Shown: positions 1-56,899 of the stretch, one piece after another | How positions within the stretch are numbered: position 1 is the first letter of the stretch | Layout of the letters: each line of letters starts with the position of its first letter | From: a virus | Lineage: Duplodnaviria; Caudoviricetes | Strand: one strand, 5' to 3' | Virus record (IMG/VR): IMGVR_UViG_3300010400_000024 | Coordinates: 1-56,899 of that record | Length of the DNA stretch: 56,899 bases | Translations under genes and position numbers: made by a program | The notes under the pieces: model-generated | Database searches by the model: none | What the model was told of the DNA's origin: nothing | What the model saw: the letters and a program-made list of their open reading frames with translations, nothing else

Positions 1-11
1 ACATTAAGATC

Positions 12-416
12 ATGCAAAACCCTGTTGTAGAAGTAAAAGGGCCAACGTTCCTCAATTGGGTACAAGTAGTTCAAAAGGTACTATCGAAAGAAGATATTGC
101 ATTCCATAAACGACATTACATTTGGGCATCTAAGCAACTTCTACGCAGATGGAAGCTGCTAGGTAATGTTAGTGCATGGACTTGTATTCACAGGCATGAA
201 GGTGCCTGGAATGATAGTGGTTCTCCTTATTGGGGAGGACTTCAAATGGATATTGGATTCCAAACAACTTATGGCAGCGATATGATTAACAAGTATCACG
301 GTTATGCTAATGTTTGGCATCCCTACGATCAAATGATCGTAGCTCAACGTGCTTACAGGAGTGGAAGAGGTTATTATCCTTGGCCCAATACTGCAAGGTA
401 TTGTGGTCTAATCTAA
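12..416 (+). CDS. Rpf-like (resuscitation-promoting factor) lytic transglycosylase; may be 5'-truncated at the window edge
   Basis: W-x-C-I-x-x-x-E (catalytic Glu) ... YWGGLQM ... Q-x-x-VA-x-R ... G-x-x-PWP-x-x-x-x-x-C, the Rpf/transglycosylase pattern; frame is open back to position 1. Confidence 0.8.
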   Translation: MQNPVVEVKGPTFLNWVQVVQKVLSKEDIAFHKRHYIWASKQLLRRWKLLGNVSAWTCIHRHEGAWNDSGSPYWGGLQMDIGFQTTYGSDMINKYHGYANVWHPYDQMIVAQRAYRSGRGYYPWPNTARYCGLI

Positions 417-425
417 GGAGTAAGA

Positions 426-563
426 ATGGATTTGCTACTTCTACTTGTTTTGGTTCTAGTTGTATTTGCAGTATTTGGTGGGCTAGTGCTTAGTAAGTTT
501 CTCTGGCTTCTATTGATTGTCGCACTACTAGTGTTTATCTTTAGTCGCCGCTCAACAGTATGA
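426..563 (+). CDS. small membrane protein (45 aa, two hydrophobic segments)
   Basis: AAGGAG RBS then MDLLLLLVLVLVVFAVFGGLVLSKFLWLLLIVALLVFIFSRRSTV; stop overlaps the next ATG; not in ORF track. Confidence 0.7.
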   Translation: MDLLLLLVLVLVVFAVFGGLVLSKFLWLLLIVALLVFIFSRRSTV

Positions 564-802
564 CTGAAGCATCTTATCCTCATCCAGTTAGCATTAGCGA
601 TGAAGCTATTGCTAAACTTCAAGTGGTAGATGACTTAACGCTTGAACCTTCTACCGTTGAGGATATGCGTCCTACGCAGGCATACAAAGATGCAGTACAA
701 GAAGTGATTGAGGCTAGACAAAGACAACCACACACTCAGAAGAAGGTACCACTAACAGAGGCTATTGATACTCACCTTGCTAGACGAGATATCACAAGAT
801 AA
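560..802 (+). CDS. hypothetical protein
   Basis: ORF coupled by ATGA overlap to the upstream gene. Confidence 0.6.
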   Translation: MTEASYPHPVSISDEAIAKLQVVDDLTLEPSTVEDMRPTQAYKDAVQEVIEARQRQPHTQKKVPLTEAIDTHLARRDITR

Positions 803-1244
803 CATCTGTCCTGTTTGTGGCAGGCTTGAAACGCTTGTTGAACAAGTCGGCTTTTGCCACTCTTGTTGCGTTAAAAGGAGTATATGTCCTTTTTGTGGCA
901 AGCAGGAGGCTAGAGTGGCAATCGCCGGCAAATGTAATTACTGCGCTAAGAACAGGTGGTTCATAGAAAACGCAGATGCAGTTGAGAACTACATGCGTAC
1001 TGGATTGACGTACAGTATGGCGGTTGTCAAAGTCATGTTTGATAATCGTCCTTTGTGTTTTGTATGTGGTGATAAGGTTAAGGGTAGTAGATGGAAGCGC
1101 GAGGACAACTTCTGTAACAAACAGTCTTGCAAACGCGAAGCCAGATACTACAAGTATCTAAGAATAGATAAGAACAAGACTAGACAACAAGCATTGGAGA
1201 TTATCAGTGAGCGAATCAACGCCAGAAGTAAACAAGTCGCTTGA
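765..1244 (+). CDS. Cys-rich zinc-finger protein
   Basis: multiple CxxC pairs (CPVC, CHSC, CPFC, CNYC, CFVC, CNKQSC). Confidence 0.6.
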   Translation: MILTLLDEISQDNICPVCGRLETLVEQVGFCHSCCVKRSICPFCGKQEARVAIAGKCNYCAKNRWFIENADAVENYMRTGLTYSMAVVKVMFDNRPLCFVCGDKVKGSRWKREDNFCNKQSCKREARYYKYLRIDKNKTRQQALEIISERINARSKQVA

Positions 1245-1422
1245 GAATGCAATGCGTGATGGAAACATTCCTCTCAAGGAACGAACTGAAAGCGGTAAGA
1301 CGATCACTTGCTACAACCCATCTTGTCCCGATTATAAACGGGAACGCCCTTACGACGAACCTTGTAGTTGTAAACGTACCACTATCAAATCACCGGGCGA
1401 TACAAGTAGTATGTACTTCTAA
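1207..1422 (+). CDS. small Cys-containing hypothetical protein
   Basis: CYNPSC...CSC; fits the operon. Confidence 0.5.
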   Translation: MSESTPEVNKSLENAMRDGNIPLKERTESGKTITCYNPSCPDYKRERPYDEPCSCKRTTIKSPGDTSSMYF

Positions 1423-1445
1423 GAAAGGAAAGGTGGCTCAAGAGC

Positions 1446-3059
1446 ATGAGCGCACTACCACTTAATAAACCAACGCCTGATAGAGTCATTGAGACTCCTG
1501 AATGGCAAATGCAGGATATTGATTATCTTGCATCTAAGCCCTATTCAGCCAATTGGTCTGAAATGGGTTGTTACAAGACTTCTACTGCTTTGTGGCTAGC
1601 GATGCGTAAGGTGCAAGGCATTGAAAATCCCTCCATCTTGTTTATCACTACTGCTGGTGGTAAAGGCACTTACTTTGATATGGTGCCTGAGATTCTCCCG
1701 AACTACACTTTGTTTAACGTTGGGACTCAGGGCATTAGTATTGTCCTTCCTGGCGGTAAGCAAGTTAAGGTGCAGAAGGAACTTCCTGACAGAATTGACG
1801 TTCCTCATATCATCTTGACACACTACCAAGTTTTCGCACGATGGAATCATAACAAGCTTGACCCTTGTATTGACTGTGAAGTGACAGGCATACAAAAGGT
1901 ACCAGGGATGGACTTGGAGATTATCTGTCCTACGTGTAATGGTGCCATGTTTGTCAAGAAGCCTCTGCTTATGGCAGACTACTTGAACAAGCATGAATGG
2001 GACTTTGTCGGTGTTGACGAGGCACATAGACTTAAGGGTAGAGAGACTAAATGGACGGTTGGCATCAAAAGGTTGAAGGCCAAGCATAAGCACATTATGA
2101 CTGGTACTGGCTTTATCAATCGTCCTGATGAAATCTGGTCTTTGCTTGACTTCCTAGCTAAAGGCCAGGATATGAACTTCGGCTCTTACAATCGCTTCGT
2201 GGAATACTTCTGCGAGATTGACGATTGGAGTGGCTATCGCAAGGTTGTGGGGGTTAAGGAAGATAAGAAGGACGAGTTTAGAACACTCGTTAGAGAGTAT
2301 GGAGTTAGGCGCACTCTCGATGAAGTAATGCCCCACATCAAGAAGGCGATTAAGGTTCGTAAAGATGTTGAGCTTTCAACGGTACAGAAGCGTATGTACA
2401 ATGAGATTAAGACTGAGTTAAAAGCACTCGATAAGAAGGGTGAACCATTCCACTCACCTAACGTCTTGTCTGCACTACAGAGGTTGCGGCAGATTTGTGT
2501 CGCCACTCCTGAAGTAGTAAAAGACGAGTACGATGAAAAGCTTGAGAAGCGTGTAATGAAGATCAAGCTGGTAGAGCCATCAAGTAAGCTAGACGAGTTG
2601 ATGGAACTAATCGACGGTATGGAGTGGGATGATGATAACAGGCAACAACTAGTGGTCTTTAGTAACTTCCGTGATCCGCTGGAACTACTGAAGGTAAGAC
2701 TAGAGAAGGCTAATATCCCTTACATTCATATGGATACGAGTGATGATGAAGAGACTAGATACAAGAAGTGGCATGATGAGTTTCCGAAGAAGGAACATCA
2801 AATCTTCATGTCAACTCTCCAATTGGGTGGAGAAAGTATTAATCTCACCAGTGCCCAACACGTTTGCTTCCTTGATAGGTCTTGGAGTCCCAAAGACAAC
2901 AATCAGGGTATTGGTAGAGTTAGACGCCCTGGACAATCGGGTGAGCCAGTTGTTATCAATATTGAAGCAAAGGGAACTACAGATCAGAAGCTAGAGAGGG
3001 TTAACGCAGAGAAGGAAGGTTGGTTCAATGAAATCTTCGGTGACGAAGATGAGATTTAA
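1446..3059 (+). CDS. SNF2-family (SF2) helicase
   Basis: EMGCYKT Walker A variant, VDEAH, MTGT, motif V GGESINL, motif VI QGIGRVRRPGQ. Confidence 0.9.
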   Translation: MSALPLNKPTPDRVIETPEWQMQDIDYLASKPYSANWSEMGCYKTSTALWLAMRKVQGIENPSILFITTAGGKGTYFDMVPEILPNYTLFNVGTQGISIVLPGGKQVKVQKELPDRIDVPHIILTHYQVFARWNHNKLDPCIDCEVTGIQKVPGMDLEIICPTCNGAMFVKKPLLMADYLNKHEWDFVGVDEAHRLKGRETKWTVGIKRLKAKHKHIMTGTGFINRPDEIWSLLDFLAKGQDMNFGSYNRFVEYFCEIDDWSGYRKVVGVKEDKKDEFRTLVREYGVRRTLDEVMPHIKKAIKVRKDVELSTVQKRMYNEIKTELKALDKKGEPFHSPNVLSALQRLRQICVATPEVVKDEYDEKLEKRVMKIKLVEPSSKLDELMELIDGMEWDDDNRQQLVVFSNFRDPLELLKVRLEKANIPYIHMDTSDDEETRYKKWHDEFPKKEHQIFMSTLQLGGESINLTSAQHVCFLDRSWSPKDNNQGIGRVRRPGQSGEPVVINIEAKGTTDQKLERVNAEKEGWFNEIFGDEDEI

Positions 3060-3726
3060 ACTAACACTGGTGGCAGTAGTGATGTTGTTTGTCACTACTG
3101 CTGCCAACTGGCCTGACCCTCGTTTGGATGCTATCTCATCTAAACTAGCAACACACAATAGTCCTGTCTACTGTGAGAATGATCCAACAGAGTGGAACAA
3201 TTGGGAAGTGATGCTAGGTAGACAGCCTAACACTACAGGCGGATTTACTTGGCATCCTGGTATTAGTGCAAGACGGCATCCATTCTTTATGCAGTTTGAT
3301 CCTAACACTGTATACATAGGCCCGGAAGCTTGCGGTGGTCTACATGCTATCCTTACTGACACCACTGTAATTACAGCTAACTACGAAGCTTATGGTATTG
3401 GTGTATTGATCCATGAAGATATGCATCAGGCTTTAAACTCTAACGATGAAGGACTGGTAGAGTGTACTGCGTACCGTCAGTTTAAAGACGTTACTGTCAA
3501 CTACTTCAATGTTCCTCTTACCACTACGATTGTAGTACCTTACACTGTTAGAACGATCAAGTATTACTACAAGCGGGTTAAGGGTAAGAGAGTTCGTAAG
3601 CACAAAGTTGTCTACGTTCTCAAGTATCGTACAGACACGATAGACAATCCTTTCTTGTTTACTCTAATCCGTGATGAGGATTTTCAACACAGTAACATGC
3701 CTCCCGCGTATAGAACTTATTGCTAA
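3049..3726 (+). CDS. secreted HExxH metallopeptidase-like protein
   Basis: signal peptide MRFKLTLVAVVMLFVTTAA; LIHEDMHQ..DEGLVEC zincin-like motif. Confidence 0.55.
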   Translation: MRFKLTLVAVVMLFVTTAANWPDPRLDAISSKLATHNSPVYCENDPTEWNNWEVMLGRQPNTTGGFTWHPGISARRHPFFMQFDPNTVYIGPEACGGLHAILTDTTVITANYEAYGIGVLIHEDMHQALNSNDEGLVECTAYRQFKDVTVNYFNVPLTTTIVVPYTVRTIKYYYKRVKGKRVRKHKVVYVLKYRTDTIDNPFLFTLIRDEDFQHSNMPPAYRTYC

Positions 3727-3920
3727 TGCACATCAACGATCACCCCGACCACGATCATCGTTACATGAAGTGGTGTGAACACTTGAACGTACAAGAAATT
3801 TCTACGTTCGGTCAAGGCGTAACGCACTACATCTGTGAGGATTGTGGAGCCACTTGTCTTATAGGACAAGCCGAAAACTGGATGCCTAATCTAACAGGCA
3901 CACGAATACAGGAGAGTTAA
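3720..3920 (+). CDS. hypothetical protein with putative zinc ribbon
   Basis: CEH...CEDCG. Confidence 0.5.
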   Translation: MLMHINDHPDHDHRYMKWCEHLNVQEISTFGQGVTHYICEDCGATCLIGQAENWMPNLTGTRIQES

Positions 3921-4025
3921 ATGAGTAACTGGGCTTGGCCGATTGCGACCGTTATCAGCGTTACGGTGGTATCCGCGGCAACGTGCTTTGTGTTCTATTT
4001 GGCTAATCGGGATAAAGAGGATTAA
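3921..4025 (+). CDS. small single-TM peptide (34 aa)
   Basis: AGGAG RBS; MSNWAWPIATVISVTVVSAATCFVFYLANRDKED. Confidence 0.6.
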   Translation: MSNWAWPIATVISVTVVSAATCFVFYLANRDKED

Positions 4026-4031
4026 TCCTGC

Positions 4032-4060
4032 TTGACTTTTGGTTCGGTTTGTGGTAGGGT
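4032..4060 (+). promoter_or_regulatory. sigma70/HrdB-type promoter with extended -10
   Basis: TTGACT-N17-TAGGGT, TG at the extended -10 position. Confidence 0.7.
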
Positions 4061-4080
4061 GCTCTAGCTTGACAGGCGCT

Positions 4081-4122
4081 AGGGAGAGTAGAAGGGTAGT
4101 TCCCTATAACACTACTCTCCCT
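4081..4122 (+). promoter_or_regulatory. 5' leader hairpin upstream of the exonuclease gene
   Basis: AGGGAGAGTAG/CTACTCTCCCT 11-bp stem, followed by AATCACACA motif at 4126. Confidence 0.55.
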
Positions 4123-4164
4123 CTTAATCACACACCCCGTCCAGAGTAGCGACGGAAGGAAAAT

Positions 4165-5472
4165 ATGAGTACAACAACTAATGAAATAGTCATCCCTAGT
4201 AAGTGGGATATCATACCCATTCATACTAGCGATAGAGAAACGTTTAAGAACTGTCGTCGTAGATGGGACTGGTCAAGTCCTGCTAGACGTAACTTGGTAC
4301 GCAAGGTTAGAGTTAGTGGCGTGATTATGCCGCTATGGTTTGGTACAGGAATTCACGTTGGATTGCAACGTTACTACAATCCTGTATTGAGTGAAGACCC
4401 TGTTAAAGTTTTTGAAGATTGGTACAACACTGAGTGGAATGGTGGTTACGTTCATTACAACGATCTAGATCAATACGCTGATCGTGACCCTAAGCCTCAT
4501 GGTATTGAACAATACTATGACGTAAACACAGGAATGTTCGTACCCGCTATGTGGTTCGTTAAGGGTCTAAGTGAACTTCTGCCTGATCCCGATGAAGAAC
4601 TGTTTGAAGAGCATAGGGTATTGGGGATTGGTATGCTCACCTTCTACAAGGACTACGCTAAACGTGAAGATAACTTCCGTGTAGTTAGTGTTGAGCAGAC
4701 ATTCAGTGTACCTATCCGTGATCCTAATGGTGAGATTGTTAAGATGGTAGATAGTAGGCGTATGCCTAAAGAGTGGATAAGTGATAAGCCTGCTGCTTAT
4801 CTAGGTATGCCGAAGGAAGTACATGCTAGAGGTAGGCGCGATGCTATCGTTCAGGACAATGAGACTGGTAAGTACGGTATTATTGACCATAAGACGGCAG
4901 CTAAGATTAACGATGACTACTTTAGGCATCTAGACTTGGATGAACAATGCACTACATATTTGTGGACTGGTGAGGAAGAAGCAAAGATTTACGATCGAGA
5001 GTGGAAATCACTTGACTTCATTATCTACAATGCTTTGCGGAAGAACTTTCCTAAACCCCCCACAATGCTTAAGAAGGGTACGCCTAGTCTCGATAAGACT
5101 AAGGAAAGCCCTACTGCTGAAATGTTTATGAAGTGCATTAAGGACAATGGGTTGGAAATGGTGTTAGAAGGTTCTGAGCAAATGCAGAACTACTACACCT
5201 ATTTGTTGGAGCAAGGTGACAAGCTATTCATTCAACGTGGTGCGCCTGGATTGCCCTATGTTACTCGTAACAAGGCACAGAGGGCTAATGCTGGTAGAAG
5301 GCTGTACTACGAAGCGATGGATATGCTCTACAATCCTAACATCTATCCTAACCCAACTAAGAACTACAGTTGCTTGAACTGCATCTTTAGGGCACCTTGC
5401 TTGATGGCAGAAGATGGTAGCGACTACGAAGCTATGCTAGAAGATAGCTATCAGGCTAACTATGATCGTTAA
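4165..5472 (+). CDS. PD-(D/E)XK RecB/Cas4-like exonuclease
   Basis: FKNCRRRW, FGTGIH, VEQTF, GRRDAIV, IIDHKT, C-terminal CLNCIFRAPC. Confidence 0.85.
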   Translation: MSTTTNEIVIPSKWDIIPIHTSDRETFKNCRRRWDWSSPARRNLVRKVRVSGVIMPLWFGTGIHVGLQRYYNPVLSEDPVKVFEDWYNTEWNGGYVHYNDLDQYADRDPKPHGIEQYYDVNTGMFVPAMWFVKGLSELLPDPDEELFEEHRVLGIGMLTFYKDYAKREDNFRVVSVEQTFSVPIRDPNGEIVKMVDSRRMPKEWISDKPAAYLGMPKEVHARGRRDAIVQDNETGKYGIIDHKTAAKINDDYFRHLDLDEQCTTYLWTGEEEAKIYDREWKSLDFIIYNALRKNFPKPPTMLKKGTPSLDKTKESPTAEMFMKCIKDNGLEMVLEGSEQMQNYYTYLLEQGDKLFIQRGAPGLPYVTRNKAQRANAGRRLYYEAMDMLYNPNIYPNPTKNYSCLNCIFRAPCLMAEDGSDYEAMLEDSYQANYDR

Positions 5473-5635
5473 TTTTACTAATCTAGTTAACGGCACTAGT
5501 ATCTCACTAGATGTTTCTATAGTACCACGAATAGATGACAACTGGATACTGCCGCAGTTAGGTTGGGTAAAAATCACCCGAGTAGAAATAGATGTTAGAG
5601 ACGAGGTAATGAATATCGCGGTGTTGTGTAAATGA
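5462..5635 (+). CDS. hypothetical protein (57 aa)
   Basis: ORF MIVNFTNLVNG... filling the gap, overlapping both neighbours. Confidence 0.5.
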   Translation: MIVNFTNLVNGTSISLDVSIVPRIDDNWILPQLGWVKITRVEIDVRDEVMNIAVLCK

Positions 5636-5967
5636 CCGTTGAGATTAAAGACCCGATTCAAGCTGCTGGCCTTGGTATGATAGAGTTGCCAAGGTCAGTA
5701 ACGCCCGATGAAGGTGATAGTCAGTACGAAGGGTATTACTACCTAAAGACGGATGAATACTTCTGCACTTGTAGGCAGCGTCCTTGGCGTTATCTTCACT
5801 TCGACAAGAAGGTCATTGTTTGGCCTACTAACGATGACATTGCTCTGTTGAAGAACGCACAAAACCTCAAAGATAGCGGGTTTAATCCTAAGATCGTTGA
5901 GTACAATGTAATGCTTGGTAAGGCTATTCCTTGGGATGATATCCCTCATGGGTCAGACCTAGTATGA
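5632..5967 (+). CDS. hypothetical protein
   Basis: ORF in operon. Confidence 0.6.
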   Translation: MTVEIKDPIQAAGLGMIELPRSVTPDEGDSQYEGYYYLKTDEYFCTCRQRPWRYLHFDKKVIVWPTNDDIALLKNAQNLKDSGFNPKIVEYNVMLGKAIPWDDIPHGSDLV

Positions 5968-6121
5968 CCGAGGAAGTTTATACCGATGGTGATTTGTTGG
6001 CTCAGATAGAAGCTGAAAGTGAAACAGCTATAAGCCTTGGAATGATTAACCATCCCTCTACCGTTAAAGTTCTGCTTGAAGGATTTATTAGAAAGATTGA
6101 AAAGCAGCGTAATGGCATTAA

Positions 6122-6373
6122 GTGGTGGGAAGAATGACTAGTGTACCCCTAGACGTTAATGCGATCAAGGCACTACTTGGTAATGATGAGAAGAAGCGTC
6201 AACTACCTCCGCAAGTAGGGCCGATCAAGTGGTACGATAAGGAAATGCGTTGTGCTAGTAGAGGGTGTGGTAGTCCAACGTACATTAAGTTTCAAGGCAT
6301 ACCTAACTGCATGATACATACGCTTAGACTTGCTAACGAATTGATGGTGGAACATGAAATCGGTACTAGCTAG
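6122..6373 (+). CDS. hypothetical protein (CxxxxC ... CxxH)
   Basis: ORF in operon; start may be ATG 6135-6137. Confidence 0.55.
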   Translation: MVGRMTSVPLDVNAIKALLGNDEKKRQLPPQVGPIKWYDKEMRCASRGCGSPTYIKFQGIPNCMIHTLRLANELMVEHEIGTS

Positions 6374-6575
6374 TCTCGTTAAACTCAACGGGCCTAGTGA
6401 GACGTTTCCTTACGCTCTAGTAGGTAGACCACTTCCTAACTTCATTCCTAGCGAGTGTACGGTAACAGGAGAAATTCATGTTCTCTTAACTGTTGCTGAG
6501 GATGCTAAGGTTGAAGCTGAATACGATTGGCATCATCAAATGATGGGATGGAAATTGAGAGGGGGTGATAACTAA
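6354..6575 (+). CDS. hypothetical protein
   Basis: ORF in operon. Confidence 0.55.
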   Translation: MKSVLASLVKLNGPSETFPYALVGRPLPNFIPSECTVTGEIHVLLTVAEDAKVEAEYDWHHQMMGWKLRGGDN

Positions 6576-7384
6576 TCGAAGCAGCAACCGTACCGCCTGC
6601 GGCTGATAGTATCCGTGATAAGTTGCAGGTTCAATCTCCCGAGGACGTTGTTCCGTACATTAACCTGCTTATCTATGGTGAGCCGGGTGCGGGTAAAACG
6701 TTTTTCTGCTCAACTGCACAGGATATCGAAGAAACGAAACCTATCTTGTTTGTTGACGTAGAAGGGGGAGTGCTTACAATCCGAAAGAGGCCAGATATCG
6801 ACGTTAAGGCCGTTAGAAGTATCAAGGACGTTGAAGATGTGCATAACATGATCTTCAAAGACCCTTCTTATTATCGAACGGTAATCGTAGATAGTCTGTC
6901 TGAGTTGCAGAAGCTCGATATGAGATTCGTGATGAATCATGAGAAGCAAAATTCTTCTAATCCTGATCGTGTTGATATCGACACTCCAACGCAGAGAGCA
7001 TGGGGTAAGTCAGGAGAACGTATTAGAAGGATTGTTCGCGCGTTCAGAGACTTGCCTTGTAACACGATTATGACAACGTTGGTCAGTACGGAGTACGAAG
7101 AAGATGATAAGGGTAAAGAGGATAAGAGCAAAGTTCGTTTGTTCTATCCTATGCTCCCTGGTAAACTCCGTGGTGAGATACCGGGCTATTTCGATGTTGT
7201 AGGTTTCTTGCAAGCTGACGCGGATAGGTCAGGTAATATCAAGCGAACTCTCCAAGTTGCAAAGACAAAGAGAGTGGTTGCTAAGGATCGTACCGGAAGT
7301 CTCGGTTTGGTTGTTAATGAACCTTCAATACCGATAATATGGAATATGATTCATAGTGACGAAAAGGTCATGAGCAGTACCTAA
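6575..7384 (+). CDS. Sak4-like / AAA_24 ATPase (ssDNA-annealing recombinase); start ATC 6575 or TTG 6623
   Basis: LIYGEPGAGKT Walker A, VDVEGG, VIVDSLSELQ Walker B, AKDR; adjacent to exonuclease and SSB. Confidence 0.85.
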   Translation: MEAATVPPAADSIRDKLQVQSPEDVVPYINLLIYGEPGAGKTFFCSTAQDIEETKPILFVDVEGGVLTIRKRPDIDVKAVRSIKDVEDVHNMIFKDPSYYRTVIVDSLSELQKLDMRFVMNHEKQNSSNPDRVDIDTPTQRAWGKSGERIRRIVRAFRDLPCNTIMTTLVSTEYEEDDKGKEDKSKVRLFYPMLPGKLRGEIPGYFDVVGFLQADADRSGNIKRTLQVAKTKRVVAKDRTGSLGLVVNEPSIPIIWNMIHSDEKVMSST

Positions 7385-7398
7385 CTTAAGGAGTTACT

Positions 7399-7905
7399 TT
7401 GTCTGACGATACAATGGGGCCACTCGATCTTTCAGGTGCCGATCTTACTGGCTTTGACCCTGTACCATCAGGTCAGTATAAGGTAGAGGTGTTTGAGTTC
7501 AAGCCCGTTAAGATTGACAAGGAAGATGGTAAGCTTCCCGAAGGTACACCCGGCTATGCAGTTCAGCTTAAGGTAGTCGGTGATACCGAAGGCGCAGAAG
7601 GTGAGGACTACGAGTATTTCAATCGTAGAGTGTTTACTCGCTTCTACCTTCCCGGTGGAGATTACGATAAGAGTAAGGCCGCTCGTATGAAGGGAATGTT
7701 CGTTAAGTTCCTTCTCGCTGTCGGTTACGATGAAGCCGAAGTAACGGGTGGAGCGTTCTCTGTTGATCCTGATGATGTTGTTGATCGTGAGTGCGTTGCT
7801 ACTCTTGGCATTCAGCCTGAACAGGGTGGCTATCCTGCACAGAATAAGGTCAACAGCTTTAAGTCGCTACAGGAGGTTGCTGCTAGTAGCTCAGGGTTGA
7901 TCTAA
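7399..7905 (+). CDS. DUF669-like single-stranded DNA-binding protein
   Basis: FDPVPSGQYKVEV N-terminus, NKVNSF C-terminus, acidic; follows Sak4-like gene; AAGGAG RBS. Confidence 0.7.
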   Translation: MSDDTMGPLDLSGADLTGFDPVPSGQYKVEVFEFKPVKIDKEDGKLPEGTPGYAVQLKVVGDTEGAEGEDYEYFNRRVFTRFYLPGGDYDKSKAARMKGMFVKFLLAVGYDEAEVTGGAFSVDPDDVVDRECVATLGIQPEQGGYPAQNKVNSFKSLQEVAASSSGLI

Positions 7906-7907
7906 AG

Positions 7908-8000
7908 ACTAGCTGGCTTTTCTACGGCGAAAGTACCAGCTAGTAAAGGGGGAGTAGTTTACGCTATCGTGCCGAAACGACCGTGTGACTACTCCCCCTT
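7908..8000 (+). ncRNA. tandem hairpin element between SSB and primase genes
   Basis: ACTAGCTGG/CCAGCTAGT and AAGGGGGAGTAGT/ACTACTCCCCCTT stems; loops GGCGAAA and GCCGAA. Confidence 0.55.
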
Positions 8001-8009
8001 ATCTAACCT

Positions 8010-10205
8010 ATGACAATATCCACACCAGACAGAGCGATTAGAACGCAGTTCTTCGATTATCTCTTTGGTAATGCCGAAGGCTACCTATGCATAGCTACAC
8101 AACCGTCCAATGATAAGAAGCTTTTTAGGCAACACTTCTTTCACTGGCCTAACGAGAGAGAAAAACTTTCAGCTTTCCTTACAGAAAATGTAAGAAGAAA
8201 GAACGTATGGTTCTGTACTTCTCTTCTTACCAAGGAAGAACGTAAGAAAGAGTTTTGCCAACCTAGCAATCTTTTGTGGTCAGACTTGGATGCTTGCAAC
8301 CCGAAGATTGTAGAGCCTGCGCCTTCTTGTGTTATAGAGTCCTCTCCGTTGAGGTATCAAGCATTGTGGAGATTGGATAAACAACTTGAGCCTTTCCAGC
8401 AAGAGGACTATAACAAAAGAATAGCGTACAAATACAGTAGTAATGGCGCTGATCCTTCCGGCTGGGACTTAACACAGTTGTTAAGAGTCCCATTGACGTT
8501 CAACTATAAGTATGAACAGGAAGGTGTAGACGTACCTGAAGTTAAGCTTCTTCAGAGCTTAGAGGTACTAGTGCCCTCAGTCCTTTTTAGTGGTATCGAG
8601 AAGCCAGAGATTAAAGGCGAGCCTGATGACGTACCCTTGCCTGACATTGATAAGCTGCCTTCTGCCGATACGATCATCTACAAGTATATCCACAACTTGA
8701 GACGTACTGCGTTCTCAACGTTGTATACTGTTACGCCAGAAGCAGATGTAGATTGGTCAGCTATCCTATGGCGGCTGATTATGATCTGCATGGAAGCTGG
8801 TATGTCTAATGAGGAAGCTTTCGTTGTTGCCATCGACAGCGCGTGTAACAAGTACGCTAGGGATAACCGTCCTGTCAATCATCTTTGGCAGGATATCTTA
8901 AGGGCAGATGTTAGTCAGAAAAGGCTAACGCTTATAACGAAGCAATTTGACACACTGGTCATGCCAGAGCTAATCAGTGAGTCTGAGTATAACAATCTCG
9001 GCAAGGATTTCATTGACGAGTACAAAGATTGGGCACTTGAAGCTACTGATGCTGTGGAGCAGTACCATGAGTTAAGCGCCGCAATATTGCTATCAAGTGT
9101 AATCGCTGGTGGAGTGATGCTAGACACAAGTTATGGTGAAATGGTACCTAACCTTTGGGGGTTGGTTCTAGGTGATAGTACGCTTACGAGAAAAACTACG
9201 GCTATGCGTATGGCGATGGATATTGTCACTGACGTTGAGCGCGATATCATACTCGCAACTGACGGTAGCGCAGAAGGATTGCTTACGGGACTTAGCCAAC
9301 GCCCTCATCAAACCTCAATTTTCTACAAGGATGAAGTAAGTGGTTTTATTGATAGCATCAACAAGAAGGACTATCTGGCTGGTATGCCGGAAACCCTCAC
9401 TCAACTATACGATGTACCTAGACTTTACACTAGACGCCTCAGGAAAGAAACTATCGTTATCACAAGTCCGGTCTTTATCTTCTTTGGAGGCGGGATTAGA
9501 GATAAAGTCTATAGTCTCTTATCGGACGAGTATGTCCTATCGGGGTTCCTTCCTCGGTTTCTCGTTGTATCGGGCGAAGCCGATATTGGGCGTATTAGGA
9601 GGACTGGCCCTGCTACCACGGGTACGAATGAAAAACGTGCCAATCTTGTGGAAAAGATGAGATATCTTTATCAGCAGTATTCCGGTGTTACTACGATGGA
9701 AGTTGCTGGACAGTCAGTTGATATAGCGAAGCATGTTAACGCTAGACTTAGTGAGAAGGCTTGGGAACGTTATGGCAATATAGAGATGGCGATGGTCAAA
9801 GCTGCTAGTGAGTCACAAATCTCTATGATGGCACTACCAACCTTTGAACGTATGTCGAGAAGTCTTTTGAAGCTCTCGGTGTTAATTGCCGCGAGTAAAC
9901 GTGAGCCTGTTAACAACGAACTCGTTGTTGAATACAAGGAAGTGGCTAAAGCTGCTTACTACATTCAACGTTGGGGAGGCCATACTATCGACCTGCTCCA
10001 CAACTCCGGGAAAGGTATGGTGGAACGGACTATCGAGAAAATCCTTCGTACTATCCAAAAGCATCCAGATATCACTAGGAGTAAAGTGATGCAGTATCAC
10101 CATCTAACATCTAGAGAGGCGAACGATATCCTTACTACGCTTGATGACAGGGGAATGATTCACATGACTAAAGAAGGTCGCGGCATAAGGCTAAGAGCAG
10201 TATGA
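8010..10205 (+). CDS. RepB-like primase fused to DUF3987-like helicase domain
   Basis: LWSDLD, IESSPLRYQALW, LLRVP in N-terminus; VLGDSTLTRKTT, KDEVSG, SGFLPRF in C-terminus; terminal wHTH. Confidence 0.8.
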   Translation: MTISTPDRAIRTQFFDYLFGNAEGYLCIATQPSNDKKLFRQHFFHWPNEREKLSAFLTENVRRKNVWFCTSLLTKEERKKEFCQPSNLLWSDLDACNPKIVEPAPSCVIESSPLRYQALWRLDKQLEPFQQEDYNKRIAYKYSSNGADPSGWDLTQLLRVPLTFNYKYEQEGVDVPEVKLLQSLEVLVPSVLFSGIEKPEIKGEPDDVPLPDIDKLPSADTIIYKYIHNLRRTAFSTLYTVTPEADVDWSAILWRLIMICMEAGMSNEEAFVVAIDSACNKYARDNRPVNHLWQDILRADVSQKRLTLITKQFDTLVMPELISESEYNNLGKDFIDEYKDWALEATDAVEQYHELSAAILLSSVIAGGVMLDTSYGEMVPNLWGLVLGDSTLTRKTTAMRMAMDIVTDVERDIILATDGSAEGLLTGLSQRPHQTSIFYKDEVSGFIDSINKKDYLAGMPETLTQLYDVPRLYTRRLRKETIVITSPVFIFFGGGIRDKVYSLLSDEYVLSGFLPRFLVVSGEADIGRIRRTGPATTGTNEKRANLVEKMRYLYQQYSGVTTMEVAGQSVDIAKHVNARLSEKAWERYGNIEMAMVKAASESQISMMALPTFERMSRSLLKLSVLIAASKREPVNNELVVEYKEVAKAAYYIQRWGGHTIDLLHNSGKGMVERTIEKILRTIQKHPDITRSKVMQYHHLTSREANDILTTLDDRGMIHMTKEGRGIRLRAV

Positions 10206-10729
10206 CTAACGCACGTAAATCAAGGGAGAAGCATCGTATGGAAGAATCTAAGATTATTGACGAACAGTTTGAACAAGAGCGCATTGAAGCTATGCGAGCT
10301 AATTGGGAAGTCTACTCTTGTAGTGGTAATCAGAATCATTTGCCTTCGTGTGAAGGCTGCGAGGTAAAGAAACTTCTTCCTATAGAGATTGAGATTATCA
10401 AAGAACAGATGCGTTGGGAAGAACTTGGTATGACTCCACTAGGTAGTCCTCCACAGGTACCTCAAATTCCTGGCATTCCCACTGATAGCTTTAAGCTTTC
10501 TATCGCAGTATCAGCATTGAATAAGATGATCGTTGAGAAGCTAGGTTTGGATGAAGAAGAGTTGAACAATAAGTATCGTGAACTATTGCTAGAGAGACTA
10601 GTAACTATCAGAGAAGCAAACGAAGAAGAGATGATTGCTGCACAGCGCAGACAAGAAATTGCTGTAGCTGGTGCTGGAATTAGACCGCAACTAATCGTTC
10701 CCGAACACATCAAGAGGAAGATGCACTAA
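10202..10729 (+). CDS. hypothetical protein
   Basis: ORF coupled to neighbours. Confidence 0.6.
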   Translation: MTNARKSREKHRMEESKIIDEQFEQERIEAMRANWEVYSCSGNQNHLPSCEGCEVKKLLPIEIEIIKEQMRWEELGMTPLGSPPQVPQIPGIPTDSFKLSIAVSALNKMIVEKLGLDEEELNNKYRELLLERLVTIREANEEEMIAAQRRQEIAVAGAGIRPQLIVPEHIKRKMH

Positions 10730-10968
10730 TGAGCGTACATACCGCAAACTATGATGCCATCAAGAACGAGCTGAACATGCCTATGGGTGAACCTATCTTC
10801 ATCATTAGGGCACAAGATGATGCGTCACTAGCTACACTGGTTGACTACATGCAGCACGCTAAGAACAACGGGGCTGGTACTGAGTTTCTAGATGACGTAA
10901 GTGGAGTTATTTACAGCTTCGGTGATTGGCGTGCTAACAACGAATCTCGATGCAAGACACCCGACTGA
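10729..10968 (+). CDS. hypothetical phage protein
   Basis: EPIFIIRAQD motif; TAATG coupling. Confidence 0.6.
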   Translation: MSVHTANYDAIKNELNMPMGEPIFIIRAQDDASLATLVDYMQHAKNNGAGTEFLDDVSGVIYSFGDWRANNESRCKTPD

Positions 10969-11195
10969 TGGTTGAGGAAGTTAACCATCCAGAACATTAC
11001 GGTGGCGGAGATAACCCTTATGAGGTTATCAAGGTCATTCATGCACTTGGGTTGAACTTCAATCGTGGTAACGCTTTCAAGTATCTTGCTCGCGCTGGTA
11101 TCAAGAATCCAGCTACAGCAATAACAGATTTGCAGAAGGCTATCTTCTATCTCAACTATGAGCTAGAACTCTTGGAAGGGAAAAGAGAAGTCTAA
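10968..11195 (+). CDS. DUF3310 / T7 gp1.7-like nucleotide-kinase family protein
   Basis: VNHPEHY...GNAFKYLARAGIK...DLQKAIFYL. Confidence 0.8.
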   Translation: MVEEVNHPEHYGGGDNPYEVIKVIHALGLNFNRGNAFKYLARAGIKNPATAITDLQKAIFYLNYELELLEGKREV

Positions 11196-13531
11196 TGATG
11201 CGTAAACACCCACTAGCTAAGTGCGAAGAGTGCCCACTAGCTAAGAAGAAGATCGCTCCTACTAGTGGGCCTAAAGATGCTAAGTATGCGTTGGTTAGTC
11301 GTAGCCCTGGTAGGCACGATGTTAGTGATGGTTATCCATTTGCCGGCCCTAGTGGTAGAGTAGTTGATTACCTGCTTAAACAGAATGGACTTAAACGTGA
11401 AGAGATTATCACCACAAATGTCGTTTTATGTGAAACAGATGATCCACCTAAGGAAGCAATCGCAGCTTGCAAAGATCGTCTTACAAGTGAACTGCAAGCC
11501 GTTTCTACAATCATTGCAGCAGGCGCAGAAGCAGTTAAACTATTTACAGGCAAGACGATCGACAACGCTCGAGGTTTTGCTAACGAGCGTAACGGTAAGC
11601 GTATCATTGCTACTAACAATCCTGCACTAGTACTTCGTGATGCAGATAGCTTCCCTAATCTAGTAAAGGACTTTAAACGTGCGATCAACCCTCTTCCAAG
11701 GCCGGTACTTCCGAAGGTCACAATTATCCGCAACGTTGCACAAGCACAGAAGCTCCTTAAAGATTTGGTTGATAATCCGCCACCCTTACTTGCAGCAGAT
11801 ATCGAAGCAAGAGGCGGAACTTCTCATAGAGCTGAACTCGCGTGTATTGGATTCTCTGCAACTGGAGAAAGAGCACTCGTCTTTGGAGCAGAGGTTATCG
11901 GGGATTCAGCATGTTTTGAATTGCTCAAAACACTTCTTGAATCCAGAACAACTAAGTTCATATGGCACTTCGGAAAATACGACGTAAAGGCGTTGAGGTT
12001 TAATGAAATCAATGCTAGAATTGATCACGATAGTTACGCGCTTAGTATCGCCTGTGATGAAAGACCTGGTGTGCATAGTCTTGAGTATATGCTTATGGAT
12101 GAATTTGGTTGGCCTGATTACGAGCCTGAGTCAGTCAAGAAATTTAAAACGACAGGACAGATAAATGACCTCAATGAACTTTTCGAATACAACGGCTGGG
12201 ACGTTGCCGGAACCATGCAACTCTTCACTATGTTGCAACGCAGGGCTAAAGAGGACAAAGTCTATGAACTGTACGAAAATCACCTACTCCCTATCTATAG
12301 ATCATTCGTGGATATTGAGCTTCGTGGTTTTCATTACGACGTAGAAGAAGCTGCTAATCTCAGAGAAGCATATGTTATCCCTAAACTTTGGGAACTCAGG
12401 GATAAGCTTAGGCAAGTTGTAGGTCATGAGGGTTATAATCCTAACTCACCTAAGCAATCAGAAACGATCATTTATGATGAGTTGGGTCTTAAGCATCAGA
12501 TCAAGACGATGATGCAGGTTGACAAAACCCGCTCCACAGACCACTACATTCGGCTTGAAGTTATTGATGGTAGATTCAAGTGTAACCCTGGTAAGAGGGA
12601 GAAGCTTGTTGATTGGGCTACCAACATGGAGGTCTACAGCAAGATCAATAAGCAGAAAGGAACTTACATTGAAGGACTCATCCGTAAAGCTCTTGACGAT
12701 GGGAAAATCTACACAAGCTTCAAATTTGGAGCCGTCACTGGACGTACATCTAGTGAAAAACCGAATATTCAGAACATTACGCGGTCAGGGCATCATGGTA
12801 TCCCTTCCATGCGAACCCTCTTTAAGCCTAGTCCCGGTAACGTCATCGTTCAGGCCGATTACTCACAAGCAGAGCTAAGGTGTATCGCAAAGTTTAGTGG
12901 TGATCCTGAGTTGAACGCGATCTACATGGACAGCAGTAGAAGTCTGCATAAGGAACAGGCTCTAAGATTCTATGGAGAGGGTTATACCAAAGATCAGTAC
13001 GTGTACGCTAAGAGTATGAACTTCGGTATAACCTATGGTCAGGGGCCTGAGTTGTTTAGAGACTTGTACCAAGTACCTGTAGAAGATGCTGAAGGATACA
13101 TTGCTGCTTGGTGGGAACGATTCCCTGTTATCCTTGAATGGGTTGAAATGGTCAAGCAACAAGTAAAGACAGGGGTGGTGATAAACCCGTATGGACGAAA
13201 GCGAAGATTCCAGCTTATCACAAGAGAGAACAAATCAGCAGTTGAAAGACAAGCTGTTGATTTCCTACCACAATCTACTGCAAGCGACTTCACACTCGAA
13301 GCCGTTGTTGAACTCAACAAGCGTGGAGTACCAATCGTCGCGTCGGTACATGACAGTATCGTTGCAGATGTACCGGAGGATGAAGCGTATGATGTGGGGA
13401 GGATGATGAAGGAGGTTATGGAGCCTATACCTCGTAATCGTTTTGGATGGGAACTACCATTCCTCGTAGACGTAAGCATAGGTGAAAGTTGGGGAACAGT
13501 CGAAGAAGTAGAATTGGAGGTAGCTGCTTAG
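11195..13531 (+). CDS. polA: family A DNA polymerase with N-terminal family-4 UDG-like domain and 3'-5' exonuclease
   Basis: CEECPL..PFAGPSG..TNVVLC UDG-like; ADIE exo I; TGRTSS, ADYSQAELR (motif A), AKSMNFGITYG (B), VHDSIV (C). Confidence 0.95.
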   Translation: MMRKHPLAKCEECPLAKKKIAPTSGPKDAKYALVSRSPGRHDVSDGYPFAGPSGRVVDYLLKQNGLKREEIITTNVVLCETDDPPKEAIAACKDRLTSELQAVSTIIAAGAEAVKLFTGKTIDNARGFANERNGKRIIATNNPALVLRDADSFPNLVKDFKRAINPLPRPVLPKVTIIRNVAQAQKLLKDLVDNPPPLLAADIEARGGTSHRAELACIGFSATGERALVFGAEVIGDSACFELLKTLLESRTTKFIWHFGKYDVKALRFNEINARIDHDSYALSIACDERPGVHSLEYMLMDEFGWPDYEPESVKKFKTTGQINDLNELFEYNGWDVAGTMQLFTMLQRRAKEDKVYELYENHLLPIYRSFVDIELRGFHYDVEEAANLREAYVIPKLWELRDKLRQVVGHEGYNPNSPKQSETIIYDELGLKHQIKTMMQVDKTRSTDHYIRLEVIDGRFKCNPGKREKLVDWATNMEVYSKINKQKGTYIEGLIRKALDDGKIYTSFKFGAVTGRTSSEKPNIQNITRSGHHGIPSMRTLFKPSPGNVIVQADYSQAELRCIAKFSGDPELNAIYMDSSRSLHKEQALRFYGEGYTKDQYVYAKSMNFGITYGQGPELFRDLYQVPVEDAEGYIAAWWERFPVILEWVEMVKQQVKTGVVINPYGRKRRFQLITRENKSAVERQAVDFLPQSTASDFTLEAVVELNKRGVPIVASVHDSIVADVPEDEAYDVGRMMKEVMEPIPRNRFGWELPFLVDVSIGESWGTVEEVELEVAA

Positions 13532-13704
13532 TGGCTAAACGGATGCGTAGACTAAGGGCAGTACAAGTTTGGGACAGAGTAGGTCAGCGTTATATGTTGG
13601 TTGAGCAAAGTGGCTTTAAGGGGCATTACGGTAAAGAGTTGAAAGATCGTAGACGTAGGGGTTATCTAGCTAAACTAGCAAGGAGGAAGAACCGTGGCAA
13701 GTAA
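13531..13704 (+). CDS. small basic protein
   Basis: GGAGG RBS, GTG start; Arg/Lys-rich. Confidence 0.5.
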   Translation: MAKRMRRLRAVQVWDRVGQRYMLVEQSGFKGHYGKELKDRRRRGYLAKLARRKNRGK

Positions 13705-13969
13705 CAGTGTAAATACTGACCCCGGTATTGTTGAACGTTATGGTAACAGTCAGCTTACTCCATCAATTATCATCGGCTTTGATGCGGAAGGAGCTGAGTA
13801 TATCACTAGGAAAATTCTGGATAATAGTGGTGATTGGACGGCTTGGGAGCGTATCGGTGATTGGTGCTATGATCCTGATAAGTCGTATTATGCTGGTTTG
13901 GAGGGTTGTCCCTTTAAGCTGGATAACACAACGTCTGACGGCTCACCCGCAGCAGGGACGGATGGCTAA
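13694..13969 (+). CDS. hypothetical protein
   Basis: AGGAGG RBS. Confidence 0.55.
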   Translation: MASNSVNTDPGIVERYGNSQLTPSIIIGFDAEGAEYITRKILDNSGDWTAWERIGDWCYDPDKSYYAGLEGCPFKLDNTTSDGSPAAGTDG

Positions 13970-14080
13970 CGTCTTCAAAACCCCCTGCCGCTGCCCCGCT
14001 CCCGCGATCGTGCCGCAAAGAGGGAGGTACACCTTGCCCGAGGCTGAGAATCGCTCCTATGGATTACTAGAAAGCAATTT

Positions 14081-14566
14081 ATGGCTAACACTATAAAGGT
14101 TATCAGTATTGATCCTGGTGTTACCACAGGTTACGCAGTAGGTGTCATCACTGATGGCTACATGAAAGTGCGATGTGACCAACAGAAGTTTACTCACTTA
14201 GAGTTGAATGACTTTCTTGTAGGTAATCATCCAGATGTAGTCATATGCGAGAGGTTTGACTTCAGGAAGAAAGCAGTAGGAGTCAACCTTTATCCGGTTG
14301 AGATGATAGGTGTTGTTCACTTCTTCATCCAAGAACGTAAGCGTAGAGATTTACAAGTAGACTTGTATCTACAGAAACCAGCAGAGCAAGGTAGCAAGGC
14401 TTACTGGACGGACGCTAAGTTGAAAGAATTTGAAGTCTACGATAAAAGCCATGAACATGGTAGATCAGCTATGAAGCATTTACTGTACTGGTATACATTC
14501 GGTGCAGGCTTCCAATACAACAAGAAAGAGTTTGGGCCTTGGGATGAAACTAAGCAGAGCGTTTGA
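14081..14566 (+). CDS. RuvC-like Holliday junction resolvase
   Basis: ISIDPGVTTGYA, VVICERF, H-x-x-S/DA-x-x-H. Confidence 0.75.
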   Translation: MANTIKVISIDPGVTTGYAVGVITDGYMKVRCDQQKFTHLELNDFLVGNHPDVVICERFDFRKKAVGVNLYPVEMIGVVHFFIQERKRRDLQVDLYLQKPAEQGSKAYWTDAKLKEFEVYDKSHEHGRSAMKHLLYWYTFGAGFQYNKKEFGPWDETKQSV

Positions 14567-14696
14567 TATCTTAATGGAAGAAGTAGCGAGAATTCCAACA
14601 AGAGCGGATTACAACATTAATCACAATGACCTCTATATTGCTATCGAGGATACACAAAAAAGGATTAGGGCTGAAGAAGAGAAGGAGGAAGAATGA
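14543..14696 (+). CDS. hypothetical protein
   Basis: short ORF MKLSRAFDILMEE...; start approximate. Confidence 0.4.
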
Positions 14697-15640
14697 CTGA
14701 TTACTTTAAAGAGCCTGGGTTGTATACAGATCAGATTAATCCATTCCCGTTTGGTGATGGAGTTACTTGGCCTTATCTTAAAGAGAGTGGTTTTAAGTGG
14801 GCTAGCTTCCAATGCTACAATAGCCAGCTTTTCGCTGGTACAAAGGAATACGATCTAGCTGCTGTTAAAGCACATGGCTTTGAGAACGTAGGTGTGTGGG
14901 GAGTTATCTACTCACAGGCAGATTACTACAATGGTGGTAAGCAGATTGGTATGTCTGCTAAGAAGCAAGGCGCGCAGCATGTGATTATTGACGCTGAAGA
15001 GTGTCATAAGAACACTAGAGACTTGTCCAAAGGTGCAGAGATTATCAAAGGTCTGCGCGATGGTGGTTGGACTGGTGCAGTAGACTTGTCAACTCTAGGT
15101 AGTCCTAGCAATCCGATGATTAATGATTTTGCTATGGATACGAAGTCGTTTACTGATACTGGCGGCTCAATCCAGCCGCAAGACTATTGCAATGATTACG
15201 CAGAGTACACTCCTAAGAACTCTTCACTGTATTGGCCGAGAGTTGGAGTGCCTAAAAATCTGATTAACCATACTATCGGACTCTACCCAGGCAAGCTAGG
15301 TAAGATCACTGGACTACAGTGGGTAGACTTGTTGAAGCAAGCTGGTGTTGGTAGGAACTTCTCTGTCTATCAAGTCCAAGATACTACTAAGAAAGACTTT
15401 GATGCTTTGGCGGCTTACCTTAAGGAACTGTCCACAACACCAGTAGCTTACAACAGCACAATGGCTAAAGCTGATATGCTCTTTGCTGCACAGAAGTGGC
15501 TAAACGGTCAAGAGCCTAATCTACAGTTGTTCTCAAGGATTCGTCAAGCAAGAAGAATTCTTCTTACGACTGATCCTCAGTGGTCTACTCTTAGTAGTGA
15601 GGTAAAGACTCTTCTAGACGATAATGGTGTTAAGCAGTAG
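14693..15640 (+). CDS. putative glycoside hydrolase (TIM-barrel, GH25-like DxE motif)
   Basis: alternating beta/alpha pattern, VGVWG, HVIIDAEE, IQPQDY; AAGGAGG RBS. Confidence 0.5.
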   Translation: MTDYFKEPGLYTDQINPFPFGDGVTWPYLKESGFKWASFQCYNSQLFAGTKEYDLAAVKAHGFENVGVWGVIYSQADYYNGGKQIGMSAKKQGAQHVIIDAEECHKNTRDLSKGAEIIKGLRDGGWTGAVDLSTLGSPSNPMINDFAMDTKSFTDTGGSIQPQDYCNDYAEYTPKNSSLYWPRVGVPKNLINHTIGLYPGKLGKITGLQWVDLLKQAGVGRNFSVYQVQDTTKKDFDALAAYLKELSTTPVAYNSTMAKADMLFAAQKWLNGQEPNLQLFSRIRQARRILLTTDPQWSTLSSEVKTLLDDNGVKQ

Positions 15641-16108
15641 ATGCCAAGGAACGGCGAAGTTAAGATGGAGATACGTCAGTGGGATGGCGTATGGCAGAAA
15701 CGATGTACACTATGTCGTAAGTGGAAGCCGATTAAAGATGGGTTCTATACACGTAAGAGTTATCGTGTAAACAACTCATCTGTTCGGCTTCCACGACCAC
15801 AATGCAAAGTATGCACGAATAAGATAAGTGGACAGAAGAAGCATCCTGACCTAGAGCAGCATGGACTAGTTGAATACAGGAAAATCAGTAAGGTAGTCGA
15901 TGCTACGATTAAGCGAATTGGGCAGGCAGAGTTTGCAAGGAGAGCCAAGTACGCTTCTCCAAAGCTATGGGAGTTAAGAACAGGAAGGAGAACTAAGATT
16001 CACCGAATAACAGCTACTAGGCTTCTGCTAGTATGTCAAGATGTGATAGAGTCCGGTGAAGTTAAAACACATAACGAGATATGGCAAGGAACACGTTTAA
16101 CTAAATAG
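15641..16108 (+). CDS. zinc-finger plus HTH DNA-binding protein
   Basis: KRCTLCRKWKP...F...CKVC zinc motif; IGQAEFARRAK..LWELRTG XRE-like HTH. Confidence 0.55.
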   Translation: MPRNGEVKMEIRQWDGVWQKRCTLCRKWKPIKDGFYTRKSYRVNNSSVRLPRPQCKVCTNKISGQKKHPDLEQHGLVEYRKISKVVDATIKRIGQAEFARRAKYASPKLWELRTGRRTKIHRITATRLLLVCQDVIESGEVKTHNEIWQGTRLTK

Positions 16109-16110
16109 TA

Positions 16111-16155
16111 AAGGGGCACCTTTGACCCAGGAGAGAAAGTCGGCAGGTGCCCCTT
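16111..16155. terminator. hairpin between convergent operons (probable bidirectional terminator)
   Basis: AAGGGGCACCT/AGGTGCCCCTT 11-bp inverted repeat. Confidence 0.65.
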
Positions 16156-16172
16156 CTTAACCCCGTTAGAGG

Positions 16173-16451
16173 TTAAGGCGTGGAAACGTTAGTACCAGGC
16201 TGAACTACAACGTCCTCCGGTGTAGTGAATTCGCTAATGCTACTATCATCAGAGTGAGGTACTCCTGACTTGGCTTTACCTCTACTGGTGATGTAACTGC
16301 TCGCCAGAACTGCTTGCAAGATTGGCGCGAGCCAATTGTACTTTGTGGCGACAAGATCAAGAACACCTGATTCTTGTAGAACAAGTACAATCTGACCTAG
16401 AACCATAAGCCAGAACTCACTAGTAAGATAAAAGGCTTTGGTCTCTTTCAT
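16173..16451 (-). CDS. holin
   Basis: two TM segments, TSEFW and YITSRG-x-AK motifs; follows the endolysin. Confidence 0.7.
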   Translation of the reverse strand: MKETKAFYLTSEFWLMVLGQIVLVLQESGVLDLVATKYNWLAPILQAVLASSYITSRGKAKSGVPHSDDSSISEFTTPEDVVVQPGTNVSTP

Positions 16452-16455
16452 TTTC

Positions 16456-17193
16456 TTACCTCCCTACGTGGACGAATGCGATTACGTCTGATTTATTGCG
16501 TACTGTGTTCATAACCATCCCACCGTTGCTAAAGTTAGTGGGGCCGGTGTTACCTTCCCTACCATTAAACTTCGTCTTTGAATCAGAAGTCCAAGAACCG
16601 AAGAACCCAACGTGATCGGGAACACCATCGTTATCCCAATCAAACAGAGCGAGGTTGCCCTTCGTCGGATTGTAGGTAATAGCCAAGCTATTCCTACCAG
16701 CTCTCGCGTCGGCAAGGATATAAGGAACGTAAGCGTAAAACTTACCCCTCTTAAAAACCCTGCTACCTACACGGACTCCACAGTAACTACAGAACATAGC
16801 GCACCATGCTCCGATAACCCCGTACCACACACTGAACATACTTCTGTTAGAATTACGAGGATGCTCAGTCTGACCGATGTACTTACCTGCTTCTTTCCAT
16901 AGCTTCTCACCATACGAAGTTTTCTTAGCTACTCTACTTCGTTTGGTTGTCCTCAACCTCATTGCAACGTTTGGCTTCGTAACACCCTTGAGCAAGCTAT
17001 AGAGCATATCTCCTGCTACTTGGTCAGGCTTGCGATAACCGAGCCAGTATTTTGCTCTATAGACCGCCCTTGCAGTATCAGGGCCAAACTCACCATCAGG
17101 TTTACCCTGTAGATAGCCATGCCTCTTCAACTGATTTTGCAACGCTCTTACGTGTGGCCCTTTAGTATGCGGGCTTACTAACGTCAGTTTCAT
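16456..17193 (-). CDS. endolysin: peptidoglycan-binding domain plus CHAP amidase
   Basis: GPHVRALQNQL..DGEFGPDT PG-binding; AWCAMFCS and DHVGF, EGNT CHAP motifs. Confidence 0.9.
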   Translation of the reverse strand: MKLTLVSPHTKGPHVRALQNQLKRHGYLQGKPDGEFGPDTARAVYRAKYWLGYRKPDQVAGDMLYSLLKGVTKPNVAMRLRTTKRSRVAKKTSYGEKLWKEAGKYIGQTEHPRNSNRSMFSVWYGVIGAWCAMFCSYCGVRVGSRVFKRGKFYAYVPYILADARAGRNSLAITYNPTKGNLALFDWDNDGVPDHVGFFGSWTSDSKTKFNGREGNTGPTNFSNGGMVMNTVRNKSDVIAFVHVGR

Positions 17194-17605
17194 GCGTATC
17201 TCCTGCTCTCCTGTCTCGTTTACCTTCTTCCTCATGGATCATTTCAATTAATAGATTTCTCCTCTTTTCGATGACAATACAACCGAACGTAAGTACAAAG
17301 TTAATCATGAGAAATGCTACCGTAATAATGATCGAGACTGTTGTTACTGGTGCGTTCGGATTTGCAGGTTTTGCCGCCATTGCAGCAAGTCCTGATACAA
17401 TAAATCCGAACTCTACAAATGTAAACAAGAAGTAGGTATAGACGGTTATGATTGCTGAGTATTCACGAATGCCATTTATTTGATTTCTTCTCAGAACACT
17501 AACATCACCCAATGCTCGTCTGAGAAGTCTGATTGCGTACCAGAAACCAGGAATGGATGCTAGAGTCCAAACCAGTTCTGTTACGCTAATTGTATCTGGA
17601 AGCAT
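17162..17605 (-). CDS. membrane protein (3 TM), lysis module
   Basis: hydrophobic segments; position next to the endolysin. Confidence 0.6.
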   Translation of the reverse strand: MLPDTISVTELVWTLASIPGFWYAIRLLRRALGDVSVLRRNQINGIREYSAIITVYTYFLFTFVEFGFIVSGLAAMAAKPANPNAPVTTVSIIITVAFLMINFVLTFGCIVIEKRRNLLIEMIHEEEGKRDRRAGDTHETDVSKPAY

Positions 17606-17606
17606 T

Positions 17607-17768
17607 TTATTTCCTTGTCATGTTGTCTAGCTCTATTTGGATACGCTTCAGATGTGCATCTATATCTTTGCGTTCGTCCACTTCTTGCTCAGCACGTCTT
17701 ATACTGCGTTTGTTCTGCTCAACAGCCTCGTCTATTTCTTCCTTCATAGTTTTCTTTTTACGGAGCAT
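17607..17768 (-). CDS. small coiled-coil protein
   Basis: MLRKKKTMKEEIDEAVEQNKRS...; likely start downstream of the ORF-track start. Confidence 0.45.
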   Translation of the reverse strand: MLRKKKTMKEEIDEAVEQNKRSIRRAEQEVDERKDIDAHLKRIQIELDNMTRK

Positions 17769-18009
17769 CTTCCATTCCTCTAAGGGCATCGAATGCATCG
17801 GTTGCAATCTTTGCACCATGTAGGGCCGTACGACGCCATGCGTTCTTTTCGTTCTCCATCTTCCTAAAACGATCCTGTAACTCTTTGTAGTGCCATCCAA
17901 ACACCCACCACCTTCTATAGCCACCATAGATAATGAGGATAAGAATTACAACTACGCTAGCCTTAGAAACGTAATCCAGCAAAGTCAATGAGTCTGAAAA
18001 AATCATCAC
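17758..18009 (-). CDS. membrane protein (holin/lysis accessory)
   Basis: one TM followed by RRWWVFGW and coiled coil. Confidence 0.55.
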   Translation of the reverse strand: MMIFSDSLTLLDYVSKASVVVILILIIYGGYRRWWVFGWHYKELQDRFRKMENEKNAWRRTALHGAKIATDAFDALRGMEDAP

Positions 18010-18419
18010 TGTTCTGCTCTAAATGAAATGTTTGCTAAAGAGAAAGATACGTTTGATCCTGCATAAGGCGTTACGACGCCATTTGTATCAACCGATGCAG
18101 CAGCAAACAGTGCATTTGACACACAAGCGAACCGCATGATCTTTAAGGGTCTAAATCCTACTGGCAACGTTAAAGCAGTAGACGGAACTGTGCCTGATTT
18201 TATGACCCCTTTGAGCAATACTATGCCTGAGCTAGTTCTTGAGTAAGCAGCGGTATCTTCTGAACCACCGAAGTTTACCCACGTACCTGCTAATGTTGGC
18301 GCTATCCAATCAATTGCACGATCTAGTCCACGAAGCGTAGTAAGCATATCATCATGCTCACGCAACTGGCGTTGCAGTTGACCGATGATATCGGCGCTAG
18401 AGCGAGAGCGTTCCATCAT
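18006..18419 (-). CDS. tail fibre/tip-associated protein
   Basis: WIAPTL..W, GIVLLKGVIK, TLPVGFRP motif typical of fibre C-terminal domains. Confidence 0.7.
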   Translation of the reverse strand: MMERSRSSADIIGQLQRQLREHDDMLTTLRGLDRAIDWIAPTLAGTWVNFGGSEDTAAYSRTSSGIVLLKGVIKSGTVPSTALTLPVGFRPLKIMRFACVSNALFAAASVDTNGVVTPYAGSNVSFSLANISFRAEQ

Positions 18420-20940
18420 CCACCGTTAGTGACCATTCTTCGTCGCCCTCATCAGTAGGCGTACATTGAATACCAACAACACGCATATCCTGATCTATGA
18501 ATTCGTACCCTGTATCACCAAAAACCCCCACAGTGTCTCCGAGAGAAATCTGTGTCCAAACATCAATCGTATCTTTAACGACTGTTAGGGTTATCTCTCT
18601 ATGAGGGGTAGCGTTTCTTGCGGCTTCTGACTGAGTTTGGCTGATTAGATCAGCTTCGGCTGTTACCTCAGCAAAATCAACTGATGTATCAAGCCGTCTA
18701 AAGGTAGCTGCTTCAACTGAATTGACAATAACGCCTGCCCTCGATGAACTTGTTTGAGCAGTTCCCAACGTATGCGTACCTGTGGGGCCTCTATTGTTAT
18801 AACTCATTTTATAGATGTTTTTGCCTTGTTCCAAAACAATTCCACTTGGCCCGCCTCTTTGTGGAGAATAGATGTTAACCTTCTTATCCCAAGAAATATC
18901 GAAATCGAATCCGGGCGTCTGCTTTGCAAGGTTAACAATCTTGCTATGCATATCTTCATTATCGTTGGCTTCGATCTTATAATTTATCAGGTGACCAATT
19001 GCTACTATTGTACTTAAGTCGAGTACAAGCGAATTAGCCTCAGCCTGAATTCTAGTCAACAAGTCCTTCACAACTAGAGCGATATCTCTATCCGCCTGAA
19101 GGTAAAGATCAACTAGAGGGTTATCAGGATCAAAGGGCCATTGTCTCAATTCAAGATAATGTCCCCAATCAAGTCCTGCTACTTGAACAAGTCCTGCTTC
19201 TATATCGTCAATACTAACGGCTGTATGCAATCCTCCCATAACGGGGGTAGTACCACGAAAAAGAACAAAATCTGTAACATACGGATAGAGGTTCTCCGTG
19301 GTGCAGAGAGGATGAAGTACATCCAAGTCATAGTTGCAATAACCAACTCTATTTAGATAAATAGCGAAGTCCAGATTTTTAGGGTACACATCACCGAGAG
19401 CCATACCTTGATGAGTAAAGTGAGTTATTGACCAATACGTTACTTTAGGTTCTACTGGAGGAGGCCCAGCCGAAGGAACTATTTTTCCTCCACCCTGAAA
19501 TGGAGGCGCGGGAGGTACTTCTAAAGTTGTTGAAGGTGTTAGTTTAAGAAGTACTGTAGCAGCATCAGTAGTTGGCCCTGTTGGTATATCTACACCACTA
19601 GGAGTTAACTTCAATAATGCTGTTGCAGCATCTACGCCTGCTTCAAGTTCAGCAGCACTCGGAGTTAGTTTAAGAGGTACGGTCGCGGCATCAGTACTAA
19701 CACCAGTCTGAGTATCAGTTCCCGAAGGCGTTAGTTTAAGGAGTACTGTGGCAGCATCAATGTTAGTGGGGTTATCACCGAATGCAACAGCGATAAATTC
19801 ACGCGCTGTTCCGTTAGATGTGCCCCAGTTAAGCGTGTAACCATCAGAATCAAAAGAAGAAATAGTTGCATCATTATTGGGGCTACCTTGAGTAGCAGCA
19901 TGACGCAGCGCAGCACTTACCGTACCAGACACATTTGAATCTGAAGGATTAACGTTATCTAATGCTCCGAACCATGTAGTTCCTTGATTAGTACCATCGG
20001 TCGCACCAATGCTTAAGAAAGCATCACCCAAATCGAGTGAAGTACTAGCAACCTTGTTATTACCGAAGAACAAAAGACCTTTAGGTGTGAAGCCGACACC
20101 CGTTTTGGCTTGGGTACCAGAAGTTGTTTTCTGTGTATCAACCCCAACAAAATAACGTCCACCCTTTAGAGCTAAGAATGGGAATTGGTCGCCACCAGCA
20201 AAAGTAGAAAAATTGATTGTGAAACCATCACTATCAAAAGAAACAAAATCTGCTTCAATTGAAAGGTTATCCTGGTTGGTATATACAGTTGCAAATGCTT
20301 TATTGCTTCTTTGGTAAGTGGCGGATTGTGAAGGAATAAGATTATCTCGATCACGAACCAAAGTAGTGGCTCTCTGTGAAGTAGATGCCATTGCACTAAG
20401 ATGAAAGTTTAGACCGGCTTCCGCGAAATTGCTTGGATCATTATCACCTGTTATAAGAACGAAATCAGGTTGAAAACCAACCCCCGTAACTGCAAAATTT
20501 CCCGATGCGGTTGGATCAGTAAATTCACCTACGAAAGCATTGGTAATATCACTTCCACCCAAAGCCAGGTAATGAACATGCTTGTTCAATCCAAAAGCAG
20601 TTACGCTTAGTGTAAACCCATCAGAGTCCATGCTAGTTAGATCAGCAATCCATTGTTCGTTTCCAGTACCACCGGGAACGCTTAGGATTCTATCGTTTCG
20701 GTATAGACGGCTCGTGTCTGTTGGGTTAACTGCATCCATTGAAATAACGCCTACACAACCTCTTTGTGAAGAACTGACACCAAACCCAAAAGCTATCACA
20801 CCGTTGGTACCGAACCCAACAGCACTCTGACCATTACACCAAAGAATTAGGGCTTTAGGTTGAAAACCTAAACCTGTGATAGCTTGGCTGCCGGTACTAG
20901 CTCTACCGGAAAAAGCGCCCTTAGAGGTAAGCAGAGACAT
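18397..20940 (-). CDS. minor tail protein: repeated beta domain, DAATVLLKLTPS repeats, ReqiPepy6-gp37-like C-terminal domain
   Basis: GLGFQPK/GVGFQPD/GVGFTPK + DSDGFT triple repeat; four ~22-aa repeats; C-terminal hub-like domain; tail module position. Confidence 0.7.
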   Translation of the reverse strand: MSLLTSKGAFSGRASTGSQAITGLGFQPKALILWCNGQSAVGFGTNGVIAFGFGVSSSQRGCVGVISMDAVNPTDTSRLYRNDRILSVPGGTGNEQWIADLTSMDSDGFTLSVTAFGLNKHVHYLALGGSDITNAFVGEFTDPTASGNFAVTGVGFQPDFVLITGDNDPSNFAEAGLNFHLSAMASTSQRATTLVRDRDNLIPSQSATYQRSNKAFATVYTNQDNLSIEADFVSFDSDGFTINFSTFAGGDQFPFLALKGGRYFVGVDTQKTTSGTQAKTGVGFTPKGLLFFGNNKVASTSLDLGDAFLSIGATDGTNQGTTWFGALDNVNPSDSNVSGTVSAALRHAATQGSPNNDATISSFDSDGYTLNWGTSNGTAREFIAVAFGDNPTNIDAATVLLKLTPSGTDTQTGVSTDAATVPLKLTPSAAELEAGVDAATALLKLTPSGVDIPTGPTTDAATVLLKLTPSTTLEVPPAPPFQGGGKIVPSAGPPPVEPKVTYWSITHFTHQGMALGDVYPKNLDFAIYLNRVGYCNYDLDVLHPLCTTENLYPYVTDFVLFRGTTPVMGGLHTAVSIDDIEAGLVQVAGLDWGHYLELRQWPFDPDNPLVDLYLQADRDIALVVKDLLTRIQAEANSLVLDLSTIVAIGHLINYKIEANDNEDMHSKIVNLAKQTPGFDFDISWDKKVNIYSPQRGGPSGIVLEQGKNIYKMSYNNRGPTGTHTLGTAQTSSSRAGVIVNSVEAATFRRLDTSVDFAEVTAEADLISQTQSEAARNATPHREITLTVVKDTIDVWTQISLGDTVGVFGDTGYEFIDQDMRVVGIQCTPTDEGDEEWSLTVDDGTLSL

Positions 20941-21296
20941 TAAGCTAGTAGAGCCCTACCAGCATCAGTGATAACCCATCCAGCATCTATTACTTGAGTT
21001 ACCGTTTCAATCTGTAGATTTCCATCCTCATCTGTTAGAGGAACTACTGAGTCGTTCTCGATTACAGGATTACCTGCAATATCTCTTTCTACTTGGATAA
21101 TGTCAGTAGATTCTTCTACTGTGAAGAATTCAACGTATTCCATTTCTTGCAATTCAGTTAACGCCTTTTCGATTCCTTCAATATCTTCAATCCCTTGACT
21201 GACAAACGCACTAGCATAGGGAGAGCATAGATAACCCGATGATTGCCAACTCAACACTTGTAGAACTGCTGCCTGCATTGAAGTCAAATCAGCCAT
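20940..21296 (-). CDS. hypothetical acidic protein
   Basis: ORF in tail operon. Confidence 0.55.
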   Translation of the reverse strand: MADLTSMQAAVLQVLSWQSSGYLCSPYASAFVSQGIEDIEGIEKALTELQEMEYVEFFTVEESTDIIQVERDIAGNPVIENDSVVPLTDEDGNLQIETVTQVIDAGWVITDAGRALLA

Positions 21297-21720
21297 TTTT
21301 TCTCCTGTGCATCAGAAATGCTAGTGCGAAACGGGTACCACTTTCTACACGCTGTACTCGATGCATCATGTTACTTTCAAAGACAACAGCTCTGCCACGC
21401 TTATGCTCAAACAGTTTGTCCTTGATTTCCAAACCGCCATCTGAATCGTTTAGAGCATAAACGAGCGAATAGTCATCTGGACGGATTCCTTCGTTATGCC
21501 ATCCATATCCATCAACCGGGCCTTGTGTAACTGTCATCCAAGGACTTGTATGAAGCTCTGTAAACTCAAAGCCCTCACACCTTGCAAGAAGTTGATTTGC
21601 GAGGGTATTCACACCAGGCAAGACTTCTTCCAACTCAGGATTGTAGATGAAGTTAAACTCTTCCCTCTGAGGGATACCACTAAGATCAAGCTCATGTGGG
21701 TAGTGAAATACCGTAATCAT
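21289..21720 (-). CDS. 2OG-Fe(II) oxygenase (prolyl-hydroxylase-like)
   Basis: YGWHNE, GGLEI, AVVFESNMMHRV, GTRFAL. Confidence 0.8.
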   Translation of the reverse strand: MITVFHYPHELDLSGIPQREEFNFIYNPELEEVLPGVNTLANQLLARCEGFEFTELHTSPWMTVTQGPVDGYGWHNEGIRPDDYSLVYALNDSDGGLEIKDKLFEHKRGRAVVFESNMMHRVQRVESGTRFALAFLMHRRKNG

Positions 21721-22787
21721 GCTACACGACTAAGCTTTGACTTGGTGATGTAAGCAGGAGTATCGGTAGGCTCTGACCCTGTTTGTGGGCCAACGGTGAT
21801 ACCAGTCGTCTTGGTGTCAGTGTTAGTAGGTGTGTTACCGCTACCCGGTGAGTATGTACCACCACCCGGCCCTGAAGTACCGAAGGCAAACTGTGATGTA
21901 TGGAAATGGCCCGGATCAGTTACAGTATGCTTATGCTTCATACGTCTAACGCCGATAGCCAATCCGTCACTATCACCAATCGCATCGTGATCGGCATGAC
22001 CACCTGACGGGGCGTAGCAAACTGCTGTACGACTTCTTGAATCTGGCAAGTTAACAGTCGTACTGCCATCACCCACACCGAACGTTGTTCCAATTCTAGC
22101 AAACCATGTTGAGTAAGTAGTACGGCTAATCGCACTACCATCTTCAAGGAGATAAGTACCTTCTGTGAGGGGTGGAGGCGTAATTGAATTCCACTCAAGA
22201 CTTCCGCCTACGGGGAATCCTCCACCTAGAGCAAGACCAGCACCTACCGCTACGAACGTTCGCATATCTCTAACGTTTGCAGCAGTAGAAGTCAATGAAC
22301 CAGCAGCAGCAGGCACAAGAATGTAAGCGAGTAGAAGAACACTCTTAGAAGCCTCACCGAGCGTTGTCAAGTTAGCTGCACCGTTAGCATTAGCCAAGGT
22401 AGCACCAGCAGTAGGAGTGCCAGGAACAACCTCAATACGCGCTTCACTAAACCCTGACGAGTCATGTGCTGTATCCATGACTCGCAAAATAAAGCTGTCA
22501 ATACGTGGTAACGTTGCATGACCAGCACCAACAGCAAGATCGGTATTAGATGTGACATACTGCCTATACATACCCTGGTCGGCAACGTTCTGACCAAGGA
22601 TATAAGCAGTACCAGCAGCGGCTCTACACGTAAGCCCTGAAACGAAGGTAACTGCATAACTACCAGCGCCCACAACGCCCGGACTCATTATGTCTGCAAA
22701 CCATTTTCTGTCCGATCTTGCATCATAGCTCTTAGGCTGAAGATACAGTGGATCGGGAGTAAGCACAGCTTGCGTATAAACTGCCAT
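21717..22787 (-). CDS. minor tail protein with tail-collar domain
   Basis: LPRIDS..GTP N-terminal domain; FPVG...DGSAISRTTYSTWFARIGTTFGVGDGSTTVNLPD collar motif. Confidence 0.8.
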   Translation of the reverse strand: MAVYTQAVLTPDPLYLQPKSYDARSDRKWFADIMSPGVVGAGSYAVTFVSGLTCRAAAGTAYILGQNVADQGMYRQYVTSNTDLAVGAGHATLPRIDSFILRVMDTAHDSSGFSEARIEVVPGTPTAGATLANANGAANLTTLGEASKSVLLLAYILVPAAAGSLTSTAANVRDMRTFVAVGAGLALGGGFPVGGSLEWNSITPPPLTEGTYLLEDGSAISRTTYSTWFARIGTTFGVGDGSTTVNLPDSRSRTAVCYAPSGGHADHDAIGDSDGLAIGVRRMKHKHTVTDPGHFHTSQFAFGTSGPGGGTYSPGSGNTPTNTDTKTTGITVGPQTGSEPTDTPAYITKSKLSRVA

Positions 22788-22796
22788 TCTCCCTCC

Positions 22797-23678
22797 TTAA
22801 ATCATGTAGGCATTACGAAACATTACATTACAATGCGAAGCTGTTGTACCTGAATCTGCTACATAGCGGATAGTATTAGTTAGTTGTGGTTCTAATGCCC
22901 ACCAATCTGATCCAATGGCATAGTTATACACATTGCCACTACCATTAAGAATGGCAGTATGCTTTCCGAAATCAACTGTAACGTAATCCGTAGCACTTGA
23001 AATTGTCAGCCCATTAAGAACGAAATACTTGATTTTACCATCGCCTCTGAACAAAACCAAACGAGGACTTGTACAAGGCCCGTAAAATGTAACTACCGGG
23101 TAAGTTTCAATATCACCTGTGTTGCTGATAACCGTATCATTACCGCCAACTGCAACATCGTAGATTTTGTTGTAGGTTTTATTGTAGGTTCTACCACCAA
23201 CGTTTTCAGTAGCGCCAAATGGTAGATCAACCGAATACCAAGCACCATAAAGACGCGGATCAAACGCTTTGAAGTTAACCTGATATTTACCGGCGCTAGG
23301 ACTCAAAGCAGCCAAAGGCATTTCAGGCCAACCATCAATAGTACACTCAGAAGTCAAATCCTCGTTATACCCTGTAAACCTTATTGTTAGAGTACCAACT
23401 TGTGTATACCCTAAATGAGGTCTAGGCAAACAAGCCCGAATAAACTTTCTTCTTCTAGTCCAGTAATCAGCTGAAGTGTTTTCTAGGATATCTCCACTAC
23501 AATGAAACAACCTTTTACCGAGCCAAGTCATGCCAGGATAGATACCATGTTCTTGGGACTTGGTTTTTTCATTGAAACGCATATCGACTTCAGTAGTAAA
23601 CTCGTTAAAAGGAACAAACTGGTCATTGAAGTCAATACTGTTACCTAGCACATTAGTAAACTTAGCAGATTCAATCAT
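22797..23678 (-). CDS. distal tail protein (Dit-like)
   Basis: directly after the tape measure; FKAFDPRLYG, NTGDIETYPVVTFYGP. Confidence 0.75.
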   Translation of the reverse strand: MIESAKFTNVLGNSIDFNDQFVPFNEFTTEVDMRFNEKTKSQEHGIYPGMTWLGKRLFHCSGDILENTSADYWTRRRKFIRACLPRPHLGYTQVGTLTIRFTGYNEDLTSECTIDGWPEMPLAALSPSAGKYQVNFKAFDPRLYGAWYSVDLPFGATENVGGRTYNKTYNKIYDVAVGGNDTVISNTGDIETYPVVTFYGPCTSPRLVLFRGDGKIKYFVLNGLTISSATDYVTVDFGKHTAILNGSGNVYNYAIGSDWWALEPQLTNTIRYVADSGTTASHCNVMFRNAYMI

Positions 23679-26600
23679 CAGTCGGTTCTCCTATTAACAA
23701 GTCTAAACGTGGCTTTCTCCAAGGTAGCAGGCAGGCTTTCGCCTTGTGCCTGATTAACTGTCAAGTTGTAAATCTGATTAGCGGGAGGATTAACTAGCGT
23801 AGAAATAACACCACCACTACTACCAGTACCGATATGTGCTGGCCCTTCAGCACCAGTAGGTCTATTAGGTGGTGGTGCAGGAAGCTGGTTTTCCTCGATT
23901 AGACTCTTAACGATTTCAGTGAAGTAATCCTTGAGGTAGTCGCCTTGTGACCTAATACCCCTAACGATGTTCTGAGCGATGTTCACACCGTAATCGAACC
24001 ACAAGTCCAACTGCTGATTCAGGTGCTTCAATGTATCGGTGGTAATCGTATCTTCCTTCTCCTGCCACATCTTAACGTACTTATCCAACTGCCCTGCTGT
24101 CATATTGTTCAATGCGTTCAGCATTGGGATAGCTTGTGGCCCGAGTTGACTTAGCTGCTCGATAAGCGCAGGTGGAAGTCCCTTGTCAATAAGACCTTGC
24201 AACAAGTCCTGATACGTGTTCCACTGATCCATCTGAGTCTGCAAGTCGTTAATCAAATCTTCGCCAGTAAGCTCTTTCGGATACTGCAACGCAGCCATTT
24301 GCTGCATAACATCAGCAATTTGCTTAACGATATCAGACATACGAGCCATAATATCAGACGTATCCACCGTTGTCTTATTAGCGATAGCTTGCATCTGATT
24401 CTGCCCGTCTTGCCACGTTGCGACATACTGAGTTATCTGCTGGTCTGTACCGCTATTCAGGACTTCAAGTTTATCTACAGCTTCGGGGCCTAAAGCCTCT
24501 AGTTGTTTAGCCAACTCAGGAGGAACCTTACTCGCTAGTGAGACAAGCAATTCACGCCAACGCCTAAACTTGTCTACCTGACTTTGCAAGTCTTTCTGCA
24601 AATCGTCAAAGCCTAGCTTCTTGCCCCATTCAAGTTTAGTTTGGACAGTCGCGCTAGCAAGCCAATCTCCACCAAAGAGTTGACCAAACGCTTGCTGCAA
24701 CTCGTCCTTACGCGCTGCAATTGCATCAATCAATCGCTGTGATGCTTCTCTCTGAGCATCAACCAACTGATTGTTCAAGTCTCCTATTTGGCCCTGGAAG
24801 TCTTTGATCTGACTAGCATAAGCAGCTCTGGCATCCTTAAGACCCTGACCGTAAGTAGCAGGATCAATACCCGCAAATAGATCACCGAACTGAGTAGCAG
24901 TTGTTTCTCTCAACGACGTATACATATCTTGGATAGTTGAGAGCAACGAGTCATGGAAATCTTTAGTTGCTTTCTTGATATCTGCTTGCGTAGCACGCAC
25001 ACTCCGCTTAACCTGAGCATTCGCCCTAAGCCAAGCTTGAACGTATCTACGCAATTCCTTCTCACTCATGTTTGCAATCTGAGCAATAAACTTAGCTGCT
25101 TGCGGCCCCTGTGCAGCCAACTCATCAATCAGCTCTTTCGGTACATGCCTCTTTGTAAGTTTAGCGATAGCGTTGTTGAATTGAGTCAGCGTACCAGTCT
25201 GAATCTTGATATCACCGATTAGCAAAGCATCGCTAATCTTCTTCTTACCTTCCTGAGCCTTCTGTATTGCTGCACTTGTGAAGAACTCGATACTAGCTGT
25301 GGCAGCAGTTTCAAGCATTCCAACGTTCTTCAAGATACCTTGGGTGATACCTTGCATCATTGGCTTACCAACTTCTTGTGCCATAACTGATGATGGTGAC
25401 TTGATACCCAAGGTGTTCTTAAACTGATTGACCGTTACGTCCCTTACGACGCTTTGGTGAACAGCAGGCATACCAGCTTGGATGCCCGCAGTAATGCTTG
25501 CACCGATACTCGCTAGTTCTCCACTCCCAGGAGGATGCACCTTAATGTGTGCATTGATAGGCTTCATAGCGTTCTGCGCTACTTGTTGAGCCTTCTTGAC
25601 TTGTGGTGCTGCACTTGGGAACGTAAAGGCAGGAAAGCGTAAAGCTTTAGGTACAGTTCGTTGTGCCGCTTTCAGTTTCGCTGTAGCCTTATCGTCTGCC
25701 TCTATCTTAATCCTTTGAGCCTTAACGCCTCTGAAGATAGCACCGATCTTACCAGGCAACGCGCGAGCAGAAGCAGGATCAAGTTCAGCTTTGATAACAG
25801 CGCGAATCTCTGGAATGGTTAGCATCCGTCCCATTCCCTTTGCAACGTTAAACAAGTCACCCATGATCTTGTTGGTGGGCATCTTAAACTCACCTAGTTT
25901 TGCCCATCCCTTAACGATCTGATCAAACGATCTTTGAACGCCTGCCGAACTTGCTACAGCCTGTGCTGTTAAAGCTCTAAACTGATTCTGCAAGTCAGCG
26001 ATCTGACCACGGATTGCCCCACTAGCTCTGATACCACCGGGAGTCTGCAAGAATGCTTGTAGCCTAGCAATCTCTTGTGAAAGACCTTTCGCCTTATCTC
26101 TAATCGCAACGAAAGAGCCAAGCTGCTTTGCGAACGCATTAAACTGTATGTTGTTCTTCTGTGTTGCAGCAGCCAACGCATTCATAGCGTTAGCACGATC
26201 CATCGTCAACGATTTAAGCTGATCGAGAATTGCAAGCCTTTGTGCGCCTCTAGCACCTGCTAGTTGCTTAGTGAGAGAAGCAATCTCTCTATTGATTCCT
26301 CGGATACTTATTCTAGAACGCTCCACATCTTCAGTTGAACCGACTAGCTGTTGAAACACGTCGCCAAACTTACGTGGAGCAGCACCAATGTCGAAAGCTT
26401 CCTTAACTCTCTTTGCTTCTCCTGCTACTGCCATCATGTGTAGCTTCCACAGTAGGAGTCCACCACCTATTGCTGCAACTATTCCAGCAATAGGAGCTAT
26501 TGCTGCTCCCAATCCTGTAGCACCAGCAGCCGCACCCGCGAACATACCTCTAAGCCCACCAGCCGCCATACCAACCCTAGCGCCAGCAGCCATGTTACCA

Positions 26601-28723
26601 CCAATACCAAGCAAGCCACTAATTACACCACCACGTCCTACAGTTAGTTGTGCGGCGGCAAGCCCTCTCATAGCGCCAGTTAGTTTAACCGCAGCAACGG
26701 CAGCAATACCCAACGTTATCGCAAAGCCTTGCCATGAACCGAAGGCGAAGTTAGTGATTACATCAAGAACGTCAGTTAACGCTGTGATATGACCAGTCAA
26801 AGCAGCAGCAGTTAGTCCTACAAGGACGAACATTGCGCTAAGACTACCCATCAGCCCTATATAACGCCCAAAGAAACTAAACATTCTTATCAAGGTTCCA
26901 GAGACAAATGCCAACGCACCACCAACTAGCATAAATACAGCAGCGTAAGCAGCCCAACGCCCAACCATGTTCTTAGTACCTTCATCCAACTTCTGCCACC
27001 AGTGAACTATTCTTTCAAGGTAAGGTGCCATCTGTAGCAGCGCAGGCACCACAGAAGCGCCAATTGCCAACGCCAACGCCTTCAACTGATTTACGAATAC
27101 ACCCCACCTAACACCAGTGGTTTTTTCCATTGCTTTCAAAGACTCTGTGAATTCGTTATGATCCTTCTTCACATCGCCTAGCATCTGCATATACGAGCGT
27201 CCATCCTTACCAGCTTTATCAAAGAATTGAACCAAGAAGGTAAACGCTCTACGTGCTTGAATCGTTCCGGTATTACCACCGATGTTTTTAAAGAAGTTCA
27301 TTGCATCGGTTCCACCACGACGCAACTGTGGGAACTTCGTTACGATCTTACCAATGATTTCATGCAGAGGTAGCAGATGATGAGTGGCATCCTCAACCGT
27401 GATACCAACATCTTTCAAGCCTTTGAGCATCTTCGGACTTGACAACGCTTCTAGAACGCGAGCAAATCCTACACGCGCTTTTGCAACATCTAGGTGCCGT
27501 GTCAAGAATGCGAAGGTACCAATCATTTCATCAAATGACTGGTTAGCTGCTCTTGCTGCGGGAGCAATCGTACTCATTGAAGTAGCAAACTGCTCAAACG
27601 TTATTCTGCCGAAACGAACAGCAGCAAAAGACTTCTGCATCTTGTTAGGCAAGTCAGCCATTCCGCCCTTAAAGTTGTTCAGGACGGTAATGCCCATATC
27701 AGTAGCAACCTGAACAGTAGTCATTCCTGCTACTGCTGCCTGTGCGAACAGCTTTAGAGCTTTGCGTCCACCAGCAAAGCTTACACTGGTAGACGAGTAA
27801 ATGTCATAAGCTGCTTTAGAAAAATCATCCGCTTGAGCCGGGAACTGCGTCATCAAAGAGCGGATATCTTCCTGAAGAACCTTAGAGTTCGCAGCGGTAT
27901 CTTTGAAGCTTTGTCCCGCCTTACGAGTCTGTGTAGCTGCAAGAGTTACACTAGTGTCGAACTTAGCTGCATTGTTCGCCATAACAGCCAAAGTGCCGCC
28001 GAGGACAAGTCCTGCATATTGCGCGATTCTTGCACTATGCTGAAGTATTCGTCCACCGGCGGCAACTTTGTCCCAACGAGCATCGCTCATTGCTTTGTTG
28101 TTAGCCGCTATTTGGGCTGTATTTAGTCGTAATCGGTCGCCGTAAGTAGCAATACGGTTACGCAACACATCGGCTCTAGCAGCAGCTTCTGCTTCTCTTG
28201 CTGACAACGCTTGGAGTGCCATGCTCTGCTTAGTTACAGAAGCACTAGCAACGTCCATCTGTCTTGCAAGATAAGCCTGCTTTGCAGCCAATCTCTCTGA
28301 ATCAATCCGTGCTGCTTTCAAACGCATTGAAAGTTCATCACGTATTGCAGAAGAAGGAGCTAACCTTCTACCACGTTCGAGTCTACTCATCTGAGCCTGA
28401 TTACGAAGCACTTGTGCTTCTCTACCAGCCTGAGAATCTGTAACTCTAGCAACTCTTAGTTTAGCGTTAGCTAATGCGTTCTCGGCAGCAAGTCTATCAC
28501 GCGCCATACCAATAGCACGTTTACCTGTTTCTAGAGATTTCAACTCGTTTGCAGCTATTTGTCTACCTAGCTGCATTTGGTTACGAGCAATTTGAAGAGA
28601 TTGTCCACGCGCTCTTAAACCGCCCATCGTGGACAACCCCTTCAAATCGCCAGCAACGCGACGCAAGGCTCCACTAGCCTGATTCTGTGCTCTGACTATC
28701 AGTAGTAGTTCGCTCGCTCGCAT
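23678..28723 (-). CDS. tape measure protein
   Basis: 1681 aa, Ala-rich helical, TP901-type core, hydrophobic central region. Confidence 0.95.
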   Translation of the reverse strand: MRASELLLIVRAQNQASGALRRVAGDLKGLSTMGGLRARGQSLQIARNQMQLGRQIAANELKSLETGKRAIGMARDRLAAENALANAKLRVARVTDSQAGREAQVLRNQAQMSRLERGRRLAPSSAIRDELSMRLKAARIDSERLAAKQAYLARQMDVASASVTKQSMALQALSAREAEAAARADVLRNRIATYGDRLRLNTAQIAANNKAMSDARWDKVAAGGRILQHSARIAQYAGLVLGGTLAVMANNAAKFDTSVTLAATQTRKAGQSFKDTAANSKVLQEDIRSLMTQFPAQADDFSKAAYDIYSSTSVSFAGGRKALKLFAQAAVAGMTTVQVATDMGITVLNNFKGGMADLPNKMQKSFAAVRFGRITFEQFATSMSTIAPAARAANQSFDEMIGTFAFLTRHLDVAKARVGFARVLEALSSPKMLKGLKDVGITVEDATHHLLPLHEIIGKIVTKFPQLRRGGTDAMNFFKNIGGNTGTIQARRAFTFLVQFFDKAGKDGRSYMQMLGDVKKDHNEFTESLKAMEKTTGVRWGVFVNQLKALALAIGASVVPALLQMAPYLERIVHWWQKLDEGTKNMVGRWAAYAAVFMLVGGALAFVSGTLIRMFSFFGRYIGLMGSLSAMFVLVGLTAAALTGHITALTDVLDVITNFAFGSWQGFAITLGIAAVAAVKLTGAMRGLAAAQLTVGRGGVISGLLGIGGNMAAGARVGMAAGGLRGMFAGAAAGATGLGAAIAPIAGIVAAIGGGLLLWKLHMMAVAGEAKRVKEAFDIGAAPRKFGDVFQQLVGSTEDVERSRISIRGINREIASLTKQLAGARGAQRLAILDQLKSLTMDRANAMNALAAATQKNNIQFNAFAKQLGSFVAIRDKAKGLSQEIARLQAFLQTPGGIRASGAIRGQIADLQNQFRALTAQAVASSAGVQRSFDQIVKGWAKLGEFKMPTNKIMGDLFNVAKGMGRMLTIPEIRAVIKAELDPASARALPGKIGAIFRGVKAQRIKIEADDKATAKLKAAQRTVPKALRFPAFTFPSAAPQVKKAQQVAQNAMKPINAHIKVHPPGSGELASIGASITAGIQAGMPAVHQSVVRDVTVNQFKNTLGIKSPSSVMAQEVGKPMMQGITQGILKNVGMLETAATASIEFFTSAAIQKAQEGKKKISDALLIGDIKIQTGTLTQFNNAIAKLTKRHVPKELIDELAAQGPQAAKFIAQIANMSEKELRRYVQAWLRANAQVKRSVRATQADIKKATKDFHDSLLSTIQDMYTSLRETTATQFGDLFAGIDPATYGQGLKDARAAYASQIKDFQGQIGDLNNQLVDAQREASQRLIDAIAARKDELQQAFGQLFGGDWLASATVQTKLEWGKKLGFDDLQKDLQSQVDKFRRWRELLVSLASKVPPELAKQLEALGPEAVDKLEVLNSGTDQQITQYVATWQDGQNQMQAIANKTTVDTSDIMARMSDIVKQIADVMQQMAALQYPKELTGEDLINDLQTQMDQWNTYQDLLQGLIDKGLPPALIEQLSQLGPQAIPMLNALNNMTAGQLDKYVKMWQEKEDTITTDTLKHLNQQLDLWFDYGVNIAQNIVRGIRSQGDYLKDYFTEIVKSLIEENQLPAPPPNRPTGAEGPAHIGTGSSGGVISTLVNPPANQIYNLTVNQAQGESLPATLEKATFRLVNRRTD

Positions 28724-29377
28724 TTAGTTGCTGATCCGCCTCATTCTTCTTATTGTGGTATTCATCAGTTGCTTGCAGAACCTTCTCTATGTATTTAAGG
28801 TGAGAAGGTTCTTGTTGAAATAACCCGCCCGGATTAGGTAAACAGTGTAACCTTTCACACAGGTAGGCTATCTCACACCAATTGTATACCTTCCTTCTTA
28901 AGTCTCGATCTTCGATTCGGTCGCCGCGTCCTGAGATGGCGAGGTAGACCGCTCGATAAAATCCTCCAACGACTCTTCACTCTCATCCTCATTAAGAGCA
29001 TCAATGAGAGCTTCTAGCTCTGATCCAACTTTAGGAGCTAGAAGCTGAAGTGTCATTGGATTACCGAAATCGAGCAAGACACCATTAACATCGGTGATGT
29101 TGTGTTCACCAACGCAATGCTTGAAGTCATAAGCTCTAGACCACTTGCTCAAAGTCTCTAGCTCAAACTTCTGAGTATCATCACCCTTACGACCTCTACC
29201 AGTCGCAGCCTCCATACTCATCTTCGTAGCCTTGTCACGACGTTCTAGCTTTAGACCGAATGGCAGAGGACGAAGCATGACATAACCATCTTCGTCCTCT
29301 GGCACATTCGGATTAGCTTTAAGCGTCTTAAGCTCAAAGCGTTCGTACTTGTTCGGATCAATCGTTCCAACTGGCAT
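28674..29377 (-). CDS. tail assembly chaperone GT (-1 frameshift product)
   Basis: slippery G-GAT-TTT at 28964-28958; the -1 frame reads FYRAVYL...LCERLHCLPNPGGLFQQ... to stop at 28676-28674. Confidence 0.75.
28898..29377 (-). CDS. tail assembly chaperone G
   Basis: position between major tail and tape measure genes. Confidence 0.8.
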   Translation of the reverse strand: MPVGTIDPNKYERFELKTLKANPNVPEDEDGYVMLRPLPFGLKLERRDKATKMSMEAATGRGRKGDDTQKFELETLSKWSRAYDFKHCVGEHNITDVNGVLLDFGNPMTLQLLAPKVGSELEALIDALNEDESEESLEDFIERSTSPSQDAATESKIET

Positions 29378-29405
29378 GTTCTCTCCTGTGTTAAACGATG
29401 CCTAT

Positions 29406-29537
29406 TTACTGGTCTGTACTTTCAGATGGTGCTGGTGTTTCTTCAGCAGGTGCTTCTTCAGTTGTATCCTCTTCCGGCTCACTAGCGGGAGTTTCCTCCG
29501 TACCGGGAGTTGTCTCTTCTGGCGCTGCTTCACTCAT
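29406..29537 (-). CDS. 43-aa acidic Glu/Pro/Thr-rich peptide
   Basis: AAAGGAGG RBS; MSEAAPEETTPGTEETPASEPEEDTTEEAPAEETPAPSESTDQ; not in ORF track. Confidence 0.65.
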   Translation of the reverse strand: MSEAAPEETTPGTEETPASEPEEDTTEEAPAEETPAPSESTDQ

Positions 29538-29563
29538 GTTATCCTCCTTTCCTCTCCTAAGGA

Positions 29564-30571
29564 TTACGTGATGTTTACTGCACCCTTGACGGTAATCTGA
29601 TAAGGGTTGCCGCCTGCGATACCAAGAGCGTGTCCAGTTGTCTGTGCCATGATAAGATCAGCGATACCACCAAGACCGATATCGTATGAATCATAGGCAC
29701 TTCTGTTAAACGTAATCTGGACACCTTCCGTTGACGCAGCGAACGTACCCGTAGGACGTACTGATTCAAGTCTAACTGCTCTCTGTGTGGCAGCCTTGAA
29801 GTTGTCGTACTCAGTACGGCTTACGAAGTCTAGCTCAGTTGTGTATCCTGCTTCCGTCTTACCGAAGCTGACGTAAGTAGCGCCACGGTTAGCAACAATG
29901 CGGTTCTGCGCTGAAGCATTGTAATTCATGTTAGCCGTGAAGCCGTTGAAGTCAACACTTGCAGCACCGAATGAAGGTGCCGTACCCGCAGCAGTAACAA
30001 AGACGCTGTGAGCATCTGCACCAAACAACTCAGGCGTGACCCATGTAGGCGTACCGTTACCACCTGGCTGCTGCTCGTTCTGGCCTACAATACCGAAAGT
30101 TACCTTTAGAACTCCACCGTCGATTGTCCACTCCATTGTATTAACGGAGCAACCACCGTAACCAAAGCCAATACCGTTACGAATAACTGACAACGATGCT
30201 GTTCTCTGTACCGCTCCTGAAGCTGCCGTACTTTGTGAACCAGCCTGTGAAGGAACGAAGTCATACGTCCAAGGATCAGCAGCACCCGTCTTAGTGATAG
30301 AGTGCCTTGAGCAGTAAAGAAGATAAGGCAGGAAGTTAGCATCAGCTTCCATAACAACATCGCCTTCGACGTGGTAGTAACCGGACTTAACATCGGAGTC
30401 GATAGTTTGTTGCCTAATCTGCTCTGAGTAGTACTTATCCTCAACGTAATGCAAACTCTCGCTGAGAATAGGCATGAAAATCGTACCAGCAGTAGTTGGA
30501 GGCAAATAAGTACCTACTGCCACTTCAAACGTAAAGGCTAGATAACCTGAACCGCCTAGACCAGCAGGCAT
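29564..30571 (-). CDS. major tail (tube) protein
   Basis: 335 aa beta-rich; G-x-G-x-L-x-x-x-x-E N-terminus; position. Confidence 0.85.
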   Translation of the reverse strand: MPAGLGGSGYLAFTFEVAVGTYLPPTTAGTIFMPILSESLHYVEDKYYSEQIRQQTIDSDVKSGYYHVEGDVVMEADANFLPYLLYCSRHSITKTGAADPWTYDFVPSQAGSQSTAASGAVQRTASLSVIRNGIGFGYGGCSVNTMEWTIDGGVLKVTFGIVGQNEQQPGGNGTPTWVTPELFGADAHSVFVTAAGTAPSFGAASVDFNGFTANMNYNASAQNRIVANRGATYVSFGKTEAGYTTELDFVSRTEYDNFKAATQRAVRLESVRPTGTFAASTEGVQITFNRSAYDSYDIGLGGIADLIMAQTTGHALGIAGGNPYQITVKGAVNIT

Positions 30572-31011
30572 TAGTTGTCACCTCCCGTATCGCTTGTAGT
30601 TGTATCGGAACTACTAGAACTAGTAGTATCCATTAGTGTAGTAGATTTTGGTGCTTCTACCACTTCTTCCTCTTCTTCAACTTCGGGAGTTCCATTGAGA
30701 TTAGCATGTTCAAAAACTTCACCCGTAGTTGGATCAATATTCATAGCCGTAGGATCAGACGAAGGTGTTGAGGTAACGTCTTTACCCAACACATCTTCAA
30801 GATCGGTGATAATAGGACTTCCAGAAACTTCAAGAAAAGCAGACTGACCGAGAATGTCGTTTGCTCCAACCTGCGCGTAAGCAGCGAAGTTTCTTTCCTC
30901 GTCCTCTGTTACCTCTCTAGCAGTACCGTTCTCAAAGAGACCTAGCCCATTAATCCCGAAAAGCATTCCTTCGGGATAATCAGGGTGATCCACTTTAACT
31001 GTAAGAGCCAT
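30571..31011 (-). CDS. hypothetical virion-module protein with acidic Ser/Thr tail
   Basis: AGGGAGG RBS before MALTVKV. Confidence 0.6.
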   Translation of the reverse strand: MALTVKVDHPDYPEGMLFGINGLGLFENGTAREVTEDEERNFAAYAQVGANDILGQSAFLEVSGSPIITDLEDVLGKDVTSTPSSDPTAMNIDPTTGEVFEHANLNGTPEVEEEEEVVEAPKSTTLMDTTSSSSSDTTTSDTGGDN

Positions 31012-31028
31012 GCTTAGATTTCCTCCCT

Positions 31029-31481
31029 TCAATTCCAGTGTTGTTCAGTTATACATTCCCAAGCGAGTCGTGTACCTACGATACCTTCACCCTTTCCTGT
31101 CCTAGCAGCAATAATGCCAGGAGTTGAAGATTCGACAAAACCAAAGATCACTCTTTGACCAAACGTTTTATCTTGCTCAATCAACGTTTCGATTGCTGTT
31201 GCAAACGCCAAATCTTCTTGACTACGCTCAGTGTGGGTTATCGTAAGCTGTGCATGATAAATCCAGATGATGCACCTAAGCGTAACTAGGAAAGTGTGCG
31301 TACCGTGTACTTCTTTAGTCTTAACACCAGGGCTAATCACTACGTTAGGATAGCGAGGAAGCAGATTCTCATCATACTGCCCCACATACTCCATGCCGAG
31401 TAGACCTGCGTTCTCACGGATAAGATCATAAAGCATCTCAACCGCTTCTTCAGGCGTGGTAATCAATTCTATGACTGGCAT
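31029..31481 (-). CDS. tail terminator-like protein
   Basis: size, YPNVVISPG, position upstream of the tail tube gene. Confidence 0.6.
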   Translation of the reverse strand: MPVIELITTPEEAVEMLYDLIRENAGLLGMEYVGQYDENLLPRYPNVVISPGVKTKEVHGTHTFLVTLRCIIWIYHAQLTITHTERSQEDLAFATAIETLIEQDKTFGQRVIFGFVESSTPGIIAARTGKGEGIVGTRLAWECITEQHWN

Positions 31482-32119
31482 TACCCGCCACCCAACATAG
31501 GCCCAAACTTACCACCAACCATAGTTTGAACCTTACCACTAGGTCGAACGTAGAAACCGCTAACTCCACCTTCAAACCAGGCATCGAACGCTTCGATAAT
31601 CATCATCTGTGCATCGAAGCTAATACCAACAAACGGACGTGCTGGCATACCACCACCAGCAAGAGGATCAATCTCAAATCCTTTTGCTGACAACTCTTCA
31701 AGGATTGTACGCATACCTTTACCGGCTGCTCCTGTTTCGTGGTAATGCCAATAAGGAGGAAAGCCTGACGTATCAATGAAAAGATCACGTCCATCAATCA
31801 AGTATGCACCATCACTAACTGCTGCATCATGCATAGCACCAGTCAACTGAAGGATAGGATGCTCTCCCCACCTTTCGATAGTGCTATCAGCTAGTGGTGC
31901 CCAAGCTTCACCATCAGGACTTGTCTCCGTATCGAAGTGTTGTTGCATGTCCTGTTGTGCAATGCCTTTAGCAGCTTCAAGTGGAGGAATGAAGTTCTCA
32001 AGATAACCTGCCAACTCCAAAAGTTTAGCGGCAACGACTGAAGGGTCAGGAACCCATGTTATCGAAACCGCTGCTTCACCTAATACACCACCGCCACTAA
32101 GGAAAAGAGTTTCGCTCAT
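31481..32119 (-). CDS. virion morphogenesis (Mu gpG-like) neck protein
   Basis: F..ETSPDGEAWAPLA.ST, ILQLTG, MPARPFVGI. Confidence 0.8.
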   Translation of the reverse strand: MSETLFLSGGGVLGEAAVSITWVPDPSVVAAKLLELAGYLENFIPPLEAAKGIAQQDMQQHFDTETSPDGEAWAPLADSTIERWGEHPILQLTGAMHDAAVSDGAYLIDGRDLFIDTSGFPPYWHYHETGAAGKGMRTILEELSAKGFEIDPLAGGGMPARPFVGISFDAQMMIIEAFDAWFEGGVSGFYVRPSGKVQTMVGGKFGPMLGGG

Positions 32120-32581
32120 TTAGCTAAACACCTTATCCATCGTGAACTTAGCGCCGGGAGCAGAAGCATTAGGATAGAAGTCGTCAGAGGTTAACGATGC
32201 TACGCCCTCAGCGGGAATCGGAACATTGTTAACATCGACCACTACTAGCACTCCTGTTCTAACTTGGTCAATCATCATGTTAGCTTCGTTATAAAGATTC
32301 TGAGCATACGTGTTTACAGTCTCGATATCCTCACTGTAAAGTAGAGCATACCACTTAGCAGCTATGAGCCTCCCCGCGATACCCCTAATAGCATCAGGGG
32401 TAGTCGCGGGAGAGACCCATGCTGTAAGTGTTGCTGCACTAAAGAAACCCGATAGCAAGCTTCGCACATATCTAGCAACGTCAATTTGAAGTTCATTGTC
32501 GTCACTATCCAACATCTTCGCCTTATCAGACGGAAGATGGGTGTTGATATCATCGAGACTCGCTAGGATTTCAGCAGCCAT
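32120..32581 (-). CDS. head-tail adaptor (Mu gp36-like)
   Basis: LASLDDI N-terminus, helical; position. Confidence 0.6.
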   Translation of the reverse strand: MAAEILASLDDINTHLPSDKAKMLDSDDNELQIDVARYVRSLLSGFFSAATLTAWVSPATTPDAIRGIAGRLIAAKWYALLYSEDIETVNTYAQNLYNEANMMIDQVRTGVLVVVDVNNVPIPAEGVASLTSDDFYPNASAPGAKFTMDKVFS

Positions 32582-33003
32582 TACGTGTCCTTGCCTCCAC
32601 CACTACTACTGGAGGTTGCAGACTCTGAAGGGCCAGTTGCAGGCTCGACACCTTCAGGCAGAAGTGCAGTACCAGTTGAAGCAGCGTTAATAGCAATTAC
32701 AGAAGCGATATTCTCTTCTGACGTTTCAACGTCAGTAAGAGCGCCTTCTGCGGCTTTACGCATTTCTTCCCGAAGGAACTCAACTGGACTACCCTGGAAC
32801 GTTTCAGGCATATCAGGATACGCCTGAGAACGTACAGCACCACTATCAATCAACTGCTGCCAACCATCATCGTCAACACCGAGAGCATCCTTATTAACGG
32901 ATTCTCCGGGTTTAACGGTGACTTCCTCTAGGTCAGGGTCTTTATGAGTCCCGTTGTTCTTAGAACTAACGATAGGACTCCATGCAACAAGATCCTTAGC
33001 CAT
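32581..33003 (-). CDS. hypothetical protein after the major capsid gene
   Basis: AGGGAGGG RBS. Confidence 0.6.
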   Translation of the reverse strand: MAKDLVAWSPIVSSKNNGTHKDPDLEEVTVKPGESVNKDALGVDDDGWQQLIDSGAVRSQAYPDMPETFQGSPVEFLREEMRKAAEGALTDVETSEENIASVIAINAASTGTALLPEGVEPATGPSESATSSSSGGGKDT

Positions 33004-33024
33004 TGTTTAAACCCTCCCTTCCGT

Positions 33025-34035
33025 TTACGGAATTGCTGCTACAGCGTTTGTGATGAGATAACCGGCAGTTGGTGACACAAGTTTAAGGTCATAGTTCTGA
33101 CTGACCCTAACAATGTCACTCTTACGACCATGCTCATACCATTTATCGGCAGGACGGATAGTACCATCAGGATACACCTGAGCAAACGTCTTACCGAACG
33201 TCTTAGTGCGCTGACCGGGCGTATTGTCTACAATACCAACCCATACGTCCTGCCCCCAAAACGACGTAATTGACTCAGTAGCGTCAATGTTATCCGCCGC
33301 ATTGTACTTACTATCTACCATGAACACGTTTTGAGGCGCTGGAACGTTAAGCAGAGCTTTCCAAGCCTCGGGATCAATCAGCGAGAAGTTCTTAAAGCGA
33401 TCCACAACTCGCGGATGACCTTCAACAACCCCAAGTGCATCAGTTGGGAAGATCATTGTATTAGGCCATCGTCCTGTGTCAATGTAGATACGCATTGCAG
33501 CAGTACGCAGGTTTGTAACAGGATCACTCGTTGAAGCAACTCCACCAGTGTAATCTGACCACTGAGAGGCACCAGCCAACGTGACCTTGTGGTTAGCAGC
33601 ATAGTTAGCGACGTTACGCATTACATTCGCTACTTTCTGCTCCCACTCAAGCATAATGCTACGAGTGATAAGATCAACAGCATCCCTTTCAGGATCAAGC
33701 TGAAGATCGCCACCAAACACAGCGTTAGCAAGACCACCCTGACTTGTTAGCTCTTGACGCTCTTCATCGTGGATGGGGGACTGAAGTGAATGCTCTTTGC
33801 AGAAGAACACATCTTCCGACCATTTACCACCACGAACCTCGTTAGCAACCGTTCCCGGCTCACGACGGGAGGGGTAGATCAACCAGTTGCTACGATCGTA
33901 TACACGGTATCGACCCGACCGTGTTCTAACAGGTGTAATAGGGAACAGTCTACTTGCATACAAATTGTTCTCCACAAAACCAGTAGAGAAACCTGTTAGG
34001 ATCGGATCACTATAAAGTTCACCAGGATCGTACAT
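33025..34035 (-). CDS. major capsid protein
   Basis: 336 aa; DPILT..S.G, LFPITPV, WSD...SDPV, AGYLITNA; strong RBS. Confidence 0.9.
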   Translation of the reverse strand: MYDPGELYSDPILTGFSTGFVENNLYASRLFPITPVRTRSGRYRVYDRSNWLIYPSRREPGTVANEVRGGKWSEDVFFCKEHSLQSPIHDEERQELTSQGGLANAVFGGDLQLDPERDAVDLITRSIMLEWEQKVANVMRNVANYAANHKVTLAGASQWSDYTGGVASTSDPVTNLRTAAMRIYIDTGRWPNTMIFPTDALGVVEGHPRVVDRFKNFSLIDPEAWKALLNVPAPQNVFMVDSKYNAADNIDATESITSFWGQDVWVGIVDNTPGQRTKTFGKTFAQVYPDGTIRPADKWYEHGRKSDIVRVSQNYDLKLVSPTAGYLITNAVAAIP

Positions 34036-34055
34036 TTATTCTACTCACCTCCCTC

Positions 34056-34445
34056 TTATGCCTTGATGTACTTAACGATTGCTAGATCAACAGCAATACG
34101 AACACCAGCGCCAGAAGCAGCCTGTCGTGCAACTCCCCAAACACGCTGAGTAGCAGCAGCAGCAACACAACGACCGTTTGCATCTACTGTAACGTCAGCG
34201 CCTCTAGTAATCGCTGCACCAGCTTCCCACTCTGTAGTACCATCTTCTCTAATCGAAGCACCTTTACCCTTAGCCAACTCAGCAGCACTAACAGCAAACT
34301 GAGAAACGCCAAGTCCAGCTTCGCCTAGAACAGTACAGGGAGTTACGGACTCAGCAGAAGCACCCGGCTTAACCGCACGAAACTTGGTAAGCGCGGCGTC
34401 GGTGTCATAGCCCTTATCCCTCTGATAGTTACCAATTGCAGGCAT
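34056..34445 (-). CDS. capsid decoration/cement protein (DUF2190-like)
   Basis: EAGAAITRGADVTVDANGR, GVARQAASGAG. Confidence 0.75.
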   Translation of the reverse strand: MPAIGNYQRDKGYDTDAALTKFRAVKPGASAESVTPCTVLGEAGLGVSQFAVSAAELAKGKGASIREDGTTEWEAGAAITRGADVTVDANGRCVAAAATQRVWGVARQAASGAGVRIAVDLAIVKYIKA

Positions 34446-34462
34446 CTATTGTAACCCCCTTT

Positions 34463-35119
34463 CTAGCTCTGACTTCTTGAACGAATACGCCGAGCCTCTT
34501 CAGCTTCTGCGTATTCCTTAGCAAGATCGGGATTCTCGGTAGCAGCCTGATGTAGTGCAACTTCAAAACTAACAGGCGTACCCTCAGCATTAGCCTTAAC
34601 CATGACTTCCTTTGCTTTCTCGGAAAGCATCTTAGCAGCAGAGCTTCCTTCACCTTCAGGATTCTCACGAACACGCCCACTACCGACTTCACCGTAATCA
34701 ACAATAGCCTTATCAGTAGTAAGAACATCGAGAACTTCCTGAAGATCAGTGATACTGGCCGTACCTTCATGGAACTTCTTAGCGATACCCTCGATCTTTC
34801 CAAGAGCAATACCACTAAGTCCCTTATTAGTGCTTACACGCTCTGCATCGTCGCCCTCACCCTTAAGAGTTACGATACGCTCGTAACGCTCAGAGAAGTT
34901 CTTGGCGATACGATCATCTTCTGCCTTCTGAAGCTTCTTCATTCTTTCAGCCTCTTCAGGGAACTCTTCAGCAAACTGCTTTGCTTTCTTGTTATCCTCA
35001 TGGAACTTCTTGAGAGGCGCAACAGTCTCGACGATTGCTACAATTTCAGCATTAACAGCATCGTCAGTTGCATCTTCGGGAAGTCCTAGAGCAACAAGAG
35101 TCTCCTTAGCCAATTTCAC
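34463..35119 (-). CDS. nested scaffold protein (internal start)
   Basis: in-frame AAGGAGGG-N7-GTG inside the protease gene, just after a disordered linker. Confidence 0.6.
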   Translation of the reverse strand: MKLAKETLVALGLPEDATDDAVNAEIVAIVETVAPLKKFHEDNKKAKQFAEEFPEEAERMKKLQKAEDDRIAKNFSERYERIVTLKGEGDDAERVSTNKGLSGIALGKIEGIAKKFHEGTASITDLQEVLDVLTTDKAIVDYGEVGSGRVRENPEGEGSSAAKMLSEKAKEVMVKANAEGTPVSFEVALHQAATENPDLAKEYAEAEEARRIRSRSQS

Positions 35120-36016
35120 GTCACTACCCTCCTTTGTGTCTTGTGGCGGTGGACTATCCCTACGGATACCCTCACCATCTTTATCTCCTGAAATATCTTC
35201 ACCATCTTCTCGTGGTTGAGGAGGACTACCAGTACCAGGCTCACTATGTTCCATATCAATTTCTTCTGCCTTGGTAACAACGCGCCAACTCTCGCCGTTG
35301 TTATCACTAGCAATCCACTTACCATCCTTGTACCGAAACTTTGTAGTTTCCTCTTCTAGCACCGCCTCCGAGAAGTTGATGGGAACCATATCTTTCATCC
35401 AAGGCTTATTAGTAAGCCCTCCACCGACAACAACGTTCTCAAACGTTTCGCCTGTTTCTTCGTCAAGATAATCATCGTAGAACATAGGGCTAAAGTACTT
35501 CCACTCACCATCTTTAATCTCTGACAATGCAGTAGGCGTAAACTCGATCTGTGCCCACACACCATCATCACGCAACTCCATATCTCGATACCAACCACTT
35601 GCTTTGTCACCTTTAGCCTTATCCGTACCATGCTCGTAGTCTGTGTTAATCTCGATCCTACGAACGTTCTCCTTGAAATTCTTGACGTAATCACTAGCCG
35701 TCTTGTGATTAACCGTTGTGTCACCATAAACAGGATGAGGCCAGTGACCAAACGGGAAAATCTGAATCCAAGGCAACTCACCTTCTTTAACATCAACCAA
35801 CGAGGCGCTAAAGTTCTTAACCGGAACTGCAACGCTTCGTTCGCTGAAATTCTTGCCACTATTAGCATAGATCGCACGAAGCTGTTTGACAGCATCAGCA
35901 CGATTAGCATGGCAACTACCATTACCACCATGAATAGGCGTATCCGTAGCCTTATCAGCTACACAGAACTGATCGCCTTTCTTCACTACCTTGTACTTAG
36001 TTGTTGGCATAATCAC
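34463..36016 (-). CDS. Mu-like prohead protease with C-terminal scaffold
   Basis: WIQIFPFG, DYEH, ASGW, WKYFSP, GGGLTNKP; coiled-coil C-terminus. Confidence 0.85.
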   Translation of the reverse strand: MIMPTTKYKVVKKGDQFCVADKATDTPIHGGNGSCHANRADAVKQLRAIYANSGKNFSERSVAVPVKNFSASLVDVKEGELPWIQIFPFGHWPHPVYGDTTVNHKTASDYVKNFKENVRRIEINTDYEHGTDKAKGDKASGWYRDMELRDDGVWAQIEFTPTALSEIKDGEWKYFSPMFYDDYLDEETGETFENVVVGGGLTNKPWMKDMVPINFSEAVLEEETTKFRYKDGKWIASDNNGESWRVVTKAEEIDMEHSEPGTGSPPQPREDGEDISGDKDGEGIRRDSPPPQDTKEGSDVKLAKETLVALGLPEDATDDAVNAEIVAIVETVAPLKKFHEDNKKAKQFAEEFPEEAERMKKLQKAEDDRIAKNFSERYERIVTLKGEGDDAERVSTNKGLSGIALGKIEGIAKKFHEGTASITDLQEVLDVLTTDKAIVDYGEVGSGRVRENPEGEGSSAAKMLSEKAKEVMVKANAEGTPVSFEVALHQAATENPDLAKEYAEAEEARRIRSRSQS

Positions 36017-37509
36017 GCTCCACTCGTAGGCGATTTTCCTACGTTACCCGGCTTCGTTTGTCCACCTGCACTAGCACCCGCAGGAAGAACAACCCCGCCA
36101 GGAGTAGTAGTCGTTGTCTTACTGATAGGAACAGGATTACCCTGCTCATCAGTCTGACCCTGCAACAAAATCTGCTCTCGTCTTTGCTGTTCAGTGAACT
36201 CAGGACGATCCTCAAGCTTAACCGGGATATCGAGAACATTACGGAACCACTGTTCAGTTTCCAAGTCCATAGTGATAGCGCCACTCTTGACCATGTTAGC
36301 GATACCGGCTGTCCACATCTGAACGTCCTTAGCCTCACCGATGTTGCGTACCTTCATCTTCGGGAACTGATCTGTTTCAAAGTTGTAAGCAACCAAGTTA
36401 GGGATCAAATACTGATTGAAGTACTCGCAGATAAGATTAGCCAAGTACTTCATCGCCTTAAGGAACATATCAGCCGCAGTAGCACCTGTAGCGCGTCCAC
36501 CACCACTACCTTCAATTCCAAGATTGAGGAACTGAACCATGATGTTCTTCATAATCATGTTATCATGGTGGTTCGCGCTTTCAAGAGCATTGACCAAGTT
36601 GCCACTCAACTCAGCAAACCCCACAGTCATGCGATTTGTGCGAACGATGTAAGAACTCTCATTCGTCCTAAGATTAGCACCTAGCTCATGTGCAATCTTA
36701 CGATCCTGTGGCGTATGTCCTGGGCCTAGCTCGATATCAGGAACACCAATACCATGACGCTCTTTCTGGATAGCATCAATACGGTAAAGAATGTCCTTGT
36801 AGTACCAGTGAGGGTAAGCACTCCGAAGAATGCTCTCACCTTCAAGATTACCGCCCGACTTATCGAAGGTAAAGACCATAGCCTTTTCAATCGGAATCTT
36901 TACCTCTTTAGATTGCCCATCAGCTTGAATAGCCTGCTGAAGAATCTCTATAGGGCCACCGTTATCATCGTAGTTAAACTGTGTAATAGTAGAAGCAGGG
37001 CGGGGAGCAAGCTTACGAAGCATTGTGTACTTGCGACGGTTTGCCATTGAGTTGGTTTTCTTTGGTGCCCACTCTCGCAACTCATATACTGGTTCAGCAA
37101 CAAAGAAACCATCCTCTAGCATCTGACAGATATTCTGCAAGACAACAAGCCAAGGAGTTGTCATTGCATGGAAGATGTTAAAGTCTACAAACTCCCAAAT
37201 CGCCTGATGCTCGTCTGTCTCGTCGTAAGCATCAATGTAGTAATCTCCACCTAAGATCGGTGTCTTACCAGCTCGTAGACTTACTCTTACCGAAGCATCG
37301 CCTCTTACCATCTTCTTGTAAGTAAGTGTGGCTTGGCGTCTATTAGCTAGCTCAGGTACAACCTCTCTAATAGAACTAGCTTGTGAGCTACCAATCTCTT
37401 CAAACCCAGGAGGCTTAATATCCGTTTGAACGGTATACTGCGTACCCGAAACTTGACGGGTAGGCGTCTGGTCTTTCTTCTTAAGAGTAGGTAGTTTGGG
37501 TGCTGCCAC
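36013..37509 (-). CDS. portal protein (DUF935/Mu gp29-like)
   Basis: GESILRSAYPHWYYK, ERHGIGVP; position after terminase. Confidence 0.85.
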   Translation of the reverse strand: MAAPKLPTLKKKDQTPTRQVSGTQYTVQTDIKPPGFEEIGSSQASSIREVVPELANRRQATLTYKKMVRGDASVRVSLRAGKTPILGGDYYIDAYDETDEHQAIWEFVDFNIFHAMTTPWLVVLQNICQMLEDGFFVAEPVYELREWAPKKTNSMANRRKYTMLRKLAPRPASTITQFNYDDNGGPIEILQQAIQADGQSKEVKIPIEKAMVFTFDKSGGNLEGESILRSAYPHWYYKDILYRIDAIQKERHGIGVPDIELGPGHTPQDRKIAHELGANLRTNESSYIVRTNRMTVGFAELSGNLVNALESANHHDNMIMKNIMVQFLNLGIEGSGGGRATGATAADMFLKAMKYLANLICEYFNQYLIPNLVAYNFETDQFPKMKVRNIGEAKDVQMWTAGIANMVKSGAITMDLETEQWFRNVLDIPVKLEDRPEFTEQQRREQILLQGQTDEQGNPVPISKTTTTTPGGVVLPAGASAGGQTKPGNVGKSPTSGA

Positions 37510-38982
37510 TTAGTACCCTATCGGTCTATCTAGGTTTAACCCTGTTTTCAGTGTAAAGAACCCTTCCGCTTCACTATCGCGGTAGTTAGCAGGATCATAT
37601 ATGTCCGATAGACTAGCCCCTTTGATAACTTCAAACTGGTTGAAGAAATAGCGTAGTGCATCAGGGCCGTGGTCATCATAGTCATGTTGATTACGGATAC
37701 CGGGTTTACTCTGCAAATTCCGTTGTGTTCTAGCTGCTGTAACAGGTGGAGTTTTCAGTTCTCCTAGCTGACGAATAAGCTCAGTACAGCTAGGATCAAC
37801 AAACAGTTTAGGTTGACCGTCAGGTTGAATCTTCATCCAACGTTTAACTGCTTCAACTCCATCACCCCAAGCTATATCACCATCGGCTTCAACCATTTTA
37901 TGCCAGATAAGCTCGATAGTCGCAATCTCATCGGCTCCGCGAGCATCGGCTGATACACGATCAAGGTGGTAGCCCTCAGGCATATTACGATTCATGAGAT
38001 AATAAGCATGTTCATACGTTGTCTTATATCTCTCTTGGTATTCCTGCCAAACATAAACGTTCTGCATCGGATCAACCATGATATCCAAGGCAACAAACGG
38101 ATCACTAAACCCAAAGTCCATTGCAACCCAAGTTTCCCATGCGGGGTTATAACGAATAGGCTTAACATGAACAGTCTCATCCCATTCATCGTAAATCTTA
38201 CCTTCAAACGAAGTAAACTCAGCGGCATACTCTTGCAGCCAGTAATGCAAGCTTACCTTGTTGTGAATTCGCACTAGTTCTCTATTACAACCGCAAGGCC
38301 CATGTACTTCGTAATGCTTAGGACTACTACTATCTCGATCAATGATGTTCTTACAAAGAGGATCGAATCCACCTGGATATTTAACTGTGTTCATCCAAGT
38401 TGGAAATCTCCAACTCTCATATTCATCTTCACTCAATGTCTGGCCGATCTTCCACATACCTTTGTACCAGTTGTTTCCTCGTGGTGTAGAAGGAAAGTCA
38501 CAGCTACCGAGTTTATCCGACAAAGCCGGCTCTAGGTACTGATCCCAGATCATCCGTGTATGCAGAGCAGCCTCACTTAGTACAGCATGATCTAGACCTT
38601 CACCAACCAAACTGTCAGGCTTCTCTGCGCTAACAACTTCAAGGATTGTGTTCCAAGGCATCTGAATACGCATATCGCCTTGCTTGACGTTGTATGACTT
38701 CCTAATCTTACTTCCCAACTTGAGTTTTCGAACCAAGTCGTCATATACAACGCGAAACTCCTTTTCACCAGTCCTATACGTAGTACCAACGATCCAGTAA
38801 TACGCATTAGGTACAAACATCTTCTTCGTTAGATCATGACCCACCATCTGTGTCTTACCAAATCTTCTTCCGCAACAAGGAATACGGAACCTTGCATTAG
38901 AATGGTGGAAAGGCCACTGACAATCGTGGGGGTTGTACTTGATCTCCTTAAACAGCGTTTCTAGATTGATATTAGTTTCCAT
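37510..38982 (-). CDS. terL: terminase large subunit
   Basis: CGRRFGKT Walker A, GEGLDHAVLSE, STPRG, MDFGFSDP, DDHGPDALRY. Confidence 0.95.
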   Translation of the reverse strand: METNINLETLFKEIKYNPHDCQWPFHHSNARFRIPCCGRRFGKTQMVGHDLTKKMFVPNAYYWIVGTTYRTGEKEFRVVYDDLVRKLKLGSKIRKSYNVKQGDMRIQMPWNTILEVVSAEKPDSLVGEGLDHAVLSEAALHTRMIWDQYLEPALSDKLGSCDFPSTPRGNNWYKGMWKIGQTLSEDEYESWRFPTWMNTVKYPGGFDPLCKNIIDRDSSSPKHYEVHGPCGCNRELVRIHNKVSLHYWLQEYAAEFTSFEGKIYDEWDETVHVKPIRYNPAWETWVAMDFGFSDPFVALDIMVDPMQNVYVWQEYQERYKTTYEHAYYLMNRNMPEGYHLDRVSADARGADEIATIELIWHKMVEADGDIAWGDGVEAVKRWMKIQPDGQPKLFVDPSCTELIRQLGELKTPPVTAARTQRNLQSKPGIRNQHDYDDHGPDALRYFFNQFEVIKGASLSDIYDPANYRDSEAEGFFTLKTGLNLDRPIGY

Positions 38983-39169
38983 TTTCAAGTCTCTTCTCTG
39001 CCAATGCAACTCTGTATGCTGCCCAGTGCGAAGCAACATTAGCATAGATACTGATAGCCGAAACAAAAGCTATGCTATAAATCCATCCAGTGTAAAGTGA
39101 AATTGGAATCATTGCTGCCCATACAAACACTAAGAACAACTCAAACTTACTGGATGCTATCAGGCGCAT
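38972..39169 (-). CDS. small membrane protein
   Basis: two TM segments; SIYANVASHW. Confidence 0.55.
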   Translation of the reverse strand: MRLIASSKFELFLVFVWAAMIPISLYTGWIYSIAFVSAISIYANVASHWAAYRVALAEKRLENGN

Positions 39170-39455
39170 GTTCCCACTGACCTTCCTTGATCCAACCATG
39201 AAGGCCACAAGAGCACCTAATAGACTCTTCCAACGTCAATGGCTCATCACTAGTTTTTGTCCAGATAGGTCTATCTCCCACTTCAGTCCAAAAGATAGCT
39301 ATAGCACATATCTCGTCATCCTTCTTCTGATGTGCTAGCATTACGCCTGAGATTTTATTGCGGTAACGAATGAAGGAGCCTCTAATTCCCTTCCCAAAGT
39401 TAATGATGAAATCCTGTTCAAACTCCCTATCTGTTCTATGGCCGATATCGCTCAC
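39147..39455 (-). CDS. hypothetical protein (PLTL..SI.C.CG.HGWI..G.W motif, DUF6527-like)
   Basis: motif in translation. Confidence 0.55.
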   Translation of the reverse strand: MSDIGHRTDREFEQDFIINFGKGIRGSFIRYRNKISGVMLAHQKKDDEICAIAIFWTEVGDRPIWTKTSDEPLTLEESIRCSCGLHGWIKEGQWEHAPDSIQ

Positions 39456-39799
39456 TTGTAGTCTTTCTTCTCTACAAGCCCGCTCTCAACCATAGCGTCA
39501 TTGATAACAAGACCATCTTTAGTGCGAGTGATGATTGCATCTACTCGACCGCCATACTTGTCGTAACCAACTGACGCCAAAGCAATTTTCTCGCCTACAG
39601 GCAGCAATTCCTTCAGTTTTGCCAAAGCCTCTTTAGCACCGGGTTGGAGAGGTTTCATCTCAGGAGCGTTAATGCCTGCAACACGAATTGATTGGCGTTT
39701 CTTGATAATACCCATGCCCATGTCGATATCACAGTAAAAGGTATCTCCATCATAATGATCAATAACTGTACCTCTAGGCCATTCCCATATCTCTGCCAT
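39452..39799 (-). CDS. thermonuclease (staphylococcal nuclease-like)
   Basis: YDGDT, IRVAGINAPE, DKYGGR. Confidence 0.85.
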   Translation of the reverse strand: MAEIWEWPRGTVIDHYDGDTFYCDIDMGMGIIKKRQSIRVAGINAPEMKPLQPGAKEALAKLKELLPVGEKIALASVGYDKYGGRVDAIITRTKDGLVINDAMVESGLVEKKDYK

Positions 39800-40101
39800 T
39801 ACGGATTCACCTTAAACTCCAACGGGCCAACATTAGGTGATTCTGGAGCGGCTGTGAAACGGGGATAAAGGAAGTAATGCCCAGAAGCCCAATTGCCGCC
39901 CAACGTAGTGTCAATGAGACAATGAAGCCTCATCTTATTCACCGCATCAACTGTGGCGACTTGATTGTTCATCTTCACATTGCCAGCTTTGTCCTTAACA
40001 TCATAGCGAGGACTCAACGTAGTAAGATCAGTGACCCCATTCAAGGTATCATCAATATCAACGATCAGTTCCTCGATAGAGCCGATAGTTATGCTTTCCA
40101 T
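39799..40101 (-). CDS. Ig-like/BppU-like virion protein
   Basis: beta-rich ~100 aa, GHYFLYPRF. Confidence 0.45.
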   Translation of the reverse strand: MESITIGSIEELIVDIDDTLNGVTDLTTLSPRYDVKDKAGNVKMNNQVATVDAVNKMRLHCLIDTTLGGNWASGHYFLYPRFTAAPESPNVGPLEFKVNP

Positions 40102-41903
40102 ACTCTCGCCTTCCATCGTGGTTTAGAAGATTTAGCAAAAAACCTCTTCATATCATTTGCCTGCTTAATCCTACTAACCATCTTTACCGTATAGTGCCTG
40201 TACATTCTGAATGCTACAAGATTAGATGGAGCGTAATTACCAAACCTCAAATACACCGTTGCAGCATCAGAGCCTAGTTGGACATATGTTTCATTGGCAG
40301 AGGGAGTAAGCCTTAACGTTGCTGTTCCCGTTTCAAGATAGCCAGCTATATCTGTACTGCTAGGCGTTAGAACAACTTGAGCTGTTCCTGTGTCACTTGG
40401 TTGATATGCCTCAACTGTAGAAACTGTGAAAGTAACTCGGGCCGTTCCACTATCACTTCCGTCAAATGTATCTGTTGATGTTGGTGAGAGTGACAACCTA
40501 ACGCTGCCTGATTCAACGTACTGAGCGGTATCCGAGCTGCTTGGGATGAGTCCGAGGTTGGCGGTGTTGCTATCGGTTCCACCGATAATCTCCGATCCGC
40601 TAGGAACTAGATTAATAGTACTAACCGAACCATCTACGAACTGTGCAGTATCACCAGTGGAAGGAATCAAGTTGACATTAACCGTTCCAGTGTCAACTCC
40701 ACCACCAGCGGGGCCTTCTTGTGTTGTTATAGGTGTCAACACTACAATCGCAGTACTGCCATCCACGAATATAGCTACATCAGCACTCGATGGTGTTAAT
40801 GCGACGATAATCGTATTCTGATCAACCCCCGAAATAATATTCGCAGAAGATGGCGTCAAAGCGAGGATAGCTGTGTTCGCCTCTACGTATTGAGCTATGT
40901 CTGCACTACTTGGTGTTAATAGCAATGACACAGTAGCTAGATCAACCGTACCATAGGCATCACTTACTGAAGGCGTCAATGCTACAATCACTGTGTTCGT
41001 TTCAACGTCCTGTGCAGTATCAGTAGACGAAGGAGTTAACAACACTACAGCAGTATTGCTATCAGTGAACTCCTTACCCTCTAATGCCGTCATTGTCAAT
41101 GCTAACAACACAGTGGTTTGATCTACAGCAGCAAACACTTCAGCAGTACTTGGAGTTAACAAGACTATCGCAGTTGCTGCGTCATTGGTGTTACCAGTCT
41201 GAAATTCTGAGGCCGAGGGCGTCAGGAAAAGGGTCAAGGTACCCGCGTCTATATAAGAGGCGATTTCGACCGCACTCGGGGCCAGTCCGAGGGCTACCGT
41301 CGCTTGGTCTATCGCAGCATTAATTTCAACTGCACTAGGCGTTAATAGCACACTTACAGTGTTTTGATCGACATACGAAGCTATATCGGCACTTGTAGGA
41401 GTTAAAAGCACCACAACTGTTGCCGAATCAGTGTGTTCTAAGCCTTCAAACGTCGTAGAAGGCGTTAATAGCAAAGGAACTGTCGCGCTGTCTGTGTACT
41501 CCTTGCCTTCTTGCGTTGTGATGGGAGTTAACGCTAAGTTAACCGTGTTGCTATCAACGAAAGCAGCAATATCAGAGCTAGAAGGAGATAGAACAAGTGT
41601 AGCTGTGTTACTATCGACAAAAGCAGCGATATCACTACTAGAAGGAGTAAGGCTAAGTCTAGCAGTAGCACTTTCCACCGCCTGTTCTGTATCTGCACTA
41701 CTAGGAGTCAATGTCAATACCGCTGTATTCGCTTCAACCATCTGTTCATTCTCAACAACAGACGGTGTAAGCTTAACACTGACAGTACCGTTCTCAATGA
41801 ATTGAGCATTCTCAACCGTAGATGGAGTAAGCTTAAGCGTAACAGTAGCACTGTCCGTATAAGCAACAGCCCCACCTTGGTTGAAGAGTAGTACTAGACT
41901 CAT
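40089..41903 (-). CDS. long tandem-repeat fibre-like protein
   Basis: about 25 tandem ~21-22-aa repeats D-x-x-T-x-x-(V/L)-x-L-T-P-S. Confidence 0.75.
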   Translation of the reverse strand: MSLVLLFNQGGAVAYTDSATVTLKLTPSTVENAQFIENGTVSVKLTPSVVENEQMVEANTAVLTLTPSSADTEQAVESATARLSLTPSSSDIAAFVDSNTATLVLSPSSSDIAAFVDSNTVNLALTPITTQEGKEYTDSATVPLLLTPSTTFEGLEHTDSATVVVLLTPTSADIASYVDQNTVSVLLTPSAVEINAAIDQATVALGLAPSAVEIASYIDAGTLTLFLTPSASEFQTGNTNDAATAIVLLTPSTAEVFAAVDQTTVLLALTMTALEGKEFTDSNTAVVLLTPSSTDTAQDVETNTVIVALTPSVSDAYGTVDLATVSLLLTPSSADIAQYVEANTAILALTPSSANIISGVDQNTIIVALTPSSADVAIFVDGSTAIVVLTPITTQEGPAGGGVDTGTVNVNLIPSTGDTAQFVDGSVSTINLVPSGSEIIGGTDSNTANLGLIPSSSDTAQYVESGSVRLSLSPTSTDTFDGSDSGTARVTFTVSTVEAYQPSDTGTAQVVLTPSSTDIAGYLETGTATLRLTPSANETYVQLGSDAATVYLRFGNYAPSNLVAFRMYRHYTVKMVSRIKQANDMKRFFAKSSKPRWKARVWKA

Positions 41904-41908
41904 ATGTT

Positions 41909-42805
41909 TTACGGAACCTTGTACTCCGTCCAACGACAAGTAGTGATCCACTTATCAGAAACAGCGTTAGCTGTGGCAACTGTGTAGTCGAGGAACACGC
42001 ACAGACCTTCTAGTGGACGCAACGTTACAACTTCATCCGCTCCTGGGAAGAATATCTCCCTATCAAACTGCTCGTAGCCTACCAACGTTAACGCTCGAGA
42101 GCCCCATGACTGTGTTACGATGGTTCCACCAGGCAAAGTCACAGTTAGCGTTGTACCTGAGCCAGTGTTCTCAGCAGATGAATCTTGCCATAGAGTTACT
42201 GAGGAATCACTGACTAAGTTGCTATCTGTTGGCACTTTGGTAACTGACGAGCCGTTAGTTGGTACCGCTGTAAACTTCCATATCCTAACTACAACAGGCT
42301 CTACTACCTTAGCAGCAGTAACCATCGAGTCTACGGTTATTTTGTCTACATCAACTAATCTCTTGCTACCAGTAGCATTGTGAATAGCAAAGATTTTCTG
42401 ACCAGTCGTACCAGCACGGCCTAGCGTTCTAAACGTGGCTGCGTAGCCGCGATAGAGGATATTTCGTTCATCAATCGGACTAACTCTTTGCGTAGCAACA
42501 ACGTAATTGACTACAACACCGATACCATGTGCTGCGGCAGTTGTACCGTCAATCCCCCTTGTTACAGTCCAGCTCGTAGTACCCTGGCCTCCTGTAACAA
42601 GCATTCTTTCGCCTTCAACGTCAATCTTGTACTGACCAGAGGCAGGAAAGTTTACAAAGCCCAAAACGACTAGTGTAGTACCTCCCGATCCTGGGTCAGA
42701 GTTAACAAGCGTATTGATATCGCTAACAGGTCTTTCGATAACATCAATCTCAGAAATACCCGAGGCGTTAGCGTTATCAGTTACTCCTACAGGTTTAGTT
42801 GGCAT
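41909..42805 (-). CDS. putative virion protein
   Basis: IDVEGERMLVT..WTVTRGIDGTTAAAH motif of phage structural proteins. Confidence 0.55.
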   Translation of the reverse strand: MPTKPVGVTDNANASGISEIDVIERPVSDINTLVNSDPGSGGTTLVVLGFVNFPASGQYKIDVEGERMLVTGGQGTTSWTVTRGIDGTTAAAHGIGVVVNYVVATQRVSPIDERNILYRGYAATFRTLGRAGTTGQKIFAIHNATGSKRLVDVDKITVDSMVTAAKVVEPVVVRIWKFTAVPTNGSSVTKVPTDSNLVSDSSVTLWQDSSAENTGSGTTLTVTLPGGTIVTQSWGSRALTLVGYEQFDREIFFPGADEVVTLRPLEGLCVFLDYTVATANAVSDKWITTCRWTEYKVP

Positions 42806-43559
42806 AAATCCGCCTATCCATTGGCTCATACATTTGACTTATAATCGGATTATCCACTCTATGACTACTTACATCGCTTCCTATAGGCAAAGCGTTAGTG
42901 GTTAGATGCAAACCGTCAATAATCCAGAAGTTACCGGCTGTAGAAGAGAAGTTAGCCGTTGTAGCGCCAATCCTCACTTCATCGCATCCAGTTGAGAAGT
43001 TTTGCGCTGTGCAACTAGCAGGAGTAGCAAGTCCTGTGTTGTCAAAGCCCTTGTAGCAGTTAATAGTCATAGTTCCGGTTGAGGCGTTACAATGCAAGTC
43101 CAGCTCAAAGCGCATCCACGTACTAAGAGGGATTACTGAGCTAGTTGTTCCTACTGTGGCATCAGCGGCAGACCTACAACTAATCGTTCCACCACCTGAT
43201 TCCATATCTACGCCTGCAATCCTAACTCCTGCCTTTCTAAACTCTACAATACGAAGTCCAGAAACAGGGATAATCGTGCAGTAGTACCACCATCGTAGTC
43301 TTAAGTCTACAACTGCTGAACCTATAGACGTAGAGTTCCAAGCAACATAGGTTATTGCTGTAGCCGTAGACGTTAGTGCCATCTTAATGGCTGTATTACC
43401 CTGAGCAGGCAACACCCCATTACTGTACTGGCACGTCATGTTAGCGCCAATAACTACAGAGTTGAAAGCATCAGCCTGACTATTACCACCGCTATTACCA
43501 GTCGTGACAGTAGTGCCGTCAGGCTGGCTATCGCAATCGTTAAAAAGCGGCAATGCCAT
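42795..43559 (-). CDS. putative virion beta-sandwich (lectin-like) protein
   Basis: Thr/Ser-rich beta pattern, STWMRFEL, FWIIDGL. Confidence 0.5.
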   Translation of the reverse strand: MALPLFNDCDSQPDGTTVTTGNSGGNSQADAFNSVVIGANMTCQYSNGVLPAQGNTAIKMALTSTATAITYVAWNSTSIGSAVVDLRLRWWYYCTIIPVSGLRIVEFRKAGVRIAGVDMESGGGTISCRSAADATVGTTSSVIPLSTWMRFELDLHCNASTGTMTINCYKGFDNTGLATPASCTAQNFSTGCDEVRIGATTANFSSTAGNFWIIDGLHLTTNALPIGSDVSSHRVDNPIISQMYEPMDRRIYAN

Positions 43560-43855
43560 TAATCTGGCCCTGGCGGTGGAAACAACTGCTCAAAAACAGC
43601 TTCTGCACTATTACCAGCAGCTTCAAAGACTTCAAAGATAGTTTGCGTACCAAGGTCAATACTAGCCGTTCCTAAGTTAGCGCCATTTCCGTTCTGGCCG
43701 CCAAACAAAGTCACTAAGTAGTAATGAGCATTGGCTGTAGGTACTTCTACGCCTGTTTGAGTAGAAGAAGCAAAAGGTCTATACACGCACGATCTAGCAG
43801 CAACGCCACCAACCTGCGTAACGCCAATCCCTTTCAGGTTAAGCGTCTGTGGCAT
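43559..43855 (-). CDS. hypothetical protein
   Basis: ORF in operon. Confidence 0.55.
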   Translation of the reverse strand: MPQTLNLKGIGVTQVGGVAARSCVYRPFASSTQTGVEVPTANAHYYLVTLFGGQNGNGANLGTASIDLGTQTIFEVFEAAGNSAEAVFEQLFPPPGPD

Positions 43856-44024
43856 CTTCCGCAGGAGGCGCCTGGATTAAATAAGTCTGTCCATGCTCTA
43901 ACGAGTAAGCAGAAAAACTCATACCTTCAGGCAACAACTCTTGCATCTTGCCTAAAGCCTCATTAACCTCTGCCTCGTCTACACCTTCACCTACTTCTAG
44001 GTCAATCGCATACTTAACAGGCAT
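43839..44024 (-). CDS. hypothetical acidic protein
   Basis: AGGAG RBS. Confidence 0.5.
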   Translation of the reverse strand: MPVKYAIDLEVGEGVDEAEVNEALGKMQELLPEGMSFSAYSLEHGQTYLIQAPPAEDATDA

Positions 44025-44039
44025 TATCTCTCCTAAGGT

Positions 44040-44097
44040 TAAGCCCCTGAATACTCTCTAACGAAGGGGTCTAAGTTTAGAGCGTTACAGGGGCTTA
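44040..44097 (-). terminator. intergenic long hairpin (terminator or processing site)
   Basis: TAAGCCCCTG/CAGGGGCTTA inverted repeat with inner CTCT/AGAG pairing. Confidence 0.5.
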
Positions 44098-44109
44098 TCG
44101 TTGTAAGTG

Positions 44110-44664
44110 TTAACCAGCTTTCAGCGTAGGCGTAACCTTCTCCGTATCACCGTTAGCAAACGTCCTCAATGCTGCTGTGTCACCAGCACAATACAACTGA
44201 CCAGCATTTAGTGTAGAACCGTCCGTAAGCACCCAACTATTCGCACCGTTCGGGTTAGGCGCCCCCGAGAATGCACCAAACGTCGTCTGATCTGATGTAG
44301 CTGACTGACCACCAGTAGAGAACGTGTTATCGAACGTCGAAGCAAGCCAGTCAATAGCGCCCTGTGCAATCGACTTAGCGATTGTCTGCCTTGCGTACCC
44401 TGACGCAGTAGTCGAACCAATCTCGTTAACGTTGCTTCCTGAGACTGTAGCACTCCACACTGAGTTACGGGCCATGTTAGAACCAGACCCCACAACTGTC
44501 GTACTCAACGCGAGTGTCCACGATGCAGGCGGTGTAATCGTGCCTGAAGCACCAAGCACGTAGTCCGTTACAAGCTGACTAAGCCTCTGGAACGCAATAA
44601 CAGCATTCTTCTCAGCATGTGCAGGAACTTCTGGTTCATACCTGTGATGTTCATGCATAAACAT
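44110..44664 (-). CDS. putative virion structural protein
   Basis: LALSTT, NEIG...GYARQTI, RTFANGDT pattern of phage fibre-base proteins. Confidence 0.55.
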   Translation of the reverse strand: MFMHEHHRYEPEVPAHAEKNAVIAFQRLSQLVTDYVLGASGTITPPASWTLALSTTVVGSGSNMARNSVWSATVSGSNVNEIGSTTASGYARQTIAKSIAQGAIDWLASTFDNTFSTGGQSATSDQTTFGAFSGAPNPNGANSWVLTDGSTLNAGQLYCAGDTAALRTFANGDTEKVTPTLKAG

Positions 44665-45098
44665 TATGGCGTCCCTGCCTTATTGTTATCGCCGTCCCAT
44701 TTACTAGCATCTAGCTCACCAGTCTCTGCCATCTTGTAGTTGCTCTCATGCGGCCCACTATCAACAACAGGAGAACTGATATCTCTTACGCTTGCAGCAA
44801 CTTGCTGAACACTAACCAAATCCCCAACACCGTGTTCGCTAATCGCACTATCAACAGCGGCAGTAATATCCTCTTTTGTAGCAACTTGCGACTCGTTAAA
44901 GTTAATCGGGTGTTCATCGTACTTGAGGACTTTGGCAATACGCTCGGCAGGCCCCATATCCGGGTTAGTCTGTTGAGCCTTCTCACCACTTTTAGCCCTA
45001 CGATGATGTTCGCTGATAGCACTAATAGCTTCAGCGTCATCTTCATAAGCGGCAACACTATGATTGCCAGTCTCGTAGATAATCTCGTAGTACTTCAA
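44664..45098 (-). CDS. hypothetical protein
   Basis: AGGAGG RBS. Confidence 0.6.
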   Translation of the reverse strand: MKYYEIIYETGNHSVAAYEDDAEAISAISEHHRRAKSGEKAQQTNPDMGPAERIAKVLKYDEHPINFNESQVATKEDITAAVDSAISEHGVGDLVSVQQVAASVRDISSPVVDSGPHESNYKMAETGELDASKWDGDNNKAGTP

Positions 45099-45484
45099 CC
45101 TTGAACCTCCTTCGACGGTATCGGAGAACTTTCAAACAAAGCACTTTCGTGTTCTTCACTCATAACCATATCTGTTAACGCAATAATGCCGTAAGCAGCA
45201 AAACGATTAGCCGCTTCTGGCGTACACCACCTACCGCTTAATGCCAAATGCAAATGCTCTTGAGCGGTATGCGTCTTAGCGTGGTCAAGCCTCCACTTAA
45301 GTCTATCCTCACCAGCCATCACCAACTCCGCACTATTTCTAAAGTTGCGGTCGCGCTGAGATTGATAAACGTCGCCACAGATGCAGCAACCAGCATGAGG
45401 CTTATTGATGTCAAAGTTGTGATTCTTTTGCAGGTGATAACCACCCGCAGCGCCAACAAGATACAAATGGCGCGGTCTACTCAT
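45095..45484 (-). CDS. hypothetical protein with C2H2-like motif
   Basis: CCICG...HAKTH. Confidence 0.55.
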   Translation of the reverse strand: MSRPRHLYLVGAAGGYHLQKNHNFDINKPHAGCCICGDVYQSQRDRNFRNSAELVMAGEDRLKWRLDHAKTHTAQEHLHLALSGRWCTPEAANRFAAYGIIALTDMVMSEEHESALFESSPIPSKEVQG

Positions 45485-45485
45485 A

Positions 45486-45827
45486 TTACTCAGTTGCCTT
45501 ACTCAGTGATTTAATGAGACGATCAATTTCATCTTCATCACCCTTAGCTTCGGCAGCTTTCATAGCCACGCTGAATATCCACTTACTCAAGTCTTTCCGA
45601 ACTGCGTCAGATTCGGAGTGATTAATGAGATACTTGATCTGCTTACCAGCATCAGGAACAAGCTCGATCAAACGTTTAGCAGCTTTCTCAGCAGTTTCTT
45701 GATCTGGCTCCGCGTTTTTAAACTCATCTGTTAGAGCTTCACGATAGATAGCCAACTCTGAGAGTTCTTTTTCTACTTGATCTTTGTATGCAAGCAACGC
45801 CGCTTCGTTATCTTGCGGGTTATCCAT
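45486..45827 (-). CDS. hypothetical helical protein, first gene of the late operon (candidate terminase small subunit)
   Basis: GAAGG RBS before MDNPQD; helical; the terS assignment is positional inference only. Confidence 0.45.
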   Translation of the reverse strand: MDNPQDNEAALLAYKDQVEKELSELAIYREALTDEFKNAEPDQETAEKAAKRLIELVPDAGKQIKYLINHSESDAVRKDLSKWIFSVAMKAAEAKGDEDEIDRLIKSLSKATE

Positions 45828-46069
45828 TATAACCTTCTTTCGATGGTTATGTAGCTTAACATGACGAGTATACAAGGTCTTTAGACTTAGTGCCAGCTAA
45901 CACATTCTTTAATATGGCTTGGTGGGATGCCCATTAGTGGCAATTGATACAGGAGGTTAAATCTCTTACGCGAGATACGGGGTAACGGTGCCCTGGATCG
46001 GCGCTCGTTTGCTTTAGAGTGCCTAGTGCAAGTCCGATGAACGTTTAACCCGAATGGAGGTCACGCCCG

Positions 46070-46357
46070 ATGCGCGCCAACCTAACGCACGACAGCGATG
46101 GATATCGCATCACCTCGACACGCAAAGTCGGAGGTACTCGACCAACACGCGACCGTTGCATCGCACTAACTGATTGTGTGTGCTATGATGCCGATGGTAA
46201 CGTAATCCGCACTATCCCTCGCACCGCGACTCTCAACCGCACCGCTCGCAAGTCTACACGCACTCCTGTCGAATCGACTGTGCAGCCTACACGCTACGAT
46301 TCGCGCAAGGATATCATCCTCGCCGCTACACTCGGAACGATCCACTCGGAGGTCTAG
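46070..46357 (+). CDS. hypothetical Thr/Arg-rich protein
   Basis: GGAGGT RBS. Confidence 0.55.
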   Translation: MRANLTHDSDGYRITSTRKVGGTRPTRDRCIALTDCVCYDADGNVIRTIPRTATLNRTARKSTRTPVESTVQPTRYDSRKDIILAATLGTIHSEV

Positions 46358-46423
46358 CATCGAGAGCAACGTTACGAAACACGGTAACGTTACTCTGTGT
46401 GCTACCAACGAACGGAGGTGAAC

Positions 46424-46534
46424 ATGGATACATTCTTGTTCTGGTACATTCCATACCTAGATACCATCACACCGCGTATCTTTGAATGGATCTACTATCC
46501 GCTGCACAACAGTACACTGTTCCTACCGTTCTAA
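46424..46534 (+). CDS. small aromatic-rich peptide (36 aa)
   Basis: GGAGGTGA RBS; MDTFLFWYIPYLD... Confidence 0.5.
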   Translation: MDTFLFWYIPYLDTITPRIFEWIYYPLHNSTLFLPF

Positions 46535-46547
46535 CCGAAAGGAAAGC

Positions 46548-46685
46548 ATGACGTTCCACGCTTTCAAAGGATGCGTCGCTTACGAGCTTCAAGTTGGTAA
46601 GCTAGTGTTCCAACTGTTCTACCAGAAGCAAAAGTATTTGCGCCGCTTCCATGTATGGGTTGACAGTTACGGAAGTTGGCGCTAG
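46548..46685 (+). CDS. hypothetical protein
   Basis: AAAGGA RBS before MTFHAFKG. Confidence 0.5.
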   Translation: MTFHAFKGCVAYELQVGKLVFQLFYQKQKYLRRFHVWVDSYGSWR

Positions 46686-46716
46686 AATACCTAAAACAAC
46701 GAACGAGAAAGGAACA

Positions 46717-46917
46717 ATGCCAAGCAAAGACAAAACACCCAACCGCACCTTGTCAGTTAACCTTGACAAGAGATGCGATTACACCAACTGTGCCGAGCAT
46801 GGTACTGTTAGCCGCACCATGCCGAACGGTACAACTAGAACACGCTGCATTGAACACCTAAACACCAAGCGAATCGACCCGAACGCCTACTTGCTCAAGT
46901 TTCTAAACCTCGCTTAA
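46717..46917 (+). CDS. hypothetical protein (CxxxxC...CxxH)
   Basis: AAAGGA RBS before MPSKDK. Confidence 0.5.
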   Translation: MPSKDKTPNRTLSVNLDKRCDYTNCAEHGTVSRTMPNGTTRTRCIEHLNTKRIDPNAYLLKFLNLA

Positions 46918-47364
46918 CAAAATCATAAGGGATTACGGAAGGGAGGTTAGATAAACCGAATATATCTTGGCTTAAGGCCGAATATATTAGTTAAACGTGC
47001 GGTTTTTACTTGACCGCTCAACATTATAACTAAAAAGGGGTAAACTTTACAACTTCATCATAAGTAAGTGCGCCGCTAGGCCGCATGGCTCCATCAGTTT
47101 ATGCAGTTTAGCAGTTATGAAGAAGGTTTTGCTTTCTAATAGTTACCAATCGGCCTATATATACGGTTTTATCGGGATTACGGAGCTAAGGGATTACTTA
47201 CTAATAGATACTAATCCATATACTACGTAATACACCTAAAGAACTCGACTCGTTAATATGCATAACGAGGTTTACAATCGAACGCCTGTTCCCCTAGCCG
47301 TAACTACGATTGCACAGAAAGGCCGGATATGCTAATCAGCTTTATCCCACTTACCATTATCTCT
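46918..47364. repeat. AT-rich non-coding region with short direct repeats
   Basis: GGGATTAC x3 (46929, 47174, 47190); CCGAATATAT x2 (46956, 46978). Confidence 0.55.
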
Positions 47365-47411
47365 GTAGTCTGCATAATGATCCAACTCGTAGGGATCATT
47401 AGGAAGTCTAC

Positions 47412-47440
47412 TTGACACCGATAGGAAGGGATGGTATGCT
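47412..47440 (+). promoter_or_regulatory. early promoter, probably giving a leaderless mRNA
   Basis: TTGACA-N17-TATGCT with TG extension; ATG 7 nt downstream (47447). Confidence 0.8.
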
Positions 47441-47446
47441 TTGTCT

Positions 47447-47638
47447 ATGAAAGAAATCAAGGCAGATGAGCATTACACGTACACCGATCTTATCGGTTGC
47501 ACAGTAACAGGAGCCGATACGATTAACTTGACATTGAAGCATCCCGATGGTAGAGTGTTTACCGTTGAAACCATCGACGATGGTTACGGATGGTCAGGCT
47601 TTAGTGTAATTCAAGTCGAAGGGAAGGAGGTGAATTAA
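47447..47638 (+). CDS. hypothetical protein
   Basis: ATG at the predicted +1. Confidence 0.6.
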   Translation: MKEIKADEHYTYTDLIGCTVTGADTINLTLKHPDGRVFTVETIDDGYGWSGFSVIQVEGKEVN

Positions 47639-47639
47639 C

Positions 47640-47936
47640 ATGGAGAATTTGACAGCAGCCGATATTACTGCTATTCTTGCGAATAGTCGTAATCGTGGTG
47701 GACAGGATCAGTTCCTTAAGGAGTTCGCCTCCTCAGAGGATATGTATCGTATCCTGAACGAGGTTCCTCAGTTTGCTGGTAAGACTAAGGAGCAGCTCGT
47801 TAGCATCAAGAATCAGCTTACGATGAAGGCTAAGAAGGCTGAGCTTACTAACATCAAGCTGGTCAAGAACGGCGATGCTATCCTGATCGTGAACACGGAT
47901 AAGCTCGTGATGGAGTCAGACGAAGACTCTGAATAA
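47640..47936 (+). CDS. small protein, paralog of 55698-56057
   Basis: AAGGAGGTGA RBS; shared RG..D..L.(E/D)F.SS, FAGK, (I/L)(V/I)NT and acidic tail. Confidence 0.75.
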   Translation: MENLTAADITAILANSRNRGGQDQFLKEFASSEDMYRILNEVPQFAGKTKEQLVSIKNQLTMKAKKAELTNIKLVKNGDAILIVNTDKLVMESDEDSE

Positions 47937-47953
47937 CGCAACAAGGCAAGGCT

Positions 47954-48059
47954 TTAGTTAGCTTGCCTAGAGTAGTAAGGCTATAGGTATGGGAGTTTCT
48001 CTACAACCCTAACTCCCTCAGTGTAGAGTATGCCTTACTACTCTAGGAAGGCTAACTAA
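47954..48059 (+). ncRNA. stem cassette 1 enclosing an H-type pseudoknot
   Basis: 28-bp stem with one G.A mismatch; inner GGGAGTT/AACTCCC; loop CTCTACA pairs with TGTAGAG. Confidence 0.75.
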
Positions 48060-48068
48060 GGAGGAATA

Positions 48069-48335
48069 ATGGATAACGAAATGATGCCCTCATACGTGTA
48101 CAACGAACACGATGATGAGCATACAGTTAAAGGCCCGAAGCCTATCCCTGAAGGGATGCATGAGTGCGATGGCTGTAATGGGTCAGGAGTTTACTACGGT
48201 AAAGGTGCTGTAGTGAATGGTAAGTTTGTCGGCTTTACTGGTAAGTGCTACCGTTGTGGTGGCAAAGGCCACCAAGATGATAAAGACCTGAAGCGTAATC
48301 GGTATTACGACAATCACGTAAGGAAGGTGTGGTAA
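48069..48335 (+). CDS. DnaJ-type zinc-finger protein
   Basis: CDGCNGSG and CYRCGGKG. Confidence 0.7.
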   Translation: MDNEMMPSYVYNEHDDEHTVKGPKPIPEGMHECDGCNGSGVYYGKGAVVNGKFVGFTGKCYRCGGKGHQDDKDLKRNRYYDNHVRKVW

Positions 48336-48553
48336 TGGATATCGTAACAGAAGATGGAGTGAAGTTGAAGGAAGGTGACAGGGCTTACGATTACTACAAC
48401 ATGAAGCCCGGTTACATTAAGCCTAACAGTATAACAATGGCACCAGATGCATGGTTCGACTTTGTGCATGATGATGGTTCGACCGATTTGCTTAACGGGC
48501 AAAGGATTTGTAGTGTAGAGTTTGCTAAGCGTAGAAGGTTTAAGGACGCATGA
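48335..48553 (+). CDS. hypothetical protein
   Basis: TAATG coupling. Confidence 0.6.
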   Translation: MDIVTEDGVKLKEGDRAYDYYNMKPGYIKPNSITMAPDAWFDFVHDDGSTDLLNGQRICSVEFAKRRRFKDA

Positions 48554-48759
48554 GTGGAGTTATCGACACCGACGGCACACAGTGGGAACGTTGTAACGGT
48601 TGCGGTGAGTTCGTGAACATGGACGACTTGCGCTACGAGCAGCCGAGTGAGAAGTTTAAGTACGGTAGGGACTTGTGCATTAAGTGTATTACTGAGACAA
48701 GCATAGCCGTTAAAAAATCCTACTTGACAGATAAGGGTTTACGTGCTATGCTTCTCTAA
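48550..48759 (+). CDS. zinc-finger hypothetical protein
   Basis: CNGC...CIKC. Confidence 0.55.
   Translation: MSGVIDTDGTQWERCNGCGEFVNMDDLRYEQPSEKFKYGRDLCIKCITETSIAVKKSYLTDKGLRAMLL
48724..48752 (+). promoter_or_regulatory. early promoter
   Basis: TTGACA-N17-TATGCT with TG extension. Confidence 0.8.
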
Positions 48760-48785
48760 GTAATCCAACCGGGAGGTAAGAGCAA

Positions 48786-49025
48786 ATGCAGGGAGTATAC
48801 GTAAGAGCTAGAAGGGTAGCAACTAAGAAGGCACTAAAAGAGGCAGTTGCGGAGAACTCGCACGTTGTCGCACTTGAGGCTACTAGCCTCTTTGGTAACG
48901 AGTACGACGGCTTCCTGTTTCAGGCACCTAACGGAGTTTACAACGTTGTCGGGCCTTGTCCTCACACAAACAGGAAGTGGTACGCAACGATCACAGTGAA
49001 GGATGGCGACGTTAAAGTCAAATAG
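48786..49025 (+). CDS. hypothetical protein
   Basis: GGGAGGT RBS. Confidence 0.65.
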   Translation: MQGVYVRARRVATKKALKEAVAENSHVVALEATSLFGNEYDGFLFQAPNGVYNVVGPCPHTNRKWYATITVKDGDVKVK

Positions 49026-49101
49026 CACTCACAGGCATAAGTGGGTGGTCACTAGAAAGGTAAGAAACACTGACCACCCACTTATCCGTAAGTGTGAGTG
49101 C
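49025..49101 (+). ncRNA. long hairpin at the start of RNA cluster 1
   Basis: GCACTCACA/TGTGAGTGC plus ATAAGTGGGTGGTCA/TGACCACCCACTTAT. Confidence 0.6.
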
Positions 49102-49140
49102 GGCGCGATTCAAAGACACCATAGAGGTAGATGGACAAGT

Positions 49141-49251
49141 TAGCTTGCATAGACTGTAGAGCGCATACCGAGCGAAAGGTGGCACTCATGGAGAGTTGGC
49201 AAAGTCAAGGGGTTCGATTCCCTCCACATTCTCTACAGTCTATGGAGGCTA
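49141..49251 (+). ncRNA. stem cassette 2 enclosing a mini tRNA-like RNA
   Basis: 21-bp stem TAGCTTGCATAGACTGTAGAG/CTCTACAGTCTATGGAGGCTA with G.G; GGGG-TTCGATT-CCCT T-arm. Confidence 0.75.
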
Positions 49252-49266
49252 GTTAGTCTCTATAAA

Positions 49267-49333
49267 AGAGAAAGTGCGAAAGCGTCGAGAGCTAGGAAAT
49301 CTCGGGGTGTATGGGCCTAGACACACTTTCTCT
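49267..49333 (+). ncRNA. multi-branch RNA with kissing loops
   Basis: AGAGAAAGTG/CACTTTCTCT; loops containing CTAGG and CCTAG. Confidence 0.6.
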
Positions 49334-49405
49334 AACAACATAATAGCTCACAGTTAAAGGAGGATAATAGCATCGGGTAAGGCTATTATCGTGCAGACGT
49401 TTTAC

Positions 49406-49566
49406 TAGTCTGCATAAGCTAGTAGGAGCAATTGCATAATAGGACAACAGTATAAAGCCTGCTCTGTCCCGGTAATGGTGAAGCAAACTACCGTAAAAGC
49501 CAGACGGTGTAAGTTGGTAGTTGAAAAGCCGTCATACCTTGCCGTCCTACTAGCTTATGGAGACTA
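49406..49566 (+). ncRNA. stem cassette 3 (~117-nt structured cargo)
   Basis: 22-bp stem TAGTCTGCATAAGCTAGTAGGA/TCCTACTAGCTTATGGAGACTA with G.G. Confidence 0.75.
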
Positions 49567-49587
49567 ATGAAAGGAGGTTAACGAAAA

Positions 49588-49713
49588 ATGGATAATAGAA
49601 ACCGTAATAACTCATGGGACGCAATTTGGCAGGATGCAGGTAAAGGCTTTAGATGGTTCTGCGGTATCCTGTTGTTTGTACTGTTCATGCATTCATGTGC
49701 AGGTGTAGGCTAA
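49588..49713 (+). CDS. small membrane peptide (41 aa) between RNA cassettes
   Basis: AAGGAGG RBS; MDNRNRNNSWDAIWQDAGKGFRWFCGILLFVLFMHSCAGVG. Confidence 0.65.
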   Translation: MDNRNRNNSWDAIWQDAGKGFRWFCGILLFVLFMHSCAGVG

Positions 49714-49865
49714 CTAGTCTGCATAAGCTAACGGGTGATATAGGAACGATAAGCGGGGCGAAAGCCTAGAATCTAGTGTCACTACACACTGGACGTGAAT
49801 CGTTCGCCGGTAGTGCGGAAAGAGGGTAATACGTACCCTCCATCCGTTAGCTTATGGAGGCTAGT
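49713..49865 (+). ncRNA. stem cassette 4 enclosing a kissing-loop RNA
   Basis: 25-bp stem with G.G; loops CACTAC and GTAGTG complementary; GAAA tetraloop. Confidence 0.8.
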
Positions 49866-49869
49866 AAAA

Positions 49870-49919
49870 CCTAGTGCTTAAGTGGGCCAGCCCATTAAAG
49901 GGTCAACACTTGTACTAGG
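49870..49919 (+). ncRNA. hairpin following cassette 4
   Basis: CCTAGTGC..AAGTG/CACTT-GTACTAGG. Confidence 0.45.
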
Positions 49920-49982
49920 ACGCATGGATGGCGATAAGCTAGCCTCCAAGAACTTTAATCACACACAAGCAGGAGAGTTGCT

Positions 49983-50225
49983 ATGATAGACCTATGCGAC
50001 AGAAACCACGAAGGACTTGTGGTGAAGTTGTGGTATCAAGAACCCGACGAAATCACTATTACCGTTAGGGACGAAAGGAACGGTGAGAACTTTGCACTCG
50101 AAGTTGATCCGAGAGATGCTCTCGACGCGTACTACCACCCCTTTGCTTACAGAGATAGAGAGGCAAGAGTTGGTGTACTGGCCGAAGGTGATGCTAAGCG
50201 CAACAACGGCGATTGCCTGCCGTAA
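49983..50225 (+). CDS. hypothetical protein
   Basis: AGGAG RBS; ALDAYYHPFAY. Confidence 0.7.
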   Translation: MIDLCDRNHEGLVVKLWYQEPDEITITVRDERNGENFALEVDPRDALDAYYHPFAYRDREARVGVLAEGDAKRNNGDCLP

Positions 50226-50255
50226 AATCGAAGAGCTAGCAGAAAGGTGTAAAGC

Positions 50256-50450
50256 ATGAATGATGGCCCACCACAGATAAGAGCAGTACCACCGATGAAG
50301 CACTACACAATGGAGATTACGCTAGTTGATAGCGGTCTACCATACACTGATAAAGAGGACGCCGAGAAAGCCGCTAACGAGTGGGCTAAAGAACTTGCTA
50401 GTGGTGAAAACTGCATGGTAGGTAAAGTAGTAGTAAGAGAAGATGCCTAG
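50256..50450 (+). CDS. hypothetical protein
   Basis: ORF in early operon. Confidence 0.55.
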   Translation: MNDGPPQIRAVPPMKHYTMEITLVDSGLPYTDKEDAEKAANEWAKELASGENCMVGKVVVREDA

Positions 50451-50604
50451 ACTAACTAGGATAAAGCTGCTAGAGTTGTGGCATCATGAATACAACCGTA
50501 TGTTGGCTAAGTATGGTGATCCGGTTTACGCCGTAAAACAAGCTGATGCAGCTTGGTCAGAACCGATAGCTCTCAGCAGCATATTAAGGAGTAAATATGT
50601 ATAG
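50443..50604 (+). CDS. hypothetical protein (53 aa)
   Basis: MPRLTRIKLLELWHHEYNRM...; overlaps both neighbours. Confidence 0.45.
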   Translation: MPRLTRIKLLELWHHEYNRMLAKYGDPVYAVKQADAAWSEPIALSSILRSKYV

Positions 50605-50788
50605 ATACGAATGTCTAGCTTACGTCTGTAAAGAGAATAACGTCTATTGGTCTGAAACGTATGTGAACAATAGAACGTTGGGGCGTAACATTAAAACTCG
50701 TGAAGAAGAAATGACTAAACTTCATAGGGAGCATTACCCTATTGAGTCTCATAACCACATTGTAAAGCGGAGGAAGGTTAAATCATAA
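50597..50788 (+). CDS. hypothetical protein
   Basis: AAGGAG RBS. Confidence 0.55.
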   Translation: MYRYECLAYVCKENNVYWSETYVNNRTLGRNIKTREEEMTKLHREHYPIESHNHIVKRRKVKS

Positions 50789-51054
50789 TGTCAGCAGATA
50801 ACGGCTTCGCTATCCTGTCACTAGATGATAAGCCTGAGTATTGGGGCATCTTCTACTATAGTGGTGAAACTGATAGCACTACTGCTTTGTCTAAGGATGC
50901 TAGAGATGTACTAGCTAATCCTATCACGGCTATCCTTAAAGCTCATAGGATGCAGAAGCAGGAGAGAACTGAGTATGGCGTCTATGTTAGTGAAGAATGT
51001 CTAACGGCGGCTTTTCTCACAATGTCAGATTACCTATCAAGTGGGATAGCATGA
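50788..51054 (+). CDS. hypothetical protein
   Basis: MSADNG...TEYGV; TAATG coupling. Confidence 0.6.
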   Translation: MSADNGFAILSLDDKPEYWGIFYYSGETDSTTALSKDARDVLANPITAILKAHRMQKQERTEYGVYVSEECLTAAFLTMSDYLSSGIA

Positions 51055-51212
51055 CTATGTACCACATAACAGGGGTAACGTTCTACGGCATAAGGTTTAA
51101 GATTCGCACTACTAACCGTTTGCACGCTGAAATGATTAACGTGCATAGAGGCACCTTGTGGCAAGTAGATAGGAACGGCAAGCGAAAGATTCTAAGGAGG
51201 TATGGCTGGTAA
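51051..51212 (+). CDS. small basic hypothetical protein
   Basis: ATGA overlap. Confidence 0.5.
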   Translation: MTMYHITGVTFYGIRFKIRTTNRLHAEMINVHRGTLWQVDRNGKRKILRRYGW

Positions 51213-51373
51213 TGGCTAAAAGGATTGTACTAGTCTTTGATTACTCTGATGCCACTGATGATGCAGGAACACAAAAGTTCCTAGAAGATGTGGCTAGAGA
51301 TTTGAACGAAGACTTAAGACATTACGTAGGGTATCAAGGATGGAGGGTAGAAGATGACAGTAGCTCAGATTAG
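51212..51373 (+). CDS. small acidic hypothetical protein
   Basis: AAGGAGG RBS; TAATG coupling. Confidence 0.5.
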   Translation: MAKRIVLVFDYSDATDDAGTQKFLEDVARDLNEDLRHYVGYQGWRVEDDSSSD

Positions 51374-51539
51374 AAAGATGGGTGAGCTTACTGGCGAATT
51401 GGGTGATGCTAAGAAGGTCAACTTCAGTCAGTGGACTCATGGTAAGTTTATCTCTTTGACATTCATGAAACTTAATGGGGAGGTATGGCGATACGATATC
51501 TATCCTAATGGTGAATATGAAGGAGAACAAAGTGTCTGA
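51354..51539 (+). CDS. hypothetical protein
   Basis: GGAGG RBS. Confidence 0.55.
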   Translation: MTVAQIRKMGELTGELGDAKKVNFSQWTHGKFISLTFMKLNGEVWRYDIYPNGEYEGEQSV

Positions 51540-51615
51540 ATGGATAATCAGAATCGTAGTTGGATTCATTATCTTTGTATGGGTATTCTTCGTCGTAGTG
51601 GAGGCTTTGTCATAA
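51532..51615 (+). CDS. single-TM peptide (27 aa)
   Basis: AAGGAG RBS, GTG start; SEWIIRIVVGFIIFVWVFFVVVEALS. Confidence 0.5.
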   Translation: MSEWIIRIVVGFIIFVWVFFVVVEALS

Positions 51616-51788
51616 TGACACTAGAAAAATATGAAGTGTTCATTAAGGGTAAGGATAAGATGATTCAAAGTTGGACATTGTTCTTTGAAGCTGAGAACTT
51701 TGCTCATGCAGAGGAACAAGCTCAAGATTACCTAGACGATAACGATGAAATCGTCAAGATAACAAAGGACTACAAAAATGCCGGTTAA
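51615..51788 (+). CDS. hypothetical protein
   Basis: GGAGG RBS; EAENFAHAEEQA. Confidence 0.55.
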   Translation: MTLEKYEVFIKGKDKMIQSWTLFFEAENFAHAEEQAQDYLDDNDEIVKITKDYKNAG

Positions 51789-52029
51789 GTTTGATAGACA
51801 GCATTACAACGCATTAGCTAAGCTCTTTAGGTACACTATAAGGGAGGCAGCGAGTGTTGACCTAGATGAGCGTAATGGTGTCATTAGATTTGCGATGGAA
51901 TGCACTCAATACTTCAAATTGGGTGATCCATTGTTTGACCCTATTCAGTTTCTAGATGCATGTACGCCCGAAGAGGATAGAGAGATTAACAATCTAAGCG
52001 AATTGTGGGTGAATGATGTGGGAAATTGA
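51778..52029 (+). CDS. hypothetical protein
   Basis: RQHYNALAK...FDPIQFLDAC. Confidence 0.6.
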   Translation: MPVKFDRQHYNALAKLFRYTIREAASVDLDERNGVIRFAMECTQYFKLGDPLFDPIQFLDACTPEEDREINNLSELWVNDVGN

Positions 52030-52324
52030 TAAAGACTACATTAACACTGACCCTGGTGATACAAATAGGGTAGGTGTTAAGGGTGAAACGGTTAACGTAG
52101 GATTTGGTCATATCATGCCTGAGTGGATTGACCTACCTAGTGACGCACCAGTGGTAAGGTTTCACATGAAGGATGATGATGGTCAGGTGTATTACGGCGG
52201 TTGGCTGCACAACGATGATGAATGTCTGAATCAGGATGCAGCTCTGCATTACGGTAAGTACGATGCTGGTTGTACTACCATCGAAGTCATGATTGACGGA
52301 AAGTGGAGGCAGGACATTGGATAA
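52013..52324 (+). CDS. hypothetical protein
   Basis: FHMKDDDGQVYYGG. Confidence 0.6.
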   Translation: MMWEIDKDYINTDPGDTNRVGVKGETVNVGFGHIMPEWIDLPSDAPVVRFHMKDDDGQVYYGGWLHNDDECLNQDAALHYGKYDAGCTTIEVMIDGKWRQDIG

Positions 52325-52589
52325 CGAGGTAATTGTAGAGAAGATGAAGGTAGCACTCGCAAGTGTAGCTGGTGATGCTCATGCGTTTATGAATCAGTAC
52401 GACATTAGTGCTGAAAACGTTATCGTTATCAACTTTCACTATGTTGAGAAGGCTGTTGAGAGGCTAATGAAGCTTTCTGACGATGATGATGGTTCAGAAC
52501 TAGTAGTGATTCTTCAAGTACTAGCAGCAGCTAGCTTTAGTACTGGATTCCTTCTAGGGTATCAGTTTGCCAATGACAGAAAATCTTAA
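52293..52589 (+). CDS. hypothetical protein
   Basis: ORF in operon; start may be TTG ~52317. Confidence 0.55.
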   Translation: MTESGGRTLDNEVIVEKMKVALASVAGDAHAFMNQYDISAENVIVINFHYVEKAVERLMKLSDDDDGSELVVILQVLAAASFSTGFLLGYQFANDRKS

Positions 52590-52734
52590 ACAATACACAG
52601 TGGTTATGTATCATCCTCTTGACCTTGCTAAAGCTGTCATAGCGGAAGAAGGTGTAAATGAGGAAGATGTAAGGGCTAAGATAGAGTTGAAGTACAGTAA
52701 GTGGGTAATCGAAGAGATTAAGGAGGCAAAGTGA
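52573..52734 (+). CDS. hypothetical protein (53 aa)
   Basis: MTENLKQYTVVMY...; overlaps neighbours. Confidence 0.45.
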   Translation: MTENLKQYTVVMYHPLDLAKAVIAEEGVNEEDVRAKIELKYSKWVIEEIKEAK

Positions 52735-52877
52735 CAGTTAAGTTTAGCCATCGTCCTGCAACTGCACCTATGGGTAGGTTTGGCGGTTGTTGGCAACTTA
52801 AGGTTGGTATCCAAGCTTCTCGTTCTACCGTACTTATCAGTCTACTTATCGCGGAGCTGAAAATCAGCTTTAAGTGA
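52731..52877 (+). CDS. hypothetical protein (48 aa)
   Basis: AAGGAGG RBS, GTG start. Confidence 0.45.
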   Translation: MTVKFSHRPATAPMGRFGGCWQLKVGIQASRSTVLISLLIAELKISFK

Positions 52878-52907
52878 GTTAGCGCAAATATCCGATCCAA
52901 TATCGGC

Positions 52908-52936
52908 TTGACATTTACTAGGAATTATGATAGGCT
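52908..52936 (+). promoter_or_regulatory. early promoter
   Basis: TTGACA-N17-TAGGCT with TG extension. Confidence 0.8.
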
Positions 52937-53145
52937 GGTCTAGCCGTCCTAATCACACAGGGGGTCTTATTGCTCTTTATGACTCCACCGCAGTTAGCAG
53001 CGATAGCGCAACTGCACAAGGATAAGACAGAAAGTATCACATTGCAAAAAGCACATGGTTTAGCCGGTTATCTTCAGATAACCTTTTGGCTAGATGATGG
53101 CAAATGGCACGACTTCTTACTAACACCAGAAGGAGAGATAGAGTA

Positions 53146-53304
53146 ATGGAAGAACAGCTTAAGGCTGAGTTGGTAGAACAAGTTAAGTCAATGAAGTGGA
53201 ATGCAGACATTGTCGTCTTGAATGACGATGGTGAAGAACTTGAAGTTACCGATGTAAGCTTTGACAATGAGCTGGACAGAGTAGTGATTCAGGTGGAAGC
53301 CTAA
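53146..53304 (+). CDS. small acidic hypothetical protein
   Basis: AAGGAG RBS. Confidence 0.55.
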   Translation: MEEQLKAELVEQVKSMKWNADIVVLNDDGEELEVTDVSFDNELDRVVIQVEA

Positions 53305-53305
53305 G

Positions 53306-53503
53306 ATGGGAGTTGTTGAAGATTTCTACAAGTCTGGTGATTTAGGCTTGGACGTATCAGCAGGGATAAGTCCAGAAGCAGTTGAAGCGTTGTTTAATGA
53401 ACTTGCAAATTTCCCTGATGTTATCCTAGCCGTTAGTGGCACCACAGTAATCTTGTATAACAAGAGGTATGTAAAGGTGGTGGTAAAGGACAATGGAAGT
53501 TAG
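53306..53503 (+). CDS. hypothetical protein
   Basis: ORF in operon. Confidence 0.55.
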   Translation: MGVVEDFYKSGDLGLDVSAGISPEAVEALFNELANFPDVILAVSGTTVILYNKRYVKVVVKDNGS

Positions 53504-53804
53504 ACTTAACAAGAGTTGGAACTGTCTATCTGCTGGTACTAGACTTCTAGTGCTAGCTGATGATAACGTTGAATGGGAAAAGCCAGGTGATCCAATTAGT
53601 CATGGCTTTATCACTGTAGAACTACTACACTCTAGTAAGAAACTGTTGGACATTGAGCCTCGTATGGCTTACCCGTTCGATATCGAGTATGACTACGTTA
53701 CTGAGTGTAGGCCGACAGTTGAGTACGTTCCTTCAGAAAACCGCCACAAGCGTAGAACTCTTAAACGTAATGAGTATGAACTCAAGCAAGCGTTGGGAGT
53801 TTGA
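53493..53804 (+). CDS. hypothetical protein
   Basis: AAGGA RBS. Confidence 0.6.
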   Translation: MEVRLNKSWNCLSAGTRLLVLADDNVEWEKPGDPISHGFITVELLHSSKKLLDIEPRMAYPFDIEYDYVTECRPTVEYVPSENRHKRRTLKRNEYELKQALGV

Positions 53805-53814
53805 GAGGTAAGTT

Positions 53815-54402
53815 ATGAAGGCAAGTAGCCTATGGCCGGGAACACACTATGCCTACCAGTATGGACTTGGTAGAGGTAGAGAACTTCCTTTGGACGCCAG
53901 AAGGATTGTGGTGCTTAGACTTGAAAGTACCCCTATCCCTGGTGGTAGAAAGTCTCGCACAGAAGCACTCGTAATGTTTATGGATGAAGAAGGTGGTGCT
54001 ATCACTGAAGGACGTGATAGTAAGCCTAGAATGGTAAAGGCACCTGATATCATCAACTTTTGGGACGATTACGAAATGGAGCGAGATGCTCTTAAGGAAG
54101 AGAAGAGGATTAAACGAGAGAAAAGACTACAGCAAGAAGCTCAATGGAAGAAAGAACGTGACGAACGTTGGGCTATTGAAGCGGTAGCAACGTTTATCTA
54201 TCGTGCGGCCGAAAGTATGCGTAGGTGGGAACGTGAAAGGCATCTACGAGAAGCTGCACAGATGGAAGAAGCACGACAGAGAAGGATTAAGAACGTTCTC
54301 ATTACAAGAGGCTTAACACGAGAAGCCATTGTAGTGAACAACGGCAGCGTAATACTACAACGGGACGATGTTGAAAGGTGGTTAGGTATTCAGAATGACT
54401 AA
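53815..54402 (+). CDS. hypothetical protein with charged coiled coil
   Basis: GAGG RBS; E/R/K-rich helix. Confidence 0.65.
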   Translation: MKASSLWPGTHYAYQYGLGRGRELPLDARRIVVLRLESTPIPGGRKSRTEALVMFMDEEGGAITEGRDSKPRMVKAPDIINFWDDYEMERDALKEEKRIKREKRLQQEAQWKKERDERWAIEAVATFIYRAAESMRRWERERHLREAAQMEEARQRRIKNVLITRGLTREAIVVNNGSVILQRDDVERWLGIQND

Positions 54403-54673
54403 TCCATTGAGTATGGATTTCATTAAAGCACTAGTGAAGAAACAGGAGTATAAAGAAGTGGGACATAAGCCCATCTTTACAAGCGAAGAGTTGAAGTTGA
54501 TTAAGACAACGATCAAGGCTGGACAGCAAACACTTCGTATGCGTAATAAGAACTTCCGAGTTAGGTACTTCATCTGGAAGAAAACCGAGTGGGTTACGGT
54601 TAAGCCTGTTATGGGCTTTGTCCCGATGTTCTCTTCACCAAAGGATGATGTACTAAGAGCGGAGATTCTGTAA
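54395..54673 (+). CDS. hypothetical basic protein
   Basis: ORF in operon. Confidence 0.55.
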   Translation: MTNPLSMDFIKALVKKQEYKEVGHKPIFTSEELKLIKTTIKAGQQTLRMRNKNFRVRYFIWKKTEWVTVKPVMGFVPMFSSPKDDVLRAEIL

Positions 54674-54674
54674 C

Positions 54675-54947
54675 ATGGACTTGACAGTTAGACAAGAGAA
54701 AGTAGTTAGACTCTTGTGGCGTCATAGCAGGTGGGACTCAACAAGGGTGATAACTCAAGACTTGAACATTAGGGAAGATTATCGTAGTGGTGTGTTTACG
54801 ATCGGTCAAGTAAGGTCTATCCTAGCGAGACTTGAGAATCGTGAAATTGTTGTACGCAGAGGTTTTCCTGCACGATGGCAGTTGACTACACATGCAAGAA
54901 ATCATCTACTCGCTAAGGGGTTTAAAAGTGACTCAAAAACCACTTGA
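54675..54947 (+). CDS. winged-helix DNA-binding protein
   Basis: LTVRQEKVVRLL...QVRSILARLENREIVVRRG...WQLT. Confidence 0.6.
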   Translation: MDLTVRQEKVVRLLWRHSRWDSTRVITQDLNIREDYRSGVFTIGQVRSILARLENREIVVRRGFPARWQLTTHARNHLLAKGFKSDSKTT

Positions 54948-55224
54948 TGTTGGTTCGCTTAAAGGCTTGTTGGCTAAAGAAGAAGAACGTGAAAAGAAAG
55001 AAACAGCCAACAAAATTCGTAATAAGAACTTCCCTACTGAACCGAGGGATTTCGATACTTGGTTTAAGCTACCTACTAGATTCGCTGACTGTCACCAGGC
55101 AGATGATTGTATTGATCCAAGGGTTGATAGGACTAAAACTGGACATACAATGGTAGCGATGGTAAATGGTAGTGAGATTTGTCGCTACTGTTTTCTTGCA
55201 GGAGCTAACAAAGTTTCTACATGA
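54892..55224 (+). CDS. hypothetical Cys-containing protein
   Basis: CHQADDC...ICRYC. Confidence 0.55.
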   Translation: MQEIIYSLRGLKVTQKPLDVGSLKGLLAKEEEREKKETANKIRNKNFPTEPRDFDTWFKLPTRFADCHQADDCIDPRVDRTKTGHTMVAMVNGSEICRYCFLAGANKVST

Positions 55225-55679
55225 AAGCGATTATCGGTCATATCGAGAAGGTCTACAATGCAATATTAGATCAAGCAACTGTTGAAGTTATTGATGGTAA
55301 CGAGTTGCATATTTACCGAGGGCAGATATCTAAGCTGTATGCTACCCTTGGTATTGCACAATCGTACTACACTGAGATATTTCAGCAGTTGGACGATCAG
55401 GGTTGTATCGTTATGCTTCAACGTGGTAGTAAAGGGGTAGACAGTGTTATCGTATGCCTCCATGAGCCGTCTGAGGCCGGATACCAGCCCCCGCGAGGGC
55501 CGAGGGACTTGACAAGCGCCGAGGACTTTGCTAATATGATCGAGGAACACAGATTGCTCGTTAAACTAGTAGGAGGTATGGATATCGTAGAAGCGTTTAG
55601 AGAGTTCGATAAGAGGTTGAAGCGCCTAGAAGATATACCGGGGCGCGAGAAGTTCAGTAAAACACAAACCGAAGTATAA
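55221..55679 (+). CDS. putative winged-helix protein
   Basis: ISKLYATLGIAQSYYTEIFQQLDDQGCIVMLQRG. Confidence 0.55.
   Translation: MKAIIGHIEKVYNAILDQATVEVIDGNELHIYRGQISKLYATLGIAQSYYTEIFQQLDDQGCIVMLQRGSKGVDSVIVCLHEPSEAGYQPPRGPRDLTSAEDFANMIEEHRLLVKLVGGMDIVEAFREFDKRLKRLEDIPGREKFSKTQTEV
55509..55537 (+). promoter_or_regulatory. early promoter (intragenic) for 55698 and RNA cluster 2
   Basis: TTGACA-N17-TAATAT with TG extension. Confidence 0.75.
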
Positions 55680-55697
55680 CTAAGGAGAGAATAGAAA

Positions 55698-56057
55698 ATG
55701 GCACAGGCAATTGACGCTCAGATGATTCAGGCACTTCTGTCGAAGCAGAAGAGTCGTGGTGATTACGATGCAGACCTTCGTGATTTCCTTTCGTCTGGTA
55801 ACGCTGGTGTAGAGATCGACCTGTCGAGTGGTCGTTTTGCTGGTAAGCGTGCGAAGCAGGTTAAGACTGGCTTCGACAATGCCCGTAAAAAGACTAACGA
55901 TCAGGGTCTTGTTCATCCGGGTGGTACTCTCGTTAAGGTCATTGCTATCAATGACAAGAACGATGATGAGGGTAATCCGAAGGGCGAGCAGGAAGAGCAT
56001 GTTTATCTCATCAATACTGCTCTGCTCGGTAGTGAAGAGGACGAAGCCGCAGCGTAG
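55698..56057 (+). CDS. small protein, paralog of 47640-47936
   Basis: AAGGAG RBS; shared motifs and acidic tail. Confidence 0.75.
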   Translation: MAQAIDAQMIQALLSKQKSRGDYDADLRDFLSSGNAGVEIDLSSGRFAGKRAKQVKTGFDNARKKTNDQGLVHPGGTLVKVIAINDKNDDEGNPKGEQEEHVYLINTALLGSEEDEAAA

Positions 56058-56112
56058 TATAGTAAGTTCCCTTGCAAAGGGAGAACATGGAGAGGGGCAC
56101 GAAAGTGCCTCT

Positions 56113-56209
56113 TTCCATATTAAGCCTCTGAAAAACGGTGTGATTAGTAAATCAGTTTGAACGGTAGCAAGTAAATACCGTTACGGTCACTCAGAGGCTT
56201 AATATGGAA
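56113..56209 (+). ncRNA. stem cassette 5
   Basis: 19-bp stem TTCCATATTAAGCCTCTGA/TCAGAGGCTTAATATGGAA; inner hairpins TGATT/AATCA and AACGGTA/TACCGTT. Confidence 0.7.
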
Positions 56210-56245
56210 GTATCCATAAAGTACGTAGCCGAAGTATAGGGCTAC

Positions 56246-56345
56246 CGGCACAGTGGGCACCTTAAGCAAGTGCGATAGTAGTGTTACGGGATAGTTACTC
56301 TGTAACAGCTTAAACTACTAGCGGGTTCGACTCCCGCAAGTGCCG
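56246..56345 (+). ncRNA. tRNA-like pseudoknotted RNA with canonical T-arm (not a decoding tRNA)
   Basis: CGGCAC/GTGCCG closing stem, GCAC/GTGC arm, TAGTAGT/ACTACTA arm, GCGGG-TTCGACT-CCCGC. Confidence 0.7.
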
Positions 56346-56373
56346 TTGTTATCACACAAGCAAAGGAAAAACG

Positions 56374-56454
56374 ATGAATGATCTACTAGATGTAATCATG
56401 TTCTTCGTAACAGTGGGAACGATTGTTCTCTTTGTTGTAGCTGTAACGCATTAA
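56374..56454 (+). CDS. single-TM peptide (26 aa)
   Basis: AAAGGA RBS; MNDLLDVIMFFVTVGTIVLFVVAVTH. Confidence 0.55.
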   Translation: MNDLLDVIMFFVTVGTIVLFVVAVTH

Positions 56455-56539
56455 CTCAGGTAAGATGGTATAGGATTCGATATCATATAAAAATCCTCAA
56501 AATTTTGAATTTGGAATCTGGTTAAAGAGGTTTAGAGAT

Positions 56540-56568
56540 TTGACAAGCGGTTAATTTTGTGCTACCCT
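56540..56568 (+). promoter_or_regulatory. promoter driving an apparently non-coding transcript
   Basis: TTGACA-N17-TACCCT with TG extension; AT-rich upstream element. Confidence 0.7.
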
Positions 56569-56575
56569 TATGGGT

Positions 56576-56673
56576 GCAGCGTCCCGGTTGGAAAGGCTGC
56601 TAGGAGGGTTAGCGTGGAACGTTCTTGTGTGAGGCGTATGAGCGTTAGCCCTCCTACTAAATAATCACACAAG
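56576..56673 (+). ncRNA. hairpin RNA whose loop is complementary to the TCACACAAG motif
   Basis: TAGGAGGGTTAGCGT/GCGTTAGCCCTCCTA; loop CTTGTGTGA versus TCACACAAG at 56665. Confidence 0.6.
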
Positions 56674-56679
56674 GCAGGC

Positions 56680-56785
56680 GTTAATGTTGCTTAGACTCCC
56701 TACTCTACACTTTGACCCTAAAGGGCTTGCGGCTAATAGGGATGAGATGGCGCATAGTGTAGAAGGGAGTCTAAGGAACATTAAC
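56680..56785 (+). ncRNA. stem cassette 6
   Basis: GTTAATGTTGCTTAGACTCCCT..TCTACACT / AGTGTAGA-AGGGAGTCTAAGGAACATTAAC with G.G. Confidence 0.75.
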
Positions 56786-56841
56786 TCCGTCGCAAAGTTA
56801 ATGTTCCGTAGCGAGACTACCCCCCGTAGTCTCTCTCCCCC

Positions 56842-56892
56842 GGCGGGTAAGATAGAGGTTCCCCTGAATCCATCTTACCCGCCAATTTTATT
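56842..56892 (+). terminator. probable intrinsic terminator
   Basis: GGCGGGTAAGAT/ATCTTACCCGCC followed by AATTTTATT. Confidence 0.55.
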
Positions 56893-56899
56893 GTATACA

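Follow-up and report, generated by a model that had tools for sequence, protein, structure and literature searches.

Two paralogous small proteins of a soil phage, a new family of candidate nucleic-acid-binding early proteins encoded before RNA hairpins

Introduction

The early operon of phage T7 yields a polycistronic transcript punctuated by RNase III. Genes standing first behind early promoters are often host-directed, and phage phi29 makes, early and in abundance, a histone-like DNA-binding protein, p6, whose tail is acidic. The smpB-ssrA pair of bacteria is a case of a protein partner encoded beside its own RNA. Early mRNAs of phage SP82 are cited in one paper as known RNase III targets (PMC4838370).

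The locus described here belongs to an uncultured soil phage (IMGVR_UViG_3300010400_000024, Caudoviricetes), and the window is the whole stretch of DNA analysed (56,899 nt). Like the T7 early operon and the SP82 early mRNAs, it has host-polymerase early promoters and small early genes parted by long hairpins, cleavage at which would provide the message upstream with a stable hairpin at its 3' end. In contrast to both, tRNA-like and further RNAs are enclosed by its stems, which share a motif of their own that includes one purine-purine mismatch. Two of its small genes, A and B, had been described in an earlier note as paralogs, each with a strong ribosome-binding site behind a TTGACA promoter and directly in front of an RNA cluster, and had been proposed to encode either a protein partner of these RNAs or an abundant nucleoid-type protein.

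Paralogy of A and B and extent of the family

The genes concerned are the following.

47441..47638, + strand: 65-aa early gene, directly 5' of A; weak PHROG 8994 match
47640..47936, + strand: paralog A, 98 aa, pI ~5, acidic tail ...ESDEDSE
55698..56057, + strand: paralog B, 119 aa, pI ~5, winged-helix-like model, tail ...SEEDEAAA

The N-termini read MENLTAAD in A and MAQAIDAQ in B, and an in-frame stop codon is present just 5' of the ATG of B. Both reading frames and both acidic tails were found as described. The alignment of A with B, made by eye in the earlier note, is upheld by BLASTP (28/107 identities; E 0.002, marginal by itself) and by hhalign, a check that the note had proposed, which gave a probability of 95.5% and an E of 1.5e-8 over 53 N-terminal columns when the A-family and B-family alignments were compared. 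A search of 1.84 billion representatives with the B-family profile also retrieved the A-type representative P0162 at an E of 4.7e-7. Both copies occur in 7/11 related records, 7.5-9.6 kb apart, including 5/5 of the records that are at least 92% complete. The view that A and B are unrelated, their likeness and neighbours being a matter of chance, may draw on the marginal pairwise E, but it is refuted by the profile-profile probability, the cross-retrieval and the retention of the pair in 7 records, and is highly improbable. Judged from these comparisons, A and B are ancient paralogs, and the family of small early phage proteins to which they belong is a hitherto undescribed one.

The family comprises at least 179 clusters at 50% identity. 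Neither A nor B has a Pfam or PHROG family above cut-off; among 95 family members there were 0 PHROG matches and only stray Pfam matches in 1-2 members, and a PDB sequence profile search gave nothing at E <= 1. No homolog was found by tblastn of three members (P0001, P0072, P0104) against 50,697 deposited phage genomes. One family alignment (A1), searched against 185,579 species genomes, gave nothing, and hence neither a prophage copy nor a host; viral-contig searches with P0039 and with a second alignment (A2) also gave nothing. By these searches the family is new, with no name and no Pfam or PHROG model. Public sequencing runs containing this phage are three soil DNA runs only, with 0 RNA runs listed.

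Promoters and expression signals

The exact pattern TTGACA-N17-TGnTAnnnT occurs at 8 sites on the + strand of the genome, all within 46.6-56.6 kb, and at 1 site on the - strand. The promoters around A and B are listed below.

47412..47440, + strand: consensus host-type promoter, TTGACA-17-TATGCT, with a TG extended -10; heads the unit with the 65-aa gene and A, 228 nt before A
47528..47556, + strand: second consensus promoter, TTGACA-17-TAGAGT, within the 65-aa gene, 112 nt before A
55509..55537, + strand: consensus promoter, TTGACA-17-TAATAT, within a 152-aa gene, 189 nt before B
56540..56568, + strand: consensus promoter within the RNA block; no ORF follows

The claimed TTGACA promoters are thus borne out by exact sites, and the strong ribosome-binding sites by the Shine-Dalgarno sequences AAGGAGG and AAGGAG in front of the two ORFs. 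Among related loci, a promoter lies 149-278 nt before the B-type gene in 18/21 and 71-404 nt before A-type copies, and the second promoter of the B unit is present in 10/20. No operator-like repeats were seen by eye around the 8 promoters.

Each paralog would stand as promoter-proximal ORF in a separate unit transcribed by the host RNA polymerase, where the strong ribosome-binding site and a stable hairpin behind the stop codon would give high early expression. This layout, with each gene behind its own strong early promoter, suggests that A and B are expressed at a high level early and are probably abundant. The family fills two early positions that seem to rank among the most strongly expressed in a widespread lineage of ~56-kb soil phages.

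Structured RNA behind A and B

The structures located 3' of A are as follows.

47952..48061, + strand: long hairpin, 28-nt arms with one G.A mismatch, 50-nt interior; z -5.8
49026..49870, + strand: non-coding long-stem cassette cluster (49026-49096, 49134-49258, 49400-49572, 49713-49865)

The long stem begins 16 nt past the stop codon of A, and the 3' arm of its hairpin extends into the Shine-Dalgarno of the gene at 48069. It is followed by four small genes, the nearest RNA cluster being 1.1 kb off; the cassette at 49134-49258 has a tRNA-like T-arm. Strong folded RNA lies directly behind the A-type copy in 2/5 reliable relatives, a count that leaves out the A-type copy of one record (G006), and a tRNA-Leu(UAA) is found in the cluster after the A-type copy of locus L016.

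The structures behind B run to the end of the record.

56066..56118, + strand: two hairpins directly 3' of the B stop (56066-56086; 56087-56118, 14 bp with a GAAA loop)
56113..56209, + strand: long perfect stem, 19-nt arms, 59-nt interior; z -6.1; starts 56 nt after the B stop
56245..56345, + strand: tRNA-like RNA with a tmRNA/tRNA-type T-arm
56601..56883, + strand: further structured RNAs (56601-56656, 56677-56788, 56810-56836, 56842-56883), reaching the record end

The first of the two hairpins lies 9 nt past the B stop, and the 3' arm of the second overlaps the 5' arm of the long stem. The pair is likely a 3'-terminal stabiliser of the B message. A two-hairpin module with one shared arm recurs behind the stop codon of B-type genes, the repeated-arm pattern being matched by no more than 1/200 shuffles in 10/25 loci and by no more than 10/200 in 19/25. 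Strong sense-strand folding directly behind the B-type stop was recorded at 21/24 related loci (z <= -5 in 13/16 and 8/8, from mononucleotide shuffles), as compared to 2/34 control windows reaching z <= -5, and in 17/18 loci the + strand folds more stably than the other.

The earlier claim of a stem within about 60 nt of each gene therefore agrees with the distances measured, 16 and 56 nt past the stop codons. The claim that each ORF stands before an RNA cluster holds for B but not for A, which is followed by a single hairpin. The co-occurrence of homologs with stems, which the note had proposed to test, was likewise found for the B type, whereas the A type shows it in the 2/5 relatives mentioned. 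The conserved position of B directly before structured RNA genes is supported; the co-occurrence of B and RNA is not independent evidence, because all loci share one gene order (110-aa gene, 152-aa gene, B, RNA). The conserved unit thus comprises a promoter, a small protein, a double hairpin, the second promoter (in the 10/20 loci given above) and RNA genes, and offers a compact, testable model of how a phage may couple the expression of a protein to that of stable RNAs within one transcript.

The RNA content behind B varies among relatives and includes tRNA-Leu, tmRNA, tRNA-like and unassigned kinds. A tRNA-Leu(UAA) is found in L026, L028 and L029, and the RNA block of L035 holds a tmRNA (79 bits against a gathering score of 47), the only one in the 12 loci scanned. 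RNAs of tRNA-like form with a tmRNA-type T-arm occur in the window, L021 and L023; that of the window (56245-56345) received no call by ARAGORN or Rfam, and in its consensus fold with the other two the T-arm alone is solid, the covariation term being slightly unfavourable. Blastn of the RNA regions of the window against related loci detected no nucleotide conservation. The + strand is G-rich, and this alone favours G.U pairing.

On the sense strand the stems span 19-31 bp and provide, within a transcript, the roughly two or more turns of double-stranded RNA that RNase III acts on. Stems of 28-31 bp are of sufficient length for the enzyme, and one central purine-purine mismatch is common to 5/9 of the stems examined. 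The most likely role of the hairpins and long stems is to serve as RNase III-type processing sites and to stabilise 3' ends; on the transcript of B, cleavage by the enzyme would separate the protein message from the RNA genes.

Predicted fold and sequence features

The predicted model of B (pLDDT 88) has the order H-H-E-(short H)-H-E-E (H7-16, H22-33, E37-40, short H45-47, H52-63, E79-88, E94-106). A winged-helix domain is defined by the order alpha1-beta1-alpha2-alpha3-beta2-beta3, with a recognition helix and a beta-hairpin wing, and the model follows this topology once one extra N-terminal helix is set aside. The most conserved segment of the family is a basic helix (approximately residues 50-65 of B), the third in winged-helix order, which sits where a winged-helix recognition helix would. 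In both respects the modelled B resembles the winged-helix domains of transcription factors, the La motif and SelB; it differs from them in the extra helix and the acidic tail, has no sequence membership, and scores within background. The top winged-helix matches have Z 6.3 and 6.0 (rmsd 2.3-2.6 over 69-70 residues) against a background of 7-8, and many winged-helix chains appear in the structural rows at Z 3.4-6.3. In the wide VIA-align search with both models the best Z was 6.3, where unrelated models typically reach 7-8; Foldseek against PDB and BFVD gave nothing at E <= 0.001, and the ESM Atlas fold search no match above background. The structure prediction proposed earlier thus returned a good model with a winged-helix-like layout and no significant fold match. 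A homodimer prediction for B scored 0.01 (mark 0.42), which counts neither for nor against. From the model, the family may accordingly be described as combining an alpha/beta core of winged-helix-like layout and a basic helix that is conserved with an acidic tail at the C-terminus.

The C-terminus ends in -AA in 20/29 close B homologs and 40/150 representatives, apparently far over the ~1% expected from composition; the residue preceding it is usually E or A, and A-type tails have no such end. An Arg-rich N-terminal extension (MARQRR type) is present in ~29/150 representatives and absent from A and B; in one record (G005) the Arg-rich long form has the good Shine-Dalgarno.

Assignment to three described classes found no support. 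An R3H domain has a conserved Arg-x3-His in a beta-alpha-beta-beta-alpha fold; no Pfam R3H match was obtained, and the conserved R63 and H73 of B are 10 residues apart, not 4 (Z 5.7 / 5.3). The SmpB family (PF01668), which has a beta-barrel fold, gave no Pfam match and is absent from the 50 best structural rows, an absence that does not exclude the fold; the SmpB/trans-translation label on one BFVD row (E 0.03) was probably given automatically to a member of the present family. The early, promoter-proximal position and the representatives with an Arg-rich start resemble Lambda N-like ARM antiterminators; A and B have no such N-terminal motif, a folded domain is present in the family in place of the disorder of N, and no boxB-like element was identified.

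Function of A and B

The explanation preferred here, with a probability of about 0.5, is that A and B are abundant early nucleic-acid-binding proteins whose messages end in RNase III-type hairpins. From the model, they most likely bind nucleic acid, the target being DNA, in an architectural or regulatory role, or RNA. As the winged-helix-like core and the basic helix fit a nucleic-acid binder, the RNA-partner and nucleoid-type options of the earlier note both stand. The paralogy, the high-expression signals and the conserved position of B are borne out; against RNA binding stand the lack of a significant fold or sequence match, the varying RNA behind B, the single gene order and the frequent absence of a stem behind the A-type copy. 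Counting against the preferred explanation are the lack of any match above background, the acidic pI of ~5, the lack of operator-like repeats, the use of mononucleotide shuffles and the G-rich + strand. Phi29 p6 is comparable to A and B in being an early protein of ~100 aa with an acidic C-terminal tail, and they are presumably abundant as well; they have no sequence relation to it (no Pfam match at all), and a different fold is likely.

A dedicated RNA partner, in which B and perhaps A would bind the structured RNAs of their own transcript as chaperone, protector or processing cofactor, as SmpB does for tmRNA and La for pre-tRNAs, appears unlikely. Both in the window and at 21/24 loci the B-type gene indeed stands directly 5' of structured RNA and would share a transcript with it, the shared-arm module recurs behind its stop, some representatives carry the Arg-rich extension, and RNA binders are among the proteins with a weak fold resemblance (R3H Z 5.7, KhpB 4.0, RPP20/25 4.2, SelB 3.4). 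However, with one gene order throughout, synteny alone may account for the adjacency; relatives differ in their RNA cargo, strong structure is infrequent behind A-type copies, by eye the sequence of the recognition helix does not vary with the stem-base motif, and A and B are without the extension. As in the smpB-ssrA arrangement, a small gene stands directly 5' of a tmRNA in L035, and of tRNA-like RNAs in the window, L021 and L023, but the present protein is acidic whereas SmpB is basic, there is no SmpB sequence match, and tmRNA is the exception among the loci. Still less likely is the more specific proposal that the B type binds its own two-hairpin switch and controls RNase III release of the tRNA, tmRNA or tRNA-like RNAs, with the -AA tail timing a ClpXP-dependent lifetime.

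About as doubtful as the RNA partner is a host-takeover or anti-defence factor that binds no nucleic acid and engages a host machine through its acidic -AA tail; ClpXP is one example, for which an ssrA-like end would make it a substrate or decoy. The promoter-first position typical of host-directed genes, the frequency of -AA ends and the acidic tails of both paralogs are consistent with it. Against it, the ssrA tag ends in LAA, and the E or A usually found before -AA in this family is not the L of ssrA; moreover, A-type tails lack -AA, and conservation peaks in the basic helix, not the tail. If the proteins act on the RNAs, they would represent a new RNA-maturation factor or cofactor in phage; if not, a new abundant early protein that is DNA- or host-directed.

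Paralogy of the two proteins

The small early proteins A (47640-47936, + strand, 98 aa) and B (55698-56057, + strand, 119 aa) are encoded by open frames, both provided with Shine-Dalgarno sequences as claimed in the earlier note. The alignment of the two drawn there by eye, including the common motifs FAGK and LINT/IVNT, is real, since BLASTP, hhalign and profile cross-retrieval agree. BLASTP aligns A and B over nearly their full length with 28/107 identities (E 0.002), and the proposed hhalign comparison of the A alignment with the B alignment is significant (probability 95.5%, E 1.5e-8, 53 N-terminal columns). The B-family profile also retrieves the A-type cluster representative P0162 at E 4.7e-7, a protein that matches A at 8.2e-18 (phmmer) and the A-family profile at 1.5e-21. 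A and B are thus, on sequence grounds, paralogs. At E ≤ 0.01, 29 homologs of B, B included (among 71 candidates), and 5 of A (among 9 candidates) were obtained. Among 1.84 billion cluster representatives, the B-family profile matches 179 clusters at E ≤ 0.001 and 78 at ≤ 1e-10, all matches listed being 75-165 aa long.

Two copies, 7.5-9.6 kb apart, are found in 7 of 11 related virus records, the window counted (G000, G003, G005, G006, G007, G009 and G010), and both are present in every one of the five records with a completeness of 92% or more; the four single-copy records are all fragments (33-59% complete). By this distribution, the A/B pair is judged to be old and conserved. A and B have no Pfam or PHROG family, a DUF2913 match on A lying under the cut-off, and 95 family members gave zero PHROG matches and only stray Pfam matches. 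The PDB sequence-profile search returned no match at E ≤ 1, tblastn with three family members none in 50,697 deposited phage records, and the pattern used found no copy in 185,579 species genomes. By these searches, the small early phage proteins A and B form a new family. Possible third, very diverged members are an LLIN-containing ORF of 75 aa in the related locus L004 (4684-4911) and a weak profile match (E 0.0016) in G009 (6170-6346).

Genome layout and promoters

The window, which is the entire record of 56,899 nt, is 97% complete and has no DNA-level match among deposited phages. Its genes are arranged as follows.

1-16 kb, + strand: replication genes (SNF2 helicase, PD-(D/E)XK nuclease, primase, family A polymerase with N-terminal UDG-superfamily domain)
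16-46 kb, - strand: structural genes (Mu-like portal, tape measure)
46.6-56.9 kb, + strand: small early genes

At 11195-13531 lies the gene for the family A DNA polymerase, whose N-terminal domain belongs to the uracil-DNA-glycosylase superfamily. Genes for a 110-aa Cys-rich and a 152-aa protein (54892-55679), neither with a Pfam family, lie 5' of B, and most related loci with enough upstream sequence have the same two genes before their B-type gene.

The pattern TTGACA-N16-18-TAnnnT has a single - strand occurrence genome-wide and eight sites on the + strand, all eight within 46660-56540 and seven of them with a TG-extended -10.

46660, 47412, 47528, 47649, 48724, 52908, 55509, 56540, + strand: consensus host-type promoters

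The TTGACA promoter that had been noted before each paralog is present, as sites 47412 and 47528 precede A and site 55509, within the upstream gene, precedes B. It is also kept in relatives: a site lies 149-278 nt 5' of the B-type start in 18/21 loci (those with an upstream sequence of 300 nt or more, TTGAC[AT] being allowed), and each A-type copy has one 71-404 nt upstream. Promoters before A, B and the copies of relatives suggest that each paralog heads its own host-polymerase transcription unit. The promoter at 47649 is inside the first codons of A, and that at 56540, within the structured non-coding RNA block 3' of B, has no ORF behind it.

RNA structures behind the stop codons

Nine of the genome's 15 longest local inverted repeats sit in 47.3-49.9 kb and 56.1-56.8 kb. 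The hairpin after A is followed by four small genes and then by a cluster at 49026-49870, and about 840 nt 3' of B are without a convincing gene.

47952-48061, + strand: hairpin after A, 28-nt arms, 16 nt past the A stop, 3' arm reaching the Shine-Dalgarno sequence of the next gene
56066-56118, + strand: two hairpins after B
56113-56209, + strand: long stem after B
56245-56345, + strand: tRNA-like RNA after B
56375-56455: micro-ORF in the RNA block, 26 codons, hydrophobic, with Shine-Dalgarno sequence
past the promoter at 56540, to record end: further stems
47952-48061, 49134-49258, 49400-49572, 49713-49865, 56677-56788: stems with a central mismatch

When 200 nt past each stop were folded against mononucleotide shuffles, near-duplicate loci (L005, L006, L008, L013, L027, L033, L040) being left out, z was -6.9 for both A and B in the window. 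B-type relatives reach z ≤ -5 in 13/16 loci, and in 8/8 loci of a more distant subfamily, as compared to 2/34 controls (regions past the stop codons of other ORFs upstream in these loci; median -1.1). The five A-type relatives counted, a sixth being left out, gave -5.0, -6.8, -2.4, -1.6 and -2.6, only two of them strong. The claim of a stem directly behind each paralog, and its proposed check in other phages, therefore holds for B (21/24 loci) but not generally for A, whose cluster comes only after four genes. The earlier observation is mostly right: firm for paralogy, promoters and the position of B, and weak for the position of A. The sense strand is more stable than its complement in 17/18 cases (mean difference 10 kcal/mol), which fits RNA-level structure, although a G-rich + strand favours the same anyway.

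In five of nine stems examined, a single G.G or G.A mismatch sits at the centre, within the context YUG/CAUA...UAUGGAG; 12-16 bases are paired above the mismatch and 11-15 below. This shared feature is a phage-specific stem signature. Behind most B-type stops, a longer stem comes directly after a GC-rich hairpin and uses the 3' arm of that hairpin a second time, so the two foldings are predicted to compete. This arrangement (56066-56209 in the window) is kept despite differing sequences in the first 130 nt past the B-type stops of 24 related loci. An exact X, X-complement, X pattern is reached in ≤ 1/200 shuffles in 10/25 loci and in ≤ 10/200 in 19/25, the test scoring any such triple and not two hairpins alone. 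In the simplest reading, RNase III-type cleavage at the long stem's base would give the B message a protected 3' end formed by the first hairpin. The same kind of RNase III cut leaves a protected 3' hairpin in T7. PMC4838370 cites early mRNAs of SP82 as targets of RNase III. Each protein would then lie in a high-expression unit closed by putative RNase III-type hairpins.

Protein structure and relation to the RNAs

The B model improved from pLDDT 74.9 with a 29-sequence alignment to pLDDT 88.0 (pTM 0.70) with 95 sequences. Its elements (H7-16, H22-33, E37-40, a short helix 45-47, H52-63, E79-88, E94-106, H107-118) follow the winged-helix order once the first helix is passed, with H52-63 in the position of the recognition helix. 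This helix is basic and the best conserved segment, K56, G58, D60, N61, A62 and R63 being invariant among close homologs. Residues 36-70 carry a net charge of +4 in A and B alike, and both proteins are acidic at both ends (overall pI ~5). Foldseek gave no match at E ≤ 0.001 in PDB or BFVD. VIA-align against 48,161 chains gave best Z values of 6.3 and 6.0 (Stn1 winged helix), followed by R3H domains at 5.7 and 5.3; among the matches listed, many domains of the winged-helix or small RNA-binding kind scored 3.4-4.5. Z 7-8 is stated to be typical for unrelated models. The structure prediction proposed earlier thus yields a winged-helix-like topology with a basic helix, but the predicted fold is called winged-helix-like by topology only, because no structural match exceeds background. 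A and B are probably nucleic-acid-binding.

A specific role of the protein as partner of the RNAs, as the earlier note proposed, is considered unlikely. The weak fold likeness to RNA binders, the constant adjacency of B to RNAs that would be co-transcribed with it, and the conservation of the double hairpin past its stop codon are in its favour. So is an Arg-rich N-terminal extension, followed by a Thr/Asn/Ser-rich linker, in about 29/150 family representatives; in G005 (locus L018, 3002-3366) the good Shine-Dalgarno sequence belongs to this long form. However, all this evidence comes from one syntenic lineage, because nearly all related loci keep the order 110-aa Cys-rich protein, 152-aa protein, B, RNA. 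The RNA cargo is also variable with the protein gene constant, because the RNA regions of the window have no nucleotide similarity to any relative. Moreover, the stem is often absent behind A-type copies, and the stem-base motif varies without a matching change in the recognition helix.

An -AA C-terminus, preceded by an acidic stretch, is found in 20/29 close B homologs and 40/150 representatives, which points to selection on the C-terminus. This end is perhaps a degron like that of ssrA.

RNA genes and tRNA-like elements

ARAGORN, and Rfam at gathering thresholds, called no tRNA or RNA gene in the window. Among relatives, B is followed by tRNA-Leu(UAA) in L026 (1847-1930), L028 (836-917) and L029 (1737-1819); in G003 (L016, 6260-6343) this tRNA is part of the cluster 3' of the A-type copy. 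L035 (4024-4320) encodes a complete tmRNA whose acceptor has G3.U70 (Rfam 79 bits vs a gathering score of 47, E 5e-29); tmRNAs are known from phages (PMC1475703).

The window contains two T-loop motifs, as compared to 0.09 expected by chance; that at 56324 belongs to a 3' half common to elements in L021 and L023. The RNA at 56245-56345 combines a perfect T-arm of the tmRNA/tRNA type with a 5-bp closing helix that resembles an acceptor, and its counterparts in L021 (about 2590-2685) and L023 (about 1050-1145) are nearly identical in the 3' half. The second T-arm motif (49211-49221) lies in the interior of the long-stem cassette 49134-49258, which resembles an unusual or degenerate tRNA held in a clamp of 28 bp.

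What the first reader, a model, noticed from the sequence alone, without database searches (positions are those of the whole stretch)
47944..56807. Family of processing-stem cassettes, each carrying a different structured small RNA: candidate phage RNA-arsenal system
Seen: six intergenic stems of 19-30 bp (47954-48059, 49141-49251, 49406-49566, 49713-49865, 56113-56209, 56680-56785) plus a degenerate one at 47365-47411. Their sequences differ but pairing is kept, with G-U wobbles on the + strand, which points to RNA rather than DNA inverted repeats. They share a core: 5' arm UGCAUA/UGCCUA/UGCUUA/UCCAUA opposite 3' arm UAUGGA/UAGGAA/UAAGGA, with a G.G mismatch at the same position in four, G.A in one and C-G in one. 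Each encloses an unrelated 45-120 nt folded cargo (pseudoknot, kissing loops, mini-tRNA). All lie downstream of strong early promoters. Known: RNase III stems punctuate T7 early mRNA and release rRNAs from precursors; phages are known to use RNA mimics against type III toxin-antitoxin and CRISPR systems. Inference: a common dsRNA-nuclease site (RNase III or Mini-III) excises a modular set of small RNAs early in infection, possibly decoys or inhibitors of host defence. I do not recognise this as a described system.
Basis: partly seen in the sequence, partly recalled or inferred. Interest (0 to 1): 0.95.

Follow-up and report, generated by a model that had tools for sequence, protein, structure and literature searches.

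The report
Conserved mismatch-marked RNA stems in phage
An uncultivated soil phage and its relatives carry, in their early non-coding regions, long RNA stems with one conserved G-G mismatch and freely swapped tips; they are most likely cutting sites for a host double-strand RNA nuclease, not a proven arsenal of small RNAs.

Summary
The stems are real. All seven inverted repeats sit at the stated coordinates. Five have 24 or more pairs, against 3 of 100 shuffles with any such stem. They fold better on the + strand in 6 of 7.

They are also conserved. I collected 26 cassettes from the window and from relatives with 44-59% helicase identity. All share an outer helix of 2-13 bp, a G.G mismatch (G.A once), an inner helix of 10-18 bp and an unrelated insert. 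Positions -5 to +11 pair in 409/416 cells, against 126-172/416 when the partner is slid.

At two loci in relatives the flanks are 90-100% identical but the cassette interior only 15-43%, so inserts are exchanged as modules. Some cassettes have a downstream perfect complement of the 3' arm.

The claim of structured cargo is weak: 6 of 30 inserts have z below -2, Rfam gives no match, and no motif or insert is shared. The phage encodes no RNase III or reverse transcriptase.

Best reading: host RNase III-type processing sites. No expression or cleavage data could be obtained.

The parts
47365..47411 (+). S0: degenerate 19-bp stem with a 9-nt loop, ending right before a TTGACA -35 box at 47412
47952..48061 (+). 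S1 cassette: outer helix 13 bp, G.A mismatch (47965/48048), inner helix 16 bp, 50-nt insert. The base of the 3' arm overlaps the Shine-Dalgarno sequence of the zinc-finger gene 48069-48335
49133..49259 (+). S2 cassette: G.G at 49147/49245, inner helix 14 bp, 69-nt insert with a T-loop-like GGTTCGATTCC (tRNA-like, but fails the tRNA models)
49400..49572 (+). S3 cassette: G.G at 49412/49560, inner helix 15 bp, 117-nt insert (z -1.9). The 3' arm ends just before the Shine-Dalgarno sequence of the 41-aa ORF 49588-49713
49713..49865 (+). S4 cassette: G.G at 49721/49857, inner helix 16 bp, 103-nt insert. This is the only window insert clearly more structured than shuffles (z -5.2)
49936..49951 (+). 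X* of S4: downstream segment that pairs with the S4 3' arm over 11 consecutive bases, with C facing the mismatch G
   Evidence: p about 0.017 against 300 shuffles of the downstream 160 nt
56112..56210 (+). S5 cassette: perfect 20-bp stem with C-G where the others have G.G, 59-nt insert, preceded by a GNRA-capped hairpin. The gene-hairpin-long stem layout is kept in relatives after the homologous gene
56248..56346 (+). tRNA-like element outside the stems: acceptor-like stem plus a T arm. The 17-nt T arm is identical to that of the true tmRNA of relative L082. It fails ARAGORN at default settings and fails the Rfam models
56677..56788 (+). S6 cassette: G.G at 56689/56776, inner helix 12 bp, insert about 60 nt
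56796..56811 (+). X* of S6: pairs with the S6 3' arm (15 of 16 bases, run of 12) across a 9-nt loop, with C facing the mismatch G
   Evidence: pair I11; p about 0.003
47412..47440 (+). promoter-like site TTGACA-17-TATGCT with TG. Similar sites lie at 46660-46688 and 48724-48752
   Evidence: consensus match only

Best explanation
The cassettes are cis-acting RNA helices of the early transcripts of an uncultivated family of phages of about 57 kb.

Shown:
- Each is a 20-30-bp helix on the sense strand.
- It is interrupted by one conserved purine-purine mismatch (G.G). A U.G wobble often lies two pairs outside it.
- About one and a half helical turns of unbroken pairing follow (10-18 bp, usually 13-15).
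- The tip is a non-conserved insert.
- The cassettes sit in non-coding islands beside tRNA, tmRNA or tRNA-like genes, or a few bases upstream of a Shine-Dalgarno sequence.
- The conserved helix base stays fixed, while the upper stem and insert are replaced wholesale between near-identical phages.

Inferred:
- The helix is a substrate of the host's RNase III.
- The mismatch sets where the enzyme cuts, and perhaps on which strand, much as the internal loops of T7 early processing sites do.
- Cutting separates cistrons and stable RNAs, and defines the 5' end of the downstream message.
- Where a downstream perfect complement (X*) exists, the freed 3'-arm stub refolds with it into a terminal hairpin that protects the downstream RNA.
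- The inserts are mostly passengers. They are shuffled by recombination at the conserved cores, which act as short homology linkers.
For: - Non-random stems that favour the + strand.
- Architecture kept in 26 cassettes from the window and at least 12 other contigs. Positions +1 to +10 pair in 260/260 cells. Positions -5 to +11 pair in 409/416, against 126-172/416 with the 3' partner slid by 1-3. Each position shows 3-6 pair types.
- The mismatch sits on the sense strand. In 24 further loci, G.G on the + strand occurs 10 times against 2 on the - strand, and C.C once on + against 8 on -. Among stems with exactly one mismatch, G.G is 12 of 35.
- Helix length fits the roughly 22 bp that RNase III accommodates (Altuvia 2018, PMC6212723, passages). 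[quoted passage not shown]
- Mismatches at target sites are said to restrict cleavage to one strand, and 3' hairpins to stabilise RNA (Nicholson review PMC3867540, passage).
- No phage-encoded RNase III domain, so the enzyme would be the host's.
- In relative L082 a true tmRNA (Rfam 79 bits) ends at 9136 and the first cassette helix starts at 9137.
- Cassettes S1, S3 and the A-locus cassettes end 4-12 nt before GAAAGGAGG and a start codon.
- X* is significant for S4, S6 and the three B-locus cassettes. I also saw it by eye in L082, L083, L088 and L089.
- Module replacement: flanks 90-100% identical, interior 15-43%.
Against: - No RNA ends, no cleavage assay and no known host. RNase III is assigned by geometry and analogy only.
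- In mapped E. coli and B. subtilis sites the positions next to the cut are paired in over 90% of cases. A mismatch is therefore not typical, and the cut may lie elsewhere in the helix.
- The core sequence is conserved across phages with only 44-59% helicase identity. That is more sequence conservation than a generic double-strand RNA site needs, and it fits a sequence-specific binder.
- The 6 kb of tightly packed early genes at 49983-56057 have no cassette. They are not general cistron separators as in T7.
- Outer helices of 2-4 bp in 4 of 26 cassettes leave little duplex below the mismatch.
- Inserts are on average slightly more structured than shuffles (mean z -1.2, n=30). One cassette family without the G.G mismatch in relatives (C0) has a conserved insert with compensatory changes. 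Some inserts may therefore matter.
Confidence: 0.5

Rival explanations
1. RNA arsenal. The helix is only the excision handle. The inserts are the products: a modular, fast-changing set of small RNAs released early in infection that act as decoys or regulators against host systems.
For: - Inserts are replaced as whole modules between phages with 90-100% identical flanks. There are 3 versions at the A locus among 4 variants and 3 at the B locus. This looks like diversifying turnover.
- The S4 insert has z -5.2, and 6 of 30 inserts have z below -2.
- The S2 insert is tRNA-like.
- The C0 insert in relatives is conserved, with 14 of 30 predicted pairs showing compensatory changes.
- Cassettes lie next to tRNA and tmRNA genes.
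Against: - 24 of 30 inserts fold no better than z -2, and 4 of 6 in the window are at about 0.
- No insert recurs in a second lineage or locus.
- No shared motif: the top 5-mer is in 8 of 25 inserts, and the 95th percentile of shuffles is 8.
- No Rfam match.
- One cassette has only a 10-nt insert (L082 9857-9894), so the helix exists without cargo.
- No target, and no link to any defence system.
Confidence: 0.2
2. Binding site for a sequence-specific protein other than RNase III, either a phage early protein or a host factor. A G.G mismatch widens the RNA major groove, as in known sites for arginine-rich peptides (recalled, not from a call). The cassettes would then act in translational control, antitermination or RNA protection.
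For: - The core sequence, not only the pairing, is conserved over 44-59% helicase identity. The 5' arm reads ACGUAGUUG-AAUG and the 3' arm CAUU-G-AGCUACGU.
- At the positions next to the mismatch, U-A at +3 occurs in 22/26 and U.G at -2 in 15/26.
- A small CXXCXGXG zinc-finger protein next to S1 is the best-conserved early protein, at 73-74% identity.
Against: - No RNA-binding family was recognised in 22 ORFs scanned: Pfam for 20, of which 5 also with PHROGs, and PHROGs alone for 2 more.
- The window's own core differs from the relatives' core by a 1-nt insertion and several substitutions.
- No test of binding was made.
Confidence: 0.12
3. Uncleaved structural elements. The helices act as stability barriers or insulators, as 3' or 5' protective hairpins and blocks to ribosome or exonuclease passage, without being cut.
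For: - Very stable folds, -42 to -80 kcal/mol.
- Location at gene ends and in 5' UTRs.
- The 5'-arm cores carry stop codons (read, not counted).
Against: This does not explain the conserved mismatch, the constant inner-helix length, or the X* alternative partner.
Confidence: 0.1
4. DNA-level elements. These would be miniature inverted-repeat mobile elements, or recombination cassettes like the promoter-stem-loop (PeSL) motifs of T4-type phages, with the RNA fold incidental.
For: - Module replacement and an extra module of about 115 nt in L029, inside conserved flanks.
- A palindromic outer core (CTACGTAG) is shared by tandem cassettes.
- Correia elements of Neisseria are inverted-repeat elements that bind RNase III (PMC2649163, abstract in the listing).
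Against: - Strong strand bias of G.G and of G.U relative to transcription.
- The upper stems differ between copies but stay fully paired, which no transposase needs.
- No target-site duplication at the A-locus borders.
- No Y1 transposase or reverse transcriptase in the two complete genomes. Other transposase families were not searched.
- Interiors are not conserved, unlike mobile-element copies.
Confidence: 0.08

Closest known systems
RNase III processing sites of the T7/T3 early region (recalled from the literature; the general rules are from PMC3867540)
   Same: Hairpins in early polycistronic phage RNA. A helix irregularity at the target site is thought to direct one-strand cleavage. A host enzyme does the cutting. 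The products are defined mRNA ends with stabilising hairpins.
   Different: - A single 1x1 G.G mismatch here, not an asymmetric internal loop.
- A much longer helix, 20-30 bp.
- Large inserts of 10-123 nt at the tip, replaced between relatives.
- Clustered in two non-coding islands rather than lying between every early gene.
- An unrelated phage family with no RNA polymerase gene seen.
- Cleavage not shown.
Processing stalks of rRNA operons, and long-range RNase III duplexes in bacterial mRNAs (PMC11780869, PMC6212723; passages)
   Same: A long duplex formed by sequences flanking 50 to more than 100 nt of intervening RNA, with the intervening RNA released by a double cut. The cassettes also lie next to stable RNA genes (tmRNA in L082).
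   Different: - Mapped sites are almost always paired next to the cut.
- The intervening RNA there is a conserved functional RNA or coding sequence.
- Here it is hypervariable and mostly unremarkable.
PeSL promoter-stem-loop cassettes of T4-type phages (PMC2839356, PMC4122927; abstracts)
   Same: Repeated short regulatory motifs in plastic early regions that serve as exchange points for modular shuffling between close relatives.
   Different: - PeSLs are a promoter plus a terminator hairpin and they flank ORFs.
- Here the conserved unit is the two halves of one helix, and what is exchanged is its own non-coding tip.
- No U-tract terminator.
- A promoter adjoins only S0 in the window and the C0 cassettes in relatives.
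Correia repeat enclosed elements of Neisseria (PMC2649163; abstract in the search listing)
   Same: Transcribed elements of about 100-150 nt bounded by inverted repeats, which bind RNase III and affect neighbouring genes.
   Different: - Correia elements are mobile and have a conserved interior.
- Target duplications are recalled for them.
- Here the interior is unrelated between copies, and no duplication is seen.
Phage-borne tRNA and tmRNA genes
   Same: Relatives carry true tRNAs (L061) and a tmRNA (L082) in the same early islands. The window has two tRNA-like remnants.
   Different: The window's elements fail ARAGORN and Rfam. The cassettes themselves are not tRNA-related.

Membership tests
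Bacterial RNase III substrate | Double-helical RNA of about 20-22 bp or more | tested here: met
   Outer helix plus mismatch plus inner helix is 20 bp or more in 22 of 26 cassettes. The four exceptions are L032 at 19, L043 11905 at 17, L031 at 17 and L082 9857 at 18. The window's S1-S6 have 20-30.
Bacterial RNase III substrate | Cleavage by RNase III leaving 2-nt 3' overhangs | not testable with these tools
Bacterial RNase III substrate | Transcribed in the orientation that forms the helix | tested here: inconclusive
   Sense-strand bias of G.G (10 against 2) and of G.U supports it. There is no direct expression evidence.
Bacterial RNase III substrate | Base-pair preferences of the proximal and distal boxes, and absence of antideterminants | not tested
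   The position matrices are in figures I could not read. Only text passages were seen.
T7-type early processing site | Lies between cistrons of an early operon of a T7-like phage | tested here: not met
   The phage has a family-A DNA polymerase, a primase and a helicase. Its major head protein is less than 28% identical to any deposited phage. The 6-kb early gene block has no cassettes.
Any Rfam family | Match at the gathering score | tested here: not met
   0 matches in the whole window. Only chance-level matches at E up to 10 in the two regions. 0 at E up to 0.1 in four relatives' loci.
tRNA / tmRNA (S2 insert, 56248-56346) | Recognised by ARAGORN or by Rfam RF00005 / RF00023 | tested here: not met
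   ARAGORN finds 0 genes. Only with the threshold lowered to 80% does it give a poor fit at 56256-56345. No Rfam tRNA or tmRNA match beyond a 13-nt T-loop hit at E 8.1.
PeSL cassette | Strong promoter plus an effective terminator stem-loop in one motif | tested here: not met
   No U-tract after S1-S6. A -35 box adjoins only S0 in the window and the C0 cassettes in relatives.
PeSL cassette | Exchange point for modular shuffling between close relatives | tested here: met
Miniature inverted-repeat mobile element | Conserved interior, target-site duplication, cognate transposase | tested here: not met
   Interiors are unrelated. No duplication at the A-locus borders. No Y1 transposase in the two complete genomes; other transposase families were not searched.
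Retron non-coding RNA | Adjacent reverse transcriptase | tested here: not met
   No RVT_1 match at E up to 1 in the window's genome or in its complete relative.
TIGR / CRISPR-like array | Associated Nop-domain or Cas protein, and identical repeats with unique spacers | tested here: not met
   No Nop domain. Only 2-3 tandem units, in L080 and L082. Cas families were not searched.

The most novel reading that the evidence does not exclude
The G.G-marked helix is a conserved 'socket' that a whole family of soil phages uses to express and excise interchangeable small RNAs. Recombination at the socket halves lets phages swap these RNAs, and the inserts are host-specific effectors such as tRNA or tmRNA mimics and decoys. 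The X* element switches the downstream RNA into a protected state after excision. On this reading the cassettes are an RNA counterpart of gene-cassette systems.
Probability: 0.2. Interest if true: 0.85.

Novelty: new variant of a known kind. Interest (0 to 1): 0.6.

Why it matters
If the helices are RNase III sites, they offer a natural and evolutionarily replicated example of a single mismatch encoding where a double-strand RNA nuclease acts. There are 26 variants with compensatory changes to work from, and the idea can be tested directly in vitro.

The replacement of helix tips between phages with near-identical flanks shows a recombination hot spot built from two halves of an RNA helix. That is a new twist on modular phage evolution.

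The motif family is not in Rfam and marks an uncultivated phage family that also carries tmRNA and tRNA genes in the same islands.

If the minority reading holds, it would be a platform for exchangeable phage small RNAs. It would also be a ready-made scaffold for expressing RNA inserts.

Tried and rejected
- Exact 16-mer of the S3/S4 core in IMG/VR. 27 loci were found and none had the partner arm; all were coincidences in coding sequence.
- Window-type core motif in the first 10 relatives' loci: 0 hits.
- Window-type bipartite pattern in IMG/VR: 44 loci, 0 of 44 with an inner helix beyond what the pattern forces. I found no second phage with the window's own core. Only gaps of 85-115 nt were searched.
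- Nucleotide search of GenBank phages with the two regions: no match.
- The 98-aa neighbouring protein as a query: no relatives.
- Nucleotide similarity of the window's non-coding islands to the complete relative: only the zinc-finger gene matched.
- MAFFT of 12 whole cassettes. The 5' arms aligned, with the mismatch G invariant, but the 3' arms fell out of register. I therefore built no covariance model and counted pairs in my own anchored table instead.
- The relaxed G.G descriptor (10 inner pairs) was about half noise. I kept 26 cassettes by hand, on inner and outer helix length. The rows dropped were mostly those with an inner helix of 10 and an outer of 4 or fewer, or lying in coding regions.
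- Phage-encoded enzymes that could act on the cassettes: no RNase III, reverse transcriptase, Y1 transposase or Nop domain. No RNA enzyme was seen among 22 ORFs scanned: Pfam for 20, of which 5 also with PHROGs, and PHROGs alone for 2 more.
- Host. The head protein is at most 28% identical to any deposited phage, with mixed hosts. The host stays unknown.
- The C0 insert motif of relatives is absent from the window.
- Mini-III. Its reported ACCU preference (PMC6212723 passage) is not in the cores as I read them by eye in the sequences. This was not tested further.
- Paper supplements were not opened; site tables of the RNase III papers might bear on the mismatch question.

Full report
What the window is. 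The 56,899-base window is a whole IMG/VR virus record, estimated 97% complete. It is a tailed phage with helicase, exonuclease, primase and family-A DNA polymerase on the + strand, and head, portal and terminase genes on the - strand. Its major head protein is at most 28% identical to any deposited phage, so the host is unknown. The finding lies in the early region, about 45.9-56.9 kb, on the + strand. That region runs into the replication genes at the start of the record.

All seven stems are present at the stated places. The window has five long-range stems with 24 or more pairs. Only 3 of 100 dinucleotide shuffles had any such stem, and the mean number with 20 or more pairs was 0.43, against 6 observed. 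The + strand folds better in 6 of 7, and the stems carry 10 G.U pairs on that strand. The inserts are 50-117 nt and unrelated.

The weak part is 'folded cargo'. Against 200 dinucleotide shuffles, only the S4 insert (z -5.17) stands out and S3 (-1.93) is borderline. S1, S2, S5 and S6 lie between -0.67 and +0.44. The 'mini-tRNA' in S2 has a T-loop-like sequence and a cloverleaf-like fold, but it is no tRNA by ARAGORN or Rfam. Rfam gives no family match anywhere in the window, and only chance-level hits at E up to 10.

Relatives. A helicase search found a clade at 53-55% identity. It includes a complete 57,462-bp genome with terminal repeats that is collinear with the window. The small zinc-finger protein next to S1 brought in more contigs of this clade from IMG/VR and from metagenomes. 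A helicase alignment brought 24 further loci at 44-59% identity.

These phages have no nucleotide similarity to the window's non-coding islands. Even so, they carry the same kind of element in the same early region. One bipartite pattern scan added two more contigs. I kept 26 cassettes by hand, 5 from the window and 21 from at least 12 other contigs.

Measured from the mismatch, positions +1 to +10 are paired in 260 of 260 cells and +11 in 25 of 26. Pairing then decays to 8 of 26 at +16. The inner helix is 10-18 bp and the outer helix 2-13 bp. Over positions -5 to +11, 409 of 416 cells pair, against 126-172 of 416 when the 3' partner is slid by 1-3. Each position shows 3-6 standard pair types. 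Next to the mismatch there is sequence preference: U-A at -1 in 20/26, U.G at -2 in 15/26, and U-A at +3 in 22/26.

Two caveats apply. The cassettes were found with filters that demand pairing, so the pairing percentages are partly built in. Paralogues and close relatives are also not independent. The identity of the mismatch, its strand and the neighbouring preferences are not imposed by the filters.

In the 24 added loci, a descriptor that allowed any non-pair at position 0 found G.G 10 times on the gene-sense strand and 2 times on the other. C.C showed the reverse, 1 and 8. Among stems with exactly one mismatch, G.G was 12 of 35. Other single mismatches (C.A, A.A, G.A) also occur in good stems, for example in L062. 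The general feature may therefore be one helix defect, with G.G the favourite.

The relatives' commonest core has ACGUAGUUG-AAUG on the 5' arm and CAUU-G-AGCUACGU on the 3' arm. The window's core has UAGUCUG-CAUA and UAUG-G-AGACUA. It aligns to the relatives' core with a one-base insertion. The outer part, CUACGUAG, is its own complement, so tandem cassettes in L080 and L082 share it.

Module replacement. At one locus upstream of a conserved gene, four phage variants have flanks 90-95% identical upstream and 74-94% downstream. Where the versions differ, the cassette between GCCGAA.GT and CGAAAGGAGG is only 15-43% alike. There are three versions among the four variants, with different upper stems and inserts of 40, 59 and 90 nt. 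At a second locus, two contigs are 93-100% identical in five flanking blocks. They are only 33% alike in the upper stem and insert, and 36% alike in the tip of the neighbouring perfect stem. One contig has an extra module of about 115 nt. The conserved helix base stays with the flanks. This is exchange, not drift.

No insert recurs at another locus or in another lineage. The inserts share no motif: the top 5-mer is in 8 of 25, which equals the 95th percentile of shuffles. Over 30 inserts the mean z is -1.2 and 6 are below -2 (a few of the 30 are doubtful cassettes). The inserts are thus mildly structured on average, and most are unremarkable.

One different cassette family in relatives (C0) lies before a promoter-like GTTGAC and lacks the G.G mismatch. 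It behaves the other way round: the insert is conserved and the stem varies, with 14 of 30 predicted pairs showing compensatory changes among 4 sequences. It is absent from the window.

Context.
- S1, S3 and the A-locus cassettes end 4-12 nt before a strong Shine-Dalgarno sequence and a start codon. S1's base overlaps that sequence.
- S2, S4, S5 and S6 lie in islands with more structure. There is a tRNA-like element at 56248-56346 whose T arm equals that of a true tmRNA in relative L082.
- In L082 the tmRNA (Rfam 79 bits, E 1e-28) ends at 9136 and the first cassette helix begins at 9137.
- L061, the window's nearest relative by helicase, has three tRNAs by Rfam in its early region but only short G.G hairpins.
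- The 6 kb of packed small genes at 49983-56057 have no cassette.

A third partner. For S4, S6 and the three B-locus cassettes, a segment 20-84 nt downstream is a perfect complement of the 3' arm. The run is 11-14 consecutive bases, with p between 0 and 0.017 against shuffled downstream sequence. In all five cases C faces the G that is mismatched in the main helix. S1, S2, S3 and the four A-locus cassettes have none. I saw the same element by eye in L082, L083, L088 and L089. The 5' arm and this X* are thus two versions of one sequence, one deliberately imperfect and one perfect.

Mechanism. The helix has the size that RNase III accommodates, about 22 bp (PMC6212723, passage). Long-range duplexes that enclose more than 100 nt are normal targets in B. 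subtilis (PMC11780869, passages). [quoted passage not shown] The phage and its complete relative encode no RNase III domain, so the enzyme would be the host's.

I therefore read the cassettes as host-RNase III-type processing sites in which the G.G and U.G defect fixes the register or strand of cutting. Cutting would separate stable RNAs and messages. The short, defect-weakened outer helix would then fall apart, and where X* exists the 3' stub would refold into a perfect terminal hairpin. In B. subtilis a 5'-proximal hairpin protects a cleavage product from RNase J1 (PMC11780869, passage). Every step from 'is cut' onward is inference.

Several points count against this reading. Mapped sites are over 90% paired next to the cut. 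The core is more sequence-conserved than a generic double-strand RNA site needs, which fits a specific binding protein. Four of 26 outer helices are only 2-4 bp.

Rivals. The arsenal reading keeps the nuclease but makes the inserts the point. Module turnover, the S4 and S2 inserts and C0 speak for it. The ordinary folding of most inserts, their uniqueness, the 10-nt insert in one cassette and the lack of any target speak against it.

A specific RNA-binding protein, uncleaved stabiliser helices and DNA-level mobile or recombination cassettes are less likely. The strand bias, the kept pairing of non-conserved upper stems and the absence of a target duplication argue against a purely DNA-level element. 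So does the absence of a Y1 transposase and a reverse transcriptase. Recombination at the conserved cores, as with the PeSL motifs of T4-type phages (abstracts), is still the likely way the tips are exchanged.

Novelty and limits. The mechanism class, nuclease-processing stems in phage early RNA, is known. What I did not find described is:
- the conserved G.G-marked helix;
- the family-wide distribution;
- the wholesale swapping of helix tips inside near-identical flanks;
- the X* partner.

I searched for this in Rfam and in four full-text searches of the paper library. These searches were narrow, so absence from print is not established.

Other limits:
- The host is unknown.
- No covariance model was built, because the automatic alignment was out of register.

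Noticed in passing
L082:8840-9136: A relative of this phage encodes a true tmRNA (Rfam RF00023, 79 bits, E 1e-28) in its early region. It is followed at once by two tandem G.G cassettes.
   Followed up: partly
L061:15-85, 1177-1249, 2096-2177; L077:895-980; L073:10091-10166: Other relatives carry tRNA genes in the early region. L061 has Met, Leu and a third. L077 has Tyr. L073 has a tRNA that ARAGORN calls with anticodon tta, which would be suppressor-like.
   Followed up: no
window 56248-56346: A tRNA-like element with an acceptor-like stem, a long hairpin and a tmRNA-type T arm, but no encoded CCA. It may be a degenerate tRNA or tmRNA remnant, or a mimic.
   Followed up: partly
L041:16890-17000, L043:8958-9072, L048:9175-9292, L055:575-690: C0 is a conserved structured RNA of relatives at the start of the early region. 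Its single-stranded motifs are invariant and 14 of 30 pairs show compensatory changes. Its 3' arm contains a conserved GTTGAC that looks like a -35 box. It has no Rfam match and is absent from the window.
   Followed up: partly
window 48685-48767: A 30-nt imperfect inverted repeat. Its loop and 3' arm hold a TTGACA-17-TATGCT promoter-like site, and its 5' arm lies in the end of ORF 48550-48759.
   Followed up: no
window 49026-49096 and 49260-49400: More hairpins lie in the 560-nt non-coding island between S-cassettes. One is a 26-bp stem that folds better on the - strand. There is also a Shine-Dalgarno-like AAGGAGG with no start codon, followed by a hairpin.
   Followed up: no
window 49588-49713 and 56375-56455: Two tiny hydrophobic ORFs (41 and 26 aa) sit directly between or after cassettes. 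The stop codon of the first lies in the S4 5' arm.
   Followed up: no
window 28580-28657: A long hairpin (about 24 Watson-Crick and 5 G.U pairs, 18-nt loop) on the - strand between two late genes. It is unrelated to the early cassettes.
   Followed up: no
window 48069-48335: An 88-aa protein with two CXXCXGXG zinc-finger motifs of the DnaJ type is the best-conserved early protein (73-76% identity in relatives). Its function is unknown.
   Followed up: partly
L042:4434-5020 (complete relative, 44434-45020): A non-coding island of about 600 nt in the complete relative has blocks 96-100% identical between contigs, interrupted by swapped modules. It probably holds further structured RNAs.
   Followed up: partly

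What the first reader, a model, noticed from the sequence alone, without database searches (positions are those of the whole stretch)
47944..56807. Every cassette has a fold-back partner ending exactly at UGC+2 nt, predicting the cut site and end protection
Seen: just upstream of each 5' arm is a sequence that can pair with that arm, and pairing stops at the same register (...UGCAU/UGCCU/UGCUU/UCCAU). The pairs are AGGCAAG 47944/CTTGCCT 47962; ATG..CAAG 49131/CTTG-CAT 49144; GTGCAGAC 49391/GTCTGCAT 49408; GTGTAGGCT 49703/AGTCTGCAT 49716; 14-bp GAAA hairpin 56087-56118; AGGCAG 56672/TTGCTT 56687. On the 3' side the segment starting near GGA either refolds with a downstream complement (49244-49261; 49855/49939; 56203/56213; 56775/56796) or is followed directly by an AAGGAGG RBS (48058, 49571). 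A cut after UGCNU and before GGA gives the 2-nt 3' overhang typical of RNase III-family enzymes. Inference: after cleavage both flanking RNAs refold into terminal hairpins that resist exonucleases, or expose an RBS. The alternative reading is that these are conformational switches.
Basis: partly seen in the sequence, partly recalled or inferred. Interest (0 to 1): 0.85.

Follow-up and report, generated by a model that had tools for sequence, protein, structure and literature searches.

The report
Mismatched long stems in phage RNA
A soil phage's early genes are separated by long RNA hairpin stems that all carry one conserved mismatched G, most likely cutting sites for a double-strand-specific RNase; the proposed fold-back caps exist at only about half of them.

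Summary
The six fold-back pairs are in the sequence at the stated coordinates, but they are uneven. Against shuffled controls, C3 and C4 are supported. C5 is an obvious 14-bp GAAA hairpin. C1 is borderline. C2 and C6 are at chance level. Combined P is about 0.001-0.007.

The 5' arm pairs on for another 6-14 bp with the 3' flank, so each cassette is a 20-30 bp helix. It has one conserved G-G or G-A mismatch near its centre, with the motif 5'-YUGNNU / 5'-ANNRAR. This motif recurs in distant relatives (helicase about 55% identical), which show no fold-backs.

At equilibrium the fold-back population is about 0 in C1, C2, C3 and C6. The alternative fold holds about 20% in C4 (about 2% for C6's downstream pairing), and flanking hairpins dominate in C5.

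The best reading is RNase III-type processing stalks in early phage transcripts. The cut position and the number of strands cut are unknown, and end-capping by refolding is plausible for about half the cassettes. This is a new variant of a known kind. No RNA data could be found.

The parts
47365..47411 (+). C0: simple hairpin member of the family (G-A mismatch at 47372/47404, plus two further mismatches). It lies directly before the TTGACA promoter-like site at 47412.
   Evidence: z -4.1, 0 of 200 shuffles; no fold-back
47944..47950 (+). X1: upstream partner AGGCAAG of the C1 5' box (7 bp, perfect)
   Evidence: (P 0.053 shuffles, 0.016 natural windows)
47952..48061 (+). C1: 30-position stem with 29 pairs and a G-A mismatch at 47965/48048; 50-nt interior
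   Evidence: z -6.6
48058..48064 (+). AAGGAGG ribosome-binding site of ORF 48069-48335; 4 of its 7 bases lie in the C1 outer helix
48685..48767 (+). Further family member (G-A mismatch 48694/48758 plus a C-C mismatch). It encloses the promoter-like site at 48724-48752. No fold-back.
   Evidence: (z -5.9)
49133..49259 (+). C2: 29-position stem with a G-G mismatch at 49147/49245; the interior has a T-arm-like hairpin (tRNA-like). Its fold-back is at chance level.
   Evidence: z -5.5
49391..49398 (+). X3: upstream partner GTGCAGAC of the C3 5' box (8 bp). A related strain has A at 49391, which turns a G-U pair into A-U.
   Evidence: (P 0.0005)
49400..49572 (+). C3: 28-position stem with a G-G mismatch at 49412/49560; 117-nt interior; followed by AAAGGAGG at 49570-77 and ORF 49588-49713
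49703..49711 (+). X4: upstream partner GTGTAGGCT of the C4 5' box (9 bp, 3 of them G-U). It lies in the end of ORF 49588-49713.
   Evidence: (P 0.039)
49713..49865 (+). C4: 25-position stem with a G-G mismatch at 49721/49857; strongly structured 103-nt interior (z -5.2). In the MFE fold the stalk continues outward to about 49681/49931.
49938..49947 (+). Downstream partner of the C4 3' box (10 bp, perfect). Together with X4 it gives an alternative fold only 1.0 kcal/mol above the MFE.
   Evidence: (P 0.001)
56087..56118 (+). 14-bp GAAA-loop hairpin abutting C5. It forms in the intact RNA (pair probabilities 0.76-0.99).
56112..56210 (+). C5: variant with a C-G pair where the others have the mismatch; 20-bp stem flanked by two hairpins (the second at 56204-56217). 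It is the positional counterpart of a perfect stem after the same gene in relatives.
   Evidence: z -8.4
56677..56788 (+). C6: stem with a G-G mismatch at 56689/56776. It sits after the TTGACA at 56540 and hairpin 56601-56656, and before terminator-like hairpins. Its upstream fold-back is at chance level.
   Evidence: z -8.3
56796..56811 (+). Downstream near-copy of the C6 5' box (C in place of the mismatched G) that pairs with the C6 3' arm
   Evidence: I10; P 0.001-0.002; +3.2 kcal/mol, about 2%

Best explanation
The 'cassettes' are RNA helices made by + strand early transcripts of a roughly 57-kb siphovirus from soil. Each is a 20-30 bp stem closing a variable interior of 9-117 nt.

Near the centre of each stem is a conserved six-position core, 5'-Y U G N N U-3' opposite 5'-A N' N' R A R-3'. 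The G faces a G or an A. About 6-14 bp lie outside the mismatch and 11-16 bp inside it.

I read these as processing stalks for a double-strand-specific endoribonuclease of the RNase III family, most likely the host's. Cutting at or near the mismatch would separate cistrons and free or abut the ribosome-binding sites that follow C1 and C3. Depending on whether one or both strands are cut, the structured interior is either left as a 3' hairpin on the upstream RNA or released as a small RNA.

The fold-back partners are a real secondary feature of about half the members (C3, C4, C5, weakly C1), and downstream partners exist at C4 and C6. They can replace the outer helix with flanking hairpins and could cap new ends or gate cleavage. 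They are neither universal nor able to fix the cut site.

Shown here: the helices, their strand, the motif, its conservation in relatives, the positions relative to genes, and the alternative pairings.

Inferred: cleavage itself, the enzyme, the cut position and the consequences.
For: Helices: MFE folds and stem scans. z-scores are -4.1 to -8.4, with 0 of 200 shuffles as stable, for the 6 stems tested.

RNA level and strand: there are 10 G-U against 2 A-C oppositions over 12 stems. Minus-strand folds are 5-7 kcal/mol weaker, and in C1 and C2 (2 of the 3 refolded) they open a 3x3 loop around the mismatch. All 5 strict-motif hits in the window lie on the + strand between 47964 and 56777.

Not chance: a looser G-purine-mismatch stem scan found 8 hits in 1,033,186 nt of unrelated viral contigs, both strands.

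Motif over 12 stems (8 from the window, 4 from relatives): position -2 is a pyrimidine in 12 of 12; -1 is U-A in 11 of 12; position 0 is G-G in 8, G-A in 3 and C-G in 1; +3 is U-A in 11 of 12.

Relatives with about 55% helicase identity keep the G-G mismatch while the inner stem covaries (L013 and L135 against L007).

Geometry fits the described ideal RNase III substrate: 22 bp, with distal boxes about 11 bp from a central target site (PMC3867540, passages). B. subtilis RNase III cuts stems of 10-36 bp whose strands lie up to 505 nt apart, with a 2-bp offset (bioRxiv 10.1101/2023.03.12.532304, section 7 read).

Context: the stems sit between same-strand small early ORFs with promoter-like TTGACA sites. 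RBSs follow C1 and C3 directly.

Fold-backs. One natural variant, G49391A, improves the C3 fold-back.
Against: There is no RNA-end or expression data, and the host is unknown.

The core's sequence conservation is stronger than what RNase III is described to need. That may instead point to another sequence-specific protein.

No RNase III domain was found in the 30 phage ORFs scanned with Pfam, so the enzyme would have to be the host's.

In B. subtilis, positions around mapped cuts are more than 90% paired at -2/+2 (same bioRxiv section).

Fold-backs are absent from 4 of 8 window members and from 4 of 4 stems in relatives.

The early region of Bacillus phage SPO1, a close relative of SP82 (the classic Gram-positive case), shows no comparable stems.
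Confidence: 0.5

Rival explanations
1. Both strands are cut, after UGCNU and before GGA. The outer duplex then falls apart, and both flanking RNAs refold into terminal hairpins or expose an RBS.
For: The geometry gives a 2-nt 3' overhang in 5 of 6 cassettes (register). Helices ending exactly at that U are 7, 8, 9 and 14 bp in C1, C3, C4 and C5. Refolded products lie within 2-9 kcal/mol of the retained duplex. C4 and C6 have downstream partners that start at or next to GGA. G49391A strengthens the C3 fold-back.
Against: C2, C6, C0 and the 48688 stem have no supported partner. C1 gives a 1-nt overhang. Relatives lack fold-backs. The end of the fold-back coincides with a conserved motif position, so the register is not independent evidence. 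A mismatch at the target site is described as favouring a single-strand cut (PMC3867540, passages).
Confidence: 0.15
2. T7-style single-strand cut. The mismatch lets only the 3' strand be cut, so the whole cassette stays as a protective 3' hairpin on the upstream RNA and the downstream cistron is freed. Fold-backs would be only transient co-transcriptional intermediates.
For: The conserved single mismatch lies at the helix centre. The review statement on mismatches and single-strand cuts that create 3' stability hairpins (PMC3867540, passages). Fold-back population at equilibrium is about 0 in C1, C2, C3 and C6. Fold-backs leave the inner arm free, so the main helix can nucleate and displace them (inference).
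Against: C5 has no mismatch. The alternative partners of C4 and C5 are populated at equilibrium. No end data exist.
Confidence: 0.2
3. The motif is the binding or cutting site of a different sequence-specific protein, phage or host. Examples would be a translational repressor, or a stability factor acting on many early intercistronic sites.
For: Six motif positions are conserved across phages whose helicases are only about 55% identical. A gene family without known domains (47640-47936, 55698-56057 and two homologues in the relative) lies within about 40 nt of a long stem in 4 of 4 cases.
Against: The model of that protein (pLDDT 76.9) has no PDB fold match at E<=0.001, and nothing marks it as RNA-binding. 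Adjacency alone is weak evidence.
Confidence: 0.15
4. Conformational switches. The outer helix and the pair of flanking hairpins are two functional states that gate cleavage or translation.
For: The C4 alternative fold is +1.0 kcal/mol with about 20% of the ensemble. C6 is +3.2 kcal/mol. In C5 the flanking hairpins dominate. The alternative partners pair the G that is mismatched in the main helix.
Against: C1 and C3 are +11.6 and +7.7 kcal/mol. Four members have no partner at all. No ligand or signal is in sight.
Confidence: 0.1
5. DNA-level repeats: miniature transposable elements or recombination remnants with terminal inverted repeats, with no RNA role.
For: The inverted arms share boxes between C1 and C2 and between C3 and C4. 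There are 8 members here against 2 G-G stems in the relative examined most fully.
Against: Interiors are unrelated apart from one 10-nt match between C1 and C6. There are no flanking direct repeats. G-U against A-C asymmetry is 10 to 2. All members are on the transcribed strand. Arms covary between members.
Confidence: 0.03

Closest known systems
RNase III processing sites in the early transcripts of coliphage T7 (details recalled; the general statement that most T7 transcripts carry such a site was read in PMC3867540)
   Same: Intercistronic hairpins in early polycistronic phage RNA. The helix is interrupted at the target site. The proposed role is to separate cistrons and leave stabilising hairpins.
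   Different: Here there is a single purine-purine mismatch rather than an internal loop. The stems close large interiors of 50-117 nt. The sequence core differs. The host is unknown and cleavage has not been shown.
Long-range intramolecular RNase III targets of Bacillus subtilis (bioRxiv 10.1101/2023.03.12.532304, section 7 read) and the rRNA processing stalks (PMC4838370, passages)
   Same: Duplexes of 10-36 bp whose strands lie tens to hundreds of nt apart.
   Different: Those sites share no strong sequence motif and are more than 90% paired next to the cuts. The phage stems share a six-position core with a mismatch.
SP82 early-mRNA RNase III sites (Panganiban and Whiteley 1983; Mitra and Bechhofer 1994; seen only as references in PMC4838370, content not read)
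   Same: Phage early RNA of a Gram-positive host cut by the host RNase III.
   Different: I could not compare sequences. The related SPO1 terminal-redundancy region (1-14000) shows no stems of this kind at 16 pairs or more.
Bacterial Y RNAs of the YrlA type (PMC4201824, passages read)
   Same: A long closing stem plus a tRNA-like domain with a T-arm, as in C2. Also found in phages.
   Different: No TROVE/Rsr gene was found among the 30 ORFs scanned with Pfam. The GNCGAA box is absent by my reading. The arm order is tRNA-like, not permuted. Rfam gave no hit.
Correia/nemis-type miniature repeats whose transcripts are RNase III substrates (recalled, not read)
   Same: Inverted arms of about 26 bp that form RNase III-type hairpins in mRNA.
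   Different: Interiors here are unrelated and there are no target duplications. The arms covary rather than being copies.

Membership tests
Bacterial RNase III substrate | Double-helical segment of about two turns (20-22 bp or more) | tested here: met
   17-29 pairs in the 8 window stems (C0 and the 48688 stem carry two further mismatches); z -4.1 to -8.4 in the 6 tested
Bacterial RNase III substrate | RNase III-dependent cleavage with 2-nt 3' overhangs | not testable with these tools
   No RNA run is listed for this sequence; the host is unknown
Bacterial RNase III substrate | Proximal and distal box determinants, and absence of antideterminant pairs | tested here: inconclusive
   The cut site is unknown, so the boxes cannot be placed. 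U-G wobbles occur 2-3 bp outside the mismatch in 6 of 12 stems.
Phage early-transcript processing site (T7 type) | Intercistronic position in same-strand early operons | tested here: met
   Stems lie between + strand small ORFs with promoter-like sites. C1 and C3 are followed by an RBS and a start codon.
Y RNA / YrlA | Ro60/Rsr (TROVE) gene in the genome | tested here: not met
   No TROVE hit in the 30 ORFs scanned with Pfam or the 10 scanned with PHROGs. Not every small ORF was scanned.
Y RNA / YrlA | GNCGAA(N)G box near the 5' end, and T and D arms flanking an acceptor-like hairpin | tested here: not met
   My reading of C2 against the description in PMC4201824; no Rfam match
tRNA | Cloverleaf accepted by a tRNA finder at default settings | tested here: not met
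   ARAGORN gave 0 genes. Calls appeared only at relaxed thresholds, for 49124-49231 and 56256-56345.
Miniature inverted-repeat transposable element | Homologous interiors and target-site duplications | tested here: not met
   All-against-all comparison of 7 interiors gave one 10-nt match. No flanking direct repeats.

The most novel reading that the evidence does not exclude
A clade of soil phages uses a sequence-defined double-stranded RNA module: a helix of about 25 bp with a G-purine mismatch in the core 5'-YUGNNU/ANNRAR. It would act as a portable 'cut-and-cap' cassette. The module excises arbitrary structured small RNAs, including tRNA-like ones, from early transcripts. Built-in alternative partners then replace the outer helix and seal both new ends, or gate the cut. 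This would be an RNA-level processing grammar more specific than anything known for bacterial RNase III.
Probability: 0.15. Interest if true: 0.65.

Novelty: new variant of a known kind. Interest (0 to 1): 0.4.

Why it matters
Phage early-RNA processing is known in detail for only a few model phages. This uncultured clade has an expanded family of at least eight processing-type stems. They share a short, testable sequence-plus-mismatch core that is conserved across distant relatives. They enclose unrelated structured RNAs, and the genome has two ORF-poor, RNA-rich loci.

If the core does direct cleavage, it would be a compact and portable processing signal, and a handle for finding the phage's small RNAs.

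The fold-back idea, where it holds, suggests how ends could be protected after a double cut. That is easy to test once a host or an in-vitro system is available.

Tried and rejected
Rfam found nothing at gathering thresholds over the whole window. At E<=10 over 47000-56899 it gave only chance-level microRNA-type hits and a T-arm fragment of tmRNA.

ARAGORN at default settings found no tRNA.

blastn of 47300-50000 and 55900-56899 against cultured phages found no match. A protein search with the DNA polymerase gave hits below 60% in every record, and about 26-30% in the 15 best listed, several of them Bacillus phages. The genome-contig scan found one irrelevant MAG hit. The host therefore remains unknown.

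The exact 14-mer of the C3/C4 box in IMG/VR gave 116 single, chance-like matches, none with the paired motif. The paired C3/C4 box pattern gave 0 matches.

Helicase-based searches in IMG/VR and JGI metagenomes found nothing closer than 55% identity.

Sequencing runs: no RNA holder is listed. The laid DNA contigs gave only a few visible variants. 69 further differences and 9 pieces were not shown, so I cannot say the cassettes are otherwise invariant.

One search is not used, because the pairing constraint was not enforced in that script.

Closer relatives exist: 29 homologues of the 55698-56057 protein among 71 candidates, the closest 88, 83 and 80% identical, on Logan or ENA contigs. I did not call it.

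The structure of that protein (pLDDT 76.9) had 0 PDB matches at E<=0.001. I gave up the idea that it is a recognisable RNA-binding protein.

Scanning the SPO1 early region for similar stems found nothing comparable.

T-arm-like hairpins do not occur in the early regions I hold for the relatives.

An extra 9.4 kb of relative G001 holds no further motif stems on the + strand.

The Y RNA and MITE readings were rejected on the membership tests above. The DNA-level reading was rejected on the G-U asymmetry.

I did not try complex prediction, the protein-atlas search or a covariance model.

Supplementary files of the papers were not opened. Tables S3, S5 and S6 of the B. subtilis preprint, which list cleavage sites, might refine the comparison with the motif.

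Full report
WHAT THE WINDOW IS. The window is a complete IMG/VR virus record of 56,899 bp (97% complete, linear). It encodes helicase, primase, DNA polymerase, portal, terminase and tape measure proteins. It also has a Dit protein of the SPP1 type and a lysin with PG_binding_1 and a weak CHAP match below Pfam's cut-off. These mark a siphovirus with Gram-positive-type features. The polymerase is below 60% identical in every record, and about 26-30% in the 15 best cultured-phage hits listed. The finding lies in the early region, about 46-57 kb: small + strand ORFs with several TTGACA-17-TGnTAnnnT promoter-like sites.

THE OBSERVATION. The description of the cassettes is incomplete, however. Inverted-repeat and MFE analysis shows that the 5' arm does not stop at UGC. 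It continues to pair with the 3' flank for another 6-14 bp. Each cassette is therefore one helix of 20-30 positions, in which the G of UGC faces a G or an A. Six stems tested fold far better than shuffles (z -4.1 to -8.4, 0 of 200 each).

FAMILY SIZE. It also includes a plain hairpin at 47365-47411 and a stem at 48685-48767 that encloses a promoter-like site. C5 (56112-56210) is a variant with C-G in place of the mismatch.

THE MOTIF. I anchored 12 stems on the mismatch, 8 from the window and 4 from relatives.
- Position -2 on the 5' strand is a pyrimidine in 12 of 12.
- Position -1 is U-A in 11 of 12.
- Position 0 is G-G in 8, G-A in 3 and C-G in 1.
- Position +3 is U-A in 11 of 12.

The stems hold 10 G-U against 2 A-C oppositions. 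Minus-strand folds are 5-7 kcal/mol weaker. All 5 strict-motif hits are on the + strand. The helices therefore act as RNA on the gene strand. A loosened scan of 1.03 Mb of unrelated viral contigs gave only 8 hits on both strands together.

RELATIVES. The nearest contigs I could reach have about 55% helicase identity. Their early regions carry analogous stems with a G-G mismatch in the same core. The inner stem covaries between lineages (L013 and L135 against L007).

Synteny holds for one locus. The gene at 55698-56057 is 49% identical to a gene in the relatives. In both it is followed by a tetraloop hairpin abutting a perfect long stem, and further downstream by a promoter-like site, a hairpin and a G-G stem. 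The best-covered relative has 2 G-G stems against 7 here.

ARE THE FOLD-BACKS MORE THAN CHANCE?

Test 1 compared the duplex energy of the 9 nt ending at UGC+2 with the 30 nt upstream, against 2000 dinucleotide shuffles.
- C3: P 0.0005
- C4: P 0.039
- C1: P 0.053
- C5: P 0.056 (9-mer only; the full hairpin is 14 bp)
- C2: P 0.86
- C6: P 0.54
- C0: P 0.61
- 48688 stem: P 0.22
- Fisher over the 8 elements: 0.0011. Natural-window controls gave similar or lower values for the same four elements.

Test 2 measured the length of the contiguous helix ending exactly at that U: 7, 3, 8, 9, 14, 6, 2 and 2 bp for C1, C2, C3, C4, C5, C6, C0 and the 48688 stem. Fisher over 7 elements is 0.007.

The summed register profile peaks at offset 0 and halves at +1. 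The next base is the conserved A of the motif, so part of this is built in.

In the relatives, 4 stems (3 of them orthologues of one another) show nothing (P 0.20-0.51, Fisher 0.36).

One natural variant in a related strain, G49391A, changes a G-U of the C3 fold-back into A-U. The C1 fold-back region is unchanged in that strain's contig. Most variants were not displayed.

THE 3' SIDE. Only C4 (10 perfect bp with 49938-47) and C6 (with 56796-56811) have supported partners, each at P of about 0.001. C2 and C5 are at chance level. C1 reaches P 0.017 only with a partner inside the next coding region, in the 100-nt test. Both RBS statements are right, and four bases of the first RBS are inside the outer helix.

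ENERGETICS. In the intact RNA the 5' box pairs downstream with probability of about 1 in C1, C2, C3, C4 (short window) and C6. The mismatched G is unpaired. In C5 the flanking hairpin holds the box with probability 0.76-0.99.

With the downstream partner included, the alternative fold of C4 (X4 with the 5' box, plus the 3' box with 49938-47) is only 1.0 kcal/mol above the MFE and takes about 20% of the ensemble. The alternative is +3.2 kcal/mol for C6, +7.7 for C3 and +11.6 for C1.

Dissociation and refolding are therefore reasonable at cellular concentrations; that last step is inference.

The 2-nt overhang geometry is right for 5 of 6 cassettes. In C1 the literal cuts give 1 nt.

WHAT IT MOST LIKELY IS. 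The stems are long, on the transcribed strand and intercistronic. Each has a deviation from regular helix near its centre, and about one helical turn lies on each side.

This matches the described RNase III substrate: an ideal length of 22 bp, distal boxes about 11 bp from a central target site, and mismatches at the target site that favour single-strand cuts which leave stabilising 3' hairpins (PMC3867540, passages read). It also matches the mapped B. subtilis targets: 10-36 bp duplexes with up to 505 nt between the strands (bioRxiv 10.1101/2023.03.12.532304, section 7 read).

I therefore read the cassettes as RNase III-type processing stalks (confidence 0.5). Whether one or both strands are cut is open, and so is the position of the cut. 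The unusual conservation of a six-position core leaves room for another sequence-specific factor.

The fold-backs are best seen as an accessory present at about half the sites.

REJECTED READINGS.
- Y RNA: no TROVE gene in the ORFs scanned, no Rsr box, a different arm order, and no Rfam hit (PMC4201824 passages).
- True tRNA: none found.
- MITE or DNA repeat: interiors unrelated, no target duplications, and G-U asymmetry.
- A recognisable RNA-binding role for the adjacent gene family: no fold match.

NOVELTY AND SCORE. Phage early-RNA processing hairpins are a classical kind. New here are the single purine-purine mismatch core shared across a clade, the large unrelated interiors, the expansion to at least eight members, and the alternative partners that pair the otherwise mismatched G. 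My literature searches turned up no description of such a motif. That covers only the open-access library searched. I rate the finding a new variant of a known kind, with interest 0.4.

LIMITS. There is no RNA data and no known host. Paper supplements were not read.

Noticed in passing
window 56256-56345: tRNA-like element with a perfect T-arm (CGGG-TTCGACT-CCCG), a 5-6 bp acceptor-like stem and a long anticodon-like arm. ARAGORN calls it only at relaxed thresholds. Rfam matches just the T-arm of tmRNA (E 0.002).
   Followed up: partly
window 49162-49230 (interior of C2): Four small hairpins in tRNA order, ending in a T-arm-like GGGG-TTCGATT-CCCT. ARAGORN calls it a tRNA with an intron only at relaxed settings. 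Its fold is no more stable than shuffles (z 0.06).
   Followed up: partly
window 49026-49980 and 56060-56899: Two ORF-poor stretches packed with stems. Examples are hairpin 49026-49096 (26-nt arms, again with a G-G opposition), stem 49267-49333 (z -2.5) and hairpin 56601-56656. They look like non-coding RNA arrays.
   Followed up: partly
window 47640-47936 and 55698-56057; L013 2051-2323 and 6762-7064: A paralogous small-protein family without a Pfam domain. All 4 genes in the window and one relative lie within about 40 nt of a long stem. There are 29 homologues in public metagenomes. The AF2 model has pLDDT 76.9 and no PDB fold match.
   Followed up: yes
window 46660, 47412, 47528, 47649, 48724, 55509, 56540: A repeated promoter-like TTGACA followed, after a 17-nt spacer, by a -10-like hexamer; five of the six scanned sites also have a TG just before it. 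The site at 48724 lies inside the loop and 3' arm of a family stem, so only read-through transcripts could form that stem.
   Followed up: no
window 49588-49713 and 56374-56454: Two very small hydrophobic ORFs (41 and 26 aa) sit among the RNA elements. The first has a strong RBS, and its 3' end overlaps X4 and the C4 stalk.
   Followed up: no
window 54675-54929: One low-depth contig of the likely source run joins 54675 to 54929, skipping 253 nt. This is a possible deletion variant in the population.
   Followed up: no
window 47670-56615 (run X2): A second soil metagenome holds a strain 90-99% identical in patches of the early region. This shows that natural variants exist that could test covariation.
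   Followed up: partly
L013 7082-7167; L007 1330-1425: In the relatives the perfect stem after the 55698-type gene keeps its arms (CCTTACTGTTGTGCTTA), but its interior differs between lineages: an extended stem in one and a 36-nt insert in the other. The arms are thus conserved while the cargo varies.
   Followed up: partly

Follow-up and report, generated by a model that had tools for sequence, protein, structure and literature searches.

Covarying complementary loops in a likely small structured RNA of a siphovirus and its relatives in uncultivated phages

The window analysed here, the whole stretch of 56,899 nucleotides, is a 56.9-kb phage record with a family-A DNA polymerase (PolA), a Mu-like portal, a prohead protease and a siphovirus tail. 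At 49738-49840 on the + strand it contains a 103-nt core which folds into several hairpins, two of which carry mutually complementary 6-nt loops. The question raised by this locus is whether it encodes a structured RNA in which the pairing of the two loops is under selection and, if so, whether the loops meet within one molecule or between molecules.

Fold and extent of the RNA unit

The initial annotation had named the helices, hairpins and loops of the 103-nt core and described the two loops as exact complements. Both claims were confirmed: every string was found where it had been placed, and GUAGUG is the exact reverse complement of CACUAC (6/6 Watson-Crick pairs in the window copy), an agreement with a probability of 1 in 4096 for two given loops of 6 nt. 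The extent of 103 nt was corrected, since the core sits within a larger unit of 153 nt (49713-49865, + strand), enclosed by a 24-bp stalk formed by 49713-49737 with 49841-49865 and interrupted by one G·G mismatch (G49721 opposite G49857). The architecture of the unit is a four-way junction of the P1 stalk, P2/P2a, P3 and P4, with the following parts:

49713-49720 (+): lower stalk, 5' arm ACUAGUCU, pairing with 49858-49865
49721 (+): G on the 5' side of the constant G·G stalk mismatch, opposite G49857
49722-49737 (+): upper stalk, 5' arm CAUAAGCUAACGGGUG, pairing with 49841-49856
49738-49743 (+): J1/2, AUAUAG, an A/U-rich joining strand present in all family members
49744-49750 (+): P2, 5' strand GAACGAU, pairing with 49799-49805; family consensus GGGCGA
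49753-49767 (+): insertion unique to the window copy, absent from other members
49753-49755 with 49794-49796 (+): insertion helix, GCG with CGU, absent from other members
49756-49767 (+): GNRA hairpin of the insertion, GGGC-GAAA-GCCU, absent from other members
49772-49793 (+): P2a hairpin, UCUAGUGU (49772-49779) with ACACUGGA (49786-49793)
49780-49785 (+): loop L2, CACUAC, capping P2a
49799-49805 (+): P2, 3' strand AUCGUUC, with the conserved GAA of the A-rich internal loop just 5' of it
49806 (+): J2/3, a single purine, G
49807-49818 (+): P3 hairpin, CCG/CGG, with loop L3, GUAGUG (49810-49815), the exact complement of L2
49819-49821 (+): J3/4, AAA
49822-49840 (+): P4 hairpin, GAGGGUA-AUACG-UACCCUC, arms 49822-49828 and 49834-49840, joining the stalk without a linker
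49841-49865 (+): stalk 3' arm with its upper part (49841-49856), G49857 of the mismatch and its lower part (49858-49865, AGGCUAGU)

The minimum free energy of the core was -39.7 kcal/mol, compared with a mean of -24.7 for shuffled sequences (z = -5.2, none of 200 shuffles as stable), and the corresponding fold consisted of exactly the helices named in the initial annotation. With the flanking stem included (49710-49868) the energy was -80.1 kcal/mol (z = -10.3), which again was not equalled by any of 200 shuffles. No variants were found inside 49738-49840 in contigs from three DNA sequencing runs aligned over 48900-50000. The region 49713-49865 (+) probably encodes a small phage RNA that is stable and structured and belongs to a family not described before, although its transcription is inferred without RNA data, as no RNA sequencing run containing this phage was found.

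Relatives and covariation of the two loops

About 25 relatives of the RNA were found in uncultivated phages. In this family P2 is a helix of 6-7 bp with the consensus GGGCGA/UCGUCC, a conserved G-U pair and an A-rich internal loop, and is usually extended by the hairpin P2a, which ends in loop L2. P3 is a hairpin of 3-5 bp with a loop L3 of about 6 nt and is one purine away from P2, while P4 lies directly against P1. The window copy meets these family criteria with its GAACGA/UCGUUC P2, 1-nt J2/3 (G49806) and CCG/CGG P3; J2/3 is a single G in 15/16 members of the set used for the permutation test described below and A in L174.

A model built from a single sequence (R1) matched three related phages, L176 with 52.5 bits (E 5.6e-11), L174 with 42.8 bits and L165 with 30.9 bits, and a model built without L165 (R2) matched L165 with 52.2 bits (E 4e-9). 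A third model (R3) was built from nine distant members only, with the window copy and its close relatives left out, and scored L176, L174 and L165 at 41, 37 and 31 bits, respectively. Its sole match in the whole window was 49747-49839, at a weak score of 21.7 bits (E ~1e-3 in a search of 0.88 Mb), weak because the extra GNRA hairpin of the window copy disturbs the alignment. A pattern scan of genome contigs gave 120 stretches, about the number estimated for chance, and only one of these, on a 3-kb phage-like MAG contig (L381), looks real.

Across 12 members the pairing of P2 and P3 was 96.3 % compared with 82.8 % in shuffles, of which none of 500 reached the observed value, and all three P3 pairs had changes on both sides. 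The G-U pair of P2 was present in 10/12 members, and the + strand is therefore the folded strand. P2 and P3 were recovered unaided by RNAalifold, and 18 of the 47 pairs in alignment A5 were compensatory. MAFFT misaligned L165, whose row was left out of A5 and A7, and also the window copy, which was left out of A7 and A8.

At least six contiguous Watson-Crick pairs between L2 and L3 were kept in 15/28 candidates, with 13 different hexamers, as illustrated by the following L2/L3 pairs:

Window: CACUAC/GUAGUG
L176: CGCUAC/GUAGCG
L267: CUGGCA/UGCCAG
L271b: CGUUAC/GUAACG
L256: CUUCCC/GGGAAG

For the permutation test, the longest Watson-Crick run of L2 against the 18 nt following P2 was used as the measure. 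The mean run was 5.69 in 16 cognate cases (at least 6 in 11/16) and 3.93 in 240 non-cognate pairs, and neither the observed cognate mean nor the observed count was reached in any of 20,000 permutations of the 16 members. Exact duplicates were omitted from the test, as were L258, L260 and L272, doubtful pattern hits without the family features (runs of 4, 3 and 4). New members from a second, independent pattern scan (L402, L417a and L429) have 6-7 bp between L2 and L3, as does L417b, whereas a run of at least 6 occurred in only 10/120 of the chance pattern hits in bacterial genomes. The match was unconvincing in 8/28 candidates, namely L263, L394 (only 4 bp), L395, L414 and L439 and the three doubtful hits.

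The complementarity of about 6 bp between L2 and L3 is thus maintained by compensatory evolution, and a loop-loop (kissing) helix is therefore under selection. The initial annotation had proposed selection on the loops and would have been refuted by a lack of conserved complementarity in homologs; the complementarity is conserved, though not universal, and the proposal is supported. Taken jointly, it is very likely that this is a real, selected structured RNA with a selected L2:L3 pairing.

No sequence scanned, from the window or from the relatives, matches any Rfam 15 family. There were no matches at the gathering score in the whole window, where the initial annotation had suggested an Rfam check; five matches over 48950-50000 with E up to 10, all at chance level and to unrelated families, none of them on the RNA element; and nothing relevant on L381 (E up to 10) or on seven loci that contain other members (E up to 1). 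In the window ARAGORN recognised no tRNA or tmRNA genes. Distant blastn against 50,697 phage records gave no DNA similarity to 48900-50000, and a DNA search of five related records gave only a 16-nt T-loop match in a tRNA cluster and a 14-nt chance match. The family was also absent from titles and abstracts in the literature searched (phage structured RNA, RNase III processing; supplements excluded).

The shared stalk and its genomic setting

In the phage lineage of the window, P1 is about 25 bp long and forms a stalk whose constant G·G mismatch lies 8-9 bp from the base. The early-gene strand contains at least six different cargos enclosed by this same stalk, a finding which supports the idea of the initial annotation that the core is a cargo, in that a conserved flanking stem surrounds different inserts. 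The other units and variants in the window are:

47365-47411 (+): short hairpin with a stalk-like sequence (GUAGUCUGCAUAAUG...), a variant
47952-48061 (+): stalk unit with another cargo, the mismatch position being occupied by G·A
49026-49096 (+): long hairpin with the related motif GCAUAAG/CUUAU, a variant stalk
49138-49254 (+): stalk unit whose cargo has a tRNA-type T-arm (GGGGUUCGAUUCCCUC); no tRNA according to ARAGORN
49404-49568 (+): neighbouring unit that shares the stalk sequence but has another cargo, about 115 nt long
56680-56785 (+): stalk unit with G·G and another cargo

The stalk stems consist of a lower part of 6-13 bp, one mismatch and an upper part of 10-16 bp, and between phages the arms covary while the mismatch is unchanged. 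Seven stalk-type inverted repeats were found, all within 47.3-56.8 kb and none in 1-44 kb. When long stems containing a single 1x1 mismatch were scanned for without bias, the mismatch was G·G in 17/35 of those on the early strand compared with 2/23 on the other strand. With up to 3 mismatches allowed, the stalk 16-mer had five matches in the window where 0.64 were expected; four of the five were both arms of two neighbouring units and the fifth (12940) fell within the gene for DNA polymerase. Four units occur in tandem in the related phage L176, in the same synteny as in the window. In IMG/VR the 16-mer was found in 27 stretches, all in coding-looking DNA and none with the partner arm, and a two-arm stalk pattern in 36 stretches, none with a paired inner stem. 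The stalk sequence is therefore private to the phage lineage of the window.

The promoter and terminator assignments rest on consensus matching only. Five strong sigma-70-like matches were found on the + strand, and the one nearest upstream of the RNA unit was:

48724-48752 (+): sigma-70-like promoter match, TTGACA, 17 nt, TATGCT, with TG

The three terminator-like matches were all upstream of 46.8 kb, none of them in the RNA cluster or between this promoter match and the cluster. The RNA family lies on the same strand as tRNA or tmRNA genes at 7/19 loci and directly after the tmRNA gene in L395. No protein neighbour is conserved across members, the best shared one occurring at 4/14 loci and being adjacent in only two. 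An 80-aa ORF in the window and its homolog in L176 follow the RNA arrays, the protein having no relative in IMG/VR. The upstream 79-aa protein was found at 65 loci, none of which had the stalk motif. A short box after the array, also present after that of L176, could pair with the stalk:

49939-49948 (+): box CUAGCCUCCA, the perfect complement of the 3' lower stalk arm UGGAGGCUAG (49855-49864)

Among 39 window proteins examined with Pfam and PHROGs, which do not represent every ORF, no RNase III, RNA ligase or RNA-binding protein was recognised. No transposase or recombinase was found near the RNA units.

Interpretation and comparison with known RNAs

The mechanism considered likely is that of a stable, trans-acting RNA which is released from its stalk and locked by the kissing helix; its transcription, ends and cleavage are inferred, without RNA data. 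The units would be transcribed from host-type early promoters within a polycistronic RNA and would be cut out at the stalk, most likely by RNase III, because this enzyme needs about two turns of double-stranded RNA. Such excision would resemble that at rRNA stalks and at the early-RNA sites of T7 and SP82. The kissing helix would lock P2a against P3, giving a compact, nuclease-resistant particle that acts in trans. Its role may be tied to the world of tRNA and tmRNA, or it may be a protein decoy, as suggested because other phages place the RNA beside tRNA and tmRNA genes; this location fits a stable trans-acting RNA, whose function is here only conjectured.

That the stalk is a processing or stability module is likewise inferred, in the absence of cleavage data. 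The length requirement of RNase III (about two turns, 20 bp or more, of mostly regular helix) is met by the stalks. The more specific assignment as an RNase III processing site falls slightly short of being the better bet, and the G·G mismatch could equally be an anti-determinant against cleavage by this enzyme. In rRNA processing stalks, flanking sequences pair and an enclosed structured RNA is released. Like the RNase III stems of phages (T7 R sites, SP82), the stalks are long, imperfect stems of 20-26 bp in polycistronic early transcripts (inferred here), repeated along an operon with a shared sequence; the SP82 sites of the B. subtilis RNase III are treated in work cited in PMC4838370. Unlike those stems, the new stalk encloses interchangeable structured cargos and, where they have an internal loop, has one constant G·G mismatch, and its cleavage is not shown.

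The phi29 pRNA, to which the initial annotation had compared the element, is an early phage RNA with a long helix formed by its ends, a multi-way junction and two covarying complementary loops. The shape is shared, since the new RNA is also phage-encoded, 120-170 nt long, and has an end-formed helix, a junction and mutually complementary loops. However, the junction of the new RNA is four-way and that of pRNA three-way, the loop complement spans 6 bp as against 4 bp in pRNA, and some phages carry two copies of the new RNA. Phages of the phi29 type have a small genome and a protein-primed family-B polymerase, unlike the present 57-kb siphovirus with its family-A DNA polymerase, Mu-like portal and prohead protease. 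Membership in the pRNA family is unsupported in view of PolA, the Mu-like portal and the lack of a match to RF00044, either at the gathering score or at E up to 10 over 48950-50000.

The RNAs ROOL, GOLLD and OLE are often associated with phages or prophages, have no assigned function, contain covarying kissing loops and in some cases form quaternary bridges (PMC12286853). They are, however, 5-8 times larger and unrelated in sequence and structure to the new RNA, which has no Rfam match, and no stalk-cargo arrangement has been described for them. In purine riboswitches a loop-loop helix connects two neighbouring hairpins of a junction, as proposed here for L2 and L3 of the multi-way junction, but the loops of those aptamers are conserved in sequence whereas the present ones covary freely, and the new RNA has a 25-bp P1 stalk, is mostly not in a 5' UTR and lacks an Rfam match. 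The T4 RNAs rnaC and rnaD (species 1 and 2, NC_000866) are also small, stable phage RNAs in a tRNA cluster with no assigned function, and rnaC has a T-arm, as does the neighbouring cargo at 49138-49254. They were rejected as homologs, the best R3 score being 6.1 bits with filters off in the T4 tRNA region. Bacterial Y RNAs, including YrlA, have a long end-formed stem with a conserved irregularity and a structured module, which is tRNA-like in YrlA. The new units resemble them in the stem, the irregularity and the structured module but have no Rfam match on any unit, and no Ro/TROVE protein was found among the phage proteins scanned, which did not include every ORF.

Three explanations other than a trans-acting RNA were considered. 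A leader that acts in cis on the downstream gene, as a riboswitch-like aptamer or by switching translation or attenuation, would agree with the short P1 (8 bp) of L381, which is followed directly by U8 and then an ORF, with the 80-aa ORF homolog after the arrays of the window and L176, upstream of which the conserved box could pair with the 3' stalk arm, and with L2-L3 kissing beside a multi-way junction, as in the architecture of purine riboswitches. It is nevertheless unlikely: a stalk of about 25 bp is no switchable P1, the downstream genes vary between members (with the few shared neighbours noted above), the element is arrayed in tandem with units of unrelated cargo and also lies behind tmRNA and next to tRNA genes, it has two copies per genome, and the junction strands are A/U-rich and not conserved in sequence, unlike a ligand pocket. 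Phage genomes commonly contain small ribozymes, and these often have a multi-way junction together with a loop-loop contact. A self-cleaving ribozyme which processes the early transcript would share this design and would suit an element within a polycistronic RNA, itself inferred, that needs processing. There was, however, no match to a ribozyme family of Rfam 15 even at E up to 10, the conserved nucleotides are in the P2 helix and its internal loop and not in the junction core, and a stalk common to unrelated cargos argues for a processing enzyme acting in trans, so that this explanation is very unlikely. A DNA-level repeat (a miniature mobile element or a recombination or replication hairpin) or a chance palindrome might be suspected, as shared inverted repeats around different inserts resemble terminal inverted repeats and the elements are clustered. 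It is all but excluded by strand-specific G-U pairs in the helices, including the conserved pair in P2, by the covariation of helices and pseudoknot across phages without DNA similarity, by the location of all units on the transcribed strand, by the absence of dispersed copies in exact-motif scans of IMG/VR and by the absence of a nearby transposase or recombinase.

The initial annotation had left a tertiary fold and multimerisation as alternatives, and these remain undecided, as covariation cannot distinguish partners in cis from partners in trans. An intramolecular L2:L3 pairing is marginally preferred. In the rival reading, which is possible, L2 of one molecule pairs with L3 of the next to give head-to-tail dimers, closed rings or filaments with the long stalks pointing outward, similar to phi29 pRNA or to the cages of ROOL and GOLLD. 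The kissing loops of ROOL and GOLLD, first inferred from covariation to be tertiary contacts, proved to be intermolecular bridges (PMC12286853) and provide a precedent. In most members the 6-nt loops are fully paired, P2a has about 8-10 bp and P3 only 3 bp. By reasoning rather than computation, an intramolecular contact would oblige the RNA to bend back sharply at the P2 internal loop and to tolerate very different arm lengths, and the geometry is at least as compatible with an intermolecular contact. The lengths of J2/3 (1 nt) and J4/1 (0 nt) suggest coaxial stacks of P2 on P3 and P1 on P4, which would place L2 and L3 at opposite ends of one rod; the arms are very unequal and variable (P2a from 0 bp, being missing in two members, to about 10 bp, P3 3-5 bp), and fully paired 6-nt loops leave little slack for a tight turn. 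Several phages (L173, L271 and L417) have two copies, and those of L173 have the same hexamer pair with L2 and L3 swapped, so that mutual pairing would also be possible. Against the intermolecular reading, P2a (8-10 bp) is about as long as P2 and P3 together (9-11 bp) in most members, as a fold-back contact requires, the two L271 copies have orthogonal loop pairs, and there is no experimental sign of multimers. The portal is moreover an ordinary Mu-like one with a presumed terminase adjoining, and a packaging role of the pRNA type is therefore not expected.

A bolder reading, possible when its parts are taken jointly, is that the RNA is the protomer of a natural multimer, a ring or filament with radiating stalks, which is excised from a stalk-cargo array. 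If this were true, quaternary RNA resembling pRNA or ROOL would occur in ordinary terminase-type siphophages, a single conserved G·G stem of the RNase III type would be an excision cassette of universal use, serving at least six structured RNAs unrelated to each other, and the array would be the phage counterpart of a polycistronic pri-miRNA cluster.

The family is very likely a previously uncatalogued one of small structured RNAs of soil phages. Phage RNAs of known shape and unassigned job are rare, and new biology has come from them again and again, pRNA and the ROOL and GOLLD cages being examples. The new RNA is compact (~100 nt), has an unusually clean, freely covarying 6-bp loop-loop helix and occurs in many uncultivated phages, and its small size allows structural and biochemical study to begin at once. 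The shared G·G stalk points to a general means by which phages bundle several unrelated small RNAs in one early operon and release them from it and, if confirmed, would be a practical signature for finding more phage RNA genes.

Fold and relatives of the cargo-4 RNA

The sequence strings given in the initial annotation for cargo 4, a small structured RNA with its core at 49738-49840 (+), were all confirmed, and the helices proposed there were recovered by RNAfold (−39.7 kcal/mol, z = −5.2; as good in 0 of 200 dinucleotide shuffles). The 103-nt extent held only in part, as the whole unit is larger by a 24-bp enclosing helix (49713-49737 with 49841-49865), in which G49721 and G49857 form the sole interruption, a G·G mismatch. 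Including it brought the fold to −80.1 kcal/mol (z = −10.3).

Among 39 sources, a covariance model built from the window unit alone (R1) detected L174 and L165 (42.8 and 30.9 bits, respectively), and among 80 metagenome loci it detected L176 (52.5 bits), all being loci of uncultivated phages. The model of L176, L174 and the window copy (R2) scored L165, which had not been used to build it, at 52.2 bits (E 4e-9), and also detected L172 and L173. The helix GGGCGA...UCGUCC was common to all of these relatives. A scan of IMG/VR for this pattern with a 5-35-nt gap returned 17 stretches, mostly clear cases of cargo-4 RNA, and the variant GGAAUGA...UCAUUC returned 52, several of them genuine. The helix pattern was matched by 120 stretches in 185,579 bacterial genomes, chance-like with the sole exception of L381, a phage-like 3-kb contig. 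A model built solely from nine distant members (R3) recovered L176, L174 and L165 at 41, 37 and 31 bits, respectively, and gave a single match in the whole window, 49747-49839 (21.7 bits, E about 1e-3), the modest score of which is attributed to an extra GNRA hairpin (49753-49767) that also confused MAFFT. None of the family members scanned had a match in Rfam 15. The E-values from these custom models are rough, and divergent members will have been missed because the member lists rest on two sequence patterns and three small models.

The hairpin at 49756-49767 (+), extra to the window copy, reads GGGGCGAAAG and is like the family P2 consensus GGGGCGACAAAG. It misleads aligners, and possibly represents a partial internal duplication.

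The family shares a four-way junction. P1 is a long stalk of 8 to about 35 bp, from which an A/U-rich J1/2 (6-10 nt) leads to P2 (6 bp). P2 is followed by an internal loop, YAA(A)...(C)AAA, and by P2a, usually an 8-10-bp hairpin capped by L2, which is missing in L172a and L266. One purine links P2 to P3, which has 3-5 bp and a loop L3 of about 6 nt. J3/4 usually reads AAA, and P4 is a hairpin abutting P1. Pairing in P2 and P3 of 12 members was 96.3 %, compared with 82.8 ± 2.4 % in shuffles (reached by 0 of 500), and fell to 33-47 % when the partners were slid by 1-3 columns. Double changes occurred at all three pairs of P3, and P2 showed G-C to A-U and C-G to U-A exchanges. The conservation of a G-U pair in P2 (10 of 12 members) identifies the + strand as the one that folds. 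RNAalifold recovered P2 and P3 unaided.

Complementarity of loops L2 and L3

The proposed complementarity of two whole loops also held, CACUAC (49780-49785) being the exact reverse complement of GUAGUG (49810-49815). Lack of such complementarity in homologs had been named as the result that would refute the proposal; this was checked and the outcome favours it. At least six contiguous Watson-Crick L2:L3 pairs were present in 15 of 28 candidates, with 13 different L2 hexamers.

Table. Loop sequences of cargo-4 RNAs (source: L2/L3)
Window: CACUAC/GUAGUG
L176: CGCUAC/GUAGCG
L172a: UUGCAG/CUGCAA
L172b, L257, L259: CUGCAA/UUGCAG
L256: CUUCCC/GGGAAG
L261: GUGGGA/UCCCAC
L267: CUGGCA/UGCCAG
L271b: CGUUAC/GUAACG
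L381: CUGCCA/UGGCAG
L402: GUGCAU/AUGCAC
L417a: ACCCGA/UCGGGU
L417b: CCCGAA/UUCGGG
L429: CUGACA/UGUCAG

Five further candidates matched partially: L165 (6 bp, one G-U), L271a, L266 and L425 (5 bp each) and L174 (4 bp plus 2 beyond a bulged A). No convincing match was found in the remaining eight (L263, L394 with 4 bp, L395, L414, L439, L258, L260 and L272), three of which, L258, L260 and L272, are doubtful pattern matches. The loops of L417b, the bulged cases and L165 were assigned by eye.

In the first set, of 16 members, each L2 region was compared with the 18 nt after P2 of the cognate or other RNAs. The longest run averaged 5.69 for cognate loops (at least 6 in 11 of 16) and 3.93 for non-cognate loops (at least 6 in 17 of 240, mostly among members sharing CUGCAA/UUGCAG), and neither the cognate mean nor the count was reached in any of 20,000 permutations. 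Chance pattern matches in bacterial genomes had runs of at least 6 in 10 of 120 cases.

The stalk and its genomic setting

The virus record (56.9 kb) is nearly complete (97 %), and a blastn search with 48900-50000 found no DNA-level relatives among 50,697 deposited phages. On the + strand, 1-15.6 kb carries genes for a DNA polymerase of family A, an SNF2 helicase and a primase-helicase. The structural genes are of siphovirus type, with a Mu-like portal and a prohead protease among them, and occupy the − strand, and small + strand ORFs form a block at 46-56.9 kb. This block contains five consensus promoter matches with perfect TTGACA and mostly TG-extended −10 elements; its scan revealed no site resembling a terminator near the RNA cluster. 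The promoter type and strong AGGAGG ribosome-binding sites point, by inference from sequence alone, to a host with classical sigma-70/sigma-A and Shine-Dalgarno usage.

Features of the window:
44113-44664 (−), 184-aa protein, 57-86 % identity in 35 viral and 80 retained metagenome loci; no Pfam family
46660, 47412, 47528, 47649, 48724 (+), promoter-like sites, TTGACA with 17-nt spacer
47365, 47954, 49026, 49134, 49400, 49713, 56677 (+), positions of stalk-type stems from the inverted-repeat scan
49138-49254 (+), stalk unit whose cargo has a canonical tRNA-type T-arm, GGGGUUCGAUUCCCUC
49404-49568, 47952-48061, 56680-56785 (+), further stalk units with strongly folding cargos (z −5.4 to −8.3)
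49588-49713 (+), 41-aa hydrophobic ORF between two RNA units, strong AAGGAGG ribosome-binding site; no PHROGs match
49939-49948 (+), box CUAGCCUCCA(AGAA) 3' of the RNA array; in L176 at about 6100-6170 (−)

Both 49404-49568 and 49713-49865 contain the stalk 16-mer UAGUCUGCAUAAGCUA together with its partner arm. With up to 3 mismatches allowed, the 16-mer has five matches in the window, where 0.64 would be expected. The inverted-repeat scan of 44-56.9 kb identified the seven long stems, all on the + strand; none of this type was found in 1-44 kb. Five of the seven are built alike, from a lower stem of 6-13 bp, a single mismatch with a 5'-side G and an upper stem of 12-16 bp, and surround entirely different inserts of about 50-115 nt each. 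The cargos of the three further units are mutually unrelated. For the T-arm unit, ARAGORN called neither tRNA nor tmRNA and the sole Rfam match was a 13-nt tmRNA fragment; T4 rnaC likewise has a T-arm, and the stalk-plus-tRNA-like layout is like that of YrlA.

Loose matches (3 mismatches) to the two stalk arms, 470 nt apart within the DNA polymerase gene (12940-12955 and 13412-13427, +), are most likely due to chance.

Related phages, located via the polymerase and the conserved 184-aa protein, the best marker of the group, carry a stem of the same kind on the corresponding strand, with arm sequences that differ yet stay paired and with the mismatch retained. When any 1x1 mismatch was accepted, the mismatch was G·G in 17 of the 35 non-redundant early-strand stems and in 2 of 23 on the other strand. 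L176 has four stalk units head to tail and shares with the window the local order of small hydrophobic ORF (26 aa in L176), cargo-4 homolog, further unit, box and homolog of an 80-aa ORF. The box, conserved in both phages, is complementary to the 3' lower stalk arm UGGAGGCUAG over 10 nt without a mismatch. It could possibly give rise to an alternative helix, or else target the GGAGG of the stalk arm.

The stalk resembles an RNase III substrate, being a 20-26-bp stem repeated along a terminator-free early operon. Sites in T7 and SP82 early RNA and rRNA stalks are precedents for RNase III (the SP82 paper is among the references of PMC4838370). Cleavage of the stalk by RNase III is inferred and has not been shown, there being no RNA data for the phage.

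Nature of the loop contact and putative role

Covariation cannot distinguish L2:L3 pairing within one molecule from pairing between molecules. We lean towards an intramolecular lock, without excluding the alternative and leaving a small remainder for other readings. P2a (8-10 bp) is about equal in length to P2 plus P3, and therefore L2 would meet L3 if the RNA folded back at its conserved A-rich internal loop. An intermolecular contact is the weaker, still serious, candidate. In its favour, the connectors suggest coaxial stacking of P2 and P3, most loops consist of 6 nt that are all paired, with little slack left, and the length of P2a varies between 0 and about 10 bp, P3 being short throughout. 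Additionally, covariation-based 'tertiary' kissing loops of ROOL and GOLLD proved to be bridges between molecules (PMC12286853), and three phages have two family copies each:
L173, 3818-3906 and 4691-4761 (−), same hexamer pair in both copies, the L2 hexamer of each being the L3 hexamer of the other
L271, 7371-7463 and 7778-7868 (+), orthogonal hexamer pairs, a point against an intermolecular contact
L417, 1165-1264 and 2487-2570 (−)

No accompanying protein family was found across cargo-4 members, and the 39 phage proteins scanned included none recognisably related to RNA. Genes for tRNA or tmRNA lie close by on the same strand in 7 of 19 loci; in L425 and L429 the RNA is about 45-60 nt from tRNA-Met. 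The tmRNA genes called by ARAGORN are:
L395, 2206-2603 (+), tmRNA gene at the very end of which the family RNA (2600-2681, +) begins
L271, 9572-9886 (+), tmRNA gene neighbouring the family RNA

T4 rnaC and rnaD offer an analogy to the family only, and were rejected as its homologs. Roles as a leader or riboswitch, as a ribozyme or as a repeat acting at the DNA level are each unlikely, far more so than a stable trans-acting RNA. The settings for excision vary, being a G·G stalk, tRNA/tmRNA neighbours or, in L381, P1 plus a U-tract in different phages. By inference, in the absence of RNA data for the phage, these varied contexts would fit a stable RNA that acts in trans and belongs to the phage 'stable RNA' cluster.
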